A DNA stretch of 56,178 bases, from NCBI GenBank assembly GCA_902611135.1, contig CACLYL010000003.1:1-56178 (forward strand). Reading direction: 5' to 3'. The notes under the pieces are model-generated. The model ran no database searches. It was given only the letters and a program-made list of their open reading frames with translations, and had not been told where the DNA came from. The stretch is from an uncultured Fidelibacterota bacterium. GTDB lineage: Bacteria; Fidelibacterota; Marinisomatia; Marinisomatales; UBA1611. The number at the start of each line of letters is the position of its first letter. Positions within the stretch are counted from its first letter, which is position 1. Below are positions 1 to 56,178 of the stretch, piece after piece. Made by a program: the position numbers and the translations under genes.

Positions 1-1798
1 TATCATTCCTCAGAGCTTCACCTTCTTTGGTTTGATATTCTTCTCTAAAATGTCCTCCACATGACTCTTCTCTATCAAGAGCATCATAAATCATTAATTC
101 ACCTAGCTCTATAAAGTCAGCCAGCCTTTCAGCTTTGGATAATTCTGGATTAAATGAATTCATAGATCCTAGCACTTTAACATCATTCCAAAATTCTTTT
201 TTGAGTTCAGATATTTGATCCAAGGACATTTTTAAATCTTTTTCATTTCTAGCCATTCCACAATTGTCCCATATGATTTTACCTAATTTTTTATGTAAGC
301 TTTCAACAGATTGTTTTCCATTGTTTTTTATTAGTCTTTTGCTGGTTTCCTTGACTTTGTTTTTAGTTTTTAAAAACTCGTCATGTTCTACTGAAACTAC
401 ATCATTGCTAATTTCTTTGGATAAATAATCTCCTATAGTATACGGCAGCACAAAGTATCCATCTGCTAAACCTTGCATTAATGCTGAAGCACCTAATCTA
501 TTAGCTCCATGATCAGAAAAGTTGCATTCTCCTATTGCATACAACCCAGGAATATTAGTCATTAAATTATAATCAACCCATAAACCTCCCATAGTGTAAT
601 GGATCGCTGGAAATATTCGCATGGGTGTTTTGTATGGATTTTCATCAGTGATTTTCTCATACATTGCAAACAAATTTCCATATTTAGCACTAATTACCCC
701 TTCTCCATGTTTCTTTAATGCCTTTTCAAAATCAAGGTATACAGCTAGACCAGATGGACCTACTCCATACCCTTCATCACACCTTTCTTTTGCTGCCCTA
801 GAAGCAACATCTCTTGGAACTAGGTTGCCAAAAGCAGGGTATCTTCTTTCAAGATAATAATCTCTTTCCTGTTCAGGAATTTGAGAAGGATCTCTATTAT
901 CTCCTTTCTTTTTTGGTACCCAAATTCGACCATCGTTTCTCAATGACTCAGACATCAAGGTTAACTTTGATTGATATTCTCCTGAAACAGGTATACATGT
1001 TGGATGTATCTGACAAAAGCTTGGATTTGCAAAATATGCTCCTTTTTTATGAGCCCTCCATGAGGCTGTAACATTACTTCCCATCGCATTTGTAGACAGG
1101 TAATAAACATTTCCATACCCTCCTGTAGCTAATACAACTGCGTGTGCAGAAAACCTGTGAAATGTTCCGCGGATCAAATCTTTGACAATGATGCCTCTAG
1201 CTTTTCCATCAATAGTTACGATGTCTACCATTTCATGTCTATTGAACATTTTTACATTCCCTTTCGATATTTGTCTACTTAAAGCACTATATGCACCAAG
1301 CAATAGTTGTTGACCCGTTTGACCTCTGGCATAAAACGTTCTAGATACTTGAACACCTCCGAATGACCTATTGTCAAGTGTTCCACCATATTCTCTAGCA
1401 AAGGGTACTCCTTGGGCTACACATTGATCAATTATATTTGTGCTTACTTCGGCTAATCTATGTACGTTTGCCTCTCTAGACCTGTAATCACCCCCCTTAA
1501 TAGTATCATAAAAGAGCCTGTAAACAGAATCTCCATCATTTTGGTAATTTTTTGCTGCATTAATTCCACCTTGGGCTGCGATTGAATGCGCTCTTCTAGG
1601 GCTATCCTGAAAACAAAAGACTTTAACTTTGTATCCCATTTCACCTAATGAAGCAGCAGCAGATGCTCCTGCAAGTCCTGTACCAACAACAATTATTTCT
1701 AATTTTAATTTATTTGCTGGACTAACTAGAGGAACAGAAGATTTATATCTCGTCCATTTTTCCGCTAATGGTCCTTCAGGTATTTTTGAGTCGAGCAT
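1..1798 (-). CDS. sdhA: Succinate dehydrogenase/fumarate reductase flavoprotein subunit (partial, runs off the left edge)
   Basis: Not in the ORF track because there is no stop in the window. Manual translation from ATG 1798 gives [15 protein letters not shown]...[15 protein letters not shown]...[24 protein letters not shown] (FAD-binding GxGxAG and covalent-FAD His motif). Lies directly after sdhC. Confidence 0.96.
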
Positions 1799-1800
1799 TT

Positions 1801-2481
1801 TTATCCTGTTAAATAAATATAGATTGGTATGGTAGCAAAAATTGTGGGAATCAAAATAGAAACTCCGATACCAAGAACATTAAGAGATGAAGAGTATTTT
1901 CTTGTTTTCAAACCAATGGTTTGGAGCCCTGATTGAACACCATGGTATAGGTGAAGGCCTAGAAAGAACATACAAGTAACATAAAACGAAGTATACCATC
2001 CTTGTTTAAAGGATTGGGTGGTTATTTGATGCAAATCTTTAATTTTTGAGCCATCTTCTAGAACTTGATATGGCATCGCTCCAAAATGCATTTCATACCA
2101 AAAACTTCTCAAGTGAACAATTAGAAACAACAACAATATTATTCCCAAGAAAGTCATGTTCCTAGATGACCAAGTACTTGTTTTAGAATCTGATGAGCTA
2201 TAATATTTTACAGGCCTTGCTTTTCTGGAGAAAATAGCCAAATAAATTGTAAGAATAATATGAGATACTATAGAAAAATATGTTAATAATGAAAGAACAA
2301 ACACCGCAGGGTTTGTAGTCATAAATAAGGCATATTTATTGAACTGTGTTTTCCCTATATCACCGGGTATAAATAGTTGTAAGTTCCCTGCTAGATGGCC
2401 TAATAAAAACACCACTAAAAAAAGCCCTGACAACGAGGCCAAAACTTTTCTGAATATTGTAGAGGTTAAATATGTTTTCAA
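1801..2481 (-). CDS. sdhC: Succinate dehydrogenase cytochrome b subunit (b558 family, single 5-TM anchor)
   Basis: [19 protein letters not shown], several His heme ligands (HL, HI, HLYHG..S..QT.G), about 5 TM helices, adjacent to sdhA. TTG start. Confidence 0.92.
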
Positions 2482-2557
2482 ATTATTAAACTATGTTAAT
2501 TCGCTTTAAATTTACTGAATTTCCTTTAATGTCGCACGAAGATTAATAAGCTTTGGA

Positions 2558-3769
2558 TCATAATTTTTGAAGTTGCAGACTGAAAGGTCCTTTCTCAGCT
2601 ACAATTTTAAAGAATTTTTCAAATAATACCTCCTCGCCAAGCCCTCGTTTTTTTAATCCTAAAATTGCTAATTCCCCAAACCAACTATTCCAATATGAAT
2701 ATTTTTTGCCTTTTACGGTTAAAGCATTTCCATCTAAACTCAAGGAGGCATTATTAAATTTAATCCTATCTTCATAACTCCATGTGCTTGTTTCAGCTAG
2801 TATCTTTTTCCTAATAGAATCTTCGGTTAGAACACCTGTCCAAAATGCAACAGGTGCCATTTCGTAACCAAAAGGAGGACGGTCTGCTCCTCGGACCTCA
2901 ATAAATCTTTTTATTCTAACATTTGTAAAAATCTGATGTAAAGAGCTATTGATATCTTCATCCCTCAATTCTCCTCTTTTGTCGAGGTTAGTTAATCTAT
3001 CTAAAATAGTTCCTTCAGAGGCTTTAACTTTGCCTTCCCTGTCAACTTGAAAAATATTTGGTACTTTTAAAATATAGTCAATATAACTATCCAGAAGACG
3101 GCTTGAATCTCTTATCCCATGATCAATTAAATTTTTACATCTTCTATTATCTGTTTTTTCCCATATAATATTACGAAGATTGTCTTTTTTAGCTCTTTTA
3201 CCTTCTTTAAATGGGCTATTGGAAAAAAGAAATGCACAAACTGGGTTTAAACAGTCTGCTATGAACACCATCTCATTTAATTCACGCTCGCTTGTAAAAT
3301 CAAAGTTTATTTGAACACTTGCAGTGTTTCGCATCATCCACTTACCCATCGTTCCATTTTTTTTCATACTTTCATCCATTAAAGTATACTTTTTTTCATT
3401 TATTAATTCTACTTGTTCAGGAGAAAATTTTGGTTCAACGCCAAAACTGATAAGTTTCAGATTGTTTTTTGATAAGTGCTCCTCTAGTCTAAATTTGTGT
3501 ACTTTTTGATCTTCGCTTAACTCGATTAAACTTTTTCGAGCAGGACTTGACCATTCAACCTGGCCACCCGGCTCCAAGGAATAATATTCAAAGCTCTTTT
3601 TAAGATCTTTAACTAAATCAACTCCAGAAAAACTTTCTCCACTATTTACAGGCATCCTTTGCTCGTTCGTATTGTATACGATGACCTCTTCCTCCATACC
3701 AACTTTTTGATTTTTTGGAGAAACCATTGAAGAAAGGATGAAAGATTTAATTTTTGTTTTGATATTCAA
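2558..3769 (-). CDS. gshA: Glutamate--cysteine ligase (GCS2 family)
   Basis: Motifs VGMEEE, SLEPGGQVEWS, MMRNTASVQINFD, FSNSPF, IEVRGAD. Confidence 0.85.
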   Translation of the reverse strand: MNIKTKIKSFILSSMVSPKNQKVGMEEEVIVYNTNEQRMPVNSGESFSGVDLVKDLKKSFEYYSLEPGGQVEWSSPARKSLIELSEDQKVHKFRLEEHLSKNNLKLISFGVEPKFSPEQVELINEKKYTLMDESMKKNGTMGKWMMRNTASVQINFDFTSERELNEMVFIADCLNPVCAFLFSNSPFKEGKRAKKDNLRNIIWEKTDNRRCKNLIDHGIRDSSRLLDSYIDYILKVPNIFQVDREGKVKASEGTILDRLTNLDKRGELRDEDINSSLHQIFTNVRIKRFIEVRGADRPPFGYEMAPVAFWTGVLTEDSIRKKILAETSTWSYEDRIKFNNASLSLDGNALTVKGKKYSYWNSWFGELAILGLKKRGLGEEVLFEKFFKIVAEKGPFSLQLQKL

Positions 3770-3791
3770 AGAATTTATAAAAGTTTATAAA

Positions 3792-5270
3792 TTATCCAAT
3801 TCCCCAGATAATTATACTGCAAATTAACGATATAATAGGCAGGCCAATAAACATTCCTCCATTAATTTCATTCATTCTTTTTGGAGTATCTCCCATATCA
3901 TTGAATTTGAATTGAACCGTTTCTACCTTTCCAGATTCAACGTAAACTGTTTCAGCTCCATAAAGTTCATTGTTATTAACAATTGGATCGGCGCTTACGA
4001 ACTGAAGTGAGTTTTTTAAGGAAAGGTGGTTGTAGATTGCAGAAAAACCACTGACTTGATGCCATCCCGGCTCCACTTGAATAGGTTTATTTAACGGTGT
4101 ATCACCAACATATTTACTATCAACGTAAATAGGTATTCCGTCAATATTTGCATCTACCTTTATACCTCCGTAAAAGAAGTAAGAAAACCCAGGGTCAGTA
4201 ATTCTTTTAGGAAACGATTTTGGTACAGAATATTTATCTCTTTTATGAGGTTCATAGTAATCTAGATTTTCTGTTTCATCCGGGAAACTCCAATTGGGAT
4301 GATATCCGGAATATGTACTTTTATTTTGAGGAAATCTATCATTCAACCAATCATTACTCTGCCCAGTATTAAAGTCATTGTTTTGTTGCTCACTCTTTTC
4401 AAAAATTGAATCAGTTAGTAAGGAATTAGTGCTTTTATCATCCTCCTGATTCCACTTAACTCTTGTTTTTATAGAACCCAACAACCTATTAGTTGAAAAA
4501 TTATTAGGTTTAGACTTTTTAGATTCCACTTTTTCTTGATTTTCACTTTTCTTTTTTGGAATAATTTTATCTTTGAAAAAGGAGTATGTCCCCTCAAGAT
4601 TAGTATCTTCAACAATGAAATCACCTGTGTCTTGATTTACGTATAATTCCTTCCCTGCTACATGGTTTTCACGCTCAATTAAAGCTGAATTTGGGCTAGT
4701 TTCTTCACCTGGGTGATTCGTTGTATATAACTTATTGTGAAATTTAAATATTGAATTTGGGCCAAGTTCATCTCTCGCTTTATTAAATGCATTTTTAAAA
4801 TCAGTATTGTATTTCGGGAAAGTCGAATCATCAGCTTGATTAAATATAGATTGAGTTTTAGACCCATCGCTTGAAAAGGAATAGTGAACCTTATTATCCG
4901 TATGAATAAATAAGGCTGTATACGACAATTTTTTATAATTAATCACGTCATATCCCTTTACTGGCTTATCAACTAAAATCGCAATTTGAATTGATTCATC
5001 AAAATCATCAATAACAATTTGTTTTATGTCTTCAGCGTAAAAGTTTTTCGATATCTTAGTACTATTGGAAGCAACTCCTAAAAGTGTTATGTAAATCCAA
5101 CCCCTATCTGATTTCCAATCAACTATGTCACTATCTTTAATAGGCTTGCTGTAATCGATCCTCACCATAATGCCATTTCTTTTAATATTATAAGAAATAT
5201 CACTTAGGACAGATCCATTAACTTTACACAAAATTATAACTACAATACATTTTAAAAATGTAAGATTCAA
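3792..5270 (-). CDS. Exported hypothetical protein: AMIN-like N-terminus, low-complexity linker, PEGA-like domain, C-terminal TM anchor
   Basis: Signal-like N-terminus. GIKVDANIDGIPIYVDSKYVGDTPL...VEPGWHQV resembles PEGA. Hydrophobic C-terminus. GGAG SD before the TTG start. Confidence 0.6.
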   Translation of the reverse strand: MNLTFLKCIVVIILCKVNGSVLSDISYNIKRNGIMVRIDYSKPIKDSDIVDWKSDRGWIYITLLGVASNSTKISKNFYAEDIKQIVIDDFDESIQIAILVDKPVKGYDVINYKKLSYTALFIHTDNKVHYSFSSDGSKTQSIFNQADDSTFPKYNTDFKNAFNKARDELGPNSIFKFHNKLYTTNHPGEETSPNSALIERENHVAGKELYVNQDTGDFIVEDTNLEGTYSFFKDKIIPKKKSENQEKVESKKSKPNNFSTNRLLGSIKTRVKWNQEDDKSTNSLLTDSIFEKSEQQNNDFNTGQSNDWLNDRFPQNKSTYSGYHPNWSFPDETENLDYYEPHKRDKYSVPKSFPKRITDPGFSYFFYGGIKVDANIDGIPIYVDSKYVGDTPLNKPIQVEPGWHQVSGFSAIYNHLSLKNSLQFVSADPIVNNNELYGAETVYVESGKVETVQFKFNDMGDTPKRMNEINGGMFIGLPIISLICSIIIWGIG

Positions 5271-5444
5271 AGAGAACTCCGCATGAGTAGGTCTTAAATT
5301 ACCTTATGAATTTTAATTATTATTTTTATATTAAAGCAAGAGATAGATTAAACACCCTATCTTCATATATAGTTAAAGATATAAAATATCAAATCTTTAT
5401 TTATTTGAATTGAATAAAATTTATTGAATATATAAACTCGGATT

Positions 5445-6512
5445 ATGAAAAATCGACTAAAAAGGGTATTTTGTTTTTTAATCTTTTATTTCTTTATGGA
5501 TTTATATTCTGGAACAGTTTCTATTAAAACATATTATACTTTAACTAGTTTTGGCACGAAGACAAAAGAGCTAAAAAATTCTGTAATTATAACATATGAT
5601 GAAAATGAATTTTTAGTAGATAGCTCTGTTTACAGTCATGATATACCTTTAAGTGAGAAATATGTCTATGTTGTTGGCGCGAATGAAGGATTAAAGCTAA
5701 AAAGAGAATTTGGAAGAGAAAAAGTATTATCGTATCAATTTGAAAACGATAGTCTTGGTCGGAGAATTGAAACCACACTGGTGGGCCCTGGAGACTCTAT
5801 TTATTGGAAAGAATACATTAAATATGATATCAATGGAAATAAGGTAAAAAAGATAAGATACAACCCTGAAGAAGCGCTAAATCCAAAGATGATCCCAAGT
5901 GAAAAAAGGTATGGTGCTCTTATCTGGGGAGAAATATATGATTATGATAGCACTGGTCAAATTTTAGAAAAAAAAGAAATTTATGATAACTACATTCTAG
6001 AAATAACACGTTTCAAAATAGACTCTTTGAATCAGACAAAAAAGATTGATGAATATTTTGACCCCTCTGTAATAGTGAGAACAATATACTATCATGATGA
6101 AAATAATAGGTTAATGAAAGAAATATCTGTTGGGAAGTATGGAAATTCAATAGGTTCAAAGACTTATGAATATGATATTCTTGATAGAAAGGTAAAAATA
6201 ACTACTTATGATAATAATGGGTTAATGGAGGAAATTATAAAGTTTGTTTATGATAATAAAAACTCTAAAACATATAAAAGTTATGTAGATTCCTCATTGG
6301 AAATATTTTTAAAGAAGGAAACTTTATTTAATGGCGAAGGGAATCCCTATATTGAAGCTATAATTGATGGGAAAGATAGAGTTTTAGAAAAAAATGTCTT
6401 TTTTTATGATACTTTAGGGAGAACAAGTCAAGTTAAACAATATGATTTGTTTAGACATAATGAGTTTGATAATGTTCAGCTACCAATCAAGGTTAATATA
6501 TATGAATATTAA
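5445..6512 (+). CDS. Exported YD/RHS-like beta-repeat protein
   Basis: Repeated YD..G units (ITYDENE, KYDINGN, YDYDSTGQ, YEYDILDR, TYDNNGL, FYDTLGR) and a signal-like N-terminus. No RHS toxin tip. Confidence 0.65.
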   Translation: MKNRLKRVFCFLIFYFFMDLYSGTVSIKTYYTLTSFGTKTKELKNSVIITYDENEFLVDSSVYSHDIPLSEKYVYVVGANEGLKLKREFGREKVLSYQFENDSLGRRIETTLVGPGDSIYWKEYIKYDINGNKVKKIRYNPEEALNPKMIPSEKRYGALIWGEIYDYDSTGQILEKKEIYDNYILEITRFKIDSLNQTKKIDEYFDPSVIVRTIYYHDENNRLMKEISVGKYGNSIGSKTYEYDILDRKVKITTYDNNGLMEEIIKFVYDNKNSKTYKSYVDSSLEIFLKKETLFNGEGNPYIEAIIDGKDRVLEKNVFFYDTLGRTSQVKQYDLFRHNEFDNVQLPIKVNIYEY

Positions 6513-6560
6513 AAACAATTAACTTTATTTAAATTAATATTATTAAAATCAGAGAAAAAA

Positions 6561-7382
6561 ATGAAGAGCATTGATATAAAAAGTCTTATTATAGGGATAC
6601 TAGTTACTATACTTACGATTTCTGTTTTTGGATTTAAAGCAAAATCAGATGAGTTTGGGCATCTAGTAGTACGAAGCTTAACTATCGAAGATGATAGGGG
6701 CGTAATAATGGGTTATCTAGGCAATGGTTACATGCAAACATACAATCAATATGGAGAACCTACTCTCTTTATAGGGACAGGAAAGGATGGCGGTGGCTAC
6801 ATGAGAGCATTTAATGGAAATGGTGATGAATCAGCATATGTAGGCACTGGACGAATGGGCGGAGGATATATCAGAACTTATAATAATTCAAAAGAAGAAA
6901 CCTCTTATTTAGGGACAGGCTCTGATCATGCTGGGCAATTAAGGATATATAATAAGGAAGGTGAGACCTCATCTTATTTAGGAGAAGGATATTTACAAGC
7001 CTACAATCAATTTGGAGAAAGAACGCTATTTTTAGGCACGGGTTCTAGTGGTGGAGGGTACCTCAGAACATATAATTTTGATGGACAAGAAACCGTTTAT
7101 GTGGGAACCGGGGCTGATAGTTCTGGACAAATGAGAATCTATGACTCCGCAGGCGAGACAGGAACATTTATTGGGAGCGGTTATTTTAGAACATATAACC
7201 AATTTGGAAAAATGTCAACATTTTTAGGCAATGGAAGAGATGGCGGCGGCTATTTAAGAACAAATAATAAATTCGAGACAGAAACTGCATTTTTGGGTAC
7301 TAACAATTCAAATGAAGGTCTTGTCAATTTAAATGATAAGTTTGGCCAAAGTTTTTGGATACGATTAAATAAAGGAGATTAA
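6561..7382 (+). CDS. Membrane-anchored Gly-rich 18/23-aa tandem beta-repeat protein
   Basis: N-terminal hydrophobic helix followed by about 10 repeats of GY.RTYN..G.ET.YLGTG...GG. Confidence 0.7.
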   Translation: MKSIDIKSLIIGILVTILTISVFGFKAKSDEFGHLVVRSLTIEDDRGVIMGYLGNGYMQTYNQYGEPTLFIGTGKDGGGYMRAFNGNGDESAYVGTGRMGGGYIRTYNNSKEETSYLGTGSDHAGQLRIYNKEGETSSYLGEGYLQAYNQFGERTLFLGTGSSGGGYLRTYNFDGQETVYVGTGADSSGQMRIYDSAGETGTFIGSGYFRTYNQFGKMSTFLGNGRDGGGYLRTNNKFETETAFLGTNNSNEGLVNLNDKFGQSFWIRLNKGD

Positions 7383-7398
7383 TATTTTTTACATCCTT

Positions 7399-7427
7399 TT
7401 GACTTTATCAGCTCTTCTTGTTAATTT
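7399..7427 (+). promoter_or_regulatory. Putative sigma70 promoter TTGACT-N17-TAATTT with extended -10 TG
   Basis: TTGACT 7399-7404, TG 7419-7420, TAATTT 7422-7427, upstream of the CDS at 7517. Confidence 0.45.
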
Positions 7428-7516
7428 AGTGGTTAAAAGGTAACCGAGGAAAGGTTAGAAGTAGTTCTATCCGTAAATAATATCTTTTCAACTGTTCAGA
7501 AAAAGAGGAACTAACC

Positions 7517-10500
7517 ATGCGGAAAATATTGGTTTTTTTCATATACTTTTTATCACTTACTATGCCTCAAAATGAAGGCTTAGTTAAAACTTATTATCCT
7601 AACAATTTAGATCCGAAAAAGTTAGGTGCCATTGAAACAGAAGGCAATTTTTCAAATGGCGTTCGAAATGGTTTGTGGATGTTTTGGTATGATGGTGAAG
7701 CTTACAATGATTGGGGAGAAGATGATGATCCTTTAACTGACGATGAGGGCAATCTTAATGGGCAATGGGATTCTACTGAAGTAGTAACCATTGATTTAAA
7801 TGGGGACGGTTTTTTTTCAGAGCCAAATAAAAAAATGGAAGGTTCATATGTAAACGGCGACAGGGAAGGTGATTGGCTATTATATTACAATAATAAAGAT
7901 AATACCAAAAAAGAACAATCCTCCTACAAATCTGGAAAACTAGATGGACCTTTGACAAAATGGTTTGAAAATGGGAATAAAATTGAAGAGGGAAACTATG
8001 AAGAAGGTAGACAAAGTGGAATATGGACATGGTATTACGAAACTGGTATAAAAAAGGAAGAAACCCAATTCATTGATGGACAACAAGATGGTTTGTGGAC
8101 TCAATGGTTTCCAGATGGACAAAGAAAGTCTGAACGAACATTTACCAATGGAGAGAGAGATAGTAAATGGACCTCTTGGTACAAAAATGGAAATAAAAGA
8201 CTTGAAGCAAACTACAAAAATGGTAAACTGAGTGGCATGTGGACCTCTTGGTATGAAAATGGAATCATTAAGGAAAAGTCAGGAAACTATAAAGAGAATA
8301 AGCTAGAAGGACAATGGACATATTGGGCAGAGGATGGAAGAAAAACAAGTGAGACAACTTATAAAAACGGTAAAAAAAGTGGGCCTGTTAAAAATTGGAA
8401 CGCGGATAATACGAAAGTTTTAGACGGCTTTTATGAAAGTGGAGAAAAAGATGATACATGGACCTTCTGGTATGATGATGGTATTATGAAGGCTAAAGAA
8501 GGATATCAAAATGGAAAACGACATAACAAATGGATCTGGTGGGATCCTGAAGGCATTAAAATTAAGGAAGGTGAATACAAAAATGGAGTTAAACATGGTA
8601 CTTGGATTAATTGGAACAATTCTGAAGACAAATCTATTGAAGAGACATATTTAAATGGTAAAATAAATGGAATGGTTACCATTTGGTTTGATAATGGAAA
8701 TAAGGATCGAGAAGGCGTAATAAGAGTAAACGAGCCTGAAGGGAAATGGTCCTATTATTATCCTGACGGAGAACTTGATTTTATTTTTGACTATGGAACC
8801 GGACTTGAACGAGTTCGTATTTCAGAACTCGAAAATAGGGATGGAATATTCTACAAGATCGGTAAATATAAGCCCTATTCAGGAATGGTAATAGAAACTG
8901 GTGGTATAAAAGACTACTTGCTGTTAGGCAGATTTCAATCTGGAAAAAGGGATGGGCAATGGGTTCAGTGGTATCGAAATGGTCAAAAAGAAGTTGAAGG
9001 AATTTATTACAGAGGCAAAAAGCATGGAGAATGGACTCTATGGTATGAAGAAGGGAACTTAAAAGAACAGGGAACATTTGATATGGGTAAAATTGATGGT
9101 ATTTACAAGTACTGGTATCTAAATGGACACTTAAAAGTTGAACAATCATATCACAAAGGAAAAGAGCATGGAAGGTGGACTTGGTGGTATGAAAATGACC
9201 GCACCCTAACCTTCACCGATGGTGTTTGGTCGTACAATGGGAAAGAATACCAGGCAGAAAATGATGAAGAACTCTGGAATTGGTGGTGGTATTTAAATGA
9301 CAACAAGCAGAAGGAAGGCCACTATCTTGATGGTGAAAAGAATGGGATATGGACATGGTGGTATGATAGTGGTATAAAGCAATCTGAGGGAAGTTATGTT
9401 GATGATGAAATGGATGGGGCTTGGTTTTATTATAATCTTGATGGCTCTATTGCAGAAGAGAAGGGGTTTGCTGAAGGGCAATTAAATGGGAAAACAGCCA
9501 CATGGGTTACCCCCGAAGAAAAACAAAGCGAGAAATTTTACAAAAATGGTAAACTAGATGGCCCAAGTACTAATTGGGTTAATGGCTACCGAACCACAAT
9601 GACAAATTATAAATTAGATAACCCTGATGGTCCATGGGCGATTTGGTATCCAAAATCAGATCAAATTAAAGAAAAGGGTTATCATCAAGTAGGAATAAAA
9701 GAAGGATTAACAACATATTATTACAAAGATGGTACTATGCAAAGAGAAGGGTTTTTAAAGCAAGGTTCTCCAAATGGAATTTGGACATATTGGAATTCAA
9801 AAGGAGAGAAAGATTTTGAATTTGATTTTGGCGAAAATCTTGAACACATCATATTAAATCAACTAGTTGAGCGAGAATCAGTATTTTACAAACCAGGAGA
9901 GGATCGACCATTTACTGGTGTAATCACCGATGAGAATGCAGACGCCGGTTATTTGTTTTTAGGTAGGACAAATAAGGGTAAAAAAGACGGCCCCTGGATA
10001 AAATGGTCTCCTTCAGGAAAAAAAGTCCCTGAGATCCTTATAGTTGATGTACCAGTACCTGAACCAAAAAAACCATGGAGCGGTGGAAAAGAAGAGCAGG
10101 GAGGATACAAGAATGGTGAAAAACATGGTCTTTGGACTGAATGGTACGATAATGAAAATATTAAATCACGAGGGACTTATGACGAAGGAATAATGAACGG
10201 AAAATGGACTTTTTTCTATGAAAATGGAATAAAAGAAAAAGAAGGAAACCTTTTAAATGGGAAAGCTGATGGTTTGTGGGTATTTTACGATAAAAAAGCG
10301 AATAGAGTTCAAGAAGGGTCCTTTTCAAAAGGTTCAAAAGAAGGAAAATGGTCAGCATGGTTTGCAGATGGTAGACTTTCAGAGGGATACTATCTTAATG
10401 GGAAAAAAGATGCCACTTGGACTAGCTGGTGGGACAATCAAAAAAATCTAAAAGAAATGCAAGGTTCATATAAAAAAGGAAAAATGGTTAATAAGTGGTA

Positions 10501-10558
10501 CTTTTATGATCCGAGCGGTAATCTAAAAGAGATCCGATATTTCTCACCAAGTTTTTAA
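7517..10558 (+). CDS. Large exported MORN-variant (YwqK-like) repeat protein
   Basis: More than 30 ~24-aa repeats of EG.YKNGK..G.WT.WYENG.K, a signal peptide, and an AGAGGA SD. Confidence 0.85.
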   Translation: MRKILVFFIYFLSLTMPQNEGLVKTYYPNNLDPKKLGAIETEGNFSNGVRNGLWMFWYDGEAYNDWGEDDDPLTDDEGNLNGQWDSTEVVTIDLNGDGFFSEPNKKMEGSYVNGDREGDWLLYYNNKDNTKKEQSSYKSGKLDGPLTKWFENGNKIEEGNYEEGRQSGIWTWYYETGIKKEETQFIDGQQDGLWTQWFPDGQRKSERTFTNGERDSKWTSWYKNGNKRLEANYKNGKLSGMWTSWYENGIIKEKSGNYKENKLEGQWTYWAEDGRKTSETTYKNGKKSGPVKNWNADNTKVLDGFYESGEKDDTWTFWYDDGIMKAKEGYQNGKRHNKWIWWDPEGIKIKEGEYKNGVKHGTWINWNNSEDKSIEETYLNGKINGMVTIWFDNGNKDREGVIRVNEPEGKWSYYYPDGELDFIFDYGTGLERVRISELENRDGIFYKIGKYKPYSGMVIETGGIKDYLLLGRFQSGKRDGQWVQWYRNGQKEVEGIYYRGKKHGEWTLWYEEGNLKEQGTFDMGKIDGIYKYWYLNGHLKVEQSYHKGKEHGRWTWWYENDRTLTFTDGVWSYNGKEYQAENDEELWNWWWYLNDNKQKEGHYLDGEKNGIWTWWYDSGIKQSEGSYVDDEMDGAWFYYNLDGSIAEEKGFAEGQLNGKTATWVTPEEKQSEKFYKNGKLDGPSTNWVNGYRTTMTNYKLDNPDGPWAIWYPKSDQIKEKGYHQVGIKEGLTTYYYKDGTMQREGFLKQGSPNGIWTYWNSKGEKDFEFDFGENLEHIILNQLVERESVFYKPGEDRPFTGVITDENADAGYLFLGRTNKGKKDGPWIKWSPSGKKVPEILIVDVPVPEPKKPWSGGKEEQGGYKNGEKHGLWTEWYDNENIKSRGTYDEGIMNGKWTFFYENGIKEKEGNLLNGKADGLWVFYDKKANRVQEGSFSKGSKEGKWSAWFADGRLSEGYYLNGKKDATWTSWWDNQKNLKEMQGSYKKGKMVNKWYFYDPSGNLKEIRYFSPSF

Positions 10559-10590
10559 TAACAATAATAAATAATGCAGGAGCAATAACT

Positions 10591-13287
10591 TTGAAATACG
10601 TATATCTATTTGGAAATCAGGAAGCTGAAGGAACGGCTGAAATGAAAAATCTGCTTGGAGGTAAAGGAGCAAATTTAGCAGAAATGAATTTACTTAAAAT
10701 ACCAGTGCCTGCTGGCTTTACAATCACAACAGATGTTTGCACACATTATTATGATAATGATTGTAATTTTCCTGCTGGATTAAATACTGAAATTTTAAAT
10801 GCCATAAAACAAACCGAAAATGCAATGGGTGCAAAATTTGGAGATGATGAGAATCCTCTATTGGTCTCAGTACGATCTGGAGCTAGAACATCAATGCCGG
10901 GGATGATGGAAACCGTTTTAAATGTGGGATTAACATCGAAAACAATTCCTGCTCTAATAAAAAAAACTAACAACCCACGATTTGTTTATGATGCCTACCG
11001 AAGACTTATTATGATGTATGCAGACGTAGTCATGGAAAAGGGTGGTGGTGCGGAAATTGAGAGAGAAAATGGAATACGCCACAAACTTGAAAGTTTATTA
11101 AGTGAATATAAGAAAAATAAAGGTTACAAAAACGATACAGACTTAAATGGAGATGATTGGAAATCATTATCCAAAAAATTTAAAAACCAAATTAAAGAAT
11201 CTTTAAGAAGTGAATTCCCAGACGATCCTATGGAACAATTAATGGGAGGAGTTGAAGCGGTCTTTAAGAGTTGGAACGGGGAGCGTGCGATTAACTACAG
11301 AAAAATTGAAAACATCCCAGATAGGTGGGGTACTGCAGTTAATGTTCAAGCAATGGTATTTGGTAACATGGGCCCTAATTCAGCTACAGGAGTCGCATTC
11401 ACAAGAAATCCTGCTAATGGTGAAAATAAATTTTTTGGTGAATGGTTAACTAATGCGCAGGGTGAAGATGTTGTTGCTGGATTGCGAACACCAAATCCTT
11501 TAAATGAAGATACAAAGACAGAGGACACTGAAAATTTACCCTCACTCGAAACTTCAATGTCTGAAATTTATAGTGAATTATTCAAAATAAAAGTCCAACT
11601 TGAAAAACATTACTCTGATATGCAAGACATTGAATTTACAATCCAAGAGGGAAAGCTTTGGATGCTTCAAACTAGAGTAGGGAAAAGAACTGGATCAGCG
11701 GCAATCAAAATGGCTGTTGATATGAAAGAAGAAGGGATGATTAGTAAAGAAGTCGCATTAAAACGGGTTAATCCAGAACAGATTGATGAATTATTACATC
11801 CTAGGTTAGATAAAAAAAATGAGAATGAAGCTACGCTTTTAGCTAAGGGCCTACCAGCTGGACCAGGTGGAGCATCAGGAAGAATAGTTTTTACCGCTGA
11901 TGATGCTGAATCATGGCATAAAAATGGTGAAAAGGTTATCTTAATAAGAGAGGAAACCTCTCCTGAAGATGTCCATGGAATGCATGCATCAGAAGCTATA
12001 TTAACAGCTAAAGGCGGGATGACATCCCATGCTGCCCTAGTTGCTAGAGGATGGGGAAAATGTTGTATTGTTGGATGTAGCTCTATTCAAATAAACTTAG
12101 AGAAAAGGGAAGTTGAAGTTGCTGGTCAGATCTTAAAAGAGGGTGACTGGGTGACTATGAATGGCACAAAAGGATACTTGTATAGGGGACAATTGGAATT
12201 AGTTCCTGCAGATCCAGATAGTCACAAAGAATACAAAGTTCTCATGAATTGGGCTGATGAAATTAGAACCCTCAAAATAAGAACAAATGCTGAAAGCCCT
12301 TCAGATGCAAAACAAGCAATAGTATTTGGCGCAGAAGGAATAGGTTTGTGCAGGACAGAGCATATGTTCTTTGATGAAAAAAGAATAATTGCTATGCGAA
12401 AAATGATTCTAGCAGATGATCCTGTTGAAAAGCGATCAGCCGTTATGGGCTTATTGCCATTTCAAAAAGAAGATTTTAAAGGTATTTTAAAAGCCATGGC
12501 GGGAAAACCTGTGACAATTCGATTACTAGATCCGCCTTTACATGAATTTATTTCTCTCGATAATAGTCAAATTAAAGATCTTGCTAATGAACTTGGTCTA
12601 AAGAGTAATTTAATTGAAAAGAGAATTTCCAGCTTACATGAGTTAAATCCAATGCTTGGACACCGTGGCTGTAGATTAGGTATTGCCTTCCCAGAAATAA
12701 CAGAGATGCAATCAAGAGCTATTCTAGAGGCCTCTGCTGAATTAATTAAGGAAAACATATCTGTCCATCCTGAAATCATGATACCACTGGTTGGAAATGT
12801 TGAAGAATATAAGAACCAAGCTGATATAGTCAAAAAAACAGCTGAAAGGGTTCAGAAAGAGACAGGTGTGGAATTAAATTATTTAATTGGGACAATGATT
12901 GAATTACCAAGAGCATGTCTCACTGCAAATGAAATAGCAGAGCATGCCGAATTTTTTAGTTTTGGAACAAACGATTTAACCCAAACCACCTATGGTTTTA
13001 GTAGAGATGATATAGGTTCTTTTCTTCCGGAGTATTTAGATAAAAAGATCCTGCCCTATGATCCGTTTCAAAGTATTGATAAAAAGGGCGTGGGAAGGCT
13101 ACTCTCACTTGCCGTAAAGGAAGGACGAGATGTTAATTCGGAGCTTAAAATTGGTATATGTGGTGAACATGGTGGTGATCCGTCTTCAATTCAATTTTGT
13201 AAAGAGAATGGTTTAGACTATGTAAGCTGTTCTCCATTTAGAGTTCCTATTGCAAGGTTGGCAGCAGCTCAATCTGAACTAAAATAA
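10591..13287 (+). CDS. ppdK: Pyruvate, phosphate dikinase
   Basis: LLGGKGANLAEM, VSVRSGA..SMPGMM, GGMTSHAALVARG (phospho-His), GIGLCRTEHMF, FSFGTNDLTQ, GICGEHGGDP. GCAGGAG SD before the TTG start. Confidence 0.98.
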   Translation: MKYVYLFGNQEAEGTAEMKNLLGGKGANLAEMNLLKIPVPAGFTITTDVCTHYYDNDCNFPAGLNTEILNAIKQTENAMGAKFGDDENPLLVSVRSGARTSMPGMMETVLNVGLTSKTIPALIKKTNNPRFVYDAYRRLIMMYADVVMEKGGGAEIERENGIRHKLESLLSEYKKNKGYKNDTDLNGDDWKSLSKKFKNQIKESLRSEFPDDPMEQLMGGVEAVFKSWNGERAINYRKIENIPDRWGTAVNVQAMVFGNMGPNSATGVAFTRNPANGENKFFGEWLTNAQGEDVVAGLRTPNPLNEDTKTEDTENLPSLETSMSEIYSELFKIKVQLEKHYSDMQDIEFTIQEGKLWMLQTRVGKRTGSAAIKMAVDMKEEGMISKEVALKRVNPEQIDELLHPRLDKKNENEATLLAKGLPAGPGGASGRIVFTADDAESWHKNGEKVILIREETSPEDVHGMHASEAILTAKGGMTSHAALVARGWGKCCIVGCSSIQINLEKREVEVAGQILKEGDWVTMNGTKGYLYRGQLELVPADPDSHKEYKVLMNWADEIRTLKIRTNAESPSDAKQAIVFGAEGIGLCRTEHMFFDEKRIIAMRKMILADDPVEKRSAVMGLLPFQKEDFKGILKAMAGKPVTIRLLDPPLHEFISLDNSQIKDLANELGLKSNLIEKRISSLHELNPMLGHRGCRLGIAFPEITEMQSRAILEASAELIKENISVHPEIMIPLVGNVEEYKNQADIVKKTAERVQKETGVELNYLIGTMIELPRACLTANEIAEHAEFFSFGTNDLTQTTYGFSRDDIGSFLPEYLDKKILPYDPFQSIDKKGVGRLLSLAVKEGRDVNSELKIGICGEHGGDPSSIQFCKENGLDYVSCSPFRVPIARLAAAQSELK

Positions 13288-13296
13288 AAGTAATAG

Positions 13297-13336
13297 AAAA
13301 ATAAAAAGCCTCAATTATTTGAGGCTTTTTATTTTT
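13297..13336. terminator. Bidirectional rho-independent terminator between ppdK and fliG-like
   Basis: Perfect 18-bp inverted repeat AAAAATAAAAAGCCTCAA-TTAT-TTGAGGCTTTTTATTTTT between convergent genes. Confidence 0.9.
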
Positions 13337-13366
13337 TAAAGACTTACTTTATGATTAAAGGTATTA

Positions 13367-14302
13367 CTACTCTACCATTTCACCACCAGATAACATATCT
13401 TCTAAGTTTATAGTTCCATCATCAGCTAATTTTTTTGCCCCAACAACAACCTGCTTTCTCGCTCCTTCTACCTCTCTCTTTGCAACAGCGCCCTCTACTG
13501 GCTCAAACATTGCTTGCTTTTTACCGGGCAAACTATCAATAATTTTATCTACAATTTCTTTATCAAGGCCTTTTAAGGCTAATGCAAGCGCCTCAAGCTC
13601 AATTCCATTAAATAAATCTCTTTTAACATTATCAGGAAATTTTTCCAATATATCATCAAAAGTTAAGTGATACTTTTTAACTTCTTTAAATAACTCAGGG
13701 TTTTCATTTTGAAGAGTTTGCAAATACTTTTCTTCCTCAGCAGCATCCATATTCCCAATAATGTCAGCAATCTCTTTTCCTCCACCTCTAGAGAATTCTG
13801 TTGTTCTAGGCAAATAGGTTGCTTTTTCTTTCATTCTGGCTGCTACCTCTATAACACCTTCCAGTGGAATGTCCTCTAATGATCCTAGCTCTAATAAGAT
13901 TTGCCCTTTTATTTTTGGATCTACCTTATCTAAAATCTTCATTCTTTGATCAGGCTCTAATTGAGCCATAATCATCGCAATTACAGGTGAATCTTCGTTT
14001 TCGACGAGAGCGTTTAATTGCTCCTCATTTAAATCTTTCAAAAACTCAAATGGCTGGATAGGACCATCTTCTTTGTCAACCGTTTCAAATTGTTCGCTCA
14101 AGAAACCAAAATAAAACTCTTCCATCACTCTTTTTTTCACAGAATATGAAACAGCCTCCATCTCCCGAACTGTAGATCTTATCTTTCTAATATTTGTTTT
14201 AGACAGCCCCTTCACTAACGACAGGGCTAGACTTTCTCCCACTACGGAGAAAAGAATGGCTACTTTTTGTAAACCTGAAAGCATATGGTAATCATTAATC
14301 AT
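13367..14302 (-). CDS. fliG: FliG-like rotor protein (divergent)
   Basis: N domain LSGLQKVAILF..VGE, middle domain PFEFL...VIAMIMAQLEP, Gly hinge RGGGKEIADII, LTFDDI, C domain LALALKG...V.KREVEGARKQVV. Confidence 0.88.
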   Translation of the reverse strand: MINDYHMLSGLQKVAILFSVVGESLALSLVKGLSKTNIRKIRSTVREMEAVSYSVKKRVMEEFYFGFLSEQFETVDKEDGPIQPFEFLKDLNEEQLNALVENEDSPVIAMIMAQLEPDQRMKILDKVDPKIKGQILLELGSLEDIPLEGVIEVAARMKEKATYLPRTTEFSRGGGKEIADIIGNMDAAEEEKYLQTLQNENPELFKEVKKYHLTFDDILEKFPDNVKRDLFNGIELEALALALKGLDKEIVDKIIDSLPGKKQAMFEPVEGAVAKREVEGARKQVVVGAKKLADDGTINLEDMLSGGEMVE

Positions 14303-14319
14303 TTTATTAATCCTATTTC

Positions 14320-16137
14320 TTATTCATCTTCTGTTTCTTCACCTTCCTGCTCCTCATCATTAGAACCTTCTTCTACAGCTGGTTCAGCAGCTGGCGCTGG
14401 TGCTGGCTGCTCCAACCATTCTTGAACAATTGTCGAGGTTTTTGCGGGTTGTCCAACGCTCATAGAAACAACTGATTTTCTTATATCGTCAATTTCACTT
14501 TTTAAAACATTTGGATCATCTGAAACTGGAATTGATTTTGCTGCAGCTTGAGACCCTTGAGATAAAATTTCATCCTCTCTAATTTTATTTACTTCATCTT
14601 GTACTGGCTGAGCATTTCTATCGACTGTCTCTTCTTTTTTCTCCTCTTTCTTACTTCCTGGTGGCTTTTTCCTTCTTTTTCTTCTCCTAACAGGGGGTCT
14701 TTGCGGAGGATACATCATCCATGGAGGCATAGGGGGCGACACCATGTTGTTTGTTTGATTTTTTCTACCCTTAATTAACACAAAAATAAGTATAGCTAGT
14801 AATAAAACAGCAACTCCGGATACTATATAAAGTATTAACCTTGAGCTGTCAAAAGATGTCTTAGCCTCCTCTTGGACAACAACTAATTCTGCTTGGGCAG
14901 CATCAAGAGCTAATAACTTAGCTTGTATTAGAGAATCTTGCATTTGTTTCTCTTGTTCTCGAAGCGCTATTTCTGATTGAATTTTAGCTTGTGCTTTCAT
15001 TGCAGCATCAGCTGAGTCCTGTAACATTGCCTGAATAAGAGTTCTTTGCAAGTTTTGAATCTCATTATCCAGCATGGCAAACCTTGAGGAATCAACCTTT
15101 GATTGATCATTAGATTTGTTATCATTTTTCATGGTAAGCATTTCTTTAAGTGCTTCTATTTCACTTTCTAATTTAGAATTCCTAATGGAATCTCTTCTCA
15201 TTAATTCTTTCTTTTCATATTCTGCAGCTTCCTCCAATCTTTTTCTTTCAAGTTCAGCCATCTGGCTTTCAAGAGATGCTAAATCCTGTTCACGACGTAA
15301 AGACTGTTCATTTTTGTATTTCTCAATATCTTCTTTCCAACTACTTGATTCACTAACTCGTCTCTGCTCTAAATTCTCAATTTTTTCTGCAATGTTTTTT
15401 AACATTATTTGCTCAGCAGATTTTTGATCTCTTCTTTCTTTAAAGCTGGCTGTCATAATTGTTATTTTATCTCCGCGGGATCTGTCAAATTTTGAAGATG
15501 CCATAGTTAACTGTCTGATATTTTCAATAAGTTCTGGCGCGGCACCTTCTTGCAATATTAGGGCAATATCCATTCTCTTCACTTCAGCTCTGGATGGTCT
15601 TTTTCGGGATACAACTTTATCAACAAGCTCTTTTCCCTCCTCTTCACCCTCCGCAATACTATTTTGTATCGGCTCCATAGTCCTTGGTGAAATCGGATTA
15701 GATTGCGTAACAGGAGTTCTCATTTTCGATTTTTGTTGAGTTACATCTACTTCAAAACCCGGTATTGGTAGACCAATGGAATACGATTCATTTTGATTGT
15801 TTATATTCTCATTTTCTTGCATCATATTTTCTTGCATTTTTTGGAGAACATTTGCTGTTTGCTCAGCAGGAGACTCTGCTTTTTCTTTTTTAGTATCCCT
15901 AGGAGAAAAGACGGTTATTTGCTCGTTAACTTCATCCAAAACTTCTAACTCAACATCTACGTTGATTACGTATTTATGAGAATCGATAATTTTAGACAGA
16001 GCATCTTTTATTCTATCTCTTATGTTATTCTCAACCATAAGTTTTTGAGATAAATATCCACTCCCCTGACTGAAGAGAACAGTGAATAAAATACAACTCC
16101 CGAATAGTCGGATAAACTGCTTTTTAACTGTTTTCAT
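14320..16137 (-). CDS. FliF C-terminal (RBM3)-like ring protein with long coiled coil, one TM and FliG-binding tail
   Basis: ENNIRDRIKDALSKII...VINVDVEL and EVKRMDIALIL...IRQLTMASSKFDRSRGDKITIMTASF match the FliF RBM3 pattern. C-terminal PAKTSTIVQEWL matches the FliF FliG-binding helix. Start moved to ATG 16137 (GAGGAG SD, signal-peptide-like N-terminus). Confidence 0.75.
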   Translation of the reverse strand: MKTVKKQFIRLFGSCILFTVLFSQGSGYLSQKLMVENNIRDRIKDALSKIIDSHKYVINVDVELEVLDEVNEQITVFSPRDTKKEKAESPAEQTANVLQKMQENMMQENENINNQNESYSIGLPIPGFEVDVTQQKSKMRTPVTQSNPISPRTMEPIQNSIAEGEEEGKELVDKVVSRKRPSRAEVKRMDIALILQEGAAPELIENIRQLTMASSKFDRSRGDKITIMTASFKERRDQKSAEQIMLKNIAEKIENLEQRRVSESSSWKEDIEKYKNEQSLRREQDLASLESQMAELERKRLEEAAEYEKKELMRRDSIRNSKLESEIEALKEMLTMKNDNKSNDQSKVDSSRFAMLDNEIQNLQRTLIQAMLQDSADAAMKAQAKIQSEIALREQEKQMQDSLIQAKLLALDAAQAELVVVQEEAKTSFDSSRLILYIVSGVAVLLLAILIFVLIKGRKNQTNNMVSPPMPPWMMYPPQRPPVRRRKRRKKPPGSKKEEKKEETVDRNAQPVQDEVNKIREDEILSQGSQAAAKSIPVSDDPNVLKSEIDDIRKSVVSMSVGQPAKTSTIVQEWLEQPAPAPAAEPAVEEGSNDEEQEGEETEDE

Positions 16138-16227
16138 TTGACACTCCTCGGTATGTGTTTTCACAATTAGTCATATTAAATATTAAGATCCGCTATCTTA
16201 ATAGACGTTATGTTAAAATTTAAGTCA

Positions 16228-17121
16228 TCAACCATCTTTTGACCTTTCTTGTGCTGCTAAATTATCAGCTGTGGTAGCTAAAAAAGTTATTTGCAATCTT
16301 CTATTATTTGCCTTCATTTCTGGTGTAGCATTCCAGCCTAATACAGTTGGAAGCTCAAATGTGTTCCCAGATGCTTCGTTCGTGTAGGTTTGTTTTTCAT
16401 TCCAGGTAAGTTTTAATGGACTGTACATTGGATTTTCAGATTGATAATCAGCCAGTTGTTTTGGCGTCCAATCACCGTAACCTGCAGCAATAAGTCTAAT
16501 TGCTTTTATTCCACCCCTTTCAATCATATATCGAACAGCCGCAGCTCCCCTTGCTGCAGAAAGTTCCCAATTTGAAGGAAAACGTTTTCTCCATTTCCTA
16601 GGCATTGGGTCACTGTCAGAATGACCAGCAACTTCAACATTAAAAGGACTTACTTTGATCTTAGGAATAATATGTTCATCTAACAACTTTTTCAATTCGG
16701 ATTTTAGTTTTGCATCACCTGATTTAAACGAATAATCACCATCAATATTCACTATTAATCCCTTTAAGCTTGTTTGAATATCAATCGGGGAATCCCCTTT
16801 AGGACTTTCCTTTTCTAATTGTTCAATAGACTCTTCCATAGCCGCTTTAACTTCAGCAAGAGTTTTTAGTGGTTCAAATTCACCTTCATCTTCAGCCCCT
16901 TCAGCCTCAATTTCACTACCTAAAGATTTCCCTTCTGAATTTGCCATTTCCTGAAGCTTGACAGGATCCATGGTTGAAATAGCTGCAAGCAACACGAAAA
17001 AAGCAAATAATAACGTCATCATGTCAGCAAAGGTTCCAAACCATCCAGGTAGACCCTCTTCAACAGAGTCAGCTCCTGCTTGAAACCCTTTAGAAAATGC
17101 TTTTTTTTCTTTGGGGTCCAT
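16228..17121 (-). CDS. motB: MotB/PomB-type stator B subunit with OmpA-like peptidoglycan-binding domain
   Basis: GLPGWFGTFADMMTLLFAFFVLL with the essential Asp, plus VAGHSD, NWELSAARG and NRRLQI. Confidence 0.92.
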   Translation of the reverse strand: MDPKEKKAFSKGFQAGADSVEEGLPGWFGTFADMMTLLFAFFVLLAAISTMDPVKLQEMANSEGKSLGSEIEAEGAEDEGEFEPLKTLAEVKAAMEESIEQLEKESPKGDSPIDIQTSLKGLIVNIDGDYSFKSGDAKLKSELKKLLDEHIIPKIKVSPFNVEVAGHSDSDPMPRKWRKRFPSNWELSAARGAAAVRYMIERGGIKAIRLIAAGYGDWTPKQLADYQSENPMYSPLKLTWNEKQTYTNEASGNTFELPTVLGWNATPEMKANNRRLQITFLATTADNLAAQERSKDG

Positions 17122-17126
17122 TTATT

Positions 17127-17909
17127 TTATTCTCTTTTCCATTCATTTGGAGGGATGTATGAATTTAATTTTTCTCTAACAATTAGGGGGTGTTTTTTTT
17201 GAGCAATCAACTTTGCTGCTTCTACTAGTAATGCTGCAGACATCGATGTTATATTGGTTTTATTACCCATCTTTTGAGCCATTGGTAAAAAAAACAAGTT
17301 TGCAAAAACTGCTCCATAAAATGTTGTTATCAATGCAGCCGCCATTCCGGATCCTAAATTATCAGCTCCTCCTGGTTCTCCAAAACCAGCTAACATAAGT
17401 ACTAATCCAATAAGAGTCCCAACCATACCCCATGCTGGAGATAAATCTCCCATCGCTTTTAACATATCTGTTTGAAGCTTCTCTCTTTTTTCTCTAAATT
17501 CGATCCTTGTCTCCATTATTTCTACCACTTCATCTGCGCCCATTCCATCAACGACCAGCTGGACACCGTCTTTAAAAAAGTAAGTTTTGATACCATCAAC
17601 ACTCTTTTCGAGATCCGAAGCTCCTTTTCTTGCTACTTCAGCTATGCCACAAGCTTCATCCACCAAAGGACCCATTTTATCATCAGCAGGTTTTAAAACC
17701 GCCCCAATAGCTTTACCAAGTGCAATAACATGGGGAAGCGGAAAAGCAACAAAGATTGAAGCAATCATTCCTCCTAGGACAATCCCTAAGCTTGGGACAT
17801 CAATAAAGTTTCCAAAGTTTCCAGCAGCACCAGTAGCAAATGCTATTGCCATACTGCCCACAATGGCGCCCAGACCAAGGACAACGCCAACAATAAGAGC
17901 TATATCCAT
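17127..17909 (-). CDS. motA: MotA/PomA-type stator A subunit
   Basis: FIDVPSLGIVLGG, ARKG...LE, GVQLVVDG, PAWGMVGTLIGLV.ML, MAAALITTFYG..ANL.FLP. Confidence 0.93.
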   Translation of the reverse strand: MDIALIVGVVLGLGAIVGSMAIAFATGAAGNFGNFIDVPSLGIVLGGMIASIFVAFPLPHVIALGKAIGAVLKPADDKMGPLVDEACGIAEVARKGASDLEKSVDGIKTYFFKDGVQLVVDGMGADEVVEIMETRIEFREKREKLQTDMLKAMGDLSPAWGMVGTLIGLVLMLAGFGEPGGADNLGSGMAAALITTFYGAVFANLFFLPMAQKMGNKTNITSMSAALLVEAAKLIAQKKHPLIVREKLNSYIPPNEWKRE

Positions 17910-17913
17910 TTAA

Positions 17914-19323
17914 TTAGTCTCCTTCTATACTTGCATTTTTTAACTTATTTTCATGCAAAGCTTTTAAAATATTTCTAACATCAGTGTATTCCGGGTCTAA
18001 CCTTAAAGCAAGATTCCAGTTAATTGTTGCTCTTTGCACATCGCCCAACTTGTAATAAATTGAACCTCTTCTAGCATAAGCCAAAGCTAAATTTGGATTT
18101 AATTCTAGAGCTAAATCAACTTCCTTCAATGCTTCTCGATAATCACCAGCATAAAAATATCTAAGAGATTTAGACAAGTGCCTCAGTGCTTCGTTCATAT
18201 TTTTTTCTGAAACGTTAGATTCTAATTTTATACTAGTTAAGGAATCAGACAAGAATTTTGTATTTTGCTCCATTGCAGATAGCCTAACGAGTAAGTTTCT
18301 CATTTCGTTGTTCATTAAAGACATTGAGTCTCTTAAAGTTTCTACTGCAATGTTTGCCATCGCGATCGTTGAATCTCTGTGCAATGGTATGAAATTGTCT
18401 TGGTTAAATTCCTTATTAGGTCCATAGATATTCATTGGCGCCGAAGGCCCTCCTGGCAAATTTCTACTTTGTCCCTCTCTTGGAACTTCCATGCTAAACC
18501 CTATAGAAATTCCAGAATGTCCGAGCCAATAAGCATCTTGCCAGTTTGGAATTTGATCTAAGTGGGTGAACCCTAGGTTCAGGCGGTAATCCGAGGTAAG
18601 GGGGATGCGGAGTCCCACATTGACACCCGATCCGTCGAATTCACCCACAATATCCATTCCTCCCCATCTAGCAAAATATGGGGTTTTAAGTCCAAAGCCA
18701 ATAAATATTCCAGCGTTACTTTCTGGAGCATTTTCAACACTATCAGAAAGTGCTGAATTTACTGTTGTAGTATCATTTACGAATCTTGAAACAGGGGCTA
18801 GCCCTCCTGTTCCAAAACCAAAATAAGTATTCATTTTATACTCACCTAAATCTTTTTCGCTACCTAAAACTACAAAAAAAGATAACAATTCCGTGTTTAA
18901 ATTTAAAATTCCTTCTTCATCAGATGAGCTCTCGAAAACGACATCCTGTAAACCTACCGATAAAGAAAGATCATTATACATATAAACTCTTTGTTGAAAA
19001 TGAAATCCAAATTCAACAGGAGGATTATATTGTGATTGCAGTAGGTTCTCAACTCTTGTTGTATCTGCTCCTTTAACAGCAGAGAACCCAAATCCAAAAC
19101 CTCTATTTAACTCTATGTCAAAAAAAACACCACCTGAAGTATTCATAGGATTGAAATTATGAATTTCAGCTCCTACGCCTGTCCTAAAGAGGTATGGAGT
19201 TTTCATTGTACTTGTTGTTGGTATTCTCATCATATACCCAGGTCTTGTGTAGGCAACTCTCGTTGATCCATACAAAAACTGAAAGAAGGATACTATAATT
19301 ACTATTTTTTTCGATAAAGCCAT
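17914..19323 (-). CDS. Exported protein: probable beta-barrel-like N region, coiled coil, C-terminal TPRs
   Basis: Signal peptide. Alternating aromatic/Gly beta-strands (YFGFGTG, IFIGFG, VGEFDGSGVNVGLR; YjbH-like pattern). TPRs at ALELNPNLALAYARRGSIYYKLGD. Confidence 0.65.
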   Translation of the reverse strand: MALSKKIVIIVSFFQFLYGSTRVAYTRPGYMMRIPTTSTMKTPYLFRTGVGAEIHNFNPMNTSGGVFFDIELNRGFGFGFSAVKGADTTRVENLLQSQYNPPVEFGFHFQQRVYMYNDLSLSVGLQDVVFESSSDEEGILNLNTELLSFFVVLGSEKDLGEYKMNTYFGFGTGGLAPVSRFVNDTTTVNSALSDSVENAPESNAGIFIGFGLKTPYFARWGGMDIVGEFDGSGVNVGLRIPLTSDYRLNLGFTHLDQIPNWQDAYWLGHSGISIGFSMEVPREGQSRNLPGGPSAPMNIYGPNKEFNQDNFIPLHRDSTIAMANIAVETLRDSMSLMNNEMRNLLVRLSAMEQNTKFLSDSLTSIKLESNVSEKNMNEALRHLSKSLRYFYAGDYREALKEVDLALELNPNLALAYARRGSIYYKLGDVQRATINWNLALRLDPEYTDVRNILKALHENKLKNASIEGD

Positions 19324-19340
19324 TATACAATATCAACTTT

Positions 19341-20504
19341 CTACTGATATTCCTCCCAATCAATGACATATGAGTATCCTATAAAAGCACCGAAATCATT
19401 AGGAACATACAAGTCAAACTTCCCAATTGCGCCAGGCAATAAGCTTGCATCAGAAACAATACCCGTATCAAAAGTGTTGTAGGAGCCTTTGACAAACGTA
19501 GTTAATGTTTTTGTTTCACCGCTCCAATTTTTTCTAAAGACAAAGTCAACTTTCACGAAATCAGCTCTTCGACCTCCAATATTTTTGATTTCTCCGTTAA
19601 ATATAATATTACCCTGCCCATCTTTCTTTTCAGAAATATTTCCAACTAAAACACAATTAGCTGAAAACTTTGCACTTGCATTTCGTGAAGATGAATTATT
19701 GGCTGATGTATACTTTGGTTGAGCCAACTTTGGCATTGGAGGAGGAGAATAACTATCCCTGATCTGCTCTGGTACATACTCTTGAGTATCTTCAGTAATT
19801 ACATTATCAACTATTCTTACAACTTGAGCTCTATCCACGATTAAATATCCGACCAAAGTCTCAACTTTTAAGGATTTATCATCTTGATAAATTATCTTTC
19901 CAAATACGGTGCTGCCATTCTTTAGTATAATTTCTTTAGAGTATATAGTAAGTGGATTTACCCACATTTTACTTAAAGCTTTCAAATCATCTATCTCTTG
20001 AGATATATGTTTAAACTCGGCTGATAATTTCTTGATTTCAAAATTAAGCTCATTCAAGATGAAGTCTTTATTTGGCCCACCTACCGATGACGGTGTTTGG
20101 GGTACAGAAACCGACAATTGGCTTGCCATGTTTTCACTGATAGACTCTCTTTTGACTTGCTCTTCAGGCTCAGGTTTTTTTAGTTCTGCTAGGACAAGCT
20201 CTATCTCTGTATTTTCGGACAAATCCACTTCTTGCTCAGCTACAAGATTATTCATAGTAGCTCTAACAGTATAAACCCCTTCCTCTAACTTCTCTTTGAA
20301 CTTACCTTTTCGACCTGTCTCTATTTCTTCTTCTACTTCCCCATCAAGGAGAAACGCTATCTTTGCACCCTTTACACCTTCCTGGCTTGGATCTAATACT
20401 TGTCCCTCTAGTTTATACTTTTTAGCATAAACAAATCCGCCTAAAAGAAAAAAGGCTGCTATAGCGAACAAAAAATGCCTTTTAAGGCTTTTTATTAGTG
20501 TCAT
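19341..20504 (-). CDS. Exported multidomain protein: carboxypeptidase-regulatory-like domain, coiled coil, LSm-like beta domain, FxLYD-like domain
   Basis: LEGQVLDP..EGVKGAKI...GVYTVRA; EIILKNGSTVFGKII; GEIKNIGGRRADFVKV...LLPGAIGKFDLY. GAGGT SD. Confidence 0.6.
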   Translation of the reverse strand: MTLIKSLKRHFLFAIAAFFLLGGFVYAKKYKLEGQVLDPSQEGVKGAKIAFLLDGEVEEEIETGRKGKFKEKLEEGVYTVRATMNNLVAEQEVDLSENTEIELVLAELKKPEPEEQVKRESISENMASQLSVSVPQTPSSVGGPNKDFILNELNFEIKKLSAEFKHISQEIDDLKALSKMWVNPLTIYSKEIILKNGSTVFGKIIYQDDKSLKVETLVGYLIVDRAQVVRIVDNVITEDTQEYVPEQIRDSYSPPPMPKLAQPKYTSANNSSSRNASAKFSANCVLVGNISEKKDGQGNIIFNGEIKNIGGRRADFVKVDFVFRKNWSGETKTLTTFVKGSYNTFDTGIVSDASLLPGAIGKFDLYVPNDFGAFIGYSYVIDWEEYQ

Positions 20505-20558
20505 GATTTACCTCGGATTATGAACACTTCTCGCAACTAGTTGCGCTAAAGCTGGAAG

Positions 20559-20587
20559 ATTTTAAGGCAAAATCTGGAATGTGTCAA
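20559..20587 (-). promoter_or_regulatory. Sigma70 promoter of the motor operon, TTGACA-N17-TAAAAT
   Basis: Minus-strand TTGACA 20587-20582, exact 17-nt spacer, TAAAAT 20564-20559, about 55 nt before ATG 20504. Confidence 0.7.
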
Positions 20588-20635
20588 GAAATTATAAAAC
20601 TTTATCTCATTCTTTGCTTCATGTGTAAAAAATGA

Positions 20636-21202
20636 CTACTCCCAAAAGTTCTTCAATAGATCTCGCCGCCGAAGAGCCTCTTTTTTGGAAATTTTAACCT
20701 TTTGTTCAAGAGATTCAGTTAAATTTAAAGAAAGGGCCTTATCGTATGAATCAATGATCAGATCAAAATCCTTGTCTCCCAGTTTTAAATAAGTTTCGCC
20801 TATATAGTAATATGGCTCACCATTAAGTGGATATATATTTGAAGCTTTATAGAAGCTTTGTATTGCGTCCCATAAAACCTCTTTTTTCCCTGAAGAAAAC
20901 TTTTGAAATGCAGAGGTCATTAATAGTGAATATTTTGATACAGAATCTGATTGGGATAATTTCTGAGATTTGTGAAAATACTTTAAAGCTTCATTATAAT
21001 TTTGTTTTTCCATTGCCTTCAAGCCACGACTATTAAAAACCATTATAAGTGCCTCATTGAACTTTGGGTCTGTTATATTCTTCAAAGAATCTTGCATTTT
21101 GATTAAGTTTTCAGGATTCGTCAAAGCAATTTCTTTATAGTTAGTTGTTGCACAGCTTAAAACAAGAGTTATTGCAATTACACTATAGCCGTTAACCCTC
21201 AT
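20636..21202 (-). CDS. TPR-repeat lipoprotein
   Basis: Likely start ATG 21202 (MRVNGYSVIAITLVLSC lipobox). TPR helices such as EPYYYIGETYLKLG. Confidence 0.7.
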   Translation of the reverse strand: MRVNGYSVIAITLVLSCATTNYKEIALTNPENLIKMQDSLKNITDPKFNEALIMVFNSRGLKAMEKQNYNEALKYFHKSQKLSQSDSVSKYSLLMTSAFQKFSSGKKEVLWDAIQSFYKASNIYPLNGEPYYYIGETYLKLGDKDFDLIIDSYDKALSLNLTESLEQKVKISKKEALRRRDLLKNFWE

Positions 21203-22118
21203 AAAAAAATAGATTTTTATTTTTACTAAAAGAACTGTAAAGCTCTTCCATAGAATCAATTACAAAATATCTATCCTGAATATCGCTGTAATCAAAACAT
21301 GTTAATACAATTTCCTCGATATCATATTTTAGAAATTTTGATCGAGAGGCTTTTCCTTTTGAACAATCAATAATGTTTTTTGTTTCATCAAGAGAAGAAA
21401 TAATTCCAGAACCGTATATTTCATATGGTATATCATTAGAAACTCTTCGAAACTTATCAGTTCTTCTGCTACTTTTTAGCAAGCCATATTCATATGTCCA
21501 CCATGAAAAGTTTTGTAATCGCTTCAAGTTATGGTTAACTAATTCATGAGTTAAATTGCGTTTATTTTTTACAATCTCATATCCTAAAACACCAATTTCC
21601 CACATAAAATCTGCATATTTTCTATTCATTAAAAGGGGAATGTGCCCTTGAATATCATGAAAAATATCCGGCTCTGGAGTATACCCTCTAGCATTTTTAA
21701 TATCCGAATTTAAATACTTTTGCTCAAATCTTGGCGATCTCCTTATTATATCAGTGACCGGAAACTTTCTATCTTTATTTAATTCAAAAAATAATTCCTC
21801 ATCTAAAAAGCCAGCAACAGGAATTAAAGTCCAACTTGTGGAATTTTCTAATAATGGAGAAATAGCCTTAAAGTTCGGGAACATATTATTTGGGATAGGA
21901 AGAGTTCGAAGGCCAAGCAAATACTCCCTTGATGCATATTGGTCAAGTAAGAGTTCTAGGTTTTGATACAGTTCAGACCAAATTCTATTTTCAAGGTTTG
22001 TCACGGAGTCAAACTCTTGAGGTTTGATATATTTGTCAGAAGATGAAAAGATTTTAATCCCCTCAATGGAGTTTGGAATAACGTTTTTAAAAAGCTTATT
22101 ATAATCTATTTTATTCAA
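21192..22118 (-). CDS. phhA: Phenylalanine 4-hydroxylase (pterin-dependent aromatic amino acid hydroxylase)
   Basis: YTPEPDIFHDIQGHIPLL (two Fe-binding His), WWTYEYGL (Fe-binding Glu), IYGSGIISS, IQDRYFVIDS. Confidence 0.85.
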   Translation of the reverse strand: MNKIDYNKLFKNVIPNSIEGIKIFSSSDKYIKPQEFDSVTNLENRIWSELYQNLELLLDQYASREYLLGLRTLPIPNNMFPNFKAISPLLENSTSWTLIPVAGFLDEELFFELNKDRKFPVTDIIRRSPRFEQKYLNSDIKNARGYTPEPDIFHDIQGHIPLLMNRKYADFMWEIGVLGYEIVKNKRNLTHELVNHNLKRLQNFSWWTYEYGLLKSSRRTDKFRRVSNDIPYEIYGSGIISSLDETKNIIDCSKGKASRSKFLKYDIEEIVLTCFDYSDIQDRYFVIDSMEELYSSFSKNKNLFFYEG

Positions 22119-22160
22119 TTTTTAATGCAGTTATCAATCTACTTAAAATATATATCCTAC

Positions 22161-22496
22161 CTACCAAAACCAAATATATAAAACACCAGAATTTTTTCTT
22201 CCAAAATCATGATCATCCCTTAATTTGCAGTCTGACCTCATATCTACAGCAACTTTATTGAAAAGATTATAATCTTCTCCGTAAATAATCGCCTTGAATC
22301 TCCCTTCTTGTTCTTTACACCAATTTTTTATTGTGTGTTTTAGTGCTCCTGATCCATGCCCAAAAATAACTTTTACCACCTTATAGTCGCCTTCAAAATT
22401 TAATTGGCTTATCTTTGTCTCTAAATTCAATATGGCATTATCTATGGATAAATTAGAATGTCCTATATCTATAACTTTTAATTTATTCATTATCAT
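22161..22496 (-). CDS. Small Smr-domain protein
   Basis: IDIGH...AI..L...VKVIFGHGSGALK...NSGVLYIW Smr pattern. Start uncertain (22532, 22496 or 22490). Confidence 0.65.
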   Translation of the reverse strand: MIMNKLKVIDIGHSNLSIDNAILNLETKISQLNFEGDYKVVKVIFGHGSGALKHTIKNWCKEQEGRFKAIIYGEDYNLFNKVAVDMRSDCKLRDDHDFGRKNSGVLYIWFW

Positions 22497-22554
22497 TTTT
22501 GCAATAGATTTTAAAACTTTTTTACTTATCAAAATAAAGGTTAATTAAAACAAA

Positions 22555-23514
22555 ATGAGAAAAGTCACACTTGGTAGAACAGATTCTGAAGTTTCAGCAA
22601 TAAGCCTAGGAACATGGTCCTTTGGTGGTGCTAGCATGAGCGGTAAAGTACCAGTAGGTTGGGCAGATCAACCTGAAAAATACTCAGCCTCAGTTTTAAA
22701 AAAATGCTGGGAGTTAGGCATCAATCATTGGGATACAGCCGATGTATACGGCAATGGAAAATCAGAAAAAATTATTGGGAAATCATTGCTCGATATACCT
22801 CGGAACGATATATTTTTAGCAACAAAGGTTGGCTGGGACATAGGAAATTACAGCCATTGGTATCATCCAAATCATATGAAAAAAAACCTCGAAAGATCTT
22901 TGAAAAACTTACAAACAGATTATGTCGATTTAATTTACTTTCACCATTGTAACTTTGGTAAAAAAGACGAATATCTTGATGACGCATTAGAAGTTATTTT
23001 AAAGTTTAAAAGTGAAGGGAAAGCATTATTTATAGGACTATCAGATTGGTCATCAAAAAGAATAATGAAATACATTAATAGGTTAAACCCTGATGTTGTT
23101 CAACCATACCGAAACGTTCAAGATGACGACTATGCTTCTTCAGGATTAAAGAAGCATGTTGAATTGAATAATTTAGGCGTTTGTTTTTTTTCACCTCTTA
23201 AACATGGTCTGTTAACAGGGAAATATGAATTTTTACCTGAATTTAAACCTGGAGATCACAGAAGAAACATACCGGCATTCAAAAGTAATAATATGATAAA
23301 AAAGATGAAAAAAAATAAACTATTATTAGAAAAGCATTATTCTTGGCATAAAAACCCTGTTTTACATGGCGTTATTGGTGCCTTATATGAAGATTCTCCA
23401 AACGCGTGTGTTTTACTTGGTCAAAGGAATATTAATCAAGTTGAAGTAGCTGGTACTCTTGGAGAAACTATTTCAAAAAAGGACGCCGACTGGATTAGGT
23501 CAACATATAAATAG
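22555..23514 (+). CDS. Aldo/keto reductase
   Basis: VSAISLGTWSFGG, GINHWDTADVYGNGKSE, ATKVG, SLKNLQTDYVDL, SPLKHGLLTGKY. Confidence 0.92.
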   Translation: MRKVTLGRTDSEVSAISLGTWSFGGASMSGKVPVGWADQPEKYSASVLKKCWELGINHWDTADVYGNGKSEKIIGKSLLDIPRNDIFLATKVGWDIGNYSHWYHPNHMKKNLERSLKNLQTDYVDLIYFHHCNFGKKDEYLDDALEVILKFKSEGKALFIGLSDWSSKRIMKYINRLNPDVVQPYRNVQDDDYASSGLKKHVELNNLGVCFFSPLKHGLLTGKYEFLPEFKPGDHRRNIPAFKSNNMIKKMKKNKLLLEKHYSWHKNPVLHGVIGALYEDSPNACVLLGQRNINQVEVAGTLGETISKKDADWIRSTYK

Positions 23515-23516
23515 CC

Positions 23517-24569
23517 CTATTTATCTTTGGGCATTACAACATTCATTGTTGGAAAGGGAATTAGTATGTTTTTTTCGTTAAATGTTTTATAAATCTCTGT
23601 ATTGATTAAATCAACAGTCTTGCCTCTTACCTCTGGTTTATGTATCCAAAATAAAAGTTGAAGACGAAGGCCGCTATCTGCGAATTCTCTGAAGCGAACC
23701 CGAGGTTTCGGGTTTTTAAGAACATCTTCGTTTTTTAGTGCTATTTCGTTAAGAATAGACCTAACTTCATCAATGTCAGTATTATAAGAGACTTGGAGAG
23801 TAATTCGAACTCTTTCACTCTCACCAGGACCTCCACTCTCATTAACAATTTTTGATGAAGCTATTACAGAATTAGGAATTGTAATTTCTATGTCATCTCT
23901 TGTCATAAATCGAGTAGACCGCAACCCCATTTTCGTTACATATCCTCTCTCACCAGAGTCCAACAAGATATAATCACCTTCTTTAAAAGGAGAATCTGCC
24001 ATAAGAAAAATTCCTGCAAAGAAGTTTGCAACGGTATCTTTGGCGGCTAAACCAAGTACTACACCAAGAACCCCAGCAGATGCCAATATCCCATTTATAT
24101 TAATATTCCAACTTAAAAAGATAAAATAACCAGCAAATAAACCAATGGTTATCTTACCTAAATTATTAAAGAGGGGAAGTGTGTTTTTTTTAAATAAGCG
24201 GTTAGACTTTCTTGTTGTTGCCCAATCAGTAGAAATAACCAATATTTTAGTTCCAACAAAAAACCAAATTAATATAGTTAGAGTTTTAAAAACACCTATT
24301 AGAGCAAAATCAATATACTCTGGCAGCGAGGCTGCTTTTACAGCAATAATTATACCCACAAAGAGAACAGAATAAAATATTGGTCTATGCAAAAGATAGA
24401 TAATTTTATTATCTAATTCTGTGTCCGTTTTATCAACTATTTTTTTGAATACAATTGTGAAAATAATATCCACTACTTTTGCACTAATTATTGATAAGAG
24501 AACAATGAAAATACTTTTTAGCGCTGGATTATATAAAACTAAGTTATAGTAGTCTACCAGATGATCCAT
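23517..24569 (-). CDS. mscS: Small-conductance mechanosensitive channel (MscS family)
   Basis: LASAGVLGVVLGLAAKDTVANFFAG...DSPFKEGD, GLRSTR, ITIPNS, IPFPT. Confidence 0.92.
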   Translation of the reverse strand: MDHLVDYYNLVLYNPALKSIFIVLLSIISAKVVDIIFTIVFKKIVDKTDTELDNKIIYLLHRPIFYSVLFVGIIIAVKAASLPEYIDFALIGVFKTLTILIWFFVGTKILVISTDWATTRKSNRLFKKNTLPLFNNLGKITIGLFAGYFIFLSWNININGILASAGVLGVVLGLAAKDTVANFFAGIFLMADSPFKEGDYILLDSGERGYVTKMGLRSTRFMTRDDIEITIPNSVIASSKIVNESGGPGESERVRITLQVSYNTDIDEVRSILNEIALKNEDVLKNPKPRVRFREFADSGLRLQLLFWIHKPEVRGKTVDLINTEIYKTFNEKNILIPFPTMNVVMPKDK

Positions 24570-24677
24570 TTAGGATATTAACTCTAAATTTTTTATTAAC
24601 AACTTAAACACTCTTTTTAATTTATTATTACTAAGTTAGTATACTAATTTCTTGATATAACAACAAATCTCACATTT

Positions 24678-26222
24678 TTGAAAAATTTTACACTTACAAG
24701 TATGTTTTTTATTTTTCTAGGGTTTCTTTTTTTTTCATGCTCTAATGACAAAGTAAAAAGTGATACTACTTTTTACTTTGTCACTTATGATGATGTAAAA
24801 GACTGGGACCCTGCAACAGCATTTTCACTAGAAGTTGTTCCAATGTCAAATATATATGAACCCTTATTATGGTATAAAGATTCAAAAATCATTCCAGGGT
24901 TGGCAAAATCACATACAAAGTCAAAAGATGGATTGAGTTGGGTTTTTAACTTACAAGAAAATGTACTTTTCCACGATGGATCAACTTTTGATGCTCAAAC
25001 AGTTAAATTTGTGATCAATAGAAATAAAACTTTTACTAAAGGGCCAAGCTATATTTGGTCAAGTGTCGAAACTATAGAAGTCCTGGATAAATATAAAGTC
25101 CAGATCAATTTAAATGACCCTGTACCTCTGGATTTGATTCTTAGTTCACAGTATGGAGCTTGGATGTATTCGACAAAGTTTAATGAAATTTTAATAGATT
25201 CGCTTAGAAAAGGGTTTGCTTCTGGAACAGGCCCTTATTATTTGAAGGATTGGACTCAAAGCACTTCAATTACTTTAGAAAGATTTGATAACTATTGGAA
25301 CTATAGTGCTGAAAAAGGATACTTTAAAAAGGTTAAGATAGAAGTTGTTTCAGAAGCCTCAACAAGGATTCAAATGATTAAAAGTAATCTTGCAGATTTT
25401 GCAACATTAATTCCGAGTCAACTTGTAAATAACAGTTCTAAATATTCGAACTTTCAAGTCTCATTTCAACCATCATGGGTTAACCACTTTTATTTGCTCA
25501 ACACTAAAAAGCCGCCCACAGACAATCTTTATATAAGAAAGGCTATTGCTTCGTCCTTCAATCGAGAAGTCCTTGATAAATATATTTATGGTGAATTAGG
25601 ATCGCTTCCAAAGGGGATCATTCCGTCATCGCTTCCACTTTTTAGTGCTCCAGACAGCCTTATTCCTTTTGACTTAAAAAAAGCAAAGTTATATAAGAAA
25701 AAATCTTTGTTAAAAGAAGAGGATTTAGAAATTGACCTCTCATACGTTTCTTCATCTGAAGAATATAGATTGACGTCTTTGATGTTGCTTGATAATCTAC
25801 AAGAGGTTGGTTTTCCTTTAAAAATTAAGCCGGGTTTATGGACTAGCAATTGGGATAAAGCAAAAAACATAAATACAGCTCCAAATATAATATCAATGGC
25901 ATGGTGGCCAACATATCCTACGCCATCAGATTGGTTTATCAGTCTTTTTAAAACACAAAGTCCAACCATATTTAACCTTTCATATTATAGCAACCCCAGC
26001 GTTGATTCTTTAATTAACGTAGCGCAAAATAATGAATCAATAAATCCTCGTAAATCAAAAGACATATATAAAATTATACAACAAAGATTAATAAACGATT
26101 GTGCTGTCATTCCGGCTATGGATTTAAACATTCAGTCTGTATACAATAGTAAAATCATTGGCTTTGAACCCAATCCTGCCTACTCAACACTTTTCTTCTA
26201 TAATTTAAAAAGGAAAAAGTGA
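24678..26222 (+). CDS. Peptide/nickel ABC transporter substrate-binding lipoprotein (SBP family 5)
   Basis: Lipobox FFSC; IYEPL, PGLA, FHDGS.FDA..VKF, GTGPY. Confidence 0.9.
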   Translation: MKNFTLTSMFFIFLGFLFFSCSNDKVKSDTTFYFVTYDDVKDWDPATAFSLEVVPMSNIYEPLLWYKDSKIIPGLAKSHTKSKDGLSWVFNLQENVLFHDGSTFDAQTVKFVINRNKTFTKGPSYIWSSVETIEVLDKYKVQINLNDPVPLDLILSSQYGAWMYSTKFNEILIDSLRKGFASGTGPYYLKDWTQSTSITLERFDNYWNYSAEKGYFKKVKIEVVSEASTRIQMIKSNLADFATLIPSQLVNNSSKYSNFQVSFQPSWVNHFYLLNTKKPPTDNLYIRKAIASSFNREVLDKYIYGELGSLPKGIIPSSLPLFSAPDSLIPFDLKKAKLYKKKSLLKEEDLEIDLSYVSSSEEYRLTSLMLLDNLQEVGFPLKIKPGLWTSNWDKAKNINTAPNIISMAWWPTYPTPSDWFISLFKTQSPTIFNLSYYSNPSVDSLINVAQNNESINPRKSKDIYKIIQQRLINDCAVIPAMDLNIQSVYNSKIIGFEPNPAYSTLFFYNLKRKK

Positions 26223-27223
26223 AAAGTTATTTGTTAAGAAGATTTATTTCTACGCTCATTGTATTGATTAGCGTTATAACCATAACGTTTTTTATAACAA
26301 GAGTTGTTCCTGGTAATCCAATTTCTCTTTGGATTGGTGACCACCCTTCAGCAAAACAGATTGAAATTGCAAAAAGAGAATTAGGCCTGGATAAACCATT
26401 AGCTAATCAATTTTTTTCGTACATAAAAAGTTTATCTAAAGGCGATTTAGGATTATCAATTCGAACAAAACAGCCTGTGTCTTTTGAATTAAAGAAAAGG
26501 TTTACTGCCACACTAGAACTGGTATCGCTATCCATTTTATTTTCAACAATAATTGGATATCCTCTAGGTTTATTTGCAGGAGTTTATAAGGGGAAAAAGT
26601 TTGATAAGATAATTTCTTTTATTAGCTACCTCGGGCTCTCATTCCCTGTTTTTTGGTCTGGGATGATCCTGCAGGTTATTTTCTTTTCCTACCTTGACCT
26701 TCTACCGTTACAAGGGAGGCTGTCGTTGGACTTAGAAAACTATGAAAGAATAACAGGTCTGATATTGTTGGATAGCATTCTTCATTTTAATTGGGAGTTG
26801 TTTATAGATGCATTTAGACATTTACTTTTACCTTGTGCCGCTCTTGTTTTCTCTATATTTGGTATTATAGTTCGAACATCTCGAACTGCTCTAATAAATA
26901 CGATGTCTGAGCCTTATTTTGAGACTTATACTAGCTATGGTTTTTCAAAAGAAAACATTGTTTTTAAAACAGCATATAAAAACACACTCATCCCAACTGT
27001 AACTATAATAGGACTTAGTTATGGTTTATTGCTTGGAGGCACTTTTTTAATAGAATCTATTTTTAACTGGCCAGGAATAGGACAGTTTTGTGTTTTATCG
27101 ATCTTAACTAACGATTACCCTTCCATAGCTGGCGTTACCTTATTATATGCTATTTCATATACTTTTATAAACTTTATAATAGATATTTTATATGTCCTTA
27201 TTGATAAAAGGATAGAGCTTTAA
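26219..27223 (+). CDS. Peptide ABC transporter permease (DppB-like)
   Basis: LGLDKPL..QF, GDLG.S, ATLEL, IESIFNWPGIG, DYP. Confidence 0.92.
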   Translation: MKSYLLRRFISTLIVLISVITITFFITRVVPGNPISLWIGDHPSAKQIEIAKRELGLDKPLANQFFSYIKSLSKGDLGLSIRTKQPVSFELKKRFTATLELVSLSILFSTIIGYPLGLFAGVYKGKKFDKIISFISYLGLSFPVFWSGMILQVIFFSYLDLLPLQGRLSLDLENYERITGLILLDSILHFNWELFIDAFRHLLLPCAALVFSIFGIIVRTSRTALINTMSEPYFETYTSYGFSKENIVFKTAYKNTLIPTVTIIGLSYGLLLGGTFLIESIFNWPGIGQFCVLSILTNDYPSIAGVTLLYAISYTFINFIIDILYVLIDKRIEL

Positions 27224-27224
27224 G

Positions 27225-28034
27225 ATGAATAAGCTTTTTAACAATACTGGTAAAATAGCTATCTTTATTTTACTTTTTATTTTTTTCTTAAGCCTTATAA
27301 TGCCTCTAATATCGCCATACTCTGACGACATTACTGGATCAACACACTTTGAAATTTCTAACCAATCTCCATCAAAACATCATTGGTTTGGAACAGATTC
27401 TGCAGGGAGAGACATGTTTACCATCACTATAAGATCTGCAGTAACATCTTATAAAATTGCTTTCTTTGTTGTTGTGTTGTCAATGGTTTTAGGGTGCCCA
27501 CTAGGGTTTATTGCTGGGTTATCAGATAAGTGGTTGGACAATTTAATATCCAGAATAACAGACGGGTTTATTGCATTCCCCCCTCTAATACTACCAATAA
27601 TGATAACAGCAATGCTTGGTCCTTCAGTAAACAATATGATAATTGGTATTTCATTTTCTTGGTTCCCGTGGTATGTAAGAATAGCGCGATCCCAAACTCT
27701 AATCTTAAAAACCCAAGATTATGTAATAATGTCCAACATAATGAAAGGAAGTAAGTTTTACTTAATTAAGAAACATATATTCCCCAATAGCTTAAGGCCT
27801 ATTTTAACCCAAGGAAGTATTGATGCTGGATATGCAATTTTAATATCAGCTGGGTTATCATTTATTGGCCTAGGTGCCCAACCTCCGCAAGCAGAGTGGG
27901 GGTTATTAATAACACAGTCCAGAGCACAATTTTTAAATCATTGGTGGGTTATAACTTTTCCTGGGTTATTTATTATACTGTCGGTTTTTTGCTTCAATAT
28001 TATCGGAGATAGTCTAAGAGACATAAATGAGTAA
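27225..28034 (+). CDS. Peptide ABC transporter permease (DppC-like)
   Basis: HWFGTDSAGRD, HIFPNS, LSFIGLGAQPP.AEWG. Confidence 0.92.
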   Translation: MNKLFNNTGKIAIFILLFIFFLSLIMPLISPYSDDITGSTHFEISNQSPSKHHWFGTDSAGRDMFTITIRSAVTSYKIAFFVVVLSMVLGCPLGFIAGLSDKWLDNLISRITDGFIAFPPLILPIMITAMLGPSVNNMIIGISFSWFPWYVRIARSQTLILKTQDYVIMSNIMKGSKFYLIKKHIFPNSLRPILTQGSIDAGYAILISAGLSFIGLGAQPPQAEWGLLITQSRAQFLNHWWVITFPGLFIILSVFCFNIIGDSLRDINE

Positions 28035-28040
28035 TGTTTT

Positions 28041-29552
28041 ATGACTGAAAAACTGGTCACATTAAATGAGATATCCATATCTCCTCTCAAATTTCGTAAA
28101 AGTGAAAATTCTATCATCAAAGATTTATCCCTAGAGATTTACAAAGGTGAATTTCTTGGCGTAATTGGAAAAACGGGAAGCGGGAAAACAACACTGGGGA
28201 AGTTATTTAATAATATGTTACCTGTAAACCTTGTTCTTAAAAAAGGGACTATCGCTTACGAAATAGAAAAAGGGGAAAGTATTAATCAAAAATTAAAAGG
28301 GAATATTGTGTCTATGGTTTTTCAAGACCCAATAACATCATTAAACCCCTTACAAACTATAAAAGATCAATTTATCTTAATTTTAAACAGAAGGTTTAAT
28401 TATGAAAATGACCAGGTTATAATTGAGACAAAAAGATGGCTTAATAAGGTTAGGGTTTCAAATGCGCTAAACAAATATCCGCACCAATTGTCTGGAGGTC
28501 AACTGCAACGAGTTATGATTGCTTTAGCAATTGCAATTAAACCTAAGTTAATCATCGCTGATGAAATCACGACTGCCTTAGATGCTAATTTAAAATACGA
28601 AATTATAAACTTATTAAATGTTTTAAGATTAGATTCAAAAATCACTCTGCTCTTTATTACCCATGATCTATTCCTAGCAAAACAATTTTGTGACCGTATC
28701 GCTATTTTAAAAGAGGGTAAGTTAATTGAGATTAATTATGCCTCTAAAATCTTTAAAAAGCCTCAAGAGGTTTACACAAAAAAACTTATTTCCCAATTAA
28801 ACGCTTCAAATATAAAAAGAAAGAAAAAAAAAGGAAAAAGAAAAGATATAATATTAAAAGTAAATAAAATATGTAAAACTTATAAAACGCAAAAAGTATT
28901 AAAAAGTGTATCTGTATCGCTATTTGAGAATACTACCTTAGGGGTTATTGGAGAATCGGGAAGTGGGAAAACGACACTCGCAAAGATAATTCTTAACATA
29001 ACGTCCTCTGATTCGGGGACAATTAAATTCCATAAATGGGAAAACAAGGTGAGTGCAGTATTTCAAGATTCATTTAGCTCATTTAATCCGAAAATGAGTA
29101 TTAGAGACATTCTCTTAGAACCTTTAAACATTTTAAAGGCAACTAATAAAAAGTCAAAAGTTTATTCACTTTTAAAAAGGGTTAGATTGAAAAGTGATAT
29201 TTTAAAAAGATTTGCCCATGAAATATCGGGAGGGCAACGACAACGAGTTTCAATAGCGAGGGCTTTATTAATAAAACCAAAAATATTGGTCTTAGATGAA
29301 CCTACATCATCGCTTGATATTGATGTGCAAGACTCTATTATTAATTTACTCTTGCAATTACAACAAGAAGAAAACTTGTCCTACTTTTTTATTTCACATG
29401 ATTTAAGTGTTATAAAAAGGGTTTCTGACTATGTCGCAGTGCTTTACGAGGGTAAAATAATCGAAAAAGGAGTTCCTAATGAAATATTTAAAAATCCAAA
29501 AGAAAATTATACTAAGCAACTTATTAATTCAGCTTATGATATTAATATTTAG
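28041..29552 (+). CDS. Fused double-domain peptide ABC transporter ATPase
   Basis: Two Walker A motifs (GKTGSGKT, GESGSGKT), two signatures (LSGGQLQR, ISGGQRQR) and two Walker B motifs. Confidence 0.93.
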   Translation: MTEKLVTLNEISISPLKFRKSENSIIKDLSLEIYKGEFLGVIGKTGSGKTTLGKLFNNMLPVNLVLKKGTIAYEIEKGESINQKLKGNIVSMVFQDPITSLNPLQTIKDQFILILNRRFNYENDQVIIETKRWLNKVRVSNALNKYPHQLSGGQLQRVMIALAIAIKPKLIIADEITTALDANLKYEIINLLNVLRLDSKITLLFITHDLFLAKQFCDRIAILKEGKLIEINYASKIFKKPQEVYTKKLISQLNASNIKRKKKKGKRKDIILKVNKICKTYKTQKVLKSVSVSLFENTTLGVIGESGSGKTTLAKIILNITSSDSGTIKFHKWENKVSAVFQDSFSSFNPKMSIRDILLEPLNILKATNKKSKVYSLLKRVRLKSDILKRFAHEISGGQRQRVSIARALLIKPKILVLDEPTSSLDIDVQDSIINLLLQLQQEENLSYFFISHDLSVIKRVSDYVAVLYEGKIIEKGVPNEIFKNPKENYTKQLINSAYDINI

Positions 29553-29587
29553 TAATTTAATCCCAACCAAAAAACGTGAGCTTATAA

Positions 29588-30394
29588 ATGGATAAGTCAA
29601 TAAAAATAGCTTCTGTACAAATGCATGTTTCAAATAATAACGAGAAAAATCTTCAAACAATGGAAGATTGTTTAAAATATATTAATAGTTTCTTTAAAGA
29701 TGTTGATTTAGTTGTTTTCCCTGAACTTTGCTCTATGAGCTTAGATCTAACTATGGAAAATCAAGCGGAAGAAATTCCAGGGTCTATTTCTAACTTGTTT
29801 TCTAAATGGGCAAAAAAGTATAATAAATGGTTAATACCGGGAAGTGTTTATGAAAAGTATTCTAATAAGGTTTACAATTCTGCGCCTGTTTTTTCACCAA
29901 GTGGGAAATTATTGGGCGTCTACAGAAAAAGATATCCCTGGTCTCCTTATGAAAAGACCAACCCGGGACAAACTCCTTTTACTTTTAAAATAAAGGGCGT
30001 AGGTAAAATTGGTTTAATGATTTGTTATGATATGTGGTTTCCTGAAGTCGCCAGAGATTTAACAAACCTCGGTGCTGAAGTAATTATTGTCCCAACTATG
30101 ACAACGACTGGAGACAGGCTACATGAACAAATCATTTCGCAATCAATTGCAATAACTCATCAATGTTATTTAATATCATGTAATGGGGTTGGCATTGGAG
30201 GAGTTGGTGGATCTCAAATTATAGATCCAGAGGGAATGATTTTGCAAAAGAATGGCGAAGGCGCTGTCATTCAAACAGCGATTATTGACTTTGATCACGT
30301 AAAAAAAGTACGAGAGAAAGGAATAGCGGGAATCACAAACCCTCATAAAGCGTTTAGAAAGAACAAACAATACTTCAAAGTGTACAATAAATAA
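29588..30394 (+). CDS. Carbon-nitrogen hydrolase (nitrilase superfamily)
   Basis: Catalytic triad VFPEL / YRK / ICYDMWFPE. Confidence 0.9.
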   Translation: MDKSIKIASVQMHVSNNNEKNLQTMEDCLKYINSFFKDVDLVVFPELCSMSLDLTMENQAEEIPGSISNLFSKWAKKYNKWLIPGSVYEKYSNKVYNSAPVFSPSGKLLGVYRKRYPWSPYEKTNPGQTPFTFKIKGVGKIGLMICYDMWFPEVARDLTNLGAEVIIVPTMTTTGDRLHEQIISQSIAITHQCYLISCNGVGIGGVGGSQIIDPEGMILQKNGEGAVIQTAIIDFDHVKKVREKGIAGITNPHKAFRKNKQYFKVYNK

Positions 30395-30402
30395 ATTACT
30401 TA

Positions 30403-30822
30403 ATGATTTTTATTAAAAAAGGTATTTATATAATCGAAAAGGATATATCTCTAAAAAATATAAAGTCTTCTGGACCAGGAGGCCAAAACATAAATAAAGT
30501 ATCAACTGGTGTCCATTTAAAATATCCAATCCATTCGAATCATTATCCTGTCTGGTTCACTGAGAACTTAACAGAAAAATATAATGGTTTAATTTCTAAA
30601 AAAGGCTTTTTGAATATTAAGGTTGTATCTAATCGATCTCAATTAAGAAACAGAAAAAAAGCGATTAACAAGTTAATTGAAATATTTAATCAAGCAACTA
30701 AAACCAATAAAAAAAGAATTAAAACTTCCCCTACCAAGTCTTCTCAATTAAAGAGGTTGGATATAAAAAGGAAAAACAGCTTAAAAAAAGAATATCGAAA
30801 AAGCATAAAGTCTCCTTATTAA
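30403..30822 (+). CDS. arfB: Alternative ribosome-rescue peptidyl-tRNA hydrolase ArfB
   Basis: SSGPGGQNINKVST, RSQLRNR, and a basic C-tail KKRIKTSPTKSSQLKRL..KRKNS.KK..R. Confidence 0.88.
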   Translation: MIFIKKGIYIIEKDISLKNIKSSGPGGQNINKVSTGVHLKYPIHSNHYPVWFTENLTEKYNGLISKKGFLNIKVVSNRSQLRNRKKAINKLIEIFNQATKTNKKRIKTSPTKSSQLKRLDIKRKNSLKKEYRKSIKSPY

Positions 30823-30835
30823 AAATTGCGTATAA

Positions 30836-32509
30836 TTATTTCATAAAAATCATTTTTCTTAATTTTGACTTACTGCCCATTTTTAATTGATATAAATAAA
30901 CGCCGTTAGAGGCAAGTTTATAATGCTTATCTTGTCCATTCCAGGAAATTTCATAAGACCCCGAACTTTTAAACCCCTTATAAAGCTCTTTAATATGTCT
31001 CCCAGAAACATCATAAATCGATATTTCAATATCCCCATCATTGTTCAAAAAATATTCAAATTTTGTTGTTGGGTTAAATGGGTTAGGATAATTTTGATTC
31101 AGCCTAAAATTTTTAATAATCGTTTTATTCTCATGAATTGATAGACTTTGTTCTTCGTGCTCTAGCATAAATAATTGTGGTTTATCCGATGCAAAACTAC
31201 CGGACGAAAAAACAATATCACCATTGCCATCATTATCTATATCACCTGGGAAAAGCTTTGCGACTCTCACTTTTCCTTGATCATTGTTAGGAGTATAATT
31301 ATCCGTAGTGTCATCCATAAAGACAATGGTTTCCACATAGCTGTTTGGAGATAAGGGGTCCCCTTCTATATATTCCCAATCATAAATTGATTCGTTATAA
31401 TGACCTGCAATATATATGTTAGGATTCCCATCTAAATCTACATCACCAACTTGTATCTGTCTCAACCCTCCTTGATATGTCCCAAAAAGGTTAAAATTTG
31501 AAAATGAAAGCAGGCTAACGTCTTCAACCCCTTCAGCCGCATAAAAGGAACCTGGAGATAACAAGTTTCCCTCCAAATCATTCACTCCTGAGGTTACTAC
31601 AAATAGTTCATTATTACCATCCTCATTAATATCTACAATTATTATACTTTGATTCCCTCTTTCATATGCTTGATCACTTACATAAAAATCCGTTTGATAA
31701 TTGTATAAGTCCTCTCCTTCATTTTCATAGATTATAATATGATAAAATTCATAAGCAACCGTATAAATTTCTTTGTATCCATCTTGGTCCAGATCCCCAA
31801 TCGTAATATTATATCCACTCCAATTCGTCCATGAGGGATCTTCATATTCAATATTCCATTCAGGATTTGCTAAGTCATCGTTGGATAATTCAAAAATCAT
31901 AATTCGACTACTTCCAGTTTCTCCCCATGGGCCATCCATTATTGAAACAACAACCTCAGGGCTTGGATCACCATCTAGCTCATCTACAACTATTTGAGCA
32001 GCCTCCCATACATCATATAGTCCCATTCCCCAAGTTGCCGTTGGGGTTGATAAAAAGGACATTGAATCAGTTGACCACTCAAAAATTTGAAGAGCATCTT
32101 GTCTTGAAGAATCTGGATCTGTATCTACTAAAGCAATTATTTCAAGTAACCCATCTTGATCGAGATCTCCTACAGAAACACTTGAATAATTATCATAAGT
32201 ACAACTTAAATCATAGAATGTATAAACCCAGTTTAAAGTGATTGAATCATTTTCAGTTGCTTCATAATGATAGACACCATTACAATATTCTCCACTATAT
32301 GAACTAGAAACAACAAAATCACCGTACCCGTCATTATCAAAATCATAAGGGCCTACCATATTCCACGCCGGCCCAGCAGGAATTAGCCCTCCTGCACCCC
32401 AAGGTTCATTTTGCCATTTTAATGAAAAGGAGGAATCAATATCGGTTGAAAAAGTTAGCGATATTAATAAAAAAGACACTTTTATAAATTTTAAATTATA
32501 TAATTTCAT
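30836..32509 (-). CDS. Exported FG-GAP/VCBS-repeat protein with YPNPFNP (FlgD-Ig/T9SS-like) C-terminal domain
   Basis: Repeats GDLDQDG..EI, DFDNDGYGD, GDIDNDGNGD. C-terminus LNQNYPNPFNPTT...WNGQD...GVYLYQL...KMIFMK. Confidence 0.8.
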   Translation of the reverse strand: MKLYNLKFIKVSFLLISLTFSTDIDSSFSLKWQNEPWGAGGLIPAGPAWNMVGPYDFDNDGYGDFVVSSSYSGEYCNGVYHYEATENDSITLNWVYTFYDLSCTYDNYSSVSVGDLDQDGLLEIIALVDTDPDSSRQDALQIFEWSTDSMSFLSTPTATWGMGLYDVWEAAQIVVDELDGDPSPEVVVSIMDGPWGETGSSRIMIFELSNDDLANPEWNIEYEDPSWTNWSGYNITIGDLDQDGYKEIYTVAYEFYHIIIYENEGEDLYNYQTDFYVSDQAYERGNQSIIIVDINEDGNNELFVVTSGVNDLEGNLLSPGSFYAAEGVEDVSLLSFSNFNLFGTYQGGLRQIQVGDVDLDGNPNIYIAGHYNESIYDWEYIEGDPLSPNSYVETIVFMDDTTDNYTPNNDQGKVRVAKLFPGDIDNDGNGDIVFSSGSFASDKPQLFMLEHEEQSLSIHENKTIIKNFRLNQNYPNPFNPTTKFEYFLNNDGDIEISIYDVSGRHIKELYKGFKSSGSYEISWNGQDKHYKLASNGVYLYQLKMGSKSKLRKMIFMK

Positions 32510-32580
32510 TTTAAACCCTTGATTGAATAAATATTTATCTGTTTATGATTTTCTAAAAATAACTAGATTTAATTTATATT

Positions 32581-34014
32581 ATGTTAAGATTACTTTACAA
32601 TAAATCTAAAGTTTTAAAGTTCTATTTTAGTTTATTTTATATTCTATATTCACAAGAGCCCTTTTTAGAGATTAGGCCATATGCTGCTCCAAGCTATGAA
32701 CAATACCCTATTAGCGCACAGCTAGATCATCAATTCCCAACATCAAATATTGCAGACGATGTTTTTCTTCGATTTGATGGCTTTACTTTTGATGGAAATG
32801 TCATCTATCCTAATTGTTTAAATGGCATCTCTTGTTATGATGGTCACGCAGGGGTTGATTTTCATATGCCTTTTGACACTCCTATTCTTGCTCCCGCAAA
32901 TGGATATGTTATATGGGCTTCATTTACAGACCCAGCAGACCCCTGTCCTGGGGGTATTGAACCTAATGGGGACCAGGGAACGATTATACTTGCTCATGGG
33001 AACGATTATTTTTCAGTTTATTTACATATGAACCCTCCTTTAAATGTATCTGTGGGAGAAAATGTCCTCACTGGGGACACACTAGGGTTTAATGGCAACA
33101 GTGGCTGTGCTGTTGACGCTCATCTTCATTTTGAGATTAGAAAAGGGAATTGGTATTTTAACTCAACGGATCCATGGGCAATAGACCCTTATGGATGGTG
33201 GGGCTCTTTTACAGATCCCATTGAACAAATACGAGACAACCAAAGTGATTGGCTCTGGATATCTTCTGATTTGATTGATGATGGGGATAATGGATTTCAA
33301 AGATATCAAGGGCCCAACTGGTCTTATTTTAATTATGGGTATGATAATGATTCTTGGTCTGCTCCAGCTACAACAAATGCAAACGATAGTCGCCACTTTT
33401 CAATTTGGGTGCCCTATTTAGAAAATTCTGGCGTTTATGATATAGAAGTATTTATCCCTGATGGTCCTAATGCAACTAATGGTGCTATTTACGAGGTTAT
33501 TGTCAGAAATATTGATAATACAAATTCCATCCAAAGTATAGTTCTGGATCAAACGATTAATGTAAATAATTTTAGTAATCTAACAACACTAGAGTTACCA
33601 AGTGGATCAAATTGTAGCATTATACTGCGAGATATTGTTGATCAAGGTTCTTCTGGCGAGAATGTCTATTTTGATGCAGTTAGATTTTTAAGTACTGAAA
33701 CATCCAGCTCTATGCAAGACACTATAAAAAGACAGGACAATCTCAACATGTTTCCTTTGTATCCAAATCCCTTTAATCCATCAATTTCATTTCAATATCA
33801 AACAAATTTAAAGTCCAACATTTTTATAAAAATTTACAATTCTAATGGAGTGCTTGTTGATTCATTTGTAAAAGAAGATCAACTAGTGGGAAGCCATCAT
33901 TTTAAATGGATAGCCAAAGATTCAAATGGAAAAACTCTTCCATCTGGTTTATATTTTATTACTATCAGTAATGAAATGAAAACAGACGTTAAGAAAGCCT
34001 TGTTAATTCATTAA
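32581..34014 (+). CDS. M23 family metallopeptidase with golvesin-like beta domain and YPNPFNP C-terminal domain
   Basis: GHAGVDF (HxxxD), YLHM, HLHFE (HxH); FDAVRF; LYPNPFNP...LPSGLYF. Confidence 0.8.
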   Translation: MLRLLYNKSKVLKFYFSLFYILYSQEPFLEIRPYAAPSYEQYPISAQLDHQFPTSNIADDVFLRFDGFTFDGNVIYPNCLNGISCYDGHAGVDFHMPFDTPILAPANGYVIWASFTDPADPCPGGIEPNGDQGTIILAHGNDYFSVYLHMNPPLNVSVGENVLTGDTLGFNGNSGCAVDAHLHFEIRKGNWYFNSTDPWAIDPYGWWGSFTDPIEQIRDNQSDWLWISSDLIDDGDNGFQRYQGPNWSYFNYGYDNDSWSAPATTNANDSRHFSIWVPYLENSGVYDIEVFIPDGPNATNGAIYEVIVRNIDNTNSIQSIVLDQTINVNNFSNLTTLELPSGSNCSIILRDIVDQGSSGENVYFDAVRFLSTETSSSMQDTIKRQDNLNMFPLYPNPFNPSISFQYQTNLKSNIFIKIYNSNGVLVDSFVKEDQLVGSHHFKWIAKDSNGKTLPSGLYFITISNEMKTDVKKALLIH

Positions 34015-34034
34015 AAACCCATAAGGATAAAGAT

Positions 34035-34814
34035 ATAACCAGCATTAATTACAAAGAACTCTTCAAAAAGGAAGGGTTTTTGATAAAGAGAGACCTATTC
34101 TCTAAAAATAAATTAAGAACTTATATTAATGAATTTGATCGGATTGTTTCTCAATTAATAAAAAGTAAAGAGAACATAAATGCAAAATGGAGTACTATTT
34201 TAACAAAAGAGATTGAATCAAGTAAATCCAAAGTTTTCCATACCCACAATGTTCAGAGTTATTCTGCTAAAATGCTCTCAATGATTCTAAATAAAGAGTT
34301 GTTGGACATAATTGAACTTTTAATTGGCCCCGATATTATTTTACATCATTCAAAACTTTTTTTTAAACCTCCTTTAATTGGAGCAGCTTTTCCACTACAT
34401 CAAGATTGGTCTTATTTTCCAACAAAGAGAGATACAATGATAGCAGCTGTTATTCATTTATCCAAGTCTGATGAAGAAATGGGCTGTTTTCGAATTATCC
34501 CAAAGTCCCATCATTTGGGTAAAATAAATGATTCTGATGGACATACATACAATAAAAGGATTCATCAAAAATATCAGTTAGATAGCGCGTTACCAATTAT
34601 TGCTAAACCAGGAGATGTCCTTTTTTTCGACGCAAGAACAATACATGGGTCCTTACCAAATAATTCAATAGAAGCTAGAAAAACAATTTTGTTACAGTTG
34701 TATTCAGGAATGGATGAAATAGTACCAAACAATAAGCATACTAACGTTCAGTTAGTTCTTAGAGGAATAAATCACAATGCAACAAGAAGTTCAGTATCAA
34801 ATATTAAAGCATAA
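34035..34814 (+). CDS. Phytanoyl-CoA dioxygenase (PhyH) family Fe(II)/2-oxoglutarate oxygenase
   Basis: FFKPP, LHQDW (HxD), GDVLFF...IHGS..N.S..R. The ORF track starts at TTG 34080, but the conserved N-terminal motif extends upstream to a probable ATA start at 34035. Confidence 0.85.
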   Translation: MTSINYKELFKKEGFLIKRDLFSKNKLRTYINEFDRIVSQLIKSKENINAKWSTILTKEIESSKSKVFHTHNVQSYSAKMLSMILNKELLDIIELLIGPDIILHHSKLFFKPPLIGAAFPLHQDWSYFPTKRDTMIAAVIHLSKSDEEMGCFRIIPKSHHLGKINDSDGHTYNKRIHQKYQLDSALPIIAKPGDVLFFDARTIHGSLPNNSIEARKTILLQLYSGMDEIVPNNKHTNVQLVLRGINHNATRSSVSNIKA

Positions 34815-37158
34815 AAGTTTAATTGTATTATGTTTTTTAAGTTTTGCTTTTTATAATTGTGAATTCAAAATAGGTAAAGAAAGCATGTTAAATAATTCTA
34901 TTTCAATTATTCCTCAGCCACAATCTGTTAAACTCAAAGACGGAACAACAAATCTTAGATTATTAAAACAGATAAGCTTAGAAAATGATCTAAATGAAGA
35001 ACGAATTGTTGGGAACCTATTTAAAAATTTTTTGTTAAGCATTCATGAAAACGGGCTGACTATAACTACACAAAAGCATGGATCCAATGAAATATATATT
35101 AATTTGGATCCTGTTTTAAAAATAAAAGAAGAAGGATACATTCTTGAAGTAACTAAGGAAAATTTAATAAAGATTATTGCTTCCTCCTCTTCAGGTTTAT
35201 TTTATGCTTTTCAATCTTTCAGACAACTGCTGGATCCTAATATTGAAATTGGACGAGAGAAAGATTTTAAAATTACAAATTGTCAAATTAAAGATGAACC
35301 CACATTCGGCTATCGGGGAATGCATTTAGATGTATCTCGTCATTTCTTTAATGTTGATTTTATAAAAACTTACATAGATATGATTGCACTTCATAAGATG
35401 AACATATTTCATTGGCATTTAACAGATGATAATGGTTGGAGAATAGAAATAGATGCTTACCCAGGATTAACGACAACCGCTGCTTGGAGAGTAGATAGAC
35501 GTCACGAACCATGGAAAGAATGGTCTCCTATTCAAAAAGGAGAAAAAGCTACATATGGTGGCTTTTACAGCAAAGATGACATTAAAGAGGTTGTTCAATA
35601 TGCAAAAGATAGACACATAAAAATCATTCCTGAAATCGAAATGCCAGGACATACTTCGGAGGTGTTTTCAGCCTATCCTGAACTCTCTTGTAATGGACAG
35701 TATATACCGGTAAATCCTGGTTCATATTGGCCGAATACTGACATATTTTGTGCGGGAAATGATAATGTTTTTACTTTTCTTGAAAATGTTTTAGAAGAGG
35801 TTTTTGAATTGTTCCCTGGCAACTACATCCACATTGGAGGAGATGAGGCTGATAAAACAAGCTGGAAAGAATGTCCAAAATGTCAGAAAAGAATTAAAGA
35901 AGAGGGGCTAAAAGATGAACATGAGCTACAAAGTTGGTTTATAAAAAGAGTTGAAAAATTTGTTTTATCAAGAAAGAAGGATTTGATAGGCTGGGATGAA
36001 ATACTTGAAGGTGGTCTTGCTCAATCAGCTACTGTAATGAGCTGGAGAGGAACTAAAGGCGGTGTAGAGGCTGCAAAGCTTGGGCATGAAGTTGTGATGT
36101 GTCCTGTTACACATTGCTATTTTGATTATTATCAATCTGATCCAGAAAAAGCACCAAAAGCATTTGGTGGATTAATTACTTTAAAAAAGGTTTATTCATA
36201 TAATCCGATACCAGAGGATCTACCAAAAAAGAAAACGCATCTGGTCCTTGGAGGTCAAGGAAATTTATGGACAGAATACGTTCAAGATCCTGATATTGCA
36301 CAATATAGAGTTTTGCCTCGAATGTCTGCTTTATCTGAAGTATTATGGTCAGACCCATCACAAAGAGATTATGAAGATTTTTATAAGAGATTGTTAAATC
36401 TTCAAAAGAGGTTTGTCTTGCTTGGGTGGAATTTTTCTGAGGGTTCAAAAGAAGTCTTAATGGATTCATTCAGGGATACGTTAAACAATACAATGACAAT
36501 ATCAATTTCATCTGAGAAACCTGATAAATCCATTTTTTATTCTTTGGATAGCTCAGATGTTACATCGAACTCATTGCTGTACACAAAGCCGATCATCATA
36601 AATAAAACAACCAGAATAAAATCAGCTTTATTTGAAAAAGAAAAAAGAATTGGAAAAGTTTTAAGTCAAGTTTTTAGCATTCATAAAGCCATAGGAAAAG
36701 AGATTGAATATAAAACTCTTTACAGCGATAGGTACTCTGGTAGTGGTATTGATAATTTAATTAATGGCGTTAATGGGACATCTAGCTACAATGATGGAAA
36801 ATGGCAAGGCTGGAAAGGTAAACACGCAAATTTAATTATTGATTTTAAAAAAGAGGACTTAATCAATGAAGTTATCTTTGGGTTTCTTGAGTCCCACGAT
36901 GTTTGGATATTTTTGCCAAAGAAAATAAACGTATCTTTTCTAGATGAAAGGCTAACCGTGCTTAAACAAGACAGCCTTTTTATAGAGCAAAGTAAAACAG
37001 CAAAACCTCCAAACAGAAAACAATTTAAAATTAAAAACACAAATATTACCTGCCGTTACATAGAAATTACTGTCGAGAACCAAGGCCTTTGTCCAGAATG
37101 GCACCCAGGTAGCGGAAGTCATACCTGGTTATTTATGGATGAAATAAGTGTTAATTAG
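34777..37158 (+). CDS. Beta-N-acetylhexosaminidase (GH20) with C-terminal accessory domains
   Basis: YRGMHLDVSRHF, FHWHLTDD.GWR, PEIEMPGH, HIGGDEA, GWDEILEGG, LWTEY. Confidence 0.95.
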   Translation: MQQEVQYQILKHKSLIVLCFLSFAFYNCEFKIGKESMLNNSISIIPQPQSVKLKDGTTNLRLLKQISLENDLNEERIVGNLFKNFLLSIHENGLTITTQKHGSNEIYINLDPVLKIKEEGYILEVTKENLIKIIASSSSGLFYAFQSFRQLLDPNIEIGREKDFKITNCQIKDEPTFGYRGMHLDVSRHFFNVDFIKTYIDMIALHKMNIFHWHLTDDNGWRIEIDAYPGLTTTAAWRVDRRHEPWKEWSPIQKGEKATYGGFYSKDDIKEVVQYAKDRHIKIIPEIEMPGHTSEVFSAYPELSCNGQYIPVNPGSYWPNTDIFCAGNDNVFTFLENVLEEVFELFPGNYIHIGGDEADKTSWKECPKCQKRIKEEGLKDEHELQSWFIKRVEKFVLSRKKDLIGWDEILEGGLAQSATVMSWRGTKGGVEAAKLGHEVVMCPVTHCYFDYYQSDPEKAPKAFGGLITLKKVYSYNPIPEDLPKKKTHLVLGGQGNLWTEYVQDPDIAQYRVLPRMSALSEVLWSDPSQRDYEDFYKRLLNLQKRFVLLGWNFSEGSKEVLMDSFRDTLNNTMTISISSEKPDKSIFYSLDSSDVTSNSLLYTKPIIINKTTRIKSALFEKEKRIGKVLSQVFSIHKAIGKEIEYKTLYSDRYSGSGIDNLINGVNGTSSYNDGKWQGWKGKHANLIIDFKKEDLINEVIFGFLESHDVWIFLPKKINVSFLDERLTVLKQDSLFIEQSKTAKPPNRKQFKIKNTNITCRYIEITVENQGLCPEWHPGSGSHTWLFMDEISVN

Positions 37159-37160
37159 AT

Positions 37161-38573
37161 TCAGTGATTTACTTTTAGTACTGACAAGTAATTTGTTGTT
37201 CCCTTTATACCAACGGGGACACCTCCCGTTAAAACGAACTTTTCTTTTTCCAATAAAAAGCCCTCCTCATTTAAAACACTATTAGCAATTTGAGGAATCT
37301 CATCTGATGAGTCATATGCAGAAACAACAAAGGATTTTATCCCCCATACAATTTCAAGCTGTCTTGCTATTGATCTAAAAGGTGTCATTGCAACTATTCT
37401 TGATTTTGGTCTATAACGAGATACCATCCTCGCGGTGCTCCCAGTATGTGTCATTGTTACAATTGTTTCTATTCTTTGATCATGGGCAACCGAACAAGCA
37501 GCATGACTAATTGCTCTTGCTGTATTTAATATTTTTCGTCTTTTATATTTAAAATAATTTTTATAATTAATACTAGATTCCGTCTCTTTAATAACCCTTA
37601 ACAAAACCTTAATTACTCGTTTAGGATGTTTCCCAATTGCGGTTTCCCCAGTGACCATTAAAGCATCAGCTCCATCGAAAATTGAGTTCGCTATGTCACT
37701 GATTTCCGCTCTGGTAGGTACCGGTCTCTCAATCATAGAATCAAGTAACTGGGTCGCAATTACAACAGGTTTTCCTGCCTCTCTAGCTTTTTCAATAATT
37801 TTCTTTTGGATAAGGGGAACTTTTTCGGATGGGACCTCAACGCCCAAATCTCCACGCGCAACCATTACAGCATCAAATGAATTAATAATTTTTTTTGCAT
37901 TATTAACAGCCTCCCACTTTTCAATCTTTGCCATTACAGGAGTATCATACCCCAAATTCTTTATTTTAGATTTAACTAAATCATAATCAGAGGCAGCACG
38001 GACAAATGAAAGTGCAATCCAATCTGCACCATTAGTTAAAGACAGCTTAAGATCTTCTTCATCTTGGTCTGTTAAAGAAGGGATGTTTAATTCAACCCCT
38101 GGAAAATTTACTCCTTTCCTATTTTGAACTACACCCGGAATAATAATTTTACATAGTAAACTTCTCTCCGATAGCTCTTTAATTACTTTTAGCGTAATTA
38201 GACCATCATTAATTAAAATTTTTGCCCCATCCTCCACTCTCCGAAATTTTACATTTTTAGAAACAGGAATTACATTTTTCCCTAATTGTTCATTACTAAT
38301 AACAATCTCTTCCCCTTCATTTAAAACCATATCTTTTCTTAAACCACTAACTCTAATTTTAGGACCTGCTAAATCTGCTAAAATGGTAGGTCTAAACCCT
38401 GAATGCGTTATTGTCGTTTTAATAAGTTGAAATACTTTTTTCTTTTCTTTTGAAGTCCCATGAGATAAGTTGACTCTAAAGCAATTGACACCAACATTTA
38501 TTAATTTTTGTATCATTATATTATTTAAACAACTGGGGCCTACTGTTGCAATTATTTTTGTTCTTTGTCTCAT
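37161..38573 (-). CDS. pyk: Pyruvate kinase
   Basis: TKIIATVGP, RVNLSHG, DLAGPKIR, AKIEK, MVARGDLGVE, ATQLLDSM, PTRAEISD.AN. Confidence 0.97.
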   Translation of the reverse strand: MRQRTKIIATVGPSCLNNIMIQKLINVGVNCFRVNLSHGTSKEKKKVFQLIKTTITHSGFRPTILADLAGPKIRVSGLRKDMVLNEGEEIVISNEQLGKNVIPVSKNVKFRRVEDGAKILINDGLITLKVIKELSERSLLCKIIIPGVVQNRKGVNFPGVELNIPSLTDQDEEDLKLSLTNGADWIALSFVRAASDYDLVKSKIKNLGYDTPVMAKIEKWEAVNNAKKIINSFDAVMVARGDLGVEVPSEKVPLIQKKIIEKAREAGKPVVIATQLLDSMIERPVPTRAEISDIANSIFDGADALMVTGETAIGKHPKRVIKVLLRVIKETESSINYKNYFKYKRRKILNTARAISHAACSVAHDQRIETIVTMTHTGSTARMVSRYRPKSRIVAMTPFRSIARQLEIVWGIKSFVVSAYDSSDEIPQIANSVLNEEGFLLEKEKFVLTGGVPVGIKGTTNYLSVLKVNH

Positions 38574-38610
38574 TAATTTTTCCTAAAAGTATTTTTTATA
38601 TCATTCATTT

Positions 38611-38982
38611 TTAATTAAGAATTTCAGGCACAAATAAACGAAAAGGTTTTATTTTTACATCAAATTCAACTTTTTTGTCATTTACCATTGAAAATGCTCC
38701 TTTCATAAAACCAATTGGTGTTTTTAAATGACAAAAACTAACATATTCAAATGATTCATTTGGTAAAATTTTAGGCTGTTTACCAACAACTCCCGGGCCG
38801 TAGACGTCTTCAACATGTCCATTAGCATCCTTTATATTCCAATGCCTACTGAGTAATTTAATCCAATTAGGCTCATTATTAATTATTTTAACTTTATATG
38901 AAAAAAGGAAATAAGACTGTTCAGGTTTTGAACGATTAGGTAAATAATTTGATTTAACTATGACTTTTATCTGGTCATTCAT
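38611..38982 (-). CDS. apaG: ApaG protein
   Basis: LLSRHW.I.DANG..E.V.GPGVVG.QP, FEY.S.C.L.TP.G.M.G. Confidence 0.93.
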   Translation of the reverse strand: MNDQIKVIVKSNYLPNRSKPEQSYFLFSYKVKIINNEPNWIKLLSRHWNIKDANGHVEDVYGPGVVGKQPKILPNESFEYVSFCHLKTPIGFMKGAFSMVNDKKVEFDVKIKPFRLFVPEILN

Positions 38983-39040
38983 TGAATAAACTTATGACCT
39001 TTTTCTTTATGAAACGATTATTTACCTATAAATTTGAACT

Positions 39041-40855
39041 ATGAATGACAACAAGAGAGCAATTTTCACCATCGCTTTTGTTTTTATCCTTGGGTTTTTT
39101 CTGATCCGTTTAAAAAAGGATTTTAATTCAAGTAAAAATTCTTCTTTCGAAATAACCGAAAAAGAAATAATGCACCATATTCAATACTTATCTCATGAGG
39201 ATAGAAAAGGCCGTAAGCCAGGGACTAGAGAATCTAGAGATGTCATTGCTTATTTAATTAAAGAATTAAAGTCCTATGACGTAAAACCAGGTGTCAAAAA
39301 CCAATCTTATACGCAACCTTTTGATATTGAAACGGGGATAGAATTAGGGGAAAATAATTTTTTAACTATCAACAGTGATAGCCTTGAGGTTAATAAAGAT
39401 TACATCCCTCTATGGTTTTCTTCGAATAAATCAGAATCTTCCACTGCTGTTTTTGCTGGATACGGATTTAATATTAATGAAGAAAATGTACAGTGGAACG
39501 ATTACGAAAATATTAATGTAAAGAACAAGTGGGTTATAGTTTTTAGGAAAAGTCCCGAAGCTGATAATGTTCACTCAGTTTTTAGAGAACACTCTAGTTT
39601 TCATAAAAAGATGCTCGTAGCTAGAGATAATGGCGCCGTAGGAATTATTTTTGTTTCACAAGTAAATGATACTACCCTATTTCCTTTAAATTATATGCCC
39701 GGGTATAAAAATGATGGAATACCGGCTATTCATATCTCTAATGAAATAGCAAATAAATTATTTAAACCACTTGGTTGGTCTCAAGAAATGATTCAAGAAA
39801 CTATGAATCGCTCCATGGAAACTGTGAATTTTGAAATACCAAATCTAACTATTGAGACCTCTATTGAATTAAAATTGACAAAGGATCGGGCAGCAAATGT
39901 AATTGGGATTTTAAAAAGCGGTAATAGAAAATATCGAGATGAATATATTGTTATTGGGGCTCATTTTGATCATTTGGGCCTAGGTGGGGAAAGATCTGGA
40001 TCCAGACAGGTAGATACTTTAGCAGTTCACCCCGGCGCTGATGATAATGCTTCTGGTGTATCAGGTCTTCTTGAAATTGCTCAAAAGATTTCTTCTTTCA
40101 AAAGTAAACTAAAACGAAGTATTGTGTTCGTTGCTTTTGACGCAGAAGAAACTGGCCTTCTAGGGTCAAAATTCTTTATTGAAAACCCTCCTTTCCCTTT
40201 AGAAAAAGTAACTGTAATGATTAATTTAGACATGATTGGAAGAATGAAAGAATCTACTTTCACTGTTGGCGGCGTAGGCACCTCACCAATTTTTGAACCA
40301 CTTCTTGATTCATTATCTTTGAATAGAGGATTCAACCTAAAGAAAACAATGGCTGGGTTCGGTCCCAGTGATCACGCATCATTCTACGCTACGAATATTC
40401 CTGTTCTTTTCTTTTTTACTGGTCTCCATACAGACTATCATACCCCAAAAGACACATGGAAACTTATTAACCCCAGTGGAGAAAAAAGACTCTTAAACTA
40501 TATCTATGAATTAGTCCTTGAATTATCAAAAAATGATAAAAGACCTTCTTTCACGGAGTCTGGTCCGAGAAGTGGGTCGATGAATAGAAACGTTCAACTT
40601 AGGGTTTCTTTAGGAATTCTACCTTCTTATACAAGTACAGAAGTTGGTTTGCAAGTCGATGGTATTTCAAAAGAAAATGGACCTGCCTCTAAAGCGGGTA
40701 TACTTAAAGGCGATATAATAAAGTCTATTGATGGAAAATTAATAAAGGATATATATGAATATATGGATAGGCTCAGCAGCCTAAAGGAAGGTATGAGTGT
40801 CCCTATTACAGTTGAAAGGGATGGGAAGGCTTTAACTTTATCTGTAACATTTTAA
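39041..40855 (+). CDS. M28 family peptidase with PA and C-terminal PDZ domains
   Basis: IGAHFDHLG, PGADDNASG, AEETGLLGS, NLDMIGR, SDHASF, DYH; PDZ LGILP...PA.KAGI.KGD.I. Confidence 0.92.
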   Translation: MNDNKRAIFTIAFVFILGFFLIRLKKDFNSSKNSSFEITEKEIMHHIQYLSHEDRKGRKPGTRESRDVIAYLIKELKSYDVKPGVKNQSYTQPFDIETGIELGENNFLTINSDSLEVNKDYIPLWFSSNKSESSTAVFAGYGFNINEENVQWNDYENINVKNKWVIVFRKSPEADNVHSVFREHSSFHKKMLVARDNGAVGIIFVSQVNDTTLFPLNYMPGYKNDGIPAIHISNEIANKLFKPLGWSQEMIQETMNRSMETVNFEIPNLTIETSIELKLTKDRAANVIGILKSGNRKYRDEYIVIGAHFDHLGLGGERSGSRQVDTLAVHPGADDNASGVSGLLEIAQKISSFKSKLKRSIVFVAFDAEETGLLGSKFFIENPPFPLEKVTVMINLDMIGRMKESTFTVGGVGTSPIFEPLLDSLSLNRGFNLKKTMAGFGPSDHASFYATNIPVLFFFTGLHTDYHTPKDTWKLINPSGEKRLLNYIYELVLELSKNDKRPSFTESGPRSGSMNRNVQLRVSLGILPSYTSTEVGLQVDGISKENGPASKAGILKGDIIKSIDGKLIKDIYEYMDRLSSLKEGMSVPITVERDGKALTLSVTF

Positions 40856-41640
40856 CCAACTCTTTTTCGTATTTCTTCAGTTAATTCTAAAACAGCCATT
40901 ACATAATTATCAGATCGATTATATGCAAAGATTGATTTCCAAATTGGCCCCCCTTTTTTGTAATCCTTACTATTAGCCTTATATCCATTTTTTCGAAGGT
41001 AGTTAGCGATGCTTGCTAACACGTCCGGCCATGCATAAGGTTCTCGGATTCCATCTTGATTAAAGTCTACAGAATAATTATTAAAACTCGATGGTATAAA
41101 CTGCCCAAAACCGAAAGCCCCTGCATAGGATCCTCCTATCTCCTGGGTGTCTATTTGGTCTTCGTAACAATATTCTAAAAATTCTGCTAATTCTTTTGAA
41201 GCCCACTTTGCCCTTCTAGGCATTTCAATAACTTGTGTATACAGTGAATTAAAAACAGAGTACTGGGAATGATGAACACCGTAGTTGCTTTCTACGCCTG
41301 CTATTGTTACAAAGATAAAGGGATCCACCTGGTACTTATTTGCTATTCTTTTAATTAAAACAATATTTTCTTTGTAAAATTTTGCACCTCTTGATATGCG
41401 CGATTCTTTTACGAAAATTTTTCTATATTTTTCCCAAGTTTGTTTTTCATAAGGCCTTGCAAATTTATCCGGGATTTCATTATAAATTTTCACTTTTTTA
41501 TGTTTAAAAGCATTACGCACAAAGGATTCAGGAACAGATCCTTTAATATTATTCATAACTTTTTCAAATGCAATATCTTGCTTGCTTGCCTGAGCATTTA
41601 AAGTGATAGTAATTAAGCAAAGGTATATTTTATTTTTCAT
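40852..41640 (-). CDS. mltB: Lytic murein transglycosylase B family (SLT_2)
   Basis: GVESNYG (catalytic Glu), GSYAGAFG.GQFIPSS, VDF..DG, SIANYL, YNRS..Y. Start ATG 41640 overlaps the upstream stop (TAATG), with a GGAG SD. Confidence 0.88.
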   Translation of the reverse strand: MKNKIYLCLITITLNAQASKQDIAFEKVMNNIKGSVPESFVRNAFKHKKVKIYNEIPDKFARPYEKQTWEKYRKIFVKESRISRGAKFYKENIVLIKRIANKYQVDPFIFVTIAGVESNYGVHHSQYSVFNSLYTQVIEMPRRAKWASKELAEFLEYCYEDQIDTQEIGGSYAGAFGFGQFIPSSFNNYSVDFNQDGIREPYAWPDVLASIANYLRKNGYKANSKDYKKGGPIWKSIFAYNRSDNYVMAVLELTEEIRKRVG

Positions 41641-42749
41641 TAATTTCTCCATTCACAAATAAAAAGGTTTGTATCCCCTTTCTTAATTTGATTTCTGTTT
41701 GAAGCAAATACTAAATATTTTCCATCTGGACTAAACATTGGGAACCCATCAAATCCATCATAAAAGGTCAATCTCTCAATATTTTCTCCGTTAAGATCTA
41801 TCGAATAAAGATCAAAGTCCCTTCCTTTTGGATCGTGCATGTTAGAGGAGAAGATGATTCGTTCACCATCTGGAAAAAAGTAAGGTCCAAAATTAGCAGA
41901 TTTATTTTTGGTTATTTGTGTTTTCTGCGATCCATCTGAATTCATAACCCATATTTGCAGAGCCATTGGTCTTATAGAATTTTCAGCAAGTAACTTGTTA
42001 TAATCATTTATTTCTTTTTCTGTTTCAGGATAATAAGCTCTCCATACGATCTTTTTTACATCAGGGCTATAAAAAGCACCTCCATCATAACCCAATCTGC
42101 TTGTCAATTGTTTTTTATTGAGACCATTCAAATCCATTGTCCACAAGTCAAGATCTCCACTGACCATTGAAGTATAGATAATTTTACTTCCATCAAATGC
42201 GACTGTTCCTTCAGCATCGTAATTATCTGAATCTGTTAGCTGGATGATATTGCTACCATCTATGGAAGATTTAAATATATCATAATCCTGATATAACTTC
42301 CAGACATATCCTGACCGATAATCTGGCTTTGGAGGGCATCTCTTTGAACCCAGATGAGTTGAAGAGTATATAAAATTTTTACAATCCGGATATTCAAAAA
42401 AGCTACAGGTCGTTACACCTTCTCCTGAAGATACCATTTTCGTCTCTCTTGTTTCGATATCCATTATGTAGATTTGGTCACAAAGTGAGTCTTCATCATG
42501 TGATTGGAAAATTAAACTTTTACTATCACTAGAAAAATAAGCCTCTGCATTTTCTCCCGAAAATGTTAACTGTTTTAGATCAATAAAATGCTTCTCCCCT
42601 GGTTGAACCAACAAGTTATTAAATTGATCATACCCTATCGACGGATTATTGTTTCTCTTCTGGATAATAATTATCATAACAATGAGAACAAACGCTAATA
42701 AAAGTATATTCTTATAATTATTCATAGATATGCCATTCAATATCGGCAT
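41640..42749 (-). CDS. TolB-like PD40 beta-propeller protein
   Basis: GENAEAYFSSD, GYDGGAFYSPD, FGPYFFPDG..IIFSSN, FDGFPMFSPDGK.LVFASNR. The start may be 42725. Confidence 0.85.
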   Translation of the reverse strand: MPILNGISMNNYKNILLLAFVLIVMIIIIQKRNNNPSIGYDQFNNLLVQPGEKHFIDLKQLTFSGENAEAYFSSDSKSLIFQSHDEDSLCDQIYIMDIETRETKMVSSGEGVTTCSFFEYPDCKNFIYSSTHLGSKRCPPKPDYRSGYVWKLYQDYDIFKSSIDGSNIIQLTDSDNYDAEGTVAFDGSKIIYTSMVSGDLDLWTMDLNGLNKKQLTSRLGYDGGAFYSPDVKKIVWRAYYPETEKEINDYNKLLAENSIRPMALQIWVMNSDGSQKTQITKNKSANFGPYFFPDGERIIFSSNMHDPKGRDFDLYSIDLNGENIERLTFYDGFDGFPMFSPDGKYLVFASNRNQIKKGDTNLFICEWRN

Positions 42750-42897
42750 TAAAGTTAAGAATATATCCTAATTATAAATTAAACTCTTTCGATCTTAATT
42801 TAAGATTCTAGATCTAAAATAGGGGCAATTAATAAATATGTGCTTTAGCACAACTCCCGACCCTCAAAACCGGCATTTTTACCCCTATTTTATTTAA

Positions 42898-43590
42898 CTA
42901 ATCACTAATTACATCATCAATTGGTTTTGCTAAGATGACCGCGCTATCATTACTAAGATCAATCTCCCAAATCATACTCAACATTACATAAAGATTTGTT
43001 TTACCATGTTTCCATCTTTGTATCGTGCTATACTTAGATTGAGAGATCGAACTTGATCTTTTTAACACATCCTCGATTTTTTTTACTCTTTTTAATTCAT
43101 CAGGGTGAATTAGATCTTCTCTATCATATCTTTTCCCAATTAACAACTCCGAATCATACCCCATTAACTCATTCCACTTTCCATCAATTTGAGTAATGAT
43201 TCCATCAGAGATTCTTCCTGCCAACAACAAAGAATCTGCCATAATTCTATTGAAAAGATCATTTTTGGGAACAATGTTACTATTTTCTATTTTTTGATTT
43301 TCTAATATTTTAATCTTCTCTTTTAGCGCAACATTCTCACGCATAAGGTAGTCGATTACTGTCCTTTGCTCTTGATCACCTTCTAGCGCTTTTGGTTGAT
43401 TTGGCGTAAACAAATTTTCTTTCATTTTATTTTCCCTTGAAATTTTTAAAAGATGCTTTGGGGGAATAGTATCTTTTGCTATCCATAAACTTAATGCTTG
43501 GGGGGAGACACCAAAGTAATCTGCAACTTCTCTCTTTCTTTTAAATCCTTTTTGATCCATTATTTCTTTAAGTATTCTTGATGTTTCCAT
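42898..43590 (-). CDS. Transcriptional regulator: cI-like HTH, coiled coil, PAS domain
   Basis: REVADYFGVSPQALSLW...IP HTH; LMRENVALKEKIKILE coil; WNELMGY..E.LIG....LIHPDE PAS. Confidence 0.75.
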   Translation of the reverse strand: METSRILKEIMDQKGFKRKREVADYFGVSPQALSLWIAKDTIPPKHLLKISRENKMKENLFTPNQPKALEGDQEQRTVIDYLMRENVALKEKIKILENQKIENSNIVPKNDLFNRIMADSLLLAGRISDGIITQIDGKWNELMGYDSELLIGKRYDREDLIHPDELKRVKKIEDVLKRSSSISQSKYSTIQRWKHGKTNLYVMLSMIWEIDLSNDSAVILAKPIDDVISD

Positions 43591-43630
43591 TTCAATTTTA
43601 TAAAATTTTAAATAAAACTTAATTAAGTAG

Positions 43631-43659
43631 TTGAAATTTTGATTTAATTACCTTAAACT
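43631..43659 (+). promoter_or_regulatory. Putative sigma70 promoter TTGAAA-N17-TAAACT
   Basis: TTGAAA 43631-43636 and TAAACT 43654-43659, upstream of 43792. The region is very AT-rich. Confidence 0.4.
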
Positions 43660-43791
43660 AAATTTATGCTTAATTAAAATTAAGTAAAAATTAAAAAGTA
43701 TCCAAGAACAACTTAATACTAAAACTCTAAAATAAAATGTTTAAATTGTTCGTATTTAATTTTTTAGATTATTTAATCAACAGGAGCGGTC

Positions 43792-45270
43792 ATGGTTTTT
43801 ACTAAAAATTTTATCATTCTAATAATATCTTGTTCCGTCTTTTTAAAGGCGCAAAATATTCTACCGGGTCAAAAAAACGCAATTAAATCACTTGCAACCA
43901 CTGCAGGATTTAGTCAGCAAGAACTTGATAGCTATTTGACTCAAAATTATGGTAAAACACTGAATAACTTATCTCAAAGGGAAGGCGCAAGTTTAATTAG
44001 TGGACTCCAAGATGGTTCTATAAAGAAGCCTTCAAAAAAAATTAAAAGCAATAAAGAACTAAACATTGCCTCAACTTTAGAATCTGGCATGAAAAAGAGA
44101 TTCCATTTTACAGATGGAACAGTAAAGGAAGGTGAAATACTCTCAATAAACGATGGTATTGTAAACCTAAAAACGGGAAGTGGTACTTTTAAATATCCTG
44201 AAGAGATGTTTTTATCCGAAACAGCAGAAATCACTAATAAAAAGGGAGAATCCTTTAAAGGTGTTGTTCTGGGTGAAACATTAGAAGAGTTTATTATACG
44301 AACACCCTTTGGCGATGCAATCGTTCAGAAAAGGGATATTCAAAATATGAAGCGTTATCATGGAGGAATTTTAGATAAAAAGTCCGACGAAAGAAGACAG
44401 TTTTATCAAAGTGAAGCGCAACTAATAGGGATTTTCAGAGACCCAACAGCCTTCCCACTTCTTGGCAATACATTTTATCTTAGTGGTTTAAGCATGGGCT
44501 ATGGACTAACTGATCGTTTTATGATCAGAACTGAATTTGGTGCAAATTTTAGCGGAGACCTTAACTTACATCCGAGGATGAGGTTCTACCATAAAAAGTC
44601 AGCCTCTAAAGAGGTTGCAGCTTCATGGGGATTTGGGCTGCATCGAAAGTATTCATCAAAAAATATCATTGGAAAGTATTCTCATGCTATTGAGGTTATC
44701 AATCCAGATGGGTCCACTACAAACTTTAATGAGCAAGAAGATTTTGAGGTTGCTGACCTAGTAAACCCTGATAGCGATAGAGGAATCTATGCAGAGGGGT
44801 ATCTTGTTTTTTCTTCAAGAAGAACTAATCCAACTGGAAGAGGAAAGGTTGGATGGACCCTGGGAACCAAAGTCAGCAATGCCTTTGTAAAGAGGAAAGA
44901 AATTATAAAAAATACTCTAGAGAACTCTGGCTCTGGTCAGATTTATCAATTTAAATGGAGCGACGATTCCAAATACAGCATTCCATTTAGAACATGGCTC
45001 GCAATAGAATATGATTTAAGAAAAGATTTAAAGTTTGTCGCCTCATCATGGATTGACAATGGTTATAAGACCATGGCCTTAGATCAAACTATAGATGACT
45101 ACTTTGGGAATGATGGTTCTCCGTCCTTTTCTATTGACTCGCCAAAAGGAGAGGCCAGCTTAATTGATTTCGACTTTGGCATATTATATGCTGTGAATGA
45201 CAACTTTAGATTCGGCATTCATTTCCAACAGCCCTACATTGATATTTATTGGGAATTTTTTGAATTTTAA
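43792..45270 (+). CDS. Exported hypothetical protein: two LSm-like beta domains and a probable C-terminal beta-barrel
   Basis: Signal peptide and CAGGAG SD. FTDGTVKEGEIL and KKGESFKGVVL repeats. Amphipathic strands with a C-terminal Phe (YWEFFEF). Confidence 0.6.
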   Translation: MVFTKNFIILIISCSVFLKAQNILPGQKNAIKSLATTAGFSQQELDSYLTQNYGKTLNNLSQREGASLISGLQDGSIKKPSKKIKSNKELNIASTLESGMKKRFHFTDGTVKEGEILSINDGIVNLKTGSGTFKYPEEMFLSETAEITNKKGESFKGVVLGETLEEFIIRTPFGDAIVQKRDIQNMKRYHGGILDKKSDERRQFYQSEAQLIGIFRDPTAFPLLGNTFYLSGLSMGYGLTDRFMIRTEFGANFSGDLNLHPRMRFYHKKSASKEVAASWGFGLHRKYSSKNIIGKYSHAIEVINPDGSTTNFNEQEDFEVADLVNPDSDRGIYAEGYLVFSSRRTNPTGRGKVGWTLGTKVSNAFVKRKEIIKNTLENSGSGQIYQFKWSDDSKYSIPFRTWLAIEYDLRKDLKFVASSWIDNGYKTMALDQTIDDYFGNDGSPSFSIDSPKGEASLIDFDFGILYAVNDNFRFGIHFQQPYIDIYWEFFEF

Positions 45271-45302
45271 TTTCAATACAGACATAGGAAAGGAGGGCTG
45301 TC

Positions 45303-45773
45303 TTGATGAAATATTTATTGTGCTTTTTGTTTGTGTTGAATAGTCTGTTAGCTCAACAGGAAACGAGTATCAATGCTATCAAAAAAATTAGACTAGACAA
45401 TCTAAAAAAAAACTATCTTAATCAAACTATTCGTTTTTACATCCCGGGTAAAATATCTGTAATAGGAGAATTAAGAGACATTACTGAAAATAATTTTATT
45501 ATTAGTGGGAAAAATGGCCCCTTGTCCTATAGCCATCAAGACGTTGATTATGTTTTTATTGATCCAACTTTTAAAGACCTAATGATGGTTTTTACAATTA
45601 GCTCTGTTGGTGCAATTTCTAGCTATATGGGCCTTTTAATTATCAAAGAAAGCGCTGATTCATCTATGAAAGGTGTTATTACTTCTACTGGAGCTGTCCT
45701 TGCTGGAATTCTTGCCCGTGCCACTTTCTATAAACCGATACGAATAGATATTTCTGGTGAAACAAAAACTTAA
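45303..45773 (+). CDS. Hypothetical exported/membrane protein (LSm-like domain plus two hydrophobic helices)
   Basis: Signal peptide and GGAGG SD. VIGELRDITENNFII...SHQDVDYVF, then Gly/Ala-rich helices. Confidence 0.6.
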   Translation: MMKYLLCFLFVLNSLLAQQETSINAIKKIRLDNLKKNYLNQTIRFYIPGKISVIGELRDITENNFIISGKNGPLSYSHQDVDYVFIDPTFKDLMMVFTISSVGAISSYMGLLIIKESADSSMKGVITSTGAVLAGILARATFYKPIRIDISGETKT

Positions 45774-46000
45774 ACTTTCTTTAATCCTACTCATTGATGT
45801 TATAGCTTGTAAATCTATAACTATTGAATCAGAAACAGGAGAAAAGGGACATTAAATTTAAATCCTAAGGATGAGCTCAAGATGTTTTTATCGGGCTGTT
45901 GTTTAGCATATTTTTTTATTTTATTTTTAACGGGTTACTAATTGCCTCATAAACATCGATATTCTGAAAATTAAACCAAAACAACTCAAGTAAACTTAGA

Positions 46001-47407
46001 ATGAATTCAGATCAACTCTTAGAAACAGTCAATACTTTTTGGGATAATCACATTACCCCAACTCTTACTGAATACATAAAAATCCCAAACAAATCTCCTT
46101 CCTTTGATCCAAAATGGGAAGAAAACGGACATATGAAAAAAGTTGTAGACTTAGCTGTTAAATGGACAAACGAGCATAAACCTAGAAACTCTATTTTATC
46201 CGTAAAGCAAACTGAGAAAAGAACGCCCATTATTTTAGTGGATATCCCAGGTGATATTGAAGGCAACATATTGATGTATGGCCACTTGGACAAACAACCC
46301 GAGATGGAAGGATGGAATAAAGGAATGGGACCTTGGATCCCAGTTATGAAAAACGGAAAATTATACGGAAGAGGCGGGGCAGATGATGGCTATGCACTTT
46401 TCTCATCTATTTTAGCTATTAATGCCCTAAGAGAGCAAAACATCTCTCTTCCGCGCATTTTAATATTAATTGAATTTTGTGAAGAAAGCGGATCGCCAGA
46501 CCTTCCACACTATATGAATTTATATGCCGATATTATTAAGGCTCCAGACCTCGTTGTATGCCTTGATTCTGGTGCTGGAGACTATAGACGCTTCTGGACA
46601 ACAACTTCACTAAGAGGGTTAATTGGAGCGACTTTAAAAGTAGAAGTTTTAACAGAAGGCGTTCATTCTGGCGGTGCTAGTGGTCACGTTCCCTCTTCTT
46701 TTAGAATTGCTCGTCAATTATTATCTAGAATAGAAAATGAGAAAACAGGAGAAGTCTTATTAGATGAACTAAAAACGAAAATTCCTGATTACAGATTAAA
46801 AGAAACAGAAGAGTTTGTTTCTGTCCTTGGAAATGAGGTTGTAGAAGAATTCCCATGGAAAGAAACAATGAAACCCTCTTCTTCCGATAATGTAGAGGGC
46901 GTCTTAAGAAGAACATGGCGACCTGCCTTATCTGTTGTAGGCGCTGATGGCCTACCTCCTTCAGCGAATGCTGGGAATGTATTAAGACCTTTTACTCAAC
47001 TTCAACTATCTATGAGAATTCCACCCTTAGTTGATCCCACCAAAGCACAAGAAGCAATGAGAAAAGCGTTAACTAAAAATCCACCATACAATGCAAAGGT
47101 CACATTACACATTGAAGAAGGTGCTTCTGGTTGGAATGCTCCAGAAACAAAGCCTTGGCTGTCTAAAGCTATGAATAAGTACTCAAAAATTTTCTTTAAA
47201 GAACCTTCAGGTTCTCTTTGTGAAGGAGGAACTATCCCTTTCATGGCGATGCTAGGAGAACAATTTCCCAAAGCTCAGTTTGTAATAACCGGAGTACTCG
47301 GTCCCGGATCAAATGCGCATGGGCCTAATGAATTTTTACATATTCCTTATGCAAAAAAACTCACTGCTTGCGTAGCATCCATATTAAGTGATTTTCGTGC
47401 TGATTAA
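46001..47407 (+). CDS. M20 family metallo-dipeptidase
   Basis: YGHLDKQP, LYGRGGADDG, EESGS, LDSG, HSG, NAHGPNE. Confidence 0.92.
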   Translation: MNSDQLLETVNTFWDNHITPTLTEYIKIPNKSPSFDPKWEENGHMKKVVDLAVKWTNEHKPRNSILSVKQTEKRTPIILVDIPGDIEGNILMYGHLDKQPEMEGWNKGMGPWIPVMKNGKLYGRGGADDGYALFSSILAINALREQNISLPRILILIEFCEESGSPDLPHYMNLYADIIKAPDLVVCLDSGAGDYRRFWTTTSLRGLIGATLKVEVLTEGVHSGGASGHVPSSFRIARQLLSRIENEKTGEVLLDELKTKIPDYRLKETEEFVSVLGNEVVEEFPWKETMKPSSSDNVEGVLRRTWRPALSVVGADGLPPSANAGNVLRPFTQLQLSMRIPPLVDPTKAQEAMRKALTKNPPYNAKVTLHIEEGASGWNAPETKPWLSKAMNKYSKIFFKEPSGSLCEGGTIPFMAMLGEQFPKAQFVITGVLGPGSNAHGPNEFLHIPYAKKLTACVASILSDFRAD

Positions 47408-48265
47408 TTGCAACTTCGACTCTTTTTAATTTTAATAGTTGCGCTATTTTCCGTTAGCTCAACTGCATTAGTCATAAGATATGTTGTAACGGTTCCGGCT
47501 TTAACGTTAGCCTTTTGGAGAATGCTTACGGCTTCTATGATGTTGTGGTCTTATGAAATCATAGAAAAAAAAGAACCACTATCAGCTATTAATAGAAAGC
47601 GGGTTTTCTTTGCAGGAGTCTTTTTAGGACTTCACTTCGCATGCTTCTTTTTGGGAGTTAGATATACATCCATAGCAAACGCGACACTCTTTGCTACCCT
47701 TGGTCCGCTGTTTACTTCAATTATTGCTTTTTTTCAAAGAAAGAAAACGCCGCCTTTAGTTTACTTAGGTCTTCTAATTGCACTCGTAGGAGTATTAATA
47801 AATCAGTATAGTGACTTAAGCTTATCTTCTGATAATTTGTTTGGAAATGCCTTGTCTTTATTGAGCTCCTTCTTCATTGCCATAACTTTTATCATTGCAG
47901 CCAAGATTAGAGAAAACACAGACAATGTTGTTTATGGAAGATCCTTATTTTTTGTTGCTTCAATAACTATCGCCATCATTTCAACTTTCACAAACAGTTC
48001 TTTATTTTCTTTTGAGAAACAACACATTTTTTGGTTTTTATTTCTTGGCTTTGTTCCTTCGATTTTAGGTCACAATATGTTAAACTATGCCTTAAAATAT
48101 TTTTCACCGACCGCTGTTGTTTCCGTTCCACTTGGAGAGCCGATTATCGCTTCATTCTTTGGTTATTTAATATTTAAGGAATTAATACCTGCAAGTTCTT
48201 TAATAAGTGCACCTATTATTCTAGGTGGCGTTTTTTTAGTGTTAAAAAGTCAGGATCGTACCTAG
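47408..48265 (+). CDS. EamA/DMT family transporter
   Basis: About 10 TM helices; LAFWR, TSIANAT, LGEPI.AS. Confidence 0.88.
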   Translation: MQLRLFLILIVALFSVSSTALVIRYVVTVPALTLAFWRMLTASMMLWSYEIIEKKEPLSAINRKRVFFAGVFLGLHFACFFLGVRYTSIANATLFATLGPLFTSIIAFFQRKKTPPLVYLGLLIALVGVLINQYSDLSLSSDNLFGNALSLLSSFFIAITFIIAAKIRENTDNVVYGRSLFFVASITIAIISTFTNSSLFSFEKQHIFWFLFLGFVPSILGHNMLNYALKYFSPTAVVSVPLGEPIIASFFGYLIFKELIPASSLISAPIILGGVFLVLKSQDRT

Positions 48266-48304
48266 ATTGATTCTAATATAAATAGAAACAACCCCATTTT
48301 AACA

Positions 48305-51300
48305 ATGCTCAAAAGAATTTTTCTTTTTTTATTTTGTTTTACTTTTGCTAATACAGGTTGGCACAAGGATAAAATTATGATCTATATTGACAATTCAACG
48401 GATAATTTAATTATCAATAAAAGTCAAACTGAAACCAACCAGGAAGACCTAAACAGATTACTAGTAAACGAAAGTGTAGAAAGCATATCTCCCTGGCTTT
48501 CCAAGGCAAGACCCTCAGACAGAGATGGTGATATATTTTTAAACAGATTTTACGTTGTTTCATTTTTTGATAGTTCAAAATCCATTAATGAAAGAGTTAA
48601 ACTTTTCAGTCAAAAACCATACGTAAGCTCAGTTGAACCAGTAGCAATTATTAAAAACCATCTTAGGCCTAATGATATGTTTTATGAACTACAATATGCA
48701 ATTCCTCAAATCAATGCGACAAATGCCTACAACCTTTGGGATATTGAAGATGGAGAAATTCCTGGTCATATGCAAAATGATAATATTATTGTTGCTGTTA
48801 ATGATTATCCTGTTATGTGGTATCACCCAGACTTAATAGATAATATTTGGCAGAATTTAGCAGAGGATGCAGATGGGGATGGAACTGTCTTTGAGTATAC
48901 AGGCACGGAATGGATCCTTGACCCTGGAGACATAAACAACTTAGATGATGATAATGACGGCTTTATCGATAATTTGATCGGATGGAACGCCCACTCAAAC
49001 GAAGGAGATATTGGTGTTAATTTAAGTTTGTCCCATGGAACGAATGTAGCTGGCTGTGTTTCATCCATGACAAACAATGAAACGGGCATAGCTTCAGTTG
49101 GCTGGTCGATTAAAATCATGGGAATAACCAATTGTGATCCCGGAGGAAGTATTACCTCCGGATATGAAGGAATATTAACCGCTGCACAGATGGGCGCTGA
49201 TATAATTAATAATAGTTGGGGAAGTAGCGGGGGGCCAGATTATGCCCAAGCTTTAATTAACACCGTACTAAATGAATACACGAGCCTTATTGTTGCATCG
49301 TCAGGAAACGCCGGAACCAATATTGCAAATTATCCTGCTGCCTTTGAAGGTGTCATGTCAGTAACATCAACAAGTGAAGGGAGCGTCTTTAGTTGTTGGG
49401 CCACCCGACATGAGACAGTTGATATTGCAGCTCCAGGTGACAATGTATTTACCACAACAACCTCGCCAAATGAAGCCGGATTTTATTATAATTATGCAAC
49501 AGGAACCTCTTTTTCAGCGCCTATTGTTTCAGGAGCACTTGGTTTATTAAAATCTATTTACCCTGATGGTGATAATACTTTTTTAATCTCTAAAATAAAA
49601 GATAATGCTAATTACTATAATGATATGGATGGAAACTGCAACGGTGAAAGCTTAAATGGTTTAGTTGGCACAGGAGAACTAAATATTAGAGAAGCAATAA
49701 TAAACCCTACCCCAATGAGCTTAGCTGTTTCTAACATCAATGTTTTATCGACAACTGGAAATATTATACCTGGTGACACAACTGAAATTATATTGACCAT
49801 TTTAAATGCGTCTGGCTCAACGCCCCTGAAAGAACTTTTTATATCAATTTCAACTGAACATGAACGCGTATCAATAGTTAATGGCTATTTTAATTCGAAT
49901 CAAGTTCTACCGTCTGGAGGCTTTGTTGAAGCAAGTTTTTTGATAACCTCGACACACGACATGTCATATGGTGATATTAGTTTTGATTTAAATATTGATG
50001 CCCAGAGAAGTGGTAATTTTCCAAGCAATTATTCTGGACATGAAGATTCGTTATTTTTACAAGTAGAGATATTTCTACCATTTGGATCTTTACAACAATA
50101 TGGTTATCCTATAAGTAATGTTGAGATTAAGCACCCTCCTCTTGTTGTTGATTTGGATAATAATTCTATTCAGGAGATCTATTTTTCTTCTGATAGCACC
50201 CTATATGGAAAAATGATTGGAGGAATCGATGTTCCAGGGTTTCCATTTTATTCATCTAGTAAAATTACTACGCCTTGCGCCTCTGGGGATCTTGATAATG
50301 ACAGTTTTAGGGAACTTATTTTTGGAACAGAAGATGGTTATATCTTTTCATTAAAAAAGAATGGATCGCAATTGTTTAATTACGAGCAAGAAGATTTAAT
50401 AGTGGGACACCCCATCTTGTCAGATATTGATAATGATGGATATTTGGATATTGTCTTCATTTCTACAAATGATTCCTCATCGAAAGTACACTGTGTTGAT
50501 TATACTGGAAATGATATTGAAAACTTTCCTGTTTACATTCAAAATCCGATTCATAAAGTGCCTGCAATTGGCGATATAAACAATGATGGCTTAAATAGTA
50601 TTATTTTTTATGATAAGGAGAACACCATTTATATCGCTGATTATTTAGGACAAGCAAATAGCGTTGTTTTTGACCACGATCTTTCAAAATTAAACAATTC
50701 ACCAACGATAACAAATTTAAATGAAGATCCCTATCTTGAAATTATTTTATCTGATAGTTCAGGGAATATTTATGTTATTGATTACCAGGGAAGACTACTT
50801 AATCAAATATCACTTGAAAATACAATTCAAAATAATATTGTCGTTTCAGATTTAGACCAGGATGGGTCTGCTGAACTAGTCTTTTATGATAACAGTAACA
50901 AACTATACGTCTTCAATTATAATTCAGGTTCTTTCTTTGAAGGTTGGCCAATAAGCTTAAGTGGGTCTCTTGTATCAGAACCAATTGTTGTTAACCTAGA
51001 TAGTGATAATAATTTAGAAATTTTATTAAACACAGCTGAAGGGTTTATGTATGTAATGCATCACGATGGCTTGTTTTACCAGAACTTCCCTTTCATATCA
51101 CAGGACAGCCTATTTTCTGTGCCCTCAATAGCTGATATTGATAATGATAATGATGCTGAACTTATTTTTGGAACCAATACAAGTTTAAATGTCATAGATG
51201 TAGATTTTTTAGTCAGCAATCAACAGTCCTGGAATGTATACCGTGGAAATATAAGGCGGAATGGTTTTTTTAATTTTCAACCCTCTAATCTTAGTTTTGA

Positions 51301-51598
51301 AAATAAAAACATCCCCGCGTTTTATTATTTAAATCATAACTTTCCCAACCCTTTTAACCCTACAACAAGAATTACCTATAGTCTTCCGAAGGAAACTCTT
51401 GTTAGCGTAATTATCTATGATCTGTTAGGAAAAAAGGTGAATACGCTTATAGATAAAGAGCTACAAGAACCTGGTATCAAAACAATTCAATGGCATGGAA
51501 AAAACCAAGAGGGGTTATCTTTATCCTCTGGTATTTACTTTTACTCATTGGAGACGAAGGATTTTTTACAGACAAAGAGAATGGTCCTAATTAAATAG
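48305..51598 (+). CDS. S8 subtilase with FG-GAP repeats and YPNPFNP C-terminal domain
   Basis: VAVND, HGTNVAG, NNSWG, GTSFSAP triad; GDLDND/DIDNDG repeats; HNFPNPFNPTT...SGIYFYSL...KRMVLIK. Confidence 0.9.
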   Translation: MLKRIFLFLFCFTFANTGWHKDKIMIYIDNSTDNLIINKSQTETNQEDLNRLLVNESVESISPWLSKARPSDRDGDIFLNRFYVVSFFDSSKSINERVKLFSQKPYVSSVEPVAIIKNHLRPNDMFYELQYAIPQINATNAYNLWDIEDGEIPGHMQNDNIIVAVNDYPVMWYHPDLIDNIWQNLAEDADGDGTVFEYTGTEWILDPGDINNLDDDNDGFIDNLIGWNAHSNEGDIGVNLSLSHGTNVAGCVSSMTNNETGIASVGWSIKIMGITNCDPGGSITSGYEGILTAAQMGADIINNSWGSSGGPDYAQALINTVLNEYTSLIVASSGNAGTNIANYPAAFEGVMSVTSTSEGSVFSCWATRHETVDIAAPGDNVFTTTTSPNEAGFYYNYATGTSFSAPIVSGALGLLKSIYPDGDNTFLISKIKDNANYYNDMDGNCNGESLNGLVGTGELNIREAIINPTPMSLAVSNINVLSTTGNIIPGDTTEIILTILNASGSTPLKELFISISTEHERVSIVNGYFNSNQVLPSGGFVEASFLITSTHDMSYGDISFDLNIDAQRSGNFPSNYSGHEDSLFLQVEIFLPFGSLQQYGYPISNVEIKHPPLVVDLDNNSIQEIYFSSDSTLYGKMIGGIDVPGFPFYSSSKITTPCASGDLDNDSFRELIFGTEDGYIFSLKKNGSQLFNYEQEDLIVGHPILSDIDNDGYLDIVFISTNDSSSKVHCVDYTGNDIENFPVYIQNPIHKVPAIGDINNDGLNSIIFYDKENTIYIADYLGQANSVVFDHDLSKLNNSPTITNLNEDPYLEIILSDSSGNIYVIDYQGRLLNQISLENTIQNNIVVSDLDQDGSAELVFYDNSNKLYVFNYNSGSFFEGWPISLSGSLVSEPIVVNLDSDNNLEILLNTAEGFMYVMHHDGLFYQNFPFISQDSLFSVPSIADIDNDNDAELIFGTNTSLNVIDVDFLVSNQQSWNVYRGNIRRNGFFNFQPSNLSFENKNIPAFYYLNHNFPNPFNPTTRITYSLPKETLVSVIIYDLLGKKVNTLIDKELQEPGIKTIQWHGKNQEGLSLSSGIYFYSLETKDFLQTKRMVLIK

Positions 51599-51607
51599 CT
51601 GACTTAT

Positions 51608-54600
51608 TTAGTTATTATATTGAATTGAAAAGGAGAAATTTTGTCCTGGGTTATAAGTTCTTGTGTTATAATACTCTCCGCTATAAAAGTGAGCAAGCCG
51701 AACTTTGTTGTTTAGTATATTTGAGGCTTTGAATGATAGTTTAATACTTTTTATTTTTTTATTTGCCACAAAGTTCAAAGAATGATAGGGCCTTTCCCAA
51801 AAGTGCCCTGCCACCTCATTTGAAATTCTAATGAGACGTTTGCTAAATGAATTGTATGTAAGGTTTAAATCATACCCTTTTTGACTTTTAAAGTTAAGGC
51901 TCGCATTGAAAACGATATCTGACTGCCCTTGAAGTGGCCTTGTGCTCACTCTATTTCCATCATTGTCAACGCTGTTGGGGAAAGCAACTTGCTCAGTATT
52001 TTCCGACCTCACAACATAAACATATACTGAATCTGGCAATAAAACTTCTGATCGGCTTAGAGCTAAATTTGTGTTTAAAAATAAAAAACCAATATTTGAA
52101 GGTATTACATCTAAACTTTTTCTTATTTCAGTTTCTAAACCAGCAATGTTTGCATATTTACCATTTTGCCAAGATTTAGTTGAGGATAAACCGCTAGCAG
52201 CAATTAAGGATTCCTCTATAGGATTAGTAAATCTTTTGGTAAAAAACCCTAAGGAAACCAACTCTACCCCCTTTGGAAAGTATTCATAACGAATATCCGC
52301 GCTTTCAATCGTAGAATTTTTTAAAAAAGGATATCCTACTGTTTCATCTGCTCCCAAAAACTCTTGAAAAACATAAGGTGCGTATTCTCTAAACTGGGCT
52401 CGAGCAACAGTCCTTGAATAAGATGATCGTATCTTTACCTTATTTGACAAAGAGTAGTTTAAAGTTAAAGCTGGAAGAAAGTGCTCTGCGCTATTATTGA
52501 ATTTTATTACCGATGTATCACTAGCATTGTCTTCAAAATTTTCTCCTTCATCCCATATTCCATTCCTATTTAAATCATCTAATATTTCTCCATCGTCCCA
52601 CACTCCATTCGTAGTTAGTATATATGGTTTATATTTCAAAACAGGGTGATAAGGGTCCATTTTCATGCGATAGTTTTCCCATCTCCCGCCAACAATCAGT
52701 TGAAATTTGTTAATCCAATTATAATTATACATGATATAAGCCGCATCAATATTTTCAGATGCTATGTATCCATCAAAGCCACTCGTTTTTTCGTTAAAAA
52801 ACAACCCTTCATGAATCGTACTGTCCGAATTAATAGATGCCCAATATGGCTCACTTAAGACCTCATTGTAGTTTGTTAGTCCGCTTGTTGTTACTGAGTC
52901 GTTATTGGCCAGTGTAAAATCTGAATAATCAAGGTATAAATAACGTCTTTTGAAATCGCGCTCTTTACGATCAACTTTAATTCCATACTTCAGGTCACCA
53001 AAGACAGATTTAACTTTATGGTCAAAAGACAAACCCTCTATTTCCTCTTCTCCCCTACTTACATAAGAAACACCTGGGTTTGAACCATTTCTAAGATATA
53101 AAGTGTATGCTCCAGTTCTTGGATCATTCAGATCTCGAACATACTCCCATTCGGATTTATTTGCAAAAGGTTCATACATATCTGACTTTCCAAAGGTAAA
53201 CTTAAAATCAACCTCATTATTAAATGATAAAAGAGGAAATTTGTTTTCAATAGAAAGTGTTGTCAAGTTAATCGCTTTTTCATTGTACCGTTGTGAAATG
53301 AGCAATCCACTTTCATCTAAAACCCGAATCGAGTCTCCTGAATTCCAAACGCCATCTCCATTTAGGTCAACAAAGTATTCTTGAATATTGTACAGCCCAT
53401 CACCATTTTCATCTGTCCACTCTTCTCCGTTAAATCCTTTATAAATATTATCTGTTTCAATATTCTTATCAAAGTCTATTCCAGGGTAGAGCGTTTTGTA
53501 ATCATATGTTAGCTCTCCTGACAACCCCTCTGCTTTTGTAAAATTATCTTTAGATGTATGCGTATAGACGTTCCTGATCCCAAAACGAAGGTTTTTCCTA
53601 AAGGTTATGCCGTAACTAAAATTAAATCCCAGGTTCGTGGCGTATTGATAGATATCTCTATCAAGTCCAATAAACCCTGTTCTTAATAATTTGTCGTAAG
53701 TTCTAACAATTTCGCTACTTTCATCTTCCTCGTCTATATAACTACTTGTATCATTATAGGCGACATAACGATCCATTCTTTCTGTATTGTATGTATATTT
53801 TCCTGAAAAATTTCCATCCACTAAAAATCCCATCTCTAAATCTCTACCTGCCTGATATTTTGTTCCATAGGTCATGCTCAAATTTCTAGGCACGCCTGAA
53901 GTTTCAACGGAGTTTTTAAAAGTATTTTTTAACCGTGCATTTTTATTGTAAGATTGTTCTGCCCACAAATATTCTCGCATTGGGTCTGAAGAAATTATCT
54001 GTGTCCCAAATTGTGTATATGTAGTGTCCCTGAGTTCAGGCATAAATTCATCAGGAATGCTGTTATAACTTATCAACTCATTATCAAAGAACTCAGGAAT
54101 ATCTCTAGATTTATTGAAGTCATATCCAATGAAATCACTATTTCCTTTAATATTCTTTTGAAAATTTTGAAAAGCATTACTCCCTGGAGTCAGGTTACTG
54201 GATAACCCAGACCCAAACTTTATTTTATATATCGTTTTAGAAGGATAGAGTTTTGTTCGAATATTTACATTCCCTCCTCCAAAAGCTCCTGGTAGATCAG
54301 GCCTATAGCTCTTGGCAACATCTATACCTGAAATTAAAGCTGTGCTAAATAAATCAAGCGGAACTGAACGTTTATCGGCCTCTGGACTTGGCATTCCTAC
54401 ACTATTAAGTTGAGCAGAACTGTAACGATCACCTAAGCCTCGAACTACTAAATATTTGTCACTAACTATTGTAACACCTGTAACTCTTCTAACAGCGTCA
54501 GCAACATGGCTGTCTCCTGATTTAGAGATTTGATCCGCTGATATATTATCTTGCATTTCAATAGCTTCTTGTTTTTTTTGAAGAGCAGAAGCATCCCCGC

Positions 54601-54973
54601 TTTCCCTTTTTTCTGCTTGGACTTTGACCTCCATAACAGAAATAACATCCTGATCCATCATTATGTTTTTTTCAAATGACTTTAAAGAAGATATATCTAT
54701 ACCCTTTACTGTCTTTTTCTTGTAACCTATATAGGTAACAACCAGATCTATCATTCCAATATCTAGATTTTTAATTATATATCTACCATTTATGTCTGTT
54801 GCGGATCCAATAGATGTTCCAGAGATAATTACATTAGCTCCAATTAGAGGCTGGCCATTCTTTTCATCGGTAACAACCCCTGATAGGGACCCTTTTTCTT
54901 GATTGGAAAAGGTCAGACTAAGATTTATAAAATAAACTAATATGTAACAAAAGACTCTTTTATTTAAAATCAT
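51608..54973 (-). CDS. TonB-dependent receptor with N-terminal carboxypeptidase-regulatory-like domain
   Basis: GVVTD..GQPLIGANV...ATDINGRY; plug SGDS.VADAVRRVTGV...VRGLGDRY...VPLDLF; barrel strands RSSYSRTVAR, D.RYE.FP, PGQNFSFSIQY. Confidence 0.92.
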   Translation of the reverse strand: MILNKRVFCYILVYFINLSLTFSNQEKGSLSGVVTDEKNGQPLIGANVIISGTSIGSATDINGRYIIKNLDIGMIDLVVTYIGYKKKTVKGIDISSLKSFEKNIMMDQDVISVMEVKVQAEKRESGDASALQKKQEAIEMQDNISADQISKSGDSHVADAVRRVTGVTIVSDKYLVVRGLGDRYSSAQLNSVGMPSPEADKRSVPLDLFSTALISGIDVAKSYRPDLPGAFGGGNVNIRTKLYPSKTIYKIKFGSGLSSNLTPGSNAFQNFQKNIKGNSDFIGYDFNKSRDIPEFFDNELISYNSIPDEFMPELRDTTYTQFGTQIISSDPMREYLWAEQSYNKNARLKNTFKNSVETSGVPRNLSMTYGTKYQAGRDLEMGFLVDGNFSGKYTYNTERMDRYVAYNDTSSYIDEEDESSEIVRTYDKLLRTGFIGLDRDIYQYATNLGFNFSYGITFRKNLRFGIRNVYTHTSKDNFTKAEGLSGELTYDYKTLYPGIDFDKNIETDNIYKGFNGEEWTDENGDGLYNIQEYFVDLNGDGVWNSGDSIRVLDESGLLISQRYNEKAINLTTLSIENKFPLLSFNNEVDFKFTFGKSDMYEPFANKSEWEYVRDLNDPRTGAYTLYLRNGSNPGVSYVSRGEEEIEGLSFDHKVKSVFGDLKYGIKVDRKERDFKRRYLYLDYSDFTLANNDSVTTSGLTNYNEVLSEPYWASINSDSTIHEGLFFNEKTSGFDGYIASENIDAAYIMYNYNWINKFQLIVGGRWENYRMKMDPYHPVLKYKPYILTTNGVWDDGEILDDLNRNGIWDEGENFEDNASDTSVIKFNNSAEHFLPALTLNYSLSNKVKIRSSYSRTVARAQFREYAPYVFQEFLGADETVGYPFLKNSTIESADIRYEYFPKGVELVSLGFFTKRFTNPIEESLIAASGLSSTKSWQNGKYANIAGLETEIRKSLDVIPSNIGFLFLNTNLALSRSEVLLPDSVYVYVVRSENTEQVAFPNSVDNDGNRVSTRPLQGQSDIVFNASLNFKSQKGYDLNLTYNSFSKRLIRISNEVAGHFWERPYHSLNFVANKKIKSIKLSFKASNILNNKVRLAHFYSGEYYNTRTYNPGQNFSFSIQYNN

Positions 54974-54980
54974 TTTTTCA

Positions 54981-55033
54981 TATTAGATAGGCTTTATTAG
55001 TTTTTTGTTAGATTTAATTTTGATTCGTGTTAG
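54981..55033 (-). promoter_or_regulatory. Direct-repeat array CTAA(C/T)A with 11-bp period (OmpR/PhoB-type box candidate)
   Basis: Plus-strand T(A/G)TTAG at 54995, 55006 and 55028 (degenerate at 55017), and also at 54981. Confidence 0.45.
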
Positions 55034-55051
55034 ATATATAAAATTATTTAT

Positions 55052-55087
55052 AAAGATAAGGGAGGACAAAAAGCCCCCCTTATCTTT
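55052..55087 (-). terminator. Hairpin/terminator downstream of the last CDS
   Basis: AAAGATAAGGG...CCCTTATCTTT arms, extendable by G-U pairs on the minus-strand RNA. Confidence 0.6.
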
Positions 55088-55113
55088 TTTAATCAAGGAA
55101 TTTTCTTGTGAAT

Positions 55114-56178
55114 CTACTTTAAAAGCGTCATTTTCCCGATTACTGACTTTGTTTCTGTAGAAATGCGATACAGATAAAGTCCGCTTGGTACTAGTTTTCC
55201 GTCTGCGCTACTTCCATCTTAAGTTATTCGGTGGAAACCTGAAGCCATATCCTTCATAGATGCTTCGTACACAGATTGTCCAACCATATTAAAAACGATT
55301 AAGGCAACAGTTTTGTAATTTTTGCCTAACTCAAATGCTATTTCCGTACTAGGATTAAAAGGGTTTGGATAATTGCCATGTAGCGTAATCTTATCCGCCA
55401 CTATAGTAAATGAATTATTATCCGTACTTAATAGTAAACCTGCTTCAGAAAGATAAGACCATCCCTCTAACCAATTTTCATTACTTGAAAATGCGCCTTT
55501 AAAATCGGTTTGAACAAAAAAATCATCTTCAATCACTTCGTCTACGCCTTCATAAGCAGAACCACTAGCTGAAGGCGTCACATCTAAGGTAGCAGGCAAA
55601 CCGTTTGCATCTACTGTGTAAGCAAGTCCTGCTGATTCCGATACGTATGTTCCTGTCCAGTCCCCATCGGTTTCTTCATCAAAATCATCCCAAGGAACAT
55701 CAGCTAGTCCATTCATTACTACACTGCCTGATATATAAAGATAATCTGGATGACCATGAGCTTGAGCAGCAGTTAGATCTTGAGTTACAAGCTCTGATCC
55801 ATTGTCATCATTACGAACTCCATCGTTTGCACCATGGATAATATAATTACGGAAATCACCTCCGGTACCTTCCCTGAGACGCAAGGCATCTTCTCCATGT
55901 GCAACCGAACTGATTACGGTAACATTCGCAAAGTGTGGATGAGACCTTGGCTGACTATCTAGGTCACCATTGGTTTTGCTATCCATTTCATGGCCTTTAT
56001 CGCTATCATCTGCACGCACAACCAATAAAAACTGACCACGACCCTGGTAACCTGCATCCGTATCGAAAGCATCATCACCAACCGATACAGCAGAACAATA
56101 TTTTAAATCCACAGTTCCACCAAACATCTCAAAACCGTCATCTAAGTTCAAAGCTACTTCACAATATTCAACAACAGT
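55114..56178 (-). CDS. Beta-helix-type exported protein with YPNPFNP C-terminal domain; 5'-partial and interrupted by in-frame TAA at 55219-55221
   Basis: Open at the right edge (TVVEYCEVALNLDDGFEMFGGTVDLKY...GDDAFDTDAGY.G). After the TAA the same frame continues DGSSADGKLVPSGLYLYRISTETKSVIGKMTLLK* to TAG 55114. Confidence 0.8.

What the first reader, a model, noticed from the sequence alone, without database searches (positions are those of the whole stretch)
13367..20587. Self-contained stator+rotor operon without flagellum: candidate non-flagellar rotary machine
Seen: six co-oriented genes in the order exported multidomain protein, barrel/TPR protein, motA, motB, FliF-RBM3 derivative, fliG. 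Gaps are 4-17 nt except one of 90 nt. A sigma70 promoter and a perfect terminator bound the unit, and its neighbours (ppdK, phhA) are housekeeping genes. Established: MotAB/PomAB turn FliG rings carried on FliF, and flagella also need FliM/N, export gate, rod, hook and flagellin. None of these is in this 56 kb, and fliF/fliG normally sit with fliE/H/I rather than with motAB. Inference: this is a minimal ion-driven rotor repurposed for another load (surface motility, secretion, uptake or envelope work), with the two unknown exported proteins as output parts.
Basis: partly seen in the sequence, partly recalled or inferred. Interest (0 to 1): 0.93.

Follow-up and report, generated by a model that had tools for sequence, protein, structure and literature searches.

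The report
Flagellum-free ion motor of SAR406
A widespread group of mostly uncultured marine bacteria (SAR406/Marinimicrobia) keeps the stator and a cut-down rotor of the flagellar motor in one conserved operon with an outer-membrane barrel protein, mostly in genomes where no flagellar export gene is found, so it likely builds an undescribed, probably sodium-driven rotary machine that would work on the outer membrane.

Summary
In detail: six intact co-oriented genes (adaptor, barrel-TPR, motA, motB, mini-fliF, fliG) lie between a conserved sigma70 promoter and a terminator. Relatives are Marinimicrobia (Fidelibacterota). The operon is not a flagellar remnant. Of 251 phylum genomes, 183 carry this fliG: 141 without flhA and 42 with it; one flagellated genome checked in full has its own fliF, fliG and motAB. 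This fliG travels with the barrel gene (178 both, 8 discordant, 65 neither). Gene order holds in 32 of 32 distant loci. Orphan MotA and FliG form their own clades and are under purifying selection. Ion-channel and rotor-contact residues are kept, and the sodium-site threonines are invariant (41/41). FliG has lost its FliM-binding motif; mini-FliF keeps only the RBM3 ring domain, one membrane helix and a FliG-binding-like tail. The barrel is predicted 12-stranded with a periplasmic helix and TPR. Best reading: a one-way, likely sodium-driven ring motor coupled to the outer membrane. Rotation and load are inferred, not shown; moving surface proteins is my leading guess (about 0.3). Ten paper searches found no description. 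This scan noted the same operon before in other genomes (15 notes).

The parts
20559..20587 (-). sigma70-type promoter (TTGACA-17-TAAAAT)
   Evidence: 11/12; conserved in 40 of 53 entries vs 2.6 expected; one RNA contig ends at 20553, 6 nt past the -10 box (single contig, weak)
19341..20504 (-). Gene 1, exported adaptor, 387 aa: signal peptide, carboxypeptidase-regulatory-like beta-sandwich (27-108), 37-residue helix (146-182), small beta domain (190-233), Ig-like domain (284-384). The 19 aligned copies from outside this order lack the first sandwich and have a lipobox-like Cys
   Evidence: model pLDDT 81.0; fold matches mostly for the first domain; distant hits to the last domain are modular proteins with weak DUF3426/DUF4352 matches
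17914..19323 (-). Gene 2, 469 aa: signal peptide, predicted 12-stranded outer-membrane beta-barrel (44-281), 75-residue periplasmic helix (318-392), TPR (395-468)
   Evidence: model pLDDT 80.9; KdgM Z 17.3, rmsd 2.1 over 162; FapF Z 15.9; NanC Z 15.8; YjbH-like cluster at 0.93 by language-model features (lead only)
17127..17909 (-). motA, PomA/MotP-type, four membrane helices; R94, K95, E101 at the rotor face; T165, T195, T196 at the predicted sodium site
   Evidence: PomA residue roles from PMC10374538 passages
16228..17121 (-). motB: one membrane helix with D33, plug, OmpA-like wall-binding domain
   Evidence: D33 in 41 of 41
14320..16137 (-). mini-fliF, 605 aa: signal peptide, FliF RBM3 with collar strands (about 27-235), long helical stretch (about 240-430), one membrane helix (435-453), Pro/Lys linker, conserved tail (550-578) like the FliF C-terminus
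   Evidence: Pfam over cut-off; profile hits FliF 6scn 241-438, E 3.8e-7
13367..14302 (-). fliG, 311 aa: N, M and C domains; about 25 residues deleted between N and M; FliM-binding motif altered; Gly-Gly hinge and torque-helix charges kept
13297..13336 (-). intrinsic terminator hairpin, between fliG and the convergent ppdK
   Evidence: conserved in 62 of 68 loci

Best explanation
The operon encodes a flagellar-type stator (MotA, MotB), a FliG and a one-domain FliF that are inherited with an outer-membrane barrel independently of flagella, and these likely assemble into a one-way, probably sodium-driven ring motor that would pass torque to an outer-membrane complex. Shown from sequence: the parts, their conservation, their independence from flagella, the kept channel and contact residues, the loss of the switch-binding motif. 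Inferred steps: (1) MotA5B2 anchors to the wall through the OmpA-like domain and turns on ion flow; (2) mini-FliF rings through RBM3 and holds FliG by its cytoplasmic tail; (3) MotA R94/E101 engage the FliG torque helix and turn the ring, without FliM/N and so without chemotactic switching; (4) the long helices of mini-FliF, gene 1, the optional TPR genes and the barrel's helix-TPR stalk bridge the periplasm in place of rod and hook; (5) the load is at the outer membrane. My leading guess for the load (about 0.3 on its own) is moving surface proteins, the job that GldLM and the GldKN ring do in Bacteroidota.
For: Co-inheritance with the barrel: 178 both, 5 fliG only, 3 barrel only, 65 neither, of 251; against flhA: 42 both, 141 orphan only, 17 flhA only, 51 neither. 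Order kept in 32 of 32 loci from 19 families and in all 38 close loci as far as the DNA reaches (23 with all six genes). Own clades: MotA 100/99, FliG 100, tracking the family codes. pN far below pS in all six genes. In 41 copies: MotB D33 41; MotA T165, T195, T196 41 each; R94 basic 41; E101 39; FliG K261 basic 41, K275 basic 41, E267 35. Deep-branching copies keep the full-length torque helix with its acidic pair. RBM3 homology. Barrel fold. RNA-library contigs from three studies lie on all six genes, many at 90-99% identity. For the load: SprA in 246 of 251 and type IX tails in 251 of 251 genomes, while GldN 0 of 121, GldL 0 of 121 over cut-off and GldM 0 of 5 (no positive control rang); the one family that has lost the operon in all 21 genomes has only 1-5 tails.
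Against: No rotation, ring or contact was observed or modelled. In this order the FliG torque helix is four residues shorter, the MotA R94-E101 spacing is one residue shorter, and the PomA R232 position is not kept. A Vibrio FliF-FliG fusion gave rings with fuzzy FliG, and the authors suggest FliM/N are needed for a stable ring (PMC10941966, abstract). The tail match to FliF is weak (E 0.09 in whole profiles, 3e-4 in cut profiles). Against the surface-protein load: two single-contig genomes (G075, G194) have SprA and at least 22 tails but no FliG_C or MotB_plug match, so secretion does not need the operon; no adhesin is in or consistently beside the operon; the cultured phylum member is described as non-motile (PMC11652737; whether it has the operon was not tested). 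Kin are not independent, so the counts overstate.
Confidence: 0.62

Rival explanations
1. Same motor, but the load is transport through the gene 2 barrel: the ring pulls a polymer or peptide in, or pushes one out, through a porin-sized channel.
For: Barrel is closest to KdgM, NanC (sugar-acid porins) and FapF (secretion barrel with a periplasmic coil); YjbH-like by features (YjbH's link to polysaccharide export is the cluster's automatic name and my recall); strict co-inheritance with fliG.
Against: No transporter, synthase or hydrolase gene is conserved in or beside the operon; a shared barrel fold shows no function; loops are variable while the periplasmic TPR is nearly invariant.
Confidence: 0.2
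2. Envelope upkeep in the manner of Tol-Pal: the stator pulls on an outer-membrane tether through TPR adaptors; the FliF/FliG parts are a scaffold that may not turn continuously.
For: One or two coil-plus-TPR genes (CpoB-like in layout, my recall) sit between genes 1 and 2 in 30 of 32 distant loci; near-consensus housekeeping promoter conserved across classes; single copy, vertical descent; shortened torque helix in this order.
Against: Not found in 68 of 251 genomes, including single-contig ones; the stator is of the flagellar type with plug and OmpA-like anchor, not ExbBD/TolQR type (criteria from PMC12505986 passages); rotor-face charges are kept on both partners.
Confidence: 0.13
3. A remnant or accessory of the flagellum (decaying genes, or a second motor set for a flagellum missed in an incomplete assembly).
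For: G000 is 57.9% complete; 59 of 251 phylum genomes have flhA; all four motor parts are flagellar homologues.
Against: 141 of 183 carriers lack flhA; 0 of 36 other family genomes have flhA over cut-off or flagellin; G084 is one contig with the operon and none of three flagellar families; G056 has its own complete set; strong purifying selection; mini-FliF has no RBM1/RBM2.
Confidence: 0.04

Closest known systems
Bacterial flagellar motor core: PomAB/MotPS-type MotA5B2 stator, FliG, FliF MS-ring
   Same: MotA, MotB with plug and OmpA-like domain, channel Asp, three sodium-site Thr, rotor-face Arg/Glu; three-domain FliG with Gly-Gly hinge and charged torque helix; FliF RBM3, membrane helix and C-terminal motif in the same order.
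   Different: No export gate, rod, hook, filament or FliM/N found in G000 or most carriers; FliF cut to RBM3 behind a signal peptide with a long helical stretch; FliG lacks about 25 residues and the EHPQ motif; partner genes are an outer-membrane barrel and adaptors; exists beside, and apart from, true flagellar copies.
Type IX secretion / gliding motor of Bacteroidota (GldLM stator, GldKN ring, GldJ belt)
   Same: Ion-driven stator turning a ring that works on the outer membrane (10.1101/2024.09.23.614571, abstract); the phylum has SprA and type IX tails.
   Different: No homology; GldL, M, N not found (without positive control); here the ring is FliF/FliG-type at the inner membrane; type IX genes persist where the operon is lost.
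Ton (ExbBD-TonB) and Tol-Pal (TolQR-TolA, CpoB)
   Same: Inner-membrane ion motor linked to an outer-membrane partner; coil-plus-TPR adaptors.
   Different: Stator is flagellar-type with plug and wall anchor; there is a FliG/FliF rotor and no TonB/TolA-like gene in the operon.
FapF, KdgM, NanC and YjbH-like barrels
   Same: Predicted 12-stranded barrel; FapF also has a periplasmic coil (recall).
   Different: 8-12% identity; C-terminal 75-residue helix and TPR; encoded with a motor.

Membership tests
Bacterial flagellum | MotA/MotB stator of flagellar type (plug, OmpA-like anchor, channel Asp) | tested here: met
Bacterial flagellum | FliG with N, M, C domains and charged torque helix | tested here: met
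   divergent, 107.8 bits against a TIGR00207 cut-off of 226.7
Bacterial flagellum | Full FliF with two membrane helices and RBM1-RBM2-RBM3 | tested here: not met
   only RBM3 and one membrane helix
Bacterial flagellum | Export gate (FlhA, FlhB, FliPQR) | tested here: not met
   none in G000 (57.9% complete); flhA not found in 141 of 183 carriers
Bacterial flagellum | C-ring switch FliM/FliN and the FliG motif that binds it | tested here: not met
   FliMN_C 0 of 1, 0 of 5, 0 of 5 carriers; His and Gln of EHPQ absent in the copies counted
Bacterial flagellum | Rod, hook and flagellin | tested here: not met
Bacterial flagellum | Rotation of a ring driven by the stator | not testable with these tools
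   inferred from conserved residues only
Sodium-driven stator (PomAB/MotPS type) | Three threonines (PomA T158, T185, T186) and PomB D24 | tested here: met
   T165, T195, T196 and D33 in 41 of 41; alignment to PomA; criterion from PMC10374538 passages; ion not measured
Type IX secretion / gliding motor | GldL, GldM, GldN homologues | tested here: inconclusive
   not found but no control genome rang; the operon's own proteins match none of these models
Type IX secretion / gliding motor | Motor required wherever SprA and cargo occur | tested here: not met
   G075, G194 and family f12 keep SprA and tails without the operon
Ton / Tol-Pal | ExbD/TolR-type B subunit without plug, and a TonB/TolA transducer | tested here: not met
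   MotB_plug and OmpA domains present; no such transducer among the six genes
Injectisome (non-flagellar T3SS) | SctRSTUV export gate, no stator | tested here: not met
   FHIPEP family not found in most carriers; stator present
YjbH / FapF / KdgM barrels | Family-level sequence match | tested here: inconclusive
   no Pfam barrel match; fold and feature likeness only

The most novel reading that the evidence does not exclude
A second use of the flagellar rotor in nature: an ancient, vertically inherited sodium-driven FliF/FliG ring motor that spins or drags an outer-membrane barrel complex and so gives SAR406, and perhaps other phyla with SprA but no GldLM, an unknown form of surface motility or surface-protein handling; it would also be a living minimal rotor-stator pair bearing on how the flagellar motor arose.
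Probability: 0.35. Interest if true: 0.95.

Novelty: categorically new. Interest (0 to 1): 0.86.

Why it matters
To my knowledge FliG and its stator contact are known only from flagella, and the MotAB evolution paper read here in passages treats stators with this torque interface and plug as flagellar (PMC12505986). A four-protein motor core that has lived apart from flagella since the ancestor of a phylum makes two old questions testable: what is the smallest rotor that turns (no FliM/N, no export gate, one FliF domain), and did the stator-FliG pair have a job outside swimming. It also points to an energy-consuming envelope function in a widespread ocean lineage whose cell biology is almost unknown, and it warns that motA/motB/fliG hits in such genomes do not mean swimming.

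Tried and rejected
Flagellar remnant: rejected. Required energiser of type IX secretion: rejected as an obligate link; the tail counts are capped at 22 per genome, so no fine correlation could be made. Sm-like ring in gene 1's middle domain: my idea from the pattern; the fold searches were filled by the first domain and gave only one unrelated hit there (7zs0, Z 9.2), so it is untested. Range outside the phylum: not established; a deep-branching barrel found 21 hits, one named and that one Marinimicrobia; ten distant gene 1 clusters gave one organism name; the metagenome scan returned only 54-98% relatives; a search for fused forms gave one 578-aa protein with FliF and FliG domains (weak search). 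Conserved flanking genes that might name the load: none beyond the family. Weak GldL hits: the one locus read is a chemoreceptor-like ORF. RNA depth was not used to rank genes; the uncovered upstream genes are no proof of silence. Literature: ten searches found no description; the library lacks most subscription journals, and no supplements were read.
Full report
What is there. Pfam gives FliG_N/M/C, YscJ_FliF_C just over its cut-off, MotB_plug with OmpA, MotA_ExbB, TPR and a carboxypeptidase-regulatory-like domain. The NCBIfam flagellar models match below their cut-offs, so these are divergent homologues. The promoter and terminator exist. That scan's totals are at chance, but both signals are conserved: at least 10/12 in 40 of 53 upstream regions against 2.6 expected (two entries are spurious duplicates), and a hairpin at z < -2 in 62 of 68 downstream regions. 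The window is contig 3 of a 1.36 Mb assembly, 57.9% complete. Named relatives are mostly Marinimicrobia/Neomarinimicrobiota; others are unnamed bacteria and one is labelled SAR86.

Not a flagellum. In G000 the FlhA, flagellin, FliM/N and chemoreceptor families were not found. Of 39 proteins from a flagellar cluster of the same order, only MotA, MotB, FliG and weak hits for FliI, FlhF and FlgD matched; I read the last three as ATP synthase, signal-recognition GTPase and secretion-tail homologues (inference, not checked one by one). Because G000 is incomplete, the weight lies on relatives. Among 251 phylum genomes (250 at least 85% complete, plus G000), 205 matched the window's FliG; I set aside 22 whose best E-value was weaker than 1e-25 as flagellar-type or spurious, leaving 183. 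FlhA is in 59 and the barrel gene in 181. Cross-counts: orphan fliG and barrel 178 both, 5 and 3 alone, 65 neither; orphan fliG and flhA 42 both, 141 orphan only, 17 flhA only, 51 neither. G056 has a whole flagellar cluster with canonical fliF, fliG and two motAB pairs and, on another contig, the orphan fliG and barrel. G084, a single contig, has an eight-gene version and no match to FlhA, flagellin or FliM/N. These genomes are kin, so the counts are not independent events.

Conservation. Of 38 close loci, 23 reach all six genes and 15 are cut by contig ends; none breaks the order. I took 32 of the 183 carriers, chosen for family spread and contig length: barrel-motA-motB-mini-fliF-fliG is in order in 32 of 32 (19 families), gene 1 in 31 (one contig end); the barrel is split into two ORFs in L075 and gene 1 in L074. 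Thirty of the 32 have one or two extra ORFs between genes 1 and 2; all 12 tested are TPR proteins. The window's six-gene form is thus the minimal one. Orphan MotA (33 rows) and FliG (18 rows) each form one clade apart from flagellar copies of the same order (100/99, with a long-branch warning; 100, quick tree), and inside it rows group by family. Only three flagellar rows were in each tree, so the origin of the clade is not resolved. Against three or four relatives per gene pN is 0.02-0.29 and pS 0.62-0.82, while the upstream TPR gene has pN 0.41-0.42. Contigs of four RNA libraries from three studies lie on all six genes; one ends 6 nt past the -10 box. These are contigs of near relatives, DNA carry-over is not excluded, and strand is not shown.

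Anatomy. MotA aligns best to Clostridium-type MotA and Vibrio PomA structures. PomA T158, T185, T186 bind sodium and the first two are Ala in proton stators; R88, K89, E96 and D114 face FliG (PMC10374538, passages). The matching T165, T195, T196 are in 41 of 41 copies, R94 is basic in 41, E101 is in 39, and MotB D33 in 41. FliG keeps the Gly-Gly hinge, a basic residue at 261 (the R281 position of E. coli, numbering from PMC12505986 passages) and at 275 in 41 of 41, and E267 in 35. Deep-branching copies keep the full-length torque helix; in this order it is four residues shorter. The EHPQ motif of flagellar FliG keeps only its Glu well, and about 25 residues between the N and M domains are gone; that this motif binds FliM is established knowledge (recall; the motif is named in a listing). 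Mini-FliF has a signal peptide, RBM3 with the collar strands (profile hit to FliF 6scn 241-438, E 3.8e-7), a long helical stretch, one membrane helix and a conserved tail that aligns weakly with the FliF C-terminus. Gene 2 folds with good confidence as a barrel, a 75-residue helix and TPR; the best matches are 12-stranded barrels, KdgM Z 17.3, FapF 15.9, NanC 15.8. Gene 1 is a modular exported protein with a short helix and two very conserved beta domains, and looks like a lipoprotein outside this order.

Mechanism. The simplest reading is a stator anchored in the wall that turns a FliG ring carried on a mini-FliF ring, one way only, with helical stalks crossing the periplasm to the barrel. 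Both sides of the stator-rotor contact are under selection together, which is hard to explain if they do not meet. One caution from print: a Vibrio FliF-FliG fusion forms rings, but the authors suggest FliM/N are needed for stability (PMC10941966, abstract).

Load. The phylum has SprA (246 of 251; not found in G000 itself) and type IX tails (251 of 251; 52 in G000), yet GldN, GldL and GldM were not found (0 of 121, 0 of 121 over cut-off, 0 of 5; no positive control). In Bacteroidota that motor turns a ring that drives adhesins (10.1101/2024.09.23.614571, abstract). A FliG-based stand-in for moving surface proteins is therefore my leading guess; the lead came partly from earlier notes of this scan on other phyla, which I could not check. 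It cannot be needed for secretion itself: G075 and G194 (single contigs) have SprA and at least 22 tails without FliG_C or MotB_plug. The cultured member of the phylum is non-motile and builds its wall from other cells' muropeptides (PMC11652737, abstract and passages); whether it has the operon was not tested. Transport through the barrel and Tol-like envelope upkeep remain live rivals.

Novelty. The system fails membership of the flagellum, injectisome and Ton/Tol families on tested features, while working like the flagellar motor core. Ten full-text searches found no description. I read passages of PMC13277936 and PMC12505986, in which the terms Marinisomat and Marini do not occur in the main text; their supplements, which may list these proteins among stator or flagellar homologues, were not read; PMC9389320 was seen as a listing only. 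This scan has noted the same operon in at least 14 other genomes (15 notes) and related fused forms in other phyla; those notes are unchecked and are not counted as support. Verdict: real, conserved, non-flagellar; rotary motor about 0.6; load open; interest 0.86.

Noticed in passing
L109:9334-11080 (G000 contig 9): A second, stand-alone motAB pair with plug and OmpA domains and a long branch in the MotA tree, among housekeeping genes, with no fliG nearby; partner unknown.
   Followed up: partly
phylum-wide: SprA and type IX secretion tails are almost universal in Marinimicrobia while GldL, GldM and GldN were not found: a type IX system whose energiser is unknown.
   Followed up: partly
family f12 / genus g26: The 0.8-1.1 Mb streamlined genomes lack the operon in 21 of 21 and keep SprA with only 1-5 cargo tails.
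   Followed up: partly
L089-L092 (G056): A complete flagellar cluster with two motAB pairs; 59 of 251 phylum genomes have flhA, so flagella are patchy but real in this phylum.
   Followed up: yes
L056 and L061; G258: Some assemblies hold two orphan fliG copies (62-68% to the window in G004; 65% and 45% in G258): duplication, transfer or bin mixing.
   Followed up: no
window 20636-21259: Fast-evolving TPR gene overlapping phhA by 68 nt, just upstream of the promoter; syntenic in the family and part of the order but not part of the conserved unit.
   Followed up: partly
window 7517-10558: 1013-aa exported protein made of MORN_2 repeats, upstream of ppdK.
   Followed up: no
window 55132-56151: A type IX tail match runs through a TAA stop at the end of the 310-aa ORF 55219-56151, so this secreted protein gene may be broken.
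   Followed up: no
window 30836-34014 and 48305-54973: Three type IX cargo genes (FG-GAP protein, M23 peptidase, S8 peptidase) and a TonB-dependent receptor.
   Followed up: no
P0342: A 578-aa protein with FliF (PF01514) and all three FliG domains in one chain; context not seen.
   Followed up: no
L085, L088, L097, L098, just after fliG: A shared GC-rich stretch replaces the usual terminator hairpin in families f23 and f28; may be a repeat or a small RNA.
   Followed up: no
L115 (G069): A chemoreceptor-like and a CheW-like ORF lie about 3 kb downstream of the operon in one flagellated genome; not seen in the other loci tested.
   Followed up: partly
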